In this document: positions 1-20,293 of the stretch, one piece after another
Position numbering within the stretch: position 1 is the stretch's first letter
Layout of the letters: each line of letters begins with the position of its first letter
Assembly (NCBI GenBank): GCA_038889075.1
Contig: JAWAHS010000016.1
Location: 16,186-36,478, forward strand
DNA length: 20,293 nucleotides
DNA from: Ignisphaera sp.
GTDB taxonomy: Archaea > Thermoproteota > Thermoprotei_A > Sulfolobales > Ignisphaeraceae
Direction: 5' to 3'
Made by a program: the position numbers and the translations under genes
The notes under the pieces: model-generated
Told to the model about the DNA's origin: nothing
Seen by the model: only the letters and a program-made list of their open reading frames with translations
Databases searched by the model: none

Positions 1-2685
1 CTCCTCCCATCTACTGTCATCGTAGCCCTCTTTATACCAGCCATCTGCAAGACCCTCTGTGTGTTCCCTGACCCTCCACACCCCATCTACGGCATACTGG
101 TACCTCTTTATAGCCGGAGCTAGTGTTAGTGGCCGTCCAACGGCAATCGCAATCCCGTTATTCCCCTCTACAATGTGGTCCGTAATATCCGTGGGTCCTC
201 GGTATACCCCGATAAATCTTCTATTCACAAATATAAGTGCTCCTATGTAGTAGTTGCTGTAGGTAGCTCTACCGAGATCCAGTATATATCTACCCACCTT
301 TCTATCGATATGGATATCCTTGGTGTATATTCCTGGGGAGGTGATCACCTCAACATACTTTGCATCTCCGTGTTTCTCCACATTTGATAGCATTTCCTCC
401 ACCTCCTTCGGGCTGTGCAGAAATCTAGACATGCTGAACCCCTCTCCATACTTTGGTGTGTACTCCATGTATCTCCAGCCAACCAGCGGCTCCTCACCAA
501 TCTTACCAATATATATCTTCCCCACGATACCGTTGGGGATGTAGACCAGGCCGTCGTTTGGATGCCCGGTGGACTCAAGTATTATGTCAAGTTTGTTTAC
601 ACCTTCCTTTAGTAGGTCAGCTGCATCGACCTCTATACTGTGGTAGCCCGATGCTATGGGCACCCCATTTAGTGTAGCAGTGATGTAGTCGTTGAAGTAG
701 CTTACGTAGATCTTTCTATTCTCTAGCGAATCGAGTAGCTTCCTATCGATACTAAATTCTATAGAGTATAGAGCATATCCATTGAATAGCATATCCAGCT
801 GCTCAAGCGGTTTCCCAGGCTCTACAAAACCTCCATTCTGTAAAGGAGGCTCTCTAGCAATTCTCCAGCGGCTATCTAGAGAGACTGTCATCCTCCCCTT
901 GACAGCTCTACAACCATCGATATAGAGCCTGTATATAGGGCCATACACGTGCTTTATCGGAATCCCTCTACCAGCTACTACAGCATTTGATAGTGGTTTA
1001 AACGATATTAGCGTTGCATAGCCACAGCTGTATTCATCTAGCTCCAGCTCAATGTGAGTTTTTCCATCTACTGTTGAGAGTCCGCCGACAAAGTATATAT
1101 TGGATACGAGTATTATTGGAGGCTCTACATCATCTATATACCACGTCCTATCAGCTCTAGATCTGGGGATGGCTATAATATACAGTCTACTGGATCCAGA
1201 CCTCACTACAGCAATTCTATCGCTACCACCATGTATATAGTCTATGGTAATCCTTCTACTGTCTAGCCTAGACACCGATACACCATCCGTAAGCTCTACC
1301 TCTATAGGCTCACCAGACTCTATACCTACCTCACCCAGCTCAAGATCCTCACCATATAGGATGAGCACCGTCTCGCTACCGACGGTCTTCATCAGTAGCG
1401 GTTCCGAGGATGTGTAGAGGATCTTAAATGGAGTTCCACTAACACCATAGTTTAGTACAACCATCTTTGCCCTCTTTGGAGGAAGGCTGATGGTGTTGAT
1501 AGGCGGATAGTAGGTGTCTCTATAGAGTATCTTTGTATACTGTGGATGCTCAGATAGATTTCTTAGTACAACTATAGCCTCACCACCCTCTCCAACCCTG
1601 GCAAAGACATCGATATTCCCAGATGCCTTGACTAGACCATCAACGGGCTTTGTATTTGCTATAAGGCTGTGGAAGGTCTTTGCAAACAGTGCAACTCTCT
1701 TTATAGCATAGTATCTATGTGAAAGCTCTCCCCACTCTCTAACCGCAGCCTCATAGTCATATGTTGTCGTTATGTACTTCCCGGTATAGTACCCCGGATT
1801 CGTACCTCCGTGGAACATATATATGCTTACCCCATTTATACCAATGCCTATAGCAGTCTTAATCAGGGTCTCTGTCCACTCAGCTGGAAAGCTTCCCCTA
1901 TTAGTTGGTAGGGGTGCTCCAAATGTTGAGAACCAGCCACCCTCTAGCTCCATGAAGATCTTCGGTGCACCGGGCTGTGTTGCAACATATCTTCTAACCT
2001 TGTTGTCAAACCCCTGTATGCTCCATGGGGAGGGGTAGTCATCTATGGTGTTTACTATTGGTGTGTTCTCTACATACCAATCCTCGTTGGTTATAATCGG
2101 TATCTCCCTAACATATCTCCTAGCGATCTCGTAGAGCTTCACGAGGTAGGGTACATCCCCCCAGAAGTACTCGTTTTCGATCTGCAGAAGTAGGGTTGGC
2201 CCACCCTTTGGATATGTAGTCCTCTCTATAATTGGCAGTACAGCTGAGTACCACCTCTCACTATACCTAATGTACTCAGGGTCGAGCGATCTAGGGATAG
2301 ATACCCTTCCATACAGCCAGTTTGGATGGCCACCGCTATCCCACTCGGAGCAGATGTATGGACCGGGTCTAGCTATAAAGAACATACCGAGCCTCTTAAC
2401 AAGATCTATATAGCCCATCAAATCCCTACTGAAGGCTGTCGATTCATACGGTGACTGTGGCTGTTCATCGCCAAAGAGTAGCCTACCCTCAGTAGGCTCA
2501 TGCCAATTCCACGGAATATAGCTGGCGATACAGTTAAGTCCAGCCCTTCTAGCCTTCAGCAACCTATCAAGCCATACATCCTTGGGGACCCTGAAGTAGT
2601 GTATCTCACCACAGAATAGAAAGATCTTACTGCCATCCACCGTAACAAAGCCGTTGCTATAGCCTACACCTGACACACCATCCAT
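1..2685 (-). CDS. Glycoside hydrolase family 35 beta-galactosidase-like enzyme (partial; 3' end runs off the left edge, >=895 aa)
   Basis: Manual translation from ATG at 2685: MDGVSGVGYSNGFVTVDGSKIFLFCGEIHYFRVP...AGLNCIASYIPWNWHEP...ARPGPYICSEWDSGGHPNW...LQIENEYFW (acid/base Glu)...FMELEGGWF (nucleophile Glu)...YMFHGGTN...TTYDYEA. The same frame still reads as plausible protein at base 1 (GWYKEGYDDSRWEE). Its absence from the ORF track is consistent with no stop inside the window. Confidence 0.92.
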   Translation of the reverse strand, partial: MDGVSGVGYSNGFVTVDGSKIFLFCGEIHYFRVPKDVWLDRLLKARRAGLNCIASYIPWNWHEPTEGRLLFGDEQPQSPYESTAFSRDLMGYIDLVKRLGMFFIARPGPYICSEWDSGGHPNWLYGRVSIPRSLDPEYIRYSERWYSAVLPIIERTTYPKGGPTLLLQIENEYFWGDVPYLVKLYEIARRYVREIPIITNEDWYVENTPIVNTIDDYPSPWSIQGFDNKVRRYVATQPGAPKIFMELEGGWFSTFGAPLPTNRGSFPAEWTETLIKTAIGIGINGVSIYMFHGGTNPGYYTGKYITTTYDYEAAVREWGELSHRYYAIKRVALFAKTFHSLIANTKPVDGLVKASGNIDVFARVGEGGEAIVVLRNLSEHPQYTKILYRDTYYPPINTISLPPKRAKMVVLNYGVSGTPFKILYTSSEPLLMKTVGSETVLILYGEDLELGEVGIESGEPIEVELTDGVSVSRLDSRRITIDYIHGGSDRIAVVRSGSSRLYIIAIPRSRADRTWYIDDVEPPIILVSNIYFVGGLSTVDGKTHIELELDEYSCGYATLISFKPLSNAVVAGRGIPIKHVYGPIYRLYIDGCRAVKGRMTVSLDSRWRIAREPPLQNGGFVEPGKPLEQLDMLFNGYALYSIEFSIDRKLLDSLENRKIYVSYFNDYITATLNGVPIASGYHSIEVDAADLLKEGVNKLDIILESTGHPNDGLVYIPNGIVGKIYIGKIGEEPLVGWRYMEYTPKYGEGFSMSRFLHSPKEVEEMLSNVEKHGDAKYVEVITSPGIYTKDIHIDRKVGRYILDLGRATYSNYYIGALIFVNRRFIGVYRGPTDITDHIVEGNNGIAIAVGRPLTLAPAIKRYQYAVDGVWRVREHTEGLADGWYKEGYDDSRWEE

Positions 2686-2802
2686 CTCAAACCCCTCAGC
2701 CCACAGCTATCTACACTGAAAACTTTAAGTCTTTGTGGCACACGACACCTCTATTTAAGCTGTAACCGCTACCGCTTCACATCCTTGATGGGTGGGTATA
2801 GG

Positions 2803-3708
2803 CTATACAGTCTGTTCGACTCTATAGAATGGTGTTGTGCCATCGCATGTATAGCCCTGTGTGTGTAGTTGTGGAAAGCCCTCTCTACAGGTTGCAAATC
2901 CAAGTCCGTGCCTCTCTACAACATCTTTTAGCGCCACCATGTATCTGTATCTAATCTGCTGTGGGAGGTAGAGGTAGCCATGTATTCTCTCGCCCCTCCC
3001 TATATATAGCTCCTTCAGCAGCCCCTCCCTATCTGGGAAGGCTGCTACCAGCCTCTTTAGACTATCGTACCTCGCCTTATAGGTCGATACGGTTATCTGC
3101 TTTACCCCAGCCTCAGCTAGCCTACCAACCATCTCACTAAGCTGCTCGATATCGTCATTAACCCCAGGGATTATTGGGTCTATCCTCACCGTAACATATA
3201 TACCCCTTCTACTCAGCTCCCTAGCGCCATAGACTCTATCCATTGGTGGAGGAGCCCCCGGCTCTAGGACTCTAGAGGTACCGCCATCCAGTGTCGTTAT
3301 GGTTATTGCAACAGCAACTCTATCCCTATACCTCTCAAAAACATCAGTATACCTCATAAGTATAGAGACTCCCTTAGTTGTTATGAGGATCCTGTGCCCC
3401 CTACTAACTAGAGCCTCTACAATTTTGGGGCTATAGCCATACACATCATCAAGTGGCTGAAAGGGGTCGCTACTCGGAGAAAGCTCAACAATGCTATTCA
3501 GTGGAAGAGCTAGAGAATCTCTATAGACAGTCTCCAAAACACCCCTCTTCACCCTAGGGCTATAGAACCTCGGTATATAGCTCGATGCATAGCAATAGAG
3601 ACATCCATGCCCACAGCCAGTATATGGATTCAAACTCCACTTAGGTGGACATGTACACAGGGGAGATCTCCACGGATCGAAGGGTCTGATAAGCCGCGTT
3701 TTAACCAT
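2803..3708 (-). CDS. Radical SAM protein, spore-photoproduct-lyase-like family (COG1533-like)
   Basis: LNPYTGCGHGCLYCYA (CxxxCxxC), SSDPFQP, ITTK, LEPGAPPP..R, RIDPIIPG motifs. ATG at 3708 preferred over TTG at 3714. Confidence 0.88.
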   Translation of the reverse strand: MVKTRLIRPFDPWRSPLCTCPPKWSLNPYTGCGHGCLYCYASSYIPRFYSPRVKRGVLETVYRDSLALPLNSIVELSPSSDPFQPLDDVYGYSPKIVEALVSRGHRILITTKGVSILMRYTDVFERYRDRVAVAITITTLDGGTSRVLEPGAPPPMDRVYGARELSRRGIYVTVRIDPIIPGVNDDIEQLSEMVGRLAEAGVKQITVSTYKARYDSLKRLVAAFPDREGLLKELYIGRGERIHGYLYLPQQIRYRYMVALKDVVERHGLGFATCREGFPQLHTQGYTCDGTTPFYRVEQTV

Positions 3709-4185
3709 ATACAACCCCCAAACCCAGCATAGCTACATCTACCTATCGTGATAGCCATCCAACAACACTCCATCTAAAGATCCAGGCACAGCTAACACTA
3801 CACTGCACCTAACCTCCTAAAGATATTTACACTAATACTTGTAATATATTCCACCTCTAAAACACTATATCCTCTAGCACAACATTCCACTCTACTAGAG
3901 AACCTGGGAAGAATCGGTACTGGGTAGCTAGAGGTAGGCAGAAGTATGCACCAATCTATTTTGACGGCTTTTCTCTATGATACTCTAAAATAGTACTCCG
4001 AACCACATCTACCGGCATTTTTAGCTCTAGACCATTACAGCAGCTCCAATAATATGCTGAGGGTGCCTTGCTAGTTAAGAAATTGGTGGGTGTCAAGCTG
4101 CGATAGTGGTGCTGCACCACTGCAAGGGTTGTATGAATTTAAAAGTTAAAAGTGTAGTAGGCTTGAGAGCGTGGGGGAGAGTGGT

Positions 4186-4740
4186 ATGGCTAGCCAAATA
4201 CTTATCTTATGGAGATTTACAGGTATTGCCGCTGCTATACTGGCCTGGGTGGTTATAGCCCTCTCTATACTCCAAAACCCATGGTTTAATGTATATAGGC
4301 ATGCCCTTAGTGATTTAGGGGGTCCGAAGGCCAGTAGGCCATGGATCTACAACGTTGGCCTAATGGTTGTTGGTGTAGTGGCGTGTCTCTACTCTTTCTA
4401 TCTCACATATAGAGCAGCCAGTAAGGTGCATGTCTATGCCTCTGCACTGCTCTTCATAGCTGGAGTGTTTCTAGCACTAATAGGTGTTTATCCAAGTGGA
4501 ACAAGACCGCACGCCTTTGTCTCAACATGGTTCTTCATACAGATGTGGCTAGCAGTAATAGCCTCAGCAGTAGGAATGGCACTAGATGGAAGGACTGTAG
4601 ACAGCGCTATACTGAGTGCTATAGCTATTGCCGGGCCTCTAGGGGCAGTCTCCATTAAATGGCCTTCTGTAGCACTTCTAGAAATATATGGGGTGATACT
4701 AATAGATATCTACATAGCGCTGCTAACAATACACTTCTAA
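4186..4740 (+). CDS. DUF998-family integral membrane protein
   Basis: About six hydrophobic segments; NPWF..ALSDLG, YN.GL, L.LIGVYP..H motifs. ATG 4186 preferred (alternative GTG 4171). Confidence 0.8.
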   Translation: MASQILILWRFTGIAAAILAWVVIALSILQNPWFNVYRHALSDLGGPKASRPWIYNVGLMVVGVVACLYSFYLTYRAASKVHVYASALLFIAGVFLALIGVYPSGTRPHAFVSTWFFIQMWLAVIASAVGMALDGRTVDSAILSAIAIAGPLGAVSIKWPSVALLEIYGVILIDIYIALLTIHF

Positions 4741-5068
4741 TAGAATAGAGAGCCGCAACACCTCCATAATATGCTAACCAGCCTTTTGATCGCCACCTCA
4801 TAGAGTCTCAATAGTATTAGTTGGAGGCATCTATACTGAAGCACGGACATCTCATCCAAGGCCATCACCACAGCTTACACTATAGTGAATCGTAGACTGT
4901 ATATCGCTACCCCAAACCTATACACTTCGACAGCCCTAGATAGAACATTTTTATGTATGGAGAATCTAAGGAATACGGCTTTCCTTCCAATATTTAAGGT
5001 TTTAAGGCAGTATAATCAAGATTGATAGGTAGAAACAAAAAATAATACAGTAGAATTTTTTATATCAG

Positions 5069-5111
5069 CAAAGCTTTTATATAAACCTCTATGGTAGATT
5101 TCCTGAGGTGG
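5069..5111 (+). promoter_or_regulatory. Archaeal BRE/TATA promoter and Shine-Dalgarno for tctC
   Basis: CAAAGCTTTTATATAAA (TATA at about 5075-5085); GAGGTGG at 5105-5111 just before TTG 5116/GTG 5119. Confidence 0.6.
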
Positions 5112-5115
5112 TATA

Positions 5116-6111
5116 TTGGTGAAGACAACTCTACTCCTAGCTGTGATTGCAATTCTCATAGTTGTAGGAGTAGCAGTTTACTACCTAATGCTCGCCCCCA
5201 CTAGAGAGGTAGCAGCATATCCACAGAAACCGATAACAATATATGTGCCGTGGTCTGCTGGAGGAGGAACAGATTTAACTACAAGGCAGGTTGCCTCATA
5301 TTTGCAGTCAAAGTTTGGAGTTCAAATAAATGTGTTGAATCGTGTAGCTGGAGGAGGGGCGGCCACAATGTATGCCGGGGCTAAGGAAAAACCTGACGGA
5401 TATACATTGACAGCAATAACAATTGAGCTAAACATCTTTCCACATCTAGGGACCTCTAACATTACCTACAGCGACTTTGAACCTATAGCTATGCTTATAT
5501 GCAACCCCGCAACTGTTGCTGTAAAAGCAGATTCTCCATGGAGAACCCTCGATGAGCTTCTAGACTACATAAAGAGCCACCCTGGGGAGCTAAAGGCCTC
5601 AGGTACAGCCCAGGCCGGTGTATGGGATATAGCCCGCATAGGCCTACTACAGGCTGCTGGCATCGACCCAGGAGCTCTGCCGTGGGTTCCAAGTGCTGGA
5701 GCTGCACCAGCCATTCAAGAGCTCCTCGCAGGAGGTGTGCAAGTGGTCTTTGTGGGTAGTGGTGAGATAAAACCATACAAAGATGCGGGCCAAGTTAGAG
5801 TTCTGGCTATTATGAGTGACAGCAGAATTAAAGGACTAGAAGATGTTCCAACTCTAAAAGAGCTAGGATATGACTTTGCTATCTGTGGATGGGCAGGCTT
5901 AGCAGCTCCTAAGGGTACCCCCTCACCCATAATTAGCAAGCTAGCTGAGGCGGTAAAAGAGGCGTATAACTCCCAACAATTCCAGTCTTTTCTAGGGGAG
6001 AGGGGATTTGTTGGCCGCTTACTACTAACAGAGGAGTATAGGAAGCATTTAGAGCAGGAGTACAATCTAATGAAGGTGCTACTAGAGAAGGCTGGCTACA
6101 TCAAAAAGTAG
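5116..6111 (+). CDS. tctC: Tripartite tricarboxylate transporter substrate-binding protein (TctC/Bug family) with N-terminal membrane anchor
   Basis: YPQKPITIYVPWSAGGGTDLTTR, N..GGG, PDGYTL, P.GAAPAIQELLAG, VPTLKELG, GLAAPKGTP motifs. Confidence 0.92.
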   Translation: MVKTTLLLAVIAILIVVGVAVYYLMLAPTREVAAYPQKPITIYVPWSAGGGTDLTTRQVASYLQSKFGVQINVLNRVAGGGAATMYAGAKEKPDGYTLTAITIELNIFPHLGTSNITYSDFEPIAMLICNPATVAVKADSPWRTLDELLDYIKSHPGELKASGTAQAGVWDIARIGLLQAAGIDPGALPWVPSAGAAPAIQELLAGGVQVVFVGSGEIKPYKDAGQVRVLAIMSDSRIKGLEDVPTLKELGYDFAICGWAGLAAPKGTPSPIISKLAEAVKEAYNSQQFQSFLGERGFVGRLLLTEEYRKHLEQEYNLMKVLLEKAGYIKK

Positions 6112-6117
6112 TTTTTT
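6112..6117 (+). terminator. Oligo-T tract directly after the tctC stop (possible partial intrinsic terminator)
   Basis: TAG followed by TTTTTT; oligo-T tracts act as archaeal terminators. Confidence 0.35.
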
Positions 6118-6146
6118 AAATATTCTACCAAAATTGATGTGCACTG

Positions 6147-6638
6147 GTGAGCTCTTTGGAAAACGAGTTTAAGCCGGGCCCACTCCTCTTTTCATTATGT
6201 GCACTTGCAGTTTCGGTAATGCTATTAAGAGAGGCGCTTAGAGTGGATGACCTAGGTATGTCTTGGGGAGGCCCGAGACTTTTTCCGTGTATAATCTCCT
6301 CTTTGCTTTTTATAACTAGCGTGGTCCTGGTTTTGTTGGAGGGGAAGAGCCTTCTGAGACTCTATCGGGGAGTAGCATTTAAAAGGCTTGAAAGGGTGAA
6401 ATTGAAAGAGATTGCCCCAGTTGCCTTCCTGCTCGTAATTGTAGTGCTCTATGTGGAGATTATAAAGATAGTTGGCTACCTTATCCCGACATTCATGATC
6501 AGTCTATATGTAAGCCTGTTGTTTAAAGCAAGATTGCTAGATGCTGTTATGATATCCCTAATCGCCTCGCTTGGAAGCATGTTTTTGTTTAAAATAGTTT
6601 TAGCTGTACCTCTGCCCGAGGGTGTTATAGGTTGGTAG
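6147..6638 (+). CDS. tctB: Tripartite tricarboxylate transporter small membrane subunit TctB
   Basis: Four to five TM segments, GPRLFP motif, GY..T, C-terminal F..L.VPLP.G; lies between tctC and tctA. Confidence 0.85.
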   Translation: MSSLENEFKPGPLLFSLCALAVSVMLLREALRVDDLGMSWGGPRLFPCIISSLLFITSVVLVLLEGKSLLRLYRGVAFKRLERVKLKEIAPVAFLLVIVVLYVEIIKIVGYLIPTFMISLYVSLLFKARLLDAVMISLIASLGSMFLFKIVLAVPLPEGVIGW

Positions 6639-8125
6639 ATTGGGGTTTTATTTTCAGCTACGTAATTTCGGCTAAAGCTCTTATCATTATGTTTATTACG
6701 GCTCTCTACGGCCTATTTATAGGGGCAATGCCCGGATTGACTGCGACTATGGCTGCGGCTCTGTTAGTTCCATTTGCCTTTTGGCTGGACCCCCTCTCCG
6801 CCCTTGCCATGATAATAACGATGGATGTGCTAGCTATATGGGCTGGGGATATACCGGCTACCTTTGTAAGAATACCTGGTACTCCCGCATCTGCAGCCTA
6901 TGCAGATGAGATGTACGAGATGACCAAAAGAGGGAAGGGGCAGATAGCTCTAGCTATATCGCTGATGGGCTCTACACTAGGAGGGCTCATCGGGGTGCTT
7001 GTCCTGGCATTCTTCTCCCCAGAGTTAGCCAAGTTTGCTTTAAACTTTTCTAGTGCTGAATTCTTTTGGCTAGTGGTATTCGGACTTATTAATGGGGTGT
7101 TAGCAGTTAGGGGCTCCCCAGCAAAAAGACTATTCTCACTTTTGCTAGGAATACTTATAGCGTTAGTTGGCTTTGACCCAGTCTTCTTCTCATCTAGACT
7201 GACCTTTGGAAGGCCTGAGCTATTGGGGGGGCTAAACTACATACCGATACTCATTGGGGTTTTCGGTATGTCAGAAGTTCTAAAGAGAACCTACTACAAA
7301 GTAAGGGGGATAACTATAGAGCTCCCCAAAACAGAGTATAGGTTTTCGGAATTAGTACTCAATGGTCTAAGGTATATAAAGAGGTTCTACAACAGATTCA
7401 TAAGCGGCTCCACCATAGGTGTAATAATCGGGGCACTCCCTGGGGCAGGGGCAGATATTGCAGCCTGGCTTTCATATAATCTATCCTACAGATTCTCCAG
7501 GAATAAGGATTCCTATGGAAAAGGATCGGAAGAGGGGATACTCGCTGCCACTTCAGCTAACAACGCTTCACTAGCAGGCGCATGGATTCCATCCCTAGTC
7601 TTTGGGATCCCTGGAGACTCTGTAACCGCTATAGTGCTTGGGGTTATGATGATGAAGGGCATCATCCCCGGGCCTAGGATATTTATTGAGCAAGCTACAC
7701 TAGTATACTCGCTATTCATCATTTTTACAGTGGCGAATCTTCTGATTATACCACTGGGGCTACTGACTATAAAATTTCTGGGGAGGGTCTTCCTAAGAAC
7801 TCCTGACTATGTTCTAGTTCCAATGATACTAGTCTTCTGTGTTATTGGTTCATACGCTATCGACTACAGCTTCTTTAGCGTCTTAGTTATGCTGGTTTTT
7901 GGTGTGATGGGGTTCTTCATGGACAGATATGGGTATCCGTATGCCCCTATGGTACTGGGCGTTATACTGGGAAAAATGCTCGAGACCTATTTTGTGATGA
8001 CATATGTTAAGGGAGGGGTGGCAGCCTTTTTCAATAGACCTTTATCGCTGGCATTATTTGCTCTTACACTATTCGTTATCTTTGCTCCATGGATTGGAAG
8101 AAAGGTAAAGCTTATTAAAAGATGA
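6632..8125 (+). CDS. tctA: Tripartite tricarboxylate transporter large permease TctA
   Basis: 497 aa polytopic protein; GAMPGLTATMA, RIPGTPAS, GALPGAGADIAAWLSY, SANNA, PSLVFGIPGDSVTAI, PGP.IF. Confidence 0.93.
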   Translation: MVDWGFIFSYVISAKALIIMFITALYGLFIGAMPGLTATMAAALLVPFAFWLDPLSALAMIITMDVLAIWAGDIPATFVRIPGTPASAAYADEMYEMTKRGKGQIALAISLMGSTLGGLIGVLVLAFFSPELAKFALNFSSAEFFWLVVFGLINGVLAVRGSPAKRLFSLLLGILIALVGFDPVFFSSRLTFGRPELLGGLNYIPILIGVFGMSEVLKRTYYKVRGITIELPKTEYRFSELVLNGLRYIKRFYNRFISGSTIGVIIGALPGAGADIAAWLSYNLSYRFSRNKDSYGKGSEEGILAATSANNASLAGAWIPSLVFGIPGDSVTAIVLGVMMMKGIIPGPRIFIEQATLVYSLFIIFTVANLLIIPLGLLTIKFLGRVFLRTPDYVLVPMILVFCVIGSYAIDYSFFSVLVMLVFGVMGFFMDRYGYPYAPMVLGVILGKMLETYFVMTYVKGGVAAFFNRPLSLALFALTLFVIFAPWIGRKVKLIKR

Positions 8126-8632
8126 GCACGGGGGAGGATCGATCGGATGCCTTAGCCTCGGTATATTAGTTGAATCTAATCTACTCTCTAGATTAGAGGC
8201 TAAGCAATAAGCTAAATATCACCGGGATGCCTATCTAACCCCATGAGCGGCCTATATCGATAGACCGCTTCACAAGCCCGGTAATAAGGTGGTGATCCAT
8301 ATGTGCCATGTATGGGTTTCTAGAGCTAGCTGAACAAGATAAAATAAGTTAACTGAATATTGTCCCATCTGTGTACACATAATGGTTTCGACAGAATATT
8401 GCAGCAGATTATGTCAAGCCGATTTCTACTCCATGAAATTGTGGATCGATCCCTTACGGCTGTCTTTGGAGATCTTTTGTATTCAGTTCTCTACTGCTGT
8501 TATAGAGAGTTAGGTGTATGGATTGTCTCCCCATGCTGATTGGAGAAACCTACTACAGGCTGGTATCTAACTGCTATAGACTAGACTGCTAATATACTAT
8601 TTCTAAGTTAAGTGATTCTGTGGTGGTCAACA

Positions 8633-9394
8633 ATGCCCGCCCTTAAGAGGAAGCTCAAAGGTGGGGTAGCTACTGTGGGCACCTGGGTAACGATAAACCA
8701 CCCTGATGTTGTTGATGCACTGAGTGAACTCCCCTTTGATTGGCTTATATTCGATATGGAGCATGCACCTCTAGAGGTATCCGATATAGAGGTTTTGATG
8801 ATGCCCCTCCGTGGCTGTGAGGTGGCACCTATAGTTAGGGTCCCGTGGAATGATATGGTTGCTATAAAAAGGGCTCTGGATATAGGTGCTGAGGGTATAC
8901 TTATCCCCTGGGTTAGCACAAGGGAAGAGGCTGAGGCTGCTATAAAGTATGTGAGCTATCCACCCCAGGGCCTTAGAGGCTTTGGACCCCGAAGAGCCGT
9001 TAGATACGGTTTTCGCTCCTTCCTAGACTACTATAGCAGATTTGAACCTGAGGAACGCGTGGTGGTAATACAGATAGAAACGGCTAGAGCTCTCGAGAAT
9101 CTAGAGGATATCCTATCAGTAAAAGGAATAGATGTAGCATTCATAGGCCCCGCAGACCTTACAGTAAACCTCGGAATACCCCTACAGTACAGCCACCCAA
9201 TGCTTATAGAGGCTATCAGCAAAACACTAAAAGCCTGTGAAAAATACAACATAGCCGCAGGAATACATGCATTCGATGTCAACCAGGCAAAGAAATACAT
9301 AGAGGAAGGATTCAGATTTATATCAATAGAAGGCGATATAGGTTTCATCATCAGAGCCGCTAAAGATATACTTAAAACCCTCAACCGCATCTAG
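8633..9394 (+). CDS. HpcH/HpaI family class II pyruvate-dependent aldolase (2-keto-3-deoxy sugar-acid type)
   Basis: FDWLIFDMEHAP, PIVRVP, RALDIGAEGILIP, YPPQGLRG, IQIET, FIGPADL. ATG 8633 follows a GGTGG SD. Confidence 0.9.
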   Translation: MPALKRKLKGGVATVGTWVTINHPDVVDALSELPFDWLIFDMEHAPLEVSDIEVLMMPLRGCEVAPIVRVPWNDMVAIKRALDIGAEGILIPWVSTREEAEAAIKYVSYPPQGLRGFGPRRAVRYGFRSFLDYYSRFEPEERVVVIQIETARALENLEDILSVKGIDVAFIGPADLTVNLGIPLQYSHPMLIEAISKTLKACEKYNIAAGIHAFDVNQAKKYIEEGFRFISIEGDIGFIIRAAKDILKTLNRI

Positions 9395-9418
9395 CCAGAA
9401 CTACATCCACACAACCTA

Positions 9419-9443
9419 TTTTCTACTCCCTTTTGGGAGTTTC
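9419..9443 (-). CRISPR. Single (orphan) CRISPR repeat GAAACTCCCAAAAGGGAGTAGAAAA; no spacer array
   Basis: 25 nt, internal hairpin ACTCCC-AAAA-GGGAGT, GAA- 5' end and GAAA(G/A) 3' end typical of crenarchaeal repeats; about 490 bp from csa3. No second full copy seen in the window. Confidence 0.72.
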
Positions 9444-9932
9444 CTGGTCTGTCTCTTTAAAATACTTTGCAGTATACATAGCCTTAGAGTCTCTGAATCT
9501 AGTGGGTTGGTACTCACTTTTAGTTGAAGCAGCTAAAGTTCTCGGATTGCAATAAAAGGTCTCTATTAGTTCACTTTAAGTCGTATGGTAAAGCCTAACG
9601 TCTCTAGATACCAGCAGGAAATGAGAATAGGCTTGAGAGCTTAATAGGTGTAGCCCATGGAAATCCAGTCCAATACATAAAGTCTATTCTTGACATTGAT
9701 TTGATAACCGATAGGGCGGCTCTTAGCCGCCTCTGATAGTAGTTAGCCATATACTTTAATATAACTCTAGGGTTTTCGCAAGTCTATAACGTGTTAATGG
9801 TAAACATGCAGAGTGGAGTTTAAGGAGCTATAGGAGAGGAGGTTGTCCCTATCGTTGCTTTTCGGTATTGCATGGTTATCTAATTTAGTGTTTTGCTAAG
9901 GGTGTGGAGACCTGTCTTGCTCCATTCTATGT
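9444..9932 (-). promoter_or_regulatory. Probable CRISPR leader (non-coding, between the csa3 stop and the repeat)
   Basis: No ORF >=60 aa; TATA-like AAAGTATTTTAAAG on the minus strand about 12 nt before the repeat; contains inverted repeats; position and orientation fit a long type I-A leader. Confidence 0.55.
9715..9731. repeat. Perfect 7-bp GC-rich inverted repeat GGCGGCT-CTT-AGCCGCC
   Basis: Read directly from the sequence. Confidence 0.8.
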
Positions 9933-10571
9933 CTATGGTCTGTACCTGTATCTCCCTCTCTCCACCTTCTCTATGTACCCCATTCTGAGTAGTCTGGTAA
10001 GGATTTTCGATAGCTTTTGCTTGGTTATTCTGTAGCCCGATCTACTCATCTCCTCAGCTATCTCTTTCGGGGTCGCCATTCCCCTCCCCCTTATACACTC
10101 CAGTACCTTTTTAGCTATTTCATCAATCATTCTAGACGACGCTATTCTTCTCTTTATAGCATCTACATCTATGCTTATTATCTCGTTCCTCCCCTCTAGA
10201 GCCATGTATATACTGATGCTATGTGCCTTTAACGGGTTCATGAGTGTGTAGGCTATGTATGTCTCTATCACTAGTAGCCTCAGCCCCCCACCTAGATCCA
10301 GGGTCGCTGGGGCATTTTCTTCAAGAATCCTCAGTATCTTCTCAACCGCTAGAGGAATATCTGTGACGTCTATATCCACCCTCTCAACGTCTACACCAAT
10401 CATGTTGGCGAACTGTTTAAGCATAGCGTAGGCTGTTTCAGCTCTTTGATCTACCTCACCCCTAATACTACCAACGAGGGCTATGATCTTTGCAGGCTTT
10501 ATACTGCTCCTCGTTATTGCCAGCAGCGTGTGGGAGACATCGAAGCCCAGTGTTGTTATTAGTGAAGACAT
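9933..10571 (-). CDS. csa3: CRISPR-associated transcriptional regulator Csa3 (CARF + winged HTH)
   Basis: N-terminal LITTLGFD and LDLGGGLR CARF motifs; C-terminal wHTH (TPKEIAEEM...KQKLSKILTRLLRMGYIEK..RGRY); divergent from the cascade operon. Start ATG 10571 (alternative GTG 10592). Confidence 0.88.
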   Translation of the reverse strand: MSSLITTLGFDVSHTLLAITRSSIKPAKIIALVGSIRGEVDQRAETAYAMLKQFANMIGVDVERVDIDVTDIPLAVEKILRILEENAPATLDLGGGLRLLVIETYIAYTLMNPLKAHSISIYMALEGRNEIISIDVDAIKRRIASSRMIDEIAKKVLECIRGRGMATPKEIAEEMSRSGYRITKQKLSKILTRLLRMGYIEKVERGRYRYRP

Positions 10572-10675
10572 AGGGTTCACCCCAAGGGACACAGGTAGAC
10601 TCTAAAGTGGTAGAGACCTAAAAAATTATTTTAGCTGGCTAGGTATCTGCGGTACACTAGTGGATTTGGATAATA

Positions 10676-10690
10676 GAAAACTTTAAATAG
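10676..10690 (+). promoter_or_regulatory. BRE/TATA promoter of the interference (cascade) operon
   Basis: GAAAACTTTAAATAG about 32 nt upstream of the csa5 ATG; GGTGA SD at 10713-10717. Confidence 0.6.
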
Positions 10691-10721
10691 AGAGACTAGC
10701 GGTAGATAGGCTGGTGACAGA

Positions 10722-10997
10722 ATGTCTGTTGTCCAAAGGTACCCAGGCATTGTTGATTTGTTCAAGAAGTTGGCTGAGAATAGAAGGTATGGCCCTATAG
10801 ATAGACTTGCTAGAGCACTGACCTCAGAAATGGTTAGAGTAGCTCTATACGAGGCTCTTAGAATCGGTGTTACTGAGGGGTGGAGAACGCCATCGGATAG
10901 CGAGGTAGACGCATTTCTCACAGAGGTAGAGAAAAACCTTGGGGTTGCACAGAAGATTGCGGCTATAGCACTCACATCAGCACCAAAGCAGCAGTAG
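10722..10997 (+). CDS. csa5: Type I-A Cascade small subunit Csa5 (Cas11a)
   Basis: 91 aa, predicted helical; Y..IDRLARAL..E.V..ALYEALR pattern; first gene before cas7. Confidence 0.8.
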   Translation: MSVVQRYPGIVDLFKKLAENRRYGPIDRLARALTSEMVRVALYEALRIGVTEGWRTPSDSEVDAFLTEVEKNLGVAQKIAAIALTSAPKQQ

Positions 10998-11010
10998 CTG
11001 GGTGACACCT

Positions 11011-11982
11011 ATGTTCCTCTCCATAAGCTTTAGGCTGAGGGTTGAGGTTGAGGCTCTTAATATGGTAGAGGCAATGGGTGCTTACAGCAGGCACAGAACC
11101 GTATCGCTACTGAAGCCTAGAGGTGAAGGAAGGGGCTATAGACTCATCATCGCCCCAGCCGTCTCGGGTCAGGCTGTAGCCTACGGCTACATGAAGAGCC
11201 TAGTGGAGCTAGCAGCAAAGAAGAATCTACCTCTATGCGATCAGTGTAGAAACTATGAGGTCAAGGGAGGGTTTATAAAGCATGGTACAGACAGCAAAGC
11301 CGATCTAGAGAAACTTGTTAGAGAATGCATAGTTGAAGACCTGACAGGATTCATGGTTGCCGAGGCAAATATAAGGAGAACTTCACCAATACAGTTCAGC
11401 TACATGGTTCCAGATATAGATAGCTCAGATGTAGCTATCGAGCCCCAGTTCCATGTAAGAGCACCTATGCCTGGACAAAAACCGCAGCCCTTCCAAGTAG
11501 AGGCGGGGACAGCTATATACACTCTAGGTGTAGCGCTAGATATAGATAAAATCGGTGTAGTACCCGGGGTGGAAGGTAAACCAAAGAAGGTTGTGAATAA
11601 TAGAGTTGAGAGAGTGAAAACCGCAATTCAAGCAGTAGCAAATCTAATCGAAGGTCTAAGCTTTGGGGCTAAGAAGGCAAGGTACCTACCGATATATGAT
11701 GTTGTAGGGGCGATAGCCGCGCTATCGCATCCAGTACCATTTATGGTATCACCAGCTAGAGTAGGTAGGGATGGTAGCTATATATCGAAGACATTGGCTA
11801 GAGCGTCAAACTATGTAGACCTATTTAAAGATATGAATGAGGAGATATGCATTGTGTATATGGATAAAGAGGGGCTCGCTATAGACGTAAAGGCTATTAA
11901 CGTGAGAGTTGATAGAGCCGATGACGTGTCGGAGCTCATAGCAAAGGTGCTGAAGATCATTGAAGAGAAGGTTAGGGATTAG
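11011..11982 (+). CDS. cas7: Type I-A Cas7 (Csa2/DevR family)
   Basis: EALNMVE..G...RHR, PAVSGQ, LCDQC, FIKH, C.VEDLTGF, RRTS...FSY, QFHVR. ATG 11011 follows GGTGA (alternative GTG 11002). Confidence 0.93.
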   Translation: MFLSISFRLRVEVEALNMVEAMGAYSRHRTVSLLKPRGEGRGYRLIIAPAVSGQAVAYGYMKSLVELAAKKNLPLCDQCRNYEVKGGFIKHGTDSKADLEKLVRECIVEDLTGFMVAEANIRRTSPIQFSYMVPDIDSSDVAIEPQFHVRAPMPGQKPQPFQVEAGTAIYTLGVALDIDKIGVVPGVEGKPKKVVNNRVERVKTAIQAVANLIEGLSFGAKKARYLPIYDVVGAIAALSHPVPFMVSPARVGRDGSYISKTLARASNYVDLFKDMNEEICIVYMDKEGLAIDVKAINVRVDRADDVSELIAKVLKIIEEKVRD

Positions 11983-11984
11983 AT

Positions 11985-12767
11985 GTGAGTAGAGAGCTGT
12001 ATGCTGTACTAGCAGATGTATCAACATATGGTACTGTGTCCATCTATACCCCCTATGCATCTATATCTGCCAATACATATCTTCTACCACCACCAACAAC
12101 AATAGTGGGAGCATTATCTTATGCATACAGTAGATCCTTAAATAGCTTCAGGGAGCTGACAGAGGACGGGTACTCACCGGCTATAGAATTAATAGAGAGG
12201 AAAAAAGTTCTCTACACAGCTGCAGGGATGGTAAAGCCTATTACAGTCTCAAGATCTATAGAGAAGCTGTATCAGCACATATACCTAAAGAAGCCCCACT
12301 GGAGAAAACCTGAAATGGCCTATACCATAGGCGTTCGCCCAGTTGCAACAGTGGATAGACTGCAGATACTTCTTATCATAAGCGATAAAGACTTGCTGAG
12401 GTACTGCTACGGAATAGCAAGGCTTGGGAGAAAAGAGTCTCTAGTTGCAATAGATGATGTGGTTTCCGTGCCCCTGAGGGAGGCCTTAGCTAAGATAGAA
12501 TACTGTGAAACAGGCTTCTACTTCCCACTCAGTATAGCCGTGGATTACTCGCCAAGAGATCTATGGATGGAAGTCGACATACCTATACTCAATAGGGATA
12601 ACTATGCTAAGAGAACAGCTATCTTGGAGCGGTATGTACTACCTAAACCGTTCAGCGATGCAAAAGCCACGGTACATCTAAACAAGGATGGTGCGGCTCT
12701 TAAGATAAGGAAAAGAGATGGGGAAATAGTTGAGGTACCCGTACCGAGACATGCTTTAGAATTATGA
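11985..12767 (+). CDS. cas5: Type I-A Cas5
   Basis: TYLLPPPTTIVGALSY and RLGRKESLV motifs. Confidence 0.92.
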   Translation: MSRELYAVLADVSTYGTVSIYTPYASISANTYLLPPPTTIVGALSYAYSRSLNSFRELTEDGYSPAIELIERKKVLYTAAGMVKPITVSRSIEKLYQHIYLKKPHWRKPEMAYTIGVRPVATVDRLQILLIISDKDLLRYCYGIARLGRKESLVAIDDVVSVPLREALAKIEYCETGFYFPLSIAVDYSPRDLWMEVDIPILNRDNYAKRTAILERYVLPKPFSDAKATVHLNKDGAALKIRKRDGEIVEVPVPRHALEL

Positions 12768-12785
12768 ACACCAGGGTGCTAGGAA

Positions 12786-13865
12786 ATGTCCAGACGCTCA
12801 AGAATATCCAGGCAGCAACCACCAGTGGTAACAGCTCTAAACCTCATAAACCACAGGGGCTACGCATTTGCTTGGTTCTCTGAAATAGCTGTGAATCTAT
12901 GTACAGGTAGGAGCCTCGAGGAGCTTAACCAGAGCAACATCCAAAGCGTTCTATCGGATGTCATTAAATGCTCTAACGACTTGATAGGTAGGTTGCGTAA
13001 AACTGGTAGAGATCCATGTGAGGCTAGAGCTATACCCCTGACGGGAAACGACCCTAAGGAGAAGATGAATCTGTGCTATGCAAATAAAGTATTGAACAAC
13101 TTGCTGTCACTATCGAGGGTGGAGTCCCTACCACTACCTCCAGCACTCTCCCTAGAGTTTGCAGAGTTCACAAGGTCGTTTATGGGTGCAGGTAGCGAGA
13201 AGAGAAAAATCTTCATAGTGGGTGAGGATGTGCTCGCCCTATCGATTATAGGGGCAAGCCTCTCACAATCCTATGCGGTTAATCGTGAGTATGGCTACAT
13301 ATATGTAGAGGTTGTACCTTATATTCTATCTCTAGAGAATATTAGGAGGCTGAACTCTTTAGCAAAGAGAATAACAAGAGTGGTCCAGGTCAACGAGGGC
13401 AGCATAAATGCTATTTTAATTGGTATAGCTACATCGATAAGTATTGTAACCAGGGAGGTTATGAGAGATATACTGAGGCAGGAGGGCCATACTGTAGTGA
13501 ACTACATGAGGATAGCTAGAACAGGGAACAAGATTATGGTGAAGGGCTTCGATTCCATAGACCTTATCCACCTAGCGAAGATCATTAGGGTAAGCGGGAT
13601 CTCCGGTGCACTATACAGTATGTTGAACAGATATCCGTCCAAGGATTACAGCTCCCTAAGGAGGTTCATCGAGTTGGTGACCACAAACTTAATCAAGTAT
13701 CAAAGCTTTAGGAAACCGCAGTATATATATGAGATCCTTAGGTATCTAACATCACCTGAGCTAAACAACGAAGGAGCTGCATGGTACACTAGGAAAGGCG
13801 AGAAGGGACTTGGCTGGAACGAGATCACCGAGAGATTCACAAGACTCTCTACACTTATCAGGTAG
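12786..13865 (+). CDS. Probable type I-A large subunit (Cas8a/Csa4/CsaX-like)
   Basis: 359 aa between cas5 and cas3'. Assigned mainly by position and size; contains PLTGND and P.LSLEF.EF.R but no motif I can diagnose with certainty. Confidence 0.6.
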   Translation: MSRRSRISRQQPPVVTALNLINHRGYAFAWFSEIAVNLCTGRSLEELNQSNIQSVLSDVIKCSNDLIGRLRKTGRDPCEARAIPLTGNDPKEKMNLCYANKVLNNLLSLSRVESLPLPPALSLEFAEFTRSFMGAGSEKRKIFIVGEDVLALSIIGASLSQSYAVNREYGYIYVEVVPYILSLENIRRLNSLAKRITRVVQVNEGSINAILIGIATSISIVTREVMRDILRQEGHTVVNYMRIARTGNKIMVKGFDSIDLIHLAKIIRVSGISGALYSMLNRYPSKDYSSLRRFIELVTTNLIKYQSFRKPQYIYEILRYLTSPELNNEGAAWYTRKGEKGLGWNEITERFTRLSTLIR

Positions 13866-13900
13866 CCAACCTAGCGCCCCAGCCTACATGAGGCTAAAGC

Positions 13901-15646
13901 ATGCTTTTAACTAATAGAGCTCTCATAGATTCTGTCTCAAACTATATAGATCGACTCGATGTAGTAGACCGGGTTATTGTTATAGAGGCTCCTACAGGCT
14001 ACGGAAAATCTGTTGGGGCACCAATCGTAGGCGCACTAAGTTACAAAAAGGGTTTTTCACACAACTTCATACACGTGCTTCCACTAAGAGCCATAGTTGA
14101 GGATCTCTACCTATGTAAGTACCTAGCTGCTGTAAGGCATTCTACAGCTGGCGATAGCCCAGTAGGGTGCAGAGCCCCACCACCAAACGTATTTTGCGAT
14201 GCACTGAAGATAATGGGTGTTGTCGAGGGTGATGTAGCATACCAAATGGGTTTAGACTATATGATTAAAGGTATTGGCGTGAAGGAGCCGACTTATGACG
14301 CAAAGGTGGTCATATCGACACTTGATTCCTTTGCATACAACTTCCTCAGGGTGCCAGTCACAGAGGTGTTTAGGGAGGTAAAGCACTACGCTATCCCGAG
14401 GGCCAGGATATTCACATCATCCATATTTCTGGACGAGATCCACATACTCAATCGATTCGATGACGAGTCCTCTGGAAAATCCCTGGCCTTTCTAAAGGTG
14501 CTACTGGAATTTAGCCTAAAAACATCAACACTCCTCACTATGGCTACAGCAACTCTATGGAGGAAGTTTAGAGAGACTATAGCCTCTTGGTGCAGCGAGG
14601 GAAGAGTGGTATTTTTTACGCTATCGAATAGAGACGAGAAGTCGGGCTCCACCATATACGTAAGAGACCGGGAGTTCGAGGATACCGTAAAGTCGATAAA
14701 ATGGCGTACAGGTATTGTAGAGGAGAGAGACCTTGTATTAAAGGCTACTGAGCATGCTGAATGTGGTGAGAGGGTTCTCATAGTAAGAGATACCATAGAT
14801 TGCGCCGTACACACATTCAGTAAAATCAATGTTGATCCCAGTAAAAAGACTCTTATCCATAGTAGGCTCTGTTTAAGGGATAGAGAGAATGCTGTAGAGA
14901 GGGCTAGAACTACAAAGGTCGTTGTAGCGACACCCATTATTGAAGCGGGTGTTGACTGGGATTTCGATGTAGGGTTTAGGGACGCCACAAACGCGCCATC
15001 CATGGTTCAGGTGTTTGGTAGAGTATGTAGAAATAGAAAGGACTGTGAGGCATCCGTCTACCTAGTTAAAGTAGATGGAGGCTCAAGTAGCTTGGTAGAG
15101 TACATATCTATGAATAGATATATAGACTGGAGGGTACCATACAGCTACACTAGAAATGGAGTGGAGTTCAAAGGGTATAGTGAGGTGCTAGAGAGATCGG
15201 CAACACCTATACATGTAGACCCACGATCAGAGAGTGTCTTTAGGGCACTAACAGCGCCACTCTTTCTCCCATCTAGCTACATAAGGGTCGCTCTGGAAAC
15301 AGCTGGCTACAGCATACTCAAGGAGCCTCTAGCACAGTTCTACGTATATGGACGCACCGGATTGGAGAGGTCAAGGGATGTGAGCGATATCATACTTGGA
15401 ACATTTACCTATACACTAAAATTGGCACAAGATCGCTCACAATGCATCGATAGTTTTGCATGTGTTGTGTATAGGGAAGGTGAGCTGGTTGTGGATTATG
15501 TGGTGGGCGCCTCGACTAACACTATGGAGTACGCACAGCTATACAAAAAGTGCATTGAATTTTCTTCGAGGAATAGAGGTAGACCTATATTCATAGGATT
15601 TGTTCTAAGGGAGGGCTGCTACAGGGATGGAGTGGGGCTCCTATAG
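13901..15646 (+). CDS. cas3: CRISPR-associated helicase Cas3'
   Basis: APTGYGKS (Walker A), VLPLRAIVEDLY, FLDEIH (DExH), TAT, IHSR, IEAGVD.DFD, QVFGRVCR; no fused HD domain. Confidence 0.93.
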   Translation: MLLTNRALIDSVSNYIDRLDVVDRVIVIEAPTGYGKSVGAPIVGALSYKKGFSHNFIHVLPLRAIVEDLYLCKYLAAVRHSTAGDSPVGCRAPPPNVFCDALKIMGVVEGDVAYQMGLDYMIKGIGVKEPTYDAKVVISTLDSFAYNFLRVPVTEVFREVKHYAIPRARIFTSSIFLDEIHILNRFDDESSGKSLAFLKVLLEFSLKTSTLLTMATATLWRKFRETIASWCSEGRVVFFTLSNRDEKSGSTIYVRDREFEDTVKSIKWRTGIVEERDLVLKATEHAECGERVLIVRDTIDCAVHTFSKINVDPSKKTLIHSRLCLRDRENAVERARTTKVVVATPIIEAGVDWDFDVGFRDATNAPSMVQVFGRVCRNRKDCEASVYLVKVDGGSSSLVEYISMNRYIDWRVPYSYTRNGVEFKGYSEVLERSATPIHVDPRSESVFRALTAPLFLPSSYIRVALETAGYSILKEPLAQFYVYGRTGLERSRDVSDIILGTFTYTLKLAQDRSQCIDSFACVVYREGELVVDYVVGASTNTMEYAQLYKKCIEFSSRNRGRPIFIGFVLREGCYRDGVGLL

Positions 15647-15656
15647 GTGACGCTCG

Positions 15657-16478
15657 GTGTGCTACGCCTATAGGGATGATGCCTTCGAAGAACTCTTGCT
15701 GAGCCACCTAATAGGTGTGGGGAGCTGTTGTAAAGAGAGATGGGAGCTCGGTGCACTCTCCAGTAAAATCTCTAGGGCGTTAAAGCTATCCTTAGATGGT
15801 GTGAGGAGTGCCATACTTCTAAGCTCGCTACTACATGATTTAGGTAAGGCCGCACAGATGTTTCAGGAGTGGTGTAGCCAGGGGAGATGCACAGAGTTCT
15901 ACGGCCACTACTTGATATCGGCGTTTCTAATGCATTTAGCCCTAAACACTGCAGGGGTCCTAGTAGAGGGTAGAGACGTCTCTAACTTTATAGAGGATAG
16001 GCTTGACGATATAGATAGGGATAAGATTATAGGTATACTTACAATACTCCCCATAGCTTTCCACCACTACCATCAGGTTGAAGGATTTAGAAGCTACTCC
16101 CTTAGAGATAGTTTGAGAAACTTTGTTGAAAAGCCCAAAATTTGGGGCAGGTGCATGGATGATCTAGACCTGCTCACCAAAAGTATATCTACATATATGC
16201 TCAGCAGCACTCTGTCTAAGGCAGTTGCCAATCTACCTAGCACTCTATCGAATTTAGAGAGACCTAGAGACAGCGGTTTTTACGAATTGTATAGAGGGAG
16301 TAGACTGTTTATCGAGAACTTCTATCATAATATAGTGGAAAGAGGTGTGAGACTGATGGCGGTAACATTATCAGGTGTTATTATAGAGTCGATTACAGGC
16401 TTGGTTAACCTTTGCGATGGCTACGTAGCTTATAGAGCAAGAAGCAGGGCTGGTGGTAAAAATGGTCGCAATATTTAG
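15657..16478 (+). CDS. CRISPR-associated HD nuclease Cas3''
   Basis: L.SHL, LHDLGKA...Q, GHYLIS, FHH, LCD metal-binding motifs; separate gene as in type I-A. Confidence 0.92.
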   Translation: MCYAYRDDAFEELLLSHLIGVGSCCKERWELGALSSKISRALKLSLDGVRSAILLSSLLHDLGKAAQMFQEWCSQGRCTEFYGHYLISAFLMHLALNTAGVLVEGRDVSNFIEDRLDDIDRDKIIGILTILPIAFHHYHQVEGFRSYSLRDSLRNFVEKPKIWGRCMDDLDLLTKSISTYMLSSTLSKAVANLPSTLSNLERPRDSGFYELYRGSRLFIENFYHNIVERGVRLMAVTLSGVIIESITGLVNLCDGYVAYRARSRAGGKNGRNI

Positions 16479-17253
16479 TGTTGAGGCTGTTGTTTCTAGG
16501 TCTGTTCCTCTTGTTGGTTGGAGTGGTTCTTTTGTGGCTAAGGTTATCAAGTCTTGTTTTCCTAGAGAGGTTCTGGAATGCGGTTTCTCTATTTCTCCTT
16601 TGCTTCAGAATGGTAGGATTGTTTTGAGTGGTGTTAATGGTTCTCATGTTGTTTTGGATGCTGGTTCTAGTGTTTGGTTTAGGTTTACTTCTTATTGTAG
16701 AGATGGGTCTGTTGTTGCTAGAGTTGTTGATGTTGTATCTAATGGTGTTCTTGATGTTTTTAGGGCTTCTGAGGTTGAGTTTCGTGTATATGAGTCCTCT
16801 ATCGATTTGCTTAATGACTGCGATTTTTGTGGTGAGGATAAGCTTGTAAAGTTTATTGATTCTAGGGGTAGAGCTATGGTTGAGGTTTTCTTTGGTCCAA
16901 CAATGCTTATGTTCAGGGGTTGGAGGGTGTTATACCCTTCTCCTCAGAGGCTTGTGTATACCTTGGCTAAATCCAGCGTCGACTTCTTGGGTGTTGATCC
17001 TAGGATTGCTAGGAAAAGAGCTAGAACTCTATCTAGGAATGTCGAGATCGTTGGTTACGGAACCAAGGTTGTAGATGTATCTATAGGTAGGAGAAGAAAG
17101 GTTAAGGCATTCATGGGAAAAGCCGTCTTCGGGATTCAGGGGCTGGAGAACCTCCGAGATTTTGTTGAGCTACTCGAGGTCGGTAAACTGGTTGGTGCTG
17201 GTAGATCTAGGGGTATAGGTTTTGGCTACATAAGCTATAGAGTATCGCCTTGA
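16462..17253 (+). CDS. cas6: crRNA-processing endoribonuclease Cas6
   Basis: FSISPL, F.GPT, LYPSP and C-terminal Gly-rich loop GAGRSRGIGFG. ATG 16462 follows GGTGG; overlaps the cas3'' end. Confidence 0.88.
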   Translation: MVAIFSVEAVVSRSVPLVGWSGSFVAKVIKSCFPREVLECGFSISPLLQNGRIVLSGVNGSHVVLDAGSSVWFRFTSYCRDGSVVARVVDVVSNGVLDVFRASEVEFRVYESSIDLLNDCDFCGEDKLVKFIDSRGRAMVEVFFGPTMLMFRGWRVLYPSPQRLVYTLAKSSVDFLGVDPRIARKRARTLSRNVEIVGYGTKVVDVSIGRRRKVKAFMGKAVFGIQGLENLRDFVELLEVGKLVGAGRSRGIGFGYISYRVSP

Positions 17254-17272
17254 ACTGGTGGATACAGTCTTG

Positions 17273-17878
17273 ATGAAGCTCTACATAGTTTCAAAACCTT
17301 TAAACAGTTCTATAGATGATATGCTTAAGGTAGTAGGTTTCGATAGAAAAACAGCTATAGCTATTGTCGGCTCCAATCTAGCTGAGGAAAACTACTGTAG
17401 TAGGTATCTGTGTCTAGATACATTAAACGGTTTCGAGGAATTGACAAAAAACGTAGTCGAGATTATTAAGAGAAGAGGTATTCGTTATGTAAAGCTTGTG
17501 CTAGGAGATACAGATGGTCTTACTTCAACAGCTATCCACACTATGTACATGGTTTTTAACACAGTTGAGCTAGCTATAGATCTAGAGATTGAGCCCCTAA
17601 ACATAGTCTACGATGAAGAACTCATTAAACTAGACTTCAAGCCCAGGCTTTGGCTAGATCTTAGAGATCTAGAGATACTGGCTAGACTAGATAGCTGCAG
17701 AGCTAGTAGAGATATAGCGGATATGCTCAACATCCCCAGCTCTAGCTCAAGACGAAGACTATTCAACATGATGAGGAAAGGGTTAATAGATATAGTGTAT
17801 AGAGGTAGGAAAAAGATATACTGTCCAACAACTCTAGCCAAGATCTTTTCCTACACATCGATGCAGAGGTTTCTATAG
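17273..17878 (+). CDS. Second Csa3-like regulator: divergent N-terminal alpha/beta domain + C-terminal winged HTH
   Basis: C-terminal LDLRDLEILARL...SRDIADMLNIPSSSSRRRLFNMMRKGLI...GRKKIY.PT; about 200 aa like Csa3; canonical CARF motifs not evident. ATG 17273 (alternative GTG 17258). Confidence 0.6.
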   Translation: MKLYIVSKPLNSSIDDMLKVVGFDRKTAIAIVGSNLAEENYCSRYLCLDTLNGFEELTKNVVEIIKRRGIRYVKLVLGDTDGLTSTAIHTMYMVFNTVELAIDLEIEPLNIVYDEELIKLDFKPRLWLDLRDLEILARLDSCRASRDIADMLNIPSSSSRRRLFNMMRKGLIDIVYRGRKKIYCPTTLAKIFSYTSMQRFL

Positions 17879-18423
17879 AAACAGATGCTGCATCTAGTCT
17901 TAGATGGAGTTGATCTAGGGAGCTTCTCTTCAGCAATCATCCTGCGGATCTCTTTTACAGATCTATAGACTATTTCCCTGATGTTAGGCGATATAGCTAT
18001 CTCGAATACAGATCTAGGTTCGAGGGAGAGGATAACTGCTCTATAGACAGGTTTGTTGACTGTTTCTTCAACAGCTATAGCGTAGCTTACTAGCTGTACT
18101 ATATGGTGTAGAGCGTATCTTTTAATAGCTTTAGGAGAGCTTCTGAGCTTAATCTCTATAGGTATAGCCTCTTTATCGCATATAGCGAGAGCATCTACAT
18201 AGCCATGTATACCTAGTCTATTGGAGTAGACATATCTATCAACCTCTATACAGCATCTATCGCTAAGCTTATGCCTAACGGCTTCGTGTATGCTCTGGGG
18301 AGAAGGTCTAGATTCCCTAGCGTACATCATGGACTCCGTAGGAGGTTCAAGGATAGTGAATATCTTGAAGTAGGCTATCCTCGGACAGTAGGTGTACTCC
18401 TTGATTATCGTTATAGGTATCAT
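17851..18423 (-). CDS. cas4: CRISPR-associated protein Cas4
   Basis: YCPR, G.VD, PIEIK, QLVSY and C-terminal CSICFYRNLC (four Fe-S cysteines in total). Confidence 0.93.
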   Translation of the reverse strand: MIPITIIKEYTYCPRIAYFKIFTILEPPTESMMYARESRPSPQSIHEAVRHKLSDRCCIEVDRYVYSNRLGIHGYVDALAICDKEAIPIEIKLRSSPKAIKRYALHHIVQLVSYAIAVEETVNKPVYRAVILSLEPRSVFEIAISPNIREIVYRSVKEIRRMIAEEKLPRSTPSKTRCSICFYRNLCIDV

Positions 18424-18701
18424 AGAACCTCTAATGATTTCTCACCCACCTCAGCCTGGGAATTAAAGAACATAGCCTTATCCATGTACTCCTTAGGCAC
18501 AACTATAACACCTATAGAATCTGTAGACCTATCTATAACTCTTAGAAGAGCTCTAAAAGCTTCTTTAGCTAGACTAGCGTTTCCTTTAGCTATATATACA
18601 CTTCTCTGAACCCTCTGGAAACCAAGTCCCTGAAGCTTCTCAGCAGCTATAAGCCTTCTACTATTGTCAGATATATCGTAGAAAGCAACTATATAGCTCA
18701 A
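18420..18701 (-). CDS. cas2: CRISPR-associated protein Cas2
   Basis: IVAFYDISD..RR, G.QRVQRSVY, DS motifs; TTG start. Confidence 0.93.
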   Translation of the reverse strand: MSYIVAFYDISDNSRRLIAAEKLQGLGFQRVQRSVYIAKGNASLAKEAFRALLRVIDRSTDSIGVIVVPKEYMDKAMFFNSQAEVGEKSLEVL

Positions 18702-18702
18702 A

Positions 18703-19689
18703 CTATATCACCAGCCTAGCCCCTCTATACTCTAGACCTTCTCTGATACAGTAGGCTAGATCCCATGCATCCCTCTTTACAACCTCGGAAAGCTCCTCCC
18801 TCCTACCTGCTTTAACGTATAGATACCTCTGTCTAAGGTTTTCGAGAACAATAGATGCTACAGATTTTCTAGAATCTATGTCCAGTCTATCCTGTTGAAC
18901 AGCTAGCTTAATCTTCCTAACGTTTATCACAAGAGGTTTATCTACCGCAATAGCCCTAAACATCTCAACAAAGTCTAGCGTTAGAGAAGGTTTCCCACTC
19001 TTAGGGGTATGGAGAACACCTAGGTATGGATCTAGACCAGCAAAGAGAAGAGATCTTTCACATACGCTATAGAGAATCCCGTAGCCATAGTTTAAAGCCA
19101 TGTTGAATGGATCTCCAGACTCGTGGTCTCTACCCCTAAACCCTAGGCTATCTGGGAGTAGAGAGGCTATAGTCTGCCAATAGGCTTTAGCTGCTCTAGA
19201 CTCGAACGACATGAGGATATCTCTATCAAGGATCCTAGGATCTGATGCTCTAAGCTCTGTAGCTATAGAGTCTATCTGGTAAGCAACTTCTCTTAAGCTT
19301 GGCTCTCTATAGTTTTTCGCTAGATACCTTACGAGCTCTACCTGGTTAACTATCTTGGTATAGACAATCTCTTTAGCCAGCTTCCTGCCGTAGTCCCCTT
19401 GAAACAGCATGTACTGGGAAACCCTTACAGCAACAGTTTTGTTTATATATGGTGGGTATAGGCGGGCTATAGGCATTCCGTTGAAGTCTAGGAAGACAAA
19501 GTCGATACCTCTTCTAGCAGCAACCCTAATAGCTTTAGAGGATATGCTAACCCTCGAAGAGGCTACAACTACACAATCTACATCTGGAGGTATAAGGGTT
19601 TTCTCCTTAGAGTCCCCTTTAACAACGTATATACCTCCTCTCCTACACACCACCCTAGAGCCAGGGGAAACTATGGTGAAAACCTTCAT
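18703..19689 (-). CDS. cas1: CRISPR integrase Cas1
   Basis: FESRAAKAYW, DPFNMALNYGYGILY, GLDPYLGVLH, SLTLDFVEMFR..VD. Confidence 0.95.
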   Translation of the reverse strand: MKVFTIVSPGSRVVCRRGGIYVVKGDSKEKTLIPPDVDCVVVASSRVSISSKAIRVAARRGIDFVFLDFNGMPIARLYPPYINKTVAVRVSQYMLFQGDYGRKLAKEIVYTKIVNQVELVRYLAKNYREPSLREVAYQIDSIATELRASDPRILDRDILMSFESRAAKAYWQTIASLLPDSLGFRGRDHESGDPFNMALNYGYGILYSVCERSLLFAGLDPYLGVLHTPKSGKPSLTLDFVEMFRAIAVDKPLVINVRKIKLAVQQDRLDIDSRKSVASIVLENLRQRYLYVKAGRREELSEVVKRDAWDLAYCIREGLEYRGARLVI

Positions 19690-20293
19690 CTTCTCTCACT
19701 GCAGAAAACAGAGTAGGGGCAGCTAGGGTAGCAGTGGTCTGGTGCAGGGGGCTCCTCCTACCCTCTTTCCGTGTGGTGTCTCCTCTACCAGAACCGGCAG
19801 TGGTCTGGTGCAGGGGGCTCCTCCCCGTGCTCCAAGATCATCGCCACCCTATCTCTAGCCTCTAGAAAAGCTCTTCTAAGGTTATCGTCAACCCTTACAA
19901 TTCTCCAACTTAAAACAGGGTTATCGCCATCAACAACACCTATATAGAGAGCTACGGCAAAATCAACTGGATGGCCAATCCAACTCTCTACAGCTAGAGC
20001 ATACCCAGCTAGAGCTATCTCCTTCCTCTCAAACCCCTTCTCGTTCGCAGGCGCGAGAGAGATATCAACAGGTAGAAAACCGACAAGAAGATCAGGTTTA
20101 ACGAAATCAGATAAACCAATAGCTGCTCCAGGAATCATAGGCTCAACAGATATAGGGATACCATCCTCGTTAGAGTACATAGCTAGCGACAAAGCCTTCC
20201 TAAACAACTTCCTAAAGAAACTCCTATAACCTCTAAGCATCGGATCAAAACCATGAAGTATTCTCTCAAAACCTCTAACAATATCAACAACAT
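19686..20293 (-). pseudogene. csa1: Csa1 (type I-A Cas4-like), 5' part outside the window; C-terminus interrupted by a 66-bp in-frame insertion with two TAG stops
   Basis: VEP..PG..IGLS..VKPD, ALAGYALAVES, PVDF, RRAFLEARD motifs; frame open to the right edge. Stops at 19785 as ...PDHCRFW*. Removing 66 bp gives ...EEPPAPDHCYPSCPYSVFCSERR* with TGA 19686-19688 overlapping the cas1 ATG. Confidence 0.85.
19731..19824. repeat. Perfect 28-bp direct repeat (GCAGTGGTCTGGTGCAGGGGGCTCCTCC at 19731-19758 and 19797-19824) flanking a 38-bp unique sequence
   Basis: Read directly; insert 19759-19796 = TACCCTCTTTCCGTGTGGTGTCTCCTCTACCAGAACCG. Confidence 0.97.

Follow-up and report, generated by a model that had tools for sequence, protein, structure and literature searches.

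Non-canonical integration and 'neo-CRISPR' loci have reportedly been described by Nivala, Shipman and Church (2018) for the type I-E system of E. coli. In the passages of later work available here, off-target integration is stated to take place in living E. coli cells (Nivala, 2018, as cited in PMC7054753; 10.1101/148544), and evidence for such integration from natural genomes is called circumstantial (PMC7054753; 10.1101/148544). As far as these excerpts go, the basis for off-target integration has consisted of E. coli strains overproducing Cas1-Cas2 and of archaeal enzymes acting in vitro.

The locus analyzed here is the 3' end of csa1, in the type I-A adaptation operon of an uncultivated hot-spring archaeon, and lies in a window (the whole stretch of DNA that was analyzed) of 20,293 nucleotides. 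As in E. coli, a spacer-sized fragment is found outside an array and the target is duplicated, resulting in a repeat-spacer-repeat arrangement of non-CRISPR sequence. Whereas the E. coli events covered by these excerpts were obtained in a bacterium under laboratory conditions, with overproduced Cas1-Cas2 and supplied oligonucleotides, the csa1 case is a natural polymorphism whose target is the host's own adaptation operon, with a candidate donor in the same sample and a duplication that exceeds the repeat length by 1–3 bp.

For P. furiosus Cas1-Cas2, the available sections of the literature report full-site integration at non-CRISPR sites with G and/or C one repeat length apart (Grainy et al., 2019; PMC6698737). 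An archaeal integrase, G/C at both attack positions, a spacing of about one repeat length and a full-site product are features that the csa1 case would share with this system (PMC6698737). The P. furiosus reactions were performed in vitro on plasmids, with a spacing equal to the repeat length (30 bp) and at repeat-like sites (PMC6698737), whereas the csa1 target showed no likeness to the repeat beyond chance and a spacing of 26–28 bp, against a repeat of 25 nt. The type I-A Cas1-Cas2 of S. solfataricus is described, in the parts of the paper drawn on here, as integrating all round a plasmid in vitro, in assays to which host factors were not supplied, with C or G favored at position +1 and C at position –2 (Rollie et al., 2018; PMC5815122). 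Subtype, the csa1-cas1-cas2-cas4 cassette and a C or G at +1 are common to this system and the csa1 locus; the S. solfataricus data differ in that half-site products were mapped in vitro, and the C that its Cas1-Cas2 prefers at –2 is absent from the csa1 target (PMC5815122).

'Ectopic spacer acquisition' denotes, in the passages available, events in the type II-A arrays of Streptococcus thermophilus and S. mutans (PMC7999890, PMC5338259, PMC8265633). There, too, the spacer enters elsewhere than at the leader-proximal repeat, but it does so within an array and at genuine repeats, whereas csa1 is a protein-coding gene without a repeat. The word 'ectopic' in the title of the original prediction for this locus had a meaning unlike that in the Streptococcus literature. 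In S. islandicus, whose type I-A PAM is CCN, Csa1 was required for the choice of PAM and for the length and orientation of spacers, according to the excerpts drawn on here (Zhang et al., 10.1101/486738). In both organisms csa1 belongs to the adaptation cassette; the S. islandicus results, which concern Cas4-family proteins (Csa1 and Cas4) that were missing or out of balance, came from engineered deletions and overexpression (10.1101/486738), whereas the C-terminal truncation considered below is natural and predicted from sequence.

Structure of the csa1 locus

A repeat search of the window yielded two direct copies of 28 nt, with 100% identity and a start-to-start spacing of 66, which enclose an insert of 38 nt. 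The relevant features, in the order in which csa1 and the downstream genes are read, are listed below, followed by the single CRISPR repeat copy.

19785..20293, minus strand: truncated csa1 frame (PF06023), ending at a new TAG at 19785-19787; the 5' half is lost at the contig end
19797..19824, minus strand: gene-upstream copy of the duplicated csa1 target, encoding (G)EEPPAPDHC; 100% identical to 19731-19758 and present once in sister genomes G003 and G004
19759..19796, minus strand: insert, putative spacer, 38 bp, read in the csa1 frame as RFW, stop, RRHHTERG, stop; unique in the MAG (G000)
19731..19758, minus strand: gene-downstream copy of the duplicated target, from the repeat search
19686..19730, minus strand: separated 3' end of csa1 (YPSCPYSVFCSERR, then TGA), which includes the second and third of the conserved C-terminal cysteines and overlaps cas1 at ATGA
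18703..19689, minus strand: cas1, intact frame of 328 aa (PF01867, E = 1.4e-61)
18420..18701, minus strand: cas2, intact frame of 93 aa (PF09827, E = 3.4e-13)
17851..18423, minus strand: cas4, intact frame of 190 aa (PF01930 and PF12705)
9419..9443, plus strand: 25-nt CRISPR repeat of the genus, with 1 mismatch; only copy in the MAG

Translation of the minus strand gave, for csa1, ...EHGEEPPAPDHC, RFW, stop, RRHHTERG, stop, EEPPAPDHC, YPSCPYSVFCSERR and the final stop. The 66-bp unit is in frame with csa1 and brings two TAG stops (19785-19787 and 19758-19760), both of which precede the second and third of the conserved C-terminal cysteines as well as the ATGA in which the last TGA of csa1 overlaps the ATG of cas1. 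The duplication, the insert, the in-frame unit and its stops were thereby confirmed as originally predicted, and so was the identity of the interrupted gene: in a profile search it matched Csa1 (PF06023) with 101.9 bits (cut-off 27) over profile positions 153–279 of 292, the N-terminal half of the protein being missing because the window ends at the contig end. The motif Cx3CP[YF]x3C was kept in all ten aligned Csa1 orthologues. In the MAG, the frame stops after the first motif cysteine, which leaves the codons of the second and third beyond the two TAG stops. Judged from its sequence, the gene is that of Csa1, but in a broken form, its three-cysteine motif no longer being encoded in one frame. 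The missing C-terminal cysteines are residues that we take to be iron-sulfur cluster ligands, as in Cas4-family proteins, and Csa1 was probably inactivated by the insertion. The intact cas1, cas2 and cas4 frames adjoin the insertion site, and this cas1 is the sole one found in the MAG (one match; MAG 99.6% complete).

Direct repeats of this kind were scarce. Among families of at least 18 nt with copies less than 200 nt apart, the whole window contained one other, of 18 nt and 83% identity, and neither Tandem Repeats Finder nor Rfam gave a match in the window. A genome-wide scan of the MAG, directed at exact repeats of 18 nt or longer with a spacing of 50–95, returned seven places, of which four were tandem coding repeats, two were pairs of 20–22 nt at other spacings and one was the csa1 site. 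The 38-bp insert itself occurs once in the MAG, and inspection of its sequence revealed no terminal inverted repeats. A 6-nt inverted pair, AGGGTA / TACCCT, lies on either side of copy 1 of the duplication.

The 25-nt CRISPR repeat invoked in the original prediction does exist: in addition to the lone copy at 9419-9443, four sister genomes carry full arrays of it immediately upstream of csa1. Their spacers measured 39–59 nt (median 45, n = 46), with two of the 46 at 40 nt or less and none at 38 nt. The insert, at 38–40 nt, thus has spacer length, at the lower edge of the sister-array range, and the duplication of 26–28 bp is close to the canonical repeat of 25 nt, being 1–3 bp longer. Likeness of the csa1 target to the CRISPR repeat was rejected, since 37% of 2000 shuffled sequences scored as well, in agreement with a caveat made from the outset. 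In k-mer scans of the MAG no CRISPR array was found, only the lone repeat copy; scan matches in C4, C5, C7 and C14 were ruled out as arrays because they are tandem coding repeats.

Allelic state and candidate donor

The insertion is absent from the orthologues surveyed, as the 28-mer is single copy in the sister species G004 and G003 (the latter with 92% amino-acid identity). In sequencing runs X2, X3 and X5, which belong to studies P2, P3 and P1, respectively, the same strain is represented by contigs (0–3 mismatches) that join 19730 directly to 19797, scored as 'skips 66, both 28'. X3 and X5 contained, in addition, a more divergent second strain without the insert. The single copy in orthologues and the uninserted same strain in three runs together indicated that the insertion is derived. 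The inserted allele is recent and local, with one sample containing it and contigs of three other samples lacking it.

In run X1, which is the likely source sample of the MAG and hence may not be independent data, unitigs of 59 nt covered the junctions between copy 1 and insert and between insert and copy 2, with k-mer depths of 93.8 and 97.1, respectively. In addition, a 32-nt unitig with a depth of 55 fitted TA + 28-mer + CC, which corresponds to the pair of 31-mers that only the uninserted allele contains. With junctions at a depth of about 95 and this unitig at 55, both alleles are present in X1, and the inserted and intact forms coexist there at a k-mer depth ratio of roughly 95:55. These local depths do not sum exactly, 95 and 55 together exceeding the value of about 108 in the flanks, a mismatch that we attribute, without proof, to local coverage variation. 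The run data are Logan unitigs of 31-letter words, none of which spans the whole 94-bp copy-insert-copy segment; its linkage rests on depth flow (94 and 97, against 59 and 63) and on the contig of the MAG itself. As the uninserted form is present as DNA in four runs (X1 in part, X2, X3 and X5), explanation of the interrupted frame by an intron or by stop-codon readthrough was set aside.

A second, non-CRISPR context of the insert was found in X1, at a depth of about 60. The sequence common to both contexts is the 40 nt at 19758-19797: record 4 (1224 nt, depth 59) ends on 19758-19787, record 6 (1501 nt, depth 62.8) starts on 19768-19797, and record 3 is the common 40-nt unitig, whose depth of 165 is close to 95 + 60, as expected when two contexts use it. 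Since the second context matches the insert over just 40 nt, 40 nt would be the upper limit for the spacer and 26 bp the lower limit for the duplication. From the sequences, the locus is read as a spacer-like insert of 38–40 nt with a target duplication of 26–28 bp (28 bp as seen, with ambiguous end bases). This split contradicts an earlier decomposition of the unit into the 25-nt repeat and a 41-nt spacer with 3 nt of microhomology.

The two 30-nt flanks of the second context are unlike each other, unlike csa1 and unlike the CRISPR repeat, and had no match in the MAG or in viral contigs. This context is a candidate for the protospacer donor. Transfer probably proceeded from the donor context to csa1, to judge by the absence of the insert from orthologues and other samples. 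A CCN-type PAM next to the source had been named as a feature to look for. At the spacer edge, the minus strand of the donor, read by hand, is GTG-CCC-GGTTCT; a CCN motif is thus present at the 5' edge on this strand, shifted by 1–2 nt so that it lies 1–2 bases inside the inserted DNA, and CCN, as the PAM of S. islandicus, may not be that of this genus. Presence of CC near either of two insert ends is not rare by chance. Also by hand, one frame of the donor minus strand appeared open over the visible 100 nt.

Outside the sample, searches for the source that had been suggested gave no match. The 38-nt insert had no exact match in viral, genome or metagenome contig collections, and its 25-nt core had none in metagenome or viral contigs. 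When up to 3 mismatches were allowed, the MAG itself was the sole match among 401 genomes of the phylum. A blastn search against phages returned seven records, all with E of at least 2 and at most 57% query cover, which is chance level, and blastn against plasmids returned no match. The collections used may simply lack the donor.

Origin of the 66-bp unit

Together, the orthologues, the depths in X1 and the second context supported the proposal that a spacer-like fragment was integrated into csa1 with a duplication of about repeat length. The 66-bp unit is best explained, with a probability of about 75%, as a single full-site integration of a spacer at an off-target position by the type I-A Cas1-Cas2 encoded immediately downstream. 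In this scheme, a fragment of 38–40 nt would be captured from another DNA molecule of the same community, and its two 3' ends would attack G/C positions on opposite strands, 26–28 bp apart, at the 3' end of csa1. Gap filling would then duplicate the 26–28 bp between the attack points. The outcome is a csa1 gene with two in-frame TAG stops, a reading frame without the second and third of its conserved C-terminal cysteines and a csa1 stop moved 95 nt from the cas1 start, a shift that, as suggested earlier, might also uncouple cas1 translation. Both possible attack positions in csa1 are indeed G or C, and Cas1-Cas2 is the probable agent. Points against this reading are a duplication that differs from the canonical 25 nt, an insert at the short end of the sister-array spacers, a target with neither likeness to the repeat nor the C at –2, and the lack of an assembled CRISPR array in the MAG.

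The csa1 case fits an adaptation machinery that now and then inserts into ordinary DNA, here breaking its own operon. Product, intact allele and candidate donor molecule were all seen in one natural community, while the same strain in other samples represents the state before the event. The locus would thereby exemplify the insertional burden that an adaptation module, able to damage its own operon, places on its carrier, and would offer a natural starting point for the question of how new repeat-spacer units arise. A more far-reaching interpretation is that the insertion acts as a natural, heritable and exactly reversible brake on spacer uptake, kept as a polymorphism, and is also a first step of archaeal array birth, caught with its donor. 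Insertion would then turn accurate adaptation off, and deletion between the 28-bp copies would restore csa1 exactly. We regard this interpretation as speculative and unlikely to be correct.

Among the alternatives to Cas1-Cas2 integration, repair-mediated capture survived best, although we consider it unlikely. It assumes a staggered double-strand break in csa1 with overhangs of about 27 nt, fill-in of these overhangs and ligation of a stray foreign fragment of 38–40 bp between the ends, with no involvement of Cas1-Cas2. The same end product is expected, and a duplication that does not exactly equal the repeat length of 25 (26–28 bp), in a target unlike the repeat, would be accommodated easily. 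We know, however, of no nuclease or repair route that makes nicks 26–28 nt apart and captures a spacer-sized fragment. Moreover, the site adjoins the only cas1-cas2 of the genome, the insert length lies at the lower edge of the sister-array range, and both attack positions are G/C, as in off-target sites of archaeal Cas1-Cas2.

Lower still is the probability that a mobile element (an IS, a MITE or an integrative element) once inserted into csa1, was later largely lost and left the unit behind as its footprint or att-site scar. In G004, an extra segment of about 4.8 kb interrupts csa1 approximately 35 bp upstream of the site, which indicates that the 3' end of csa1 is open to other events. A scar is nevertheless improbable on several grounds. 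A duplication of 26–28 bp exceeds the target duplications of transposons known to us, and the 38-bp insert is devoid of terminal inverted repeats. Its 40-nt counterpart is internal to a longer, unique context (2.7 kb or more) whose flanks are unlike, and is thus not the end of an element, and the MAG contains no second copy of the insert.

A chimera in which the assembly, or its de Bruijn graph, fused csa1 with another genome through a common short sequence is very improbable and was largely refuted. The MAG is scaffolded (25 contigs with N gaps), the contig end is 470 nt away and a second genome context in the same sample does contain the sequence of the insert. However, the 31-mer depths of the two junctions, both about 95 in X1, agree with each other and are near the chromosomal depth of 106–111, unlike the 59–63 of the other context. 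That context lacks the 28-mer and has unlike flanks, and a perfect 28-bp duplication would not arise from a chimera. The assembly artefact admitted as a possibility in the original prediction thus found no support.

Least probable of all is that replication, by a local template switch or a fold-back error, made an inverted copy of sequence close by: an earlier identity of about 17/27 between the inverted insert and local sequence, along with the 6-nt inverted pair around copy 1, had left room for it, but the best local score of the insert, taken in either orientation, against 314 nt of uninserted sequence was 8, a value reached or exceeded by 84% of 2000 shuffled inserts, and the mechanism is refuted by the exact 40-nt match of the insert to another DNA context.

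CRISPR-Cas locus and the insertion in csa1

The 1.95-Mb genome of Ignisphaera sp. (G000; 25 contigs, 99.6% complete), which originates from hot-spring metagenomes, contains a type I-A CRISPR-Cas locus inside the window, which is preceded by an N gap and finishes at the contig end. Profile matches identified the following genes:

9933-10592, minus strand: csa3
11002-11982: cas7/csa2
11985-12767: cas5 (weak match)
13901-15646: cas3 helicase
15657-16478: cas3 HD domain
16453-17253: cas6
17258-17878: HTH protein
17851-18423, minus strand: cas4
18420-18701, minus strand: cas2
18703-19689, minus strand: cas1
19785 to beyond 20293, minus strand: csa1, running off the contig end

Two ORFs of the cas operon, at 12786-13865 (plus strand) and 10631-11008 (minus strand), had no Pfam match and, judged by position, could be cas8a and csa5. 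A genome-wide search found neither a further Csa1 piece nor a second cas1 in G000, whose sole cas1 adjoins the insertion site. In public metagenome run X1, record 7 (1116 nt; records are numbered contigs or unitigs) reaches 619 nt past the window end at 20293, inside csa1, indicating that the remaining csa1, and perhaps a leader, is present in the reads. The contig has a G+C content of 43.7%, versus 37-39% in the three largest contigs.

A repeat search yielded two copies of a 28-nt direct repeat with 100% identity (19731-19758 and 19797-19824), separated by a 38-nt insert. Translation of the minus-strand frame gave ...EHGEEPPAPDHC RFW* RRHHTERG* EEPPAPDHC YPSCPYSVFCSERR*, and the final TGA of the csa1 frame overlaps the ATG of cas1. 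Repeat search and translation thus bore out the repeat, insert, in-frame stops and cas1 overlap of the original prediction. A genome-wide check for other such duplications, proposed with that prediction and run as a scan for exact repeats (18 nt or longer) spaced 50-95 apart, returned seven places: four tandem coding repeats, two pairs of 20-22 nt with other spacings, and the csa1 site. As the only such place among the seven, the csa1 structure is unique in G000. A 22-nt exact direct repeat with a spacing of 89 (G000:C2:275312-275422) lies within an apparent coding region and falls outside the repeat-spacer-repeat size class.

Inserted and uninserted alleles

Of the 21 metagenome runs listed, eight contained half or more of the sampled words. 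Runs X1 (possibly the source sample of the genome), X2, X3, and X5 were compared over 19500-20293, all as Logan contigs. Each of X2, X3, and X5 had a contig with 0-3 mismatches that joined 19730 to 19797 (66 letters skipped, 28 shared by both sides). In three samples besides X1, belonging to three studies, the same strain thus carries no insert. X3 and X5 additionally contain a second, more divergent strain alongside it, which likewise lacks the 66 bp (19691 joined to 19804, 46 letters in between). This second strain is 90-99% alike; each of its contigs differs from the window at 9-23 positions, with C>T and G>A making up nearly all of the changes, and the 46 letters in its csa1 3' end are diverged.

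In X1, the assembly graph branches at the insertion, where record 1 stops at 19758 (k-mer depth 110.7) and record 7 begins at 19797 (106.3). Records 2 and 5 (59 nt each) span the two insert junctions at depths of 93.8 and 97.1. The junctions are therefore real, with the reservation that X1, as perhaps the genome's own sample, may not constitute separate data. Record 8 (32 nt, depth 55) covers the 28-mer and 2 further nt, leaving 2 non-fitting letters, exactly the layout expected from the pair of 31-mers that only the uninserted allele contains. Together with records 2 and 5, it demonstrates that inserted and uninserted alleles coexist in X1. The allele depths total ~150, versus ~108 in long flanking unitigs, a surplus put down to local coverage variation.

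A protein search detected Csa1 in 19 of 41 genomes, including G000, with sister genomes G003 (92% identity, 316-aa open frame) and G004 as nearest relatives. This orthologue survey, suggested with the original prediction, showed that csa1 of G003 and G004 aligns on both sides of the site, with a single 28-mer region and no insert. The insertion is thus real, derived, and polymorphic in one population. Around the site (19690-19900, compared with the G003 locus), nearly all differences are G/C in G000 where G003 and G004 have A/T, including eight within the 28-mer. In G004, csa1 (G004:C25, ~2444-7216) is split ~35 bp upstream of the G000 site by a ~4.8-kb segment that encodes an archaeal ATPase_2 fragment and four ORFs without Pfam match, and has a short imperfect TCTAGA-like duplication at both edges; this segment could have arisen by insertion or rearrangement, or be a misassembly.

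Origin of the insert

In X1, the insert sequence is also found in a second context: 19758-19787 forms the end of record 4 (1224 nt, depth 59) and 19768-19797 the start of record 6 (1501 nt, depth 62.8), while the 40-nt unitig 19758-19797 has a depth of 165, roughly 95 + 60. These data indicate that the same 40 nt are present in another DNA molecule, so that the insert matches a co-resident foreign sequence. The 30-nt flanks of this candidate donor resemble neither csa1, each other, nor the CRISPR repeat, and neither an array nor another duplication-flanked insertion is present there. No single record spans the whole structure. The observed depth flow (94/97 versus 59/63) favours a copy-insert-copy arrangement alongside a separate donor; recombinant joints between csa1 and donor would require donor-side edges whose depth matches or exceeds that of the csa1-side edges. 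The original prediction also called for database searches for a protospacer; viral, genome, and metagenome contig, phage, and plasmid collections yielded no source for the insert, and viral contigs and G000 yielded none for the flanks.

Off-target Cas1-Cas2 integration, as originally predicted, is the best explanation (probability of about three in four), given the derived state of the insertion and the donor context. Paired staggered strand transfers at G/C positions separated by approximately one repeat length would have delivered a spacer-sized foreign fragment, which corresponds to Cas1-Cas2 activity. Such integration reportedly occurs in living E. coli (Nivala 2018, as cited elsewhere). 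In vitro, P. furiosus Cas1-Cas2 gave full-site products at non-CRISPR sites with G and/or C one repeat length apart (PMC6698737), and type I-A Cas1-Cas2 of S. solfataricus, when host factors were absent, integrated at sites distributed over an entire plasmid, with C or G at +1 (PMC5815122). The csa1 case represents a new natural instance of this known event, in which the adaptation operon itself was struck and product, ancestor, and candidate donor are visible together.

Donor and insert share 19758-19797 and diverge at 19757 and 19798, which sets the spacer at 38-40 nt and the duplication at 26-28 bp and excludes the 25-nt repeat plus 41-nt spacer initially proposed. Arrays of a 25-nt repeat lie directly upstream of csa1 in four sister genomes (G003, G001, G008, and G015); their 46 spacers measure 39-59 nt (median 45; at most 40 nt in 2 of 46), so that the insert could be a spacer, though a short one. 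The duplication exceeds this repeat by 1-3 bp. On the donor minus strand, a CCC read by hand at the spacer edge reaches 1-2 nt into the inserted DNA. In a preprint on S. islandicus (10.1101/486738), the I-A PAM is CCN and spacers with such overlap are termed 'slipped'; the CCC lends weak support to spacer capture.

Local template switching was rejected, as the insert, in either orientation, aligned locally no better than 84% of 2000 shuffles. A self-derived spacer or IS was not supported, as G000 contains no second copy (best other match 14 nt) and the insert lacks terminal inverted repeats. Repeat mimicry by the target was rejected because its alignment to the CRISPR repeat was no better than 37% of shuffles.

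Predicted consequences for csa1 and cas1

A C-terminal Cx3CP[YF]x3C motif occurs in all ten aligned Csa1 orthologues, and the G000 frame terminates after its first cysteine. Csa1 from the inserted allele is accordingly predicted, from the reading frame, to lack two conserved cysteines. The S. islandicus preprint (10.1101/486738) describes Csa1 and Cas4 as necessary for PAM choice, spacer length, and orientation. The csa1 stop, formerly overlapping the cas1 start, would now lie 95 nt ahead of it. Deletion between the 28-bp copies would restore csa1 exactly, and coexistence of both alleles in X1 fits a recent insertion on the rise and reversion equally well.

The 25-nt CRISPR repeat has one copy in G000 (9419-9443, plus strand, 1 mismatch), just after an HpcH/HpaI aldolase gene and ~490 bp before csa3 (9444-9932 between). 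This copy could represent a collapsed array or a genuine remnant of one repeat and its leader.
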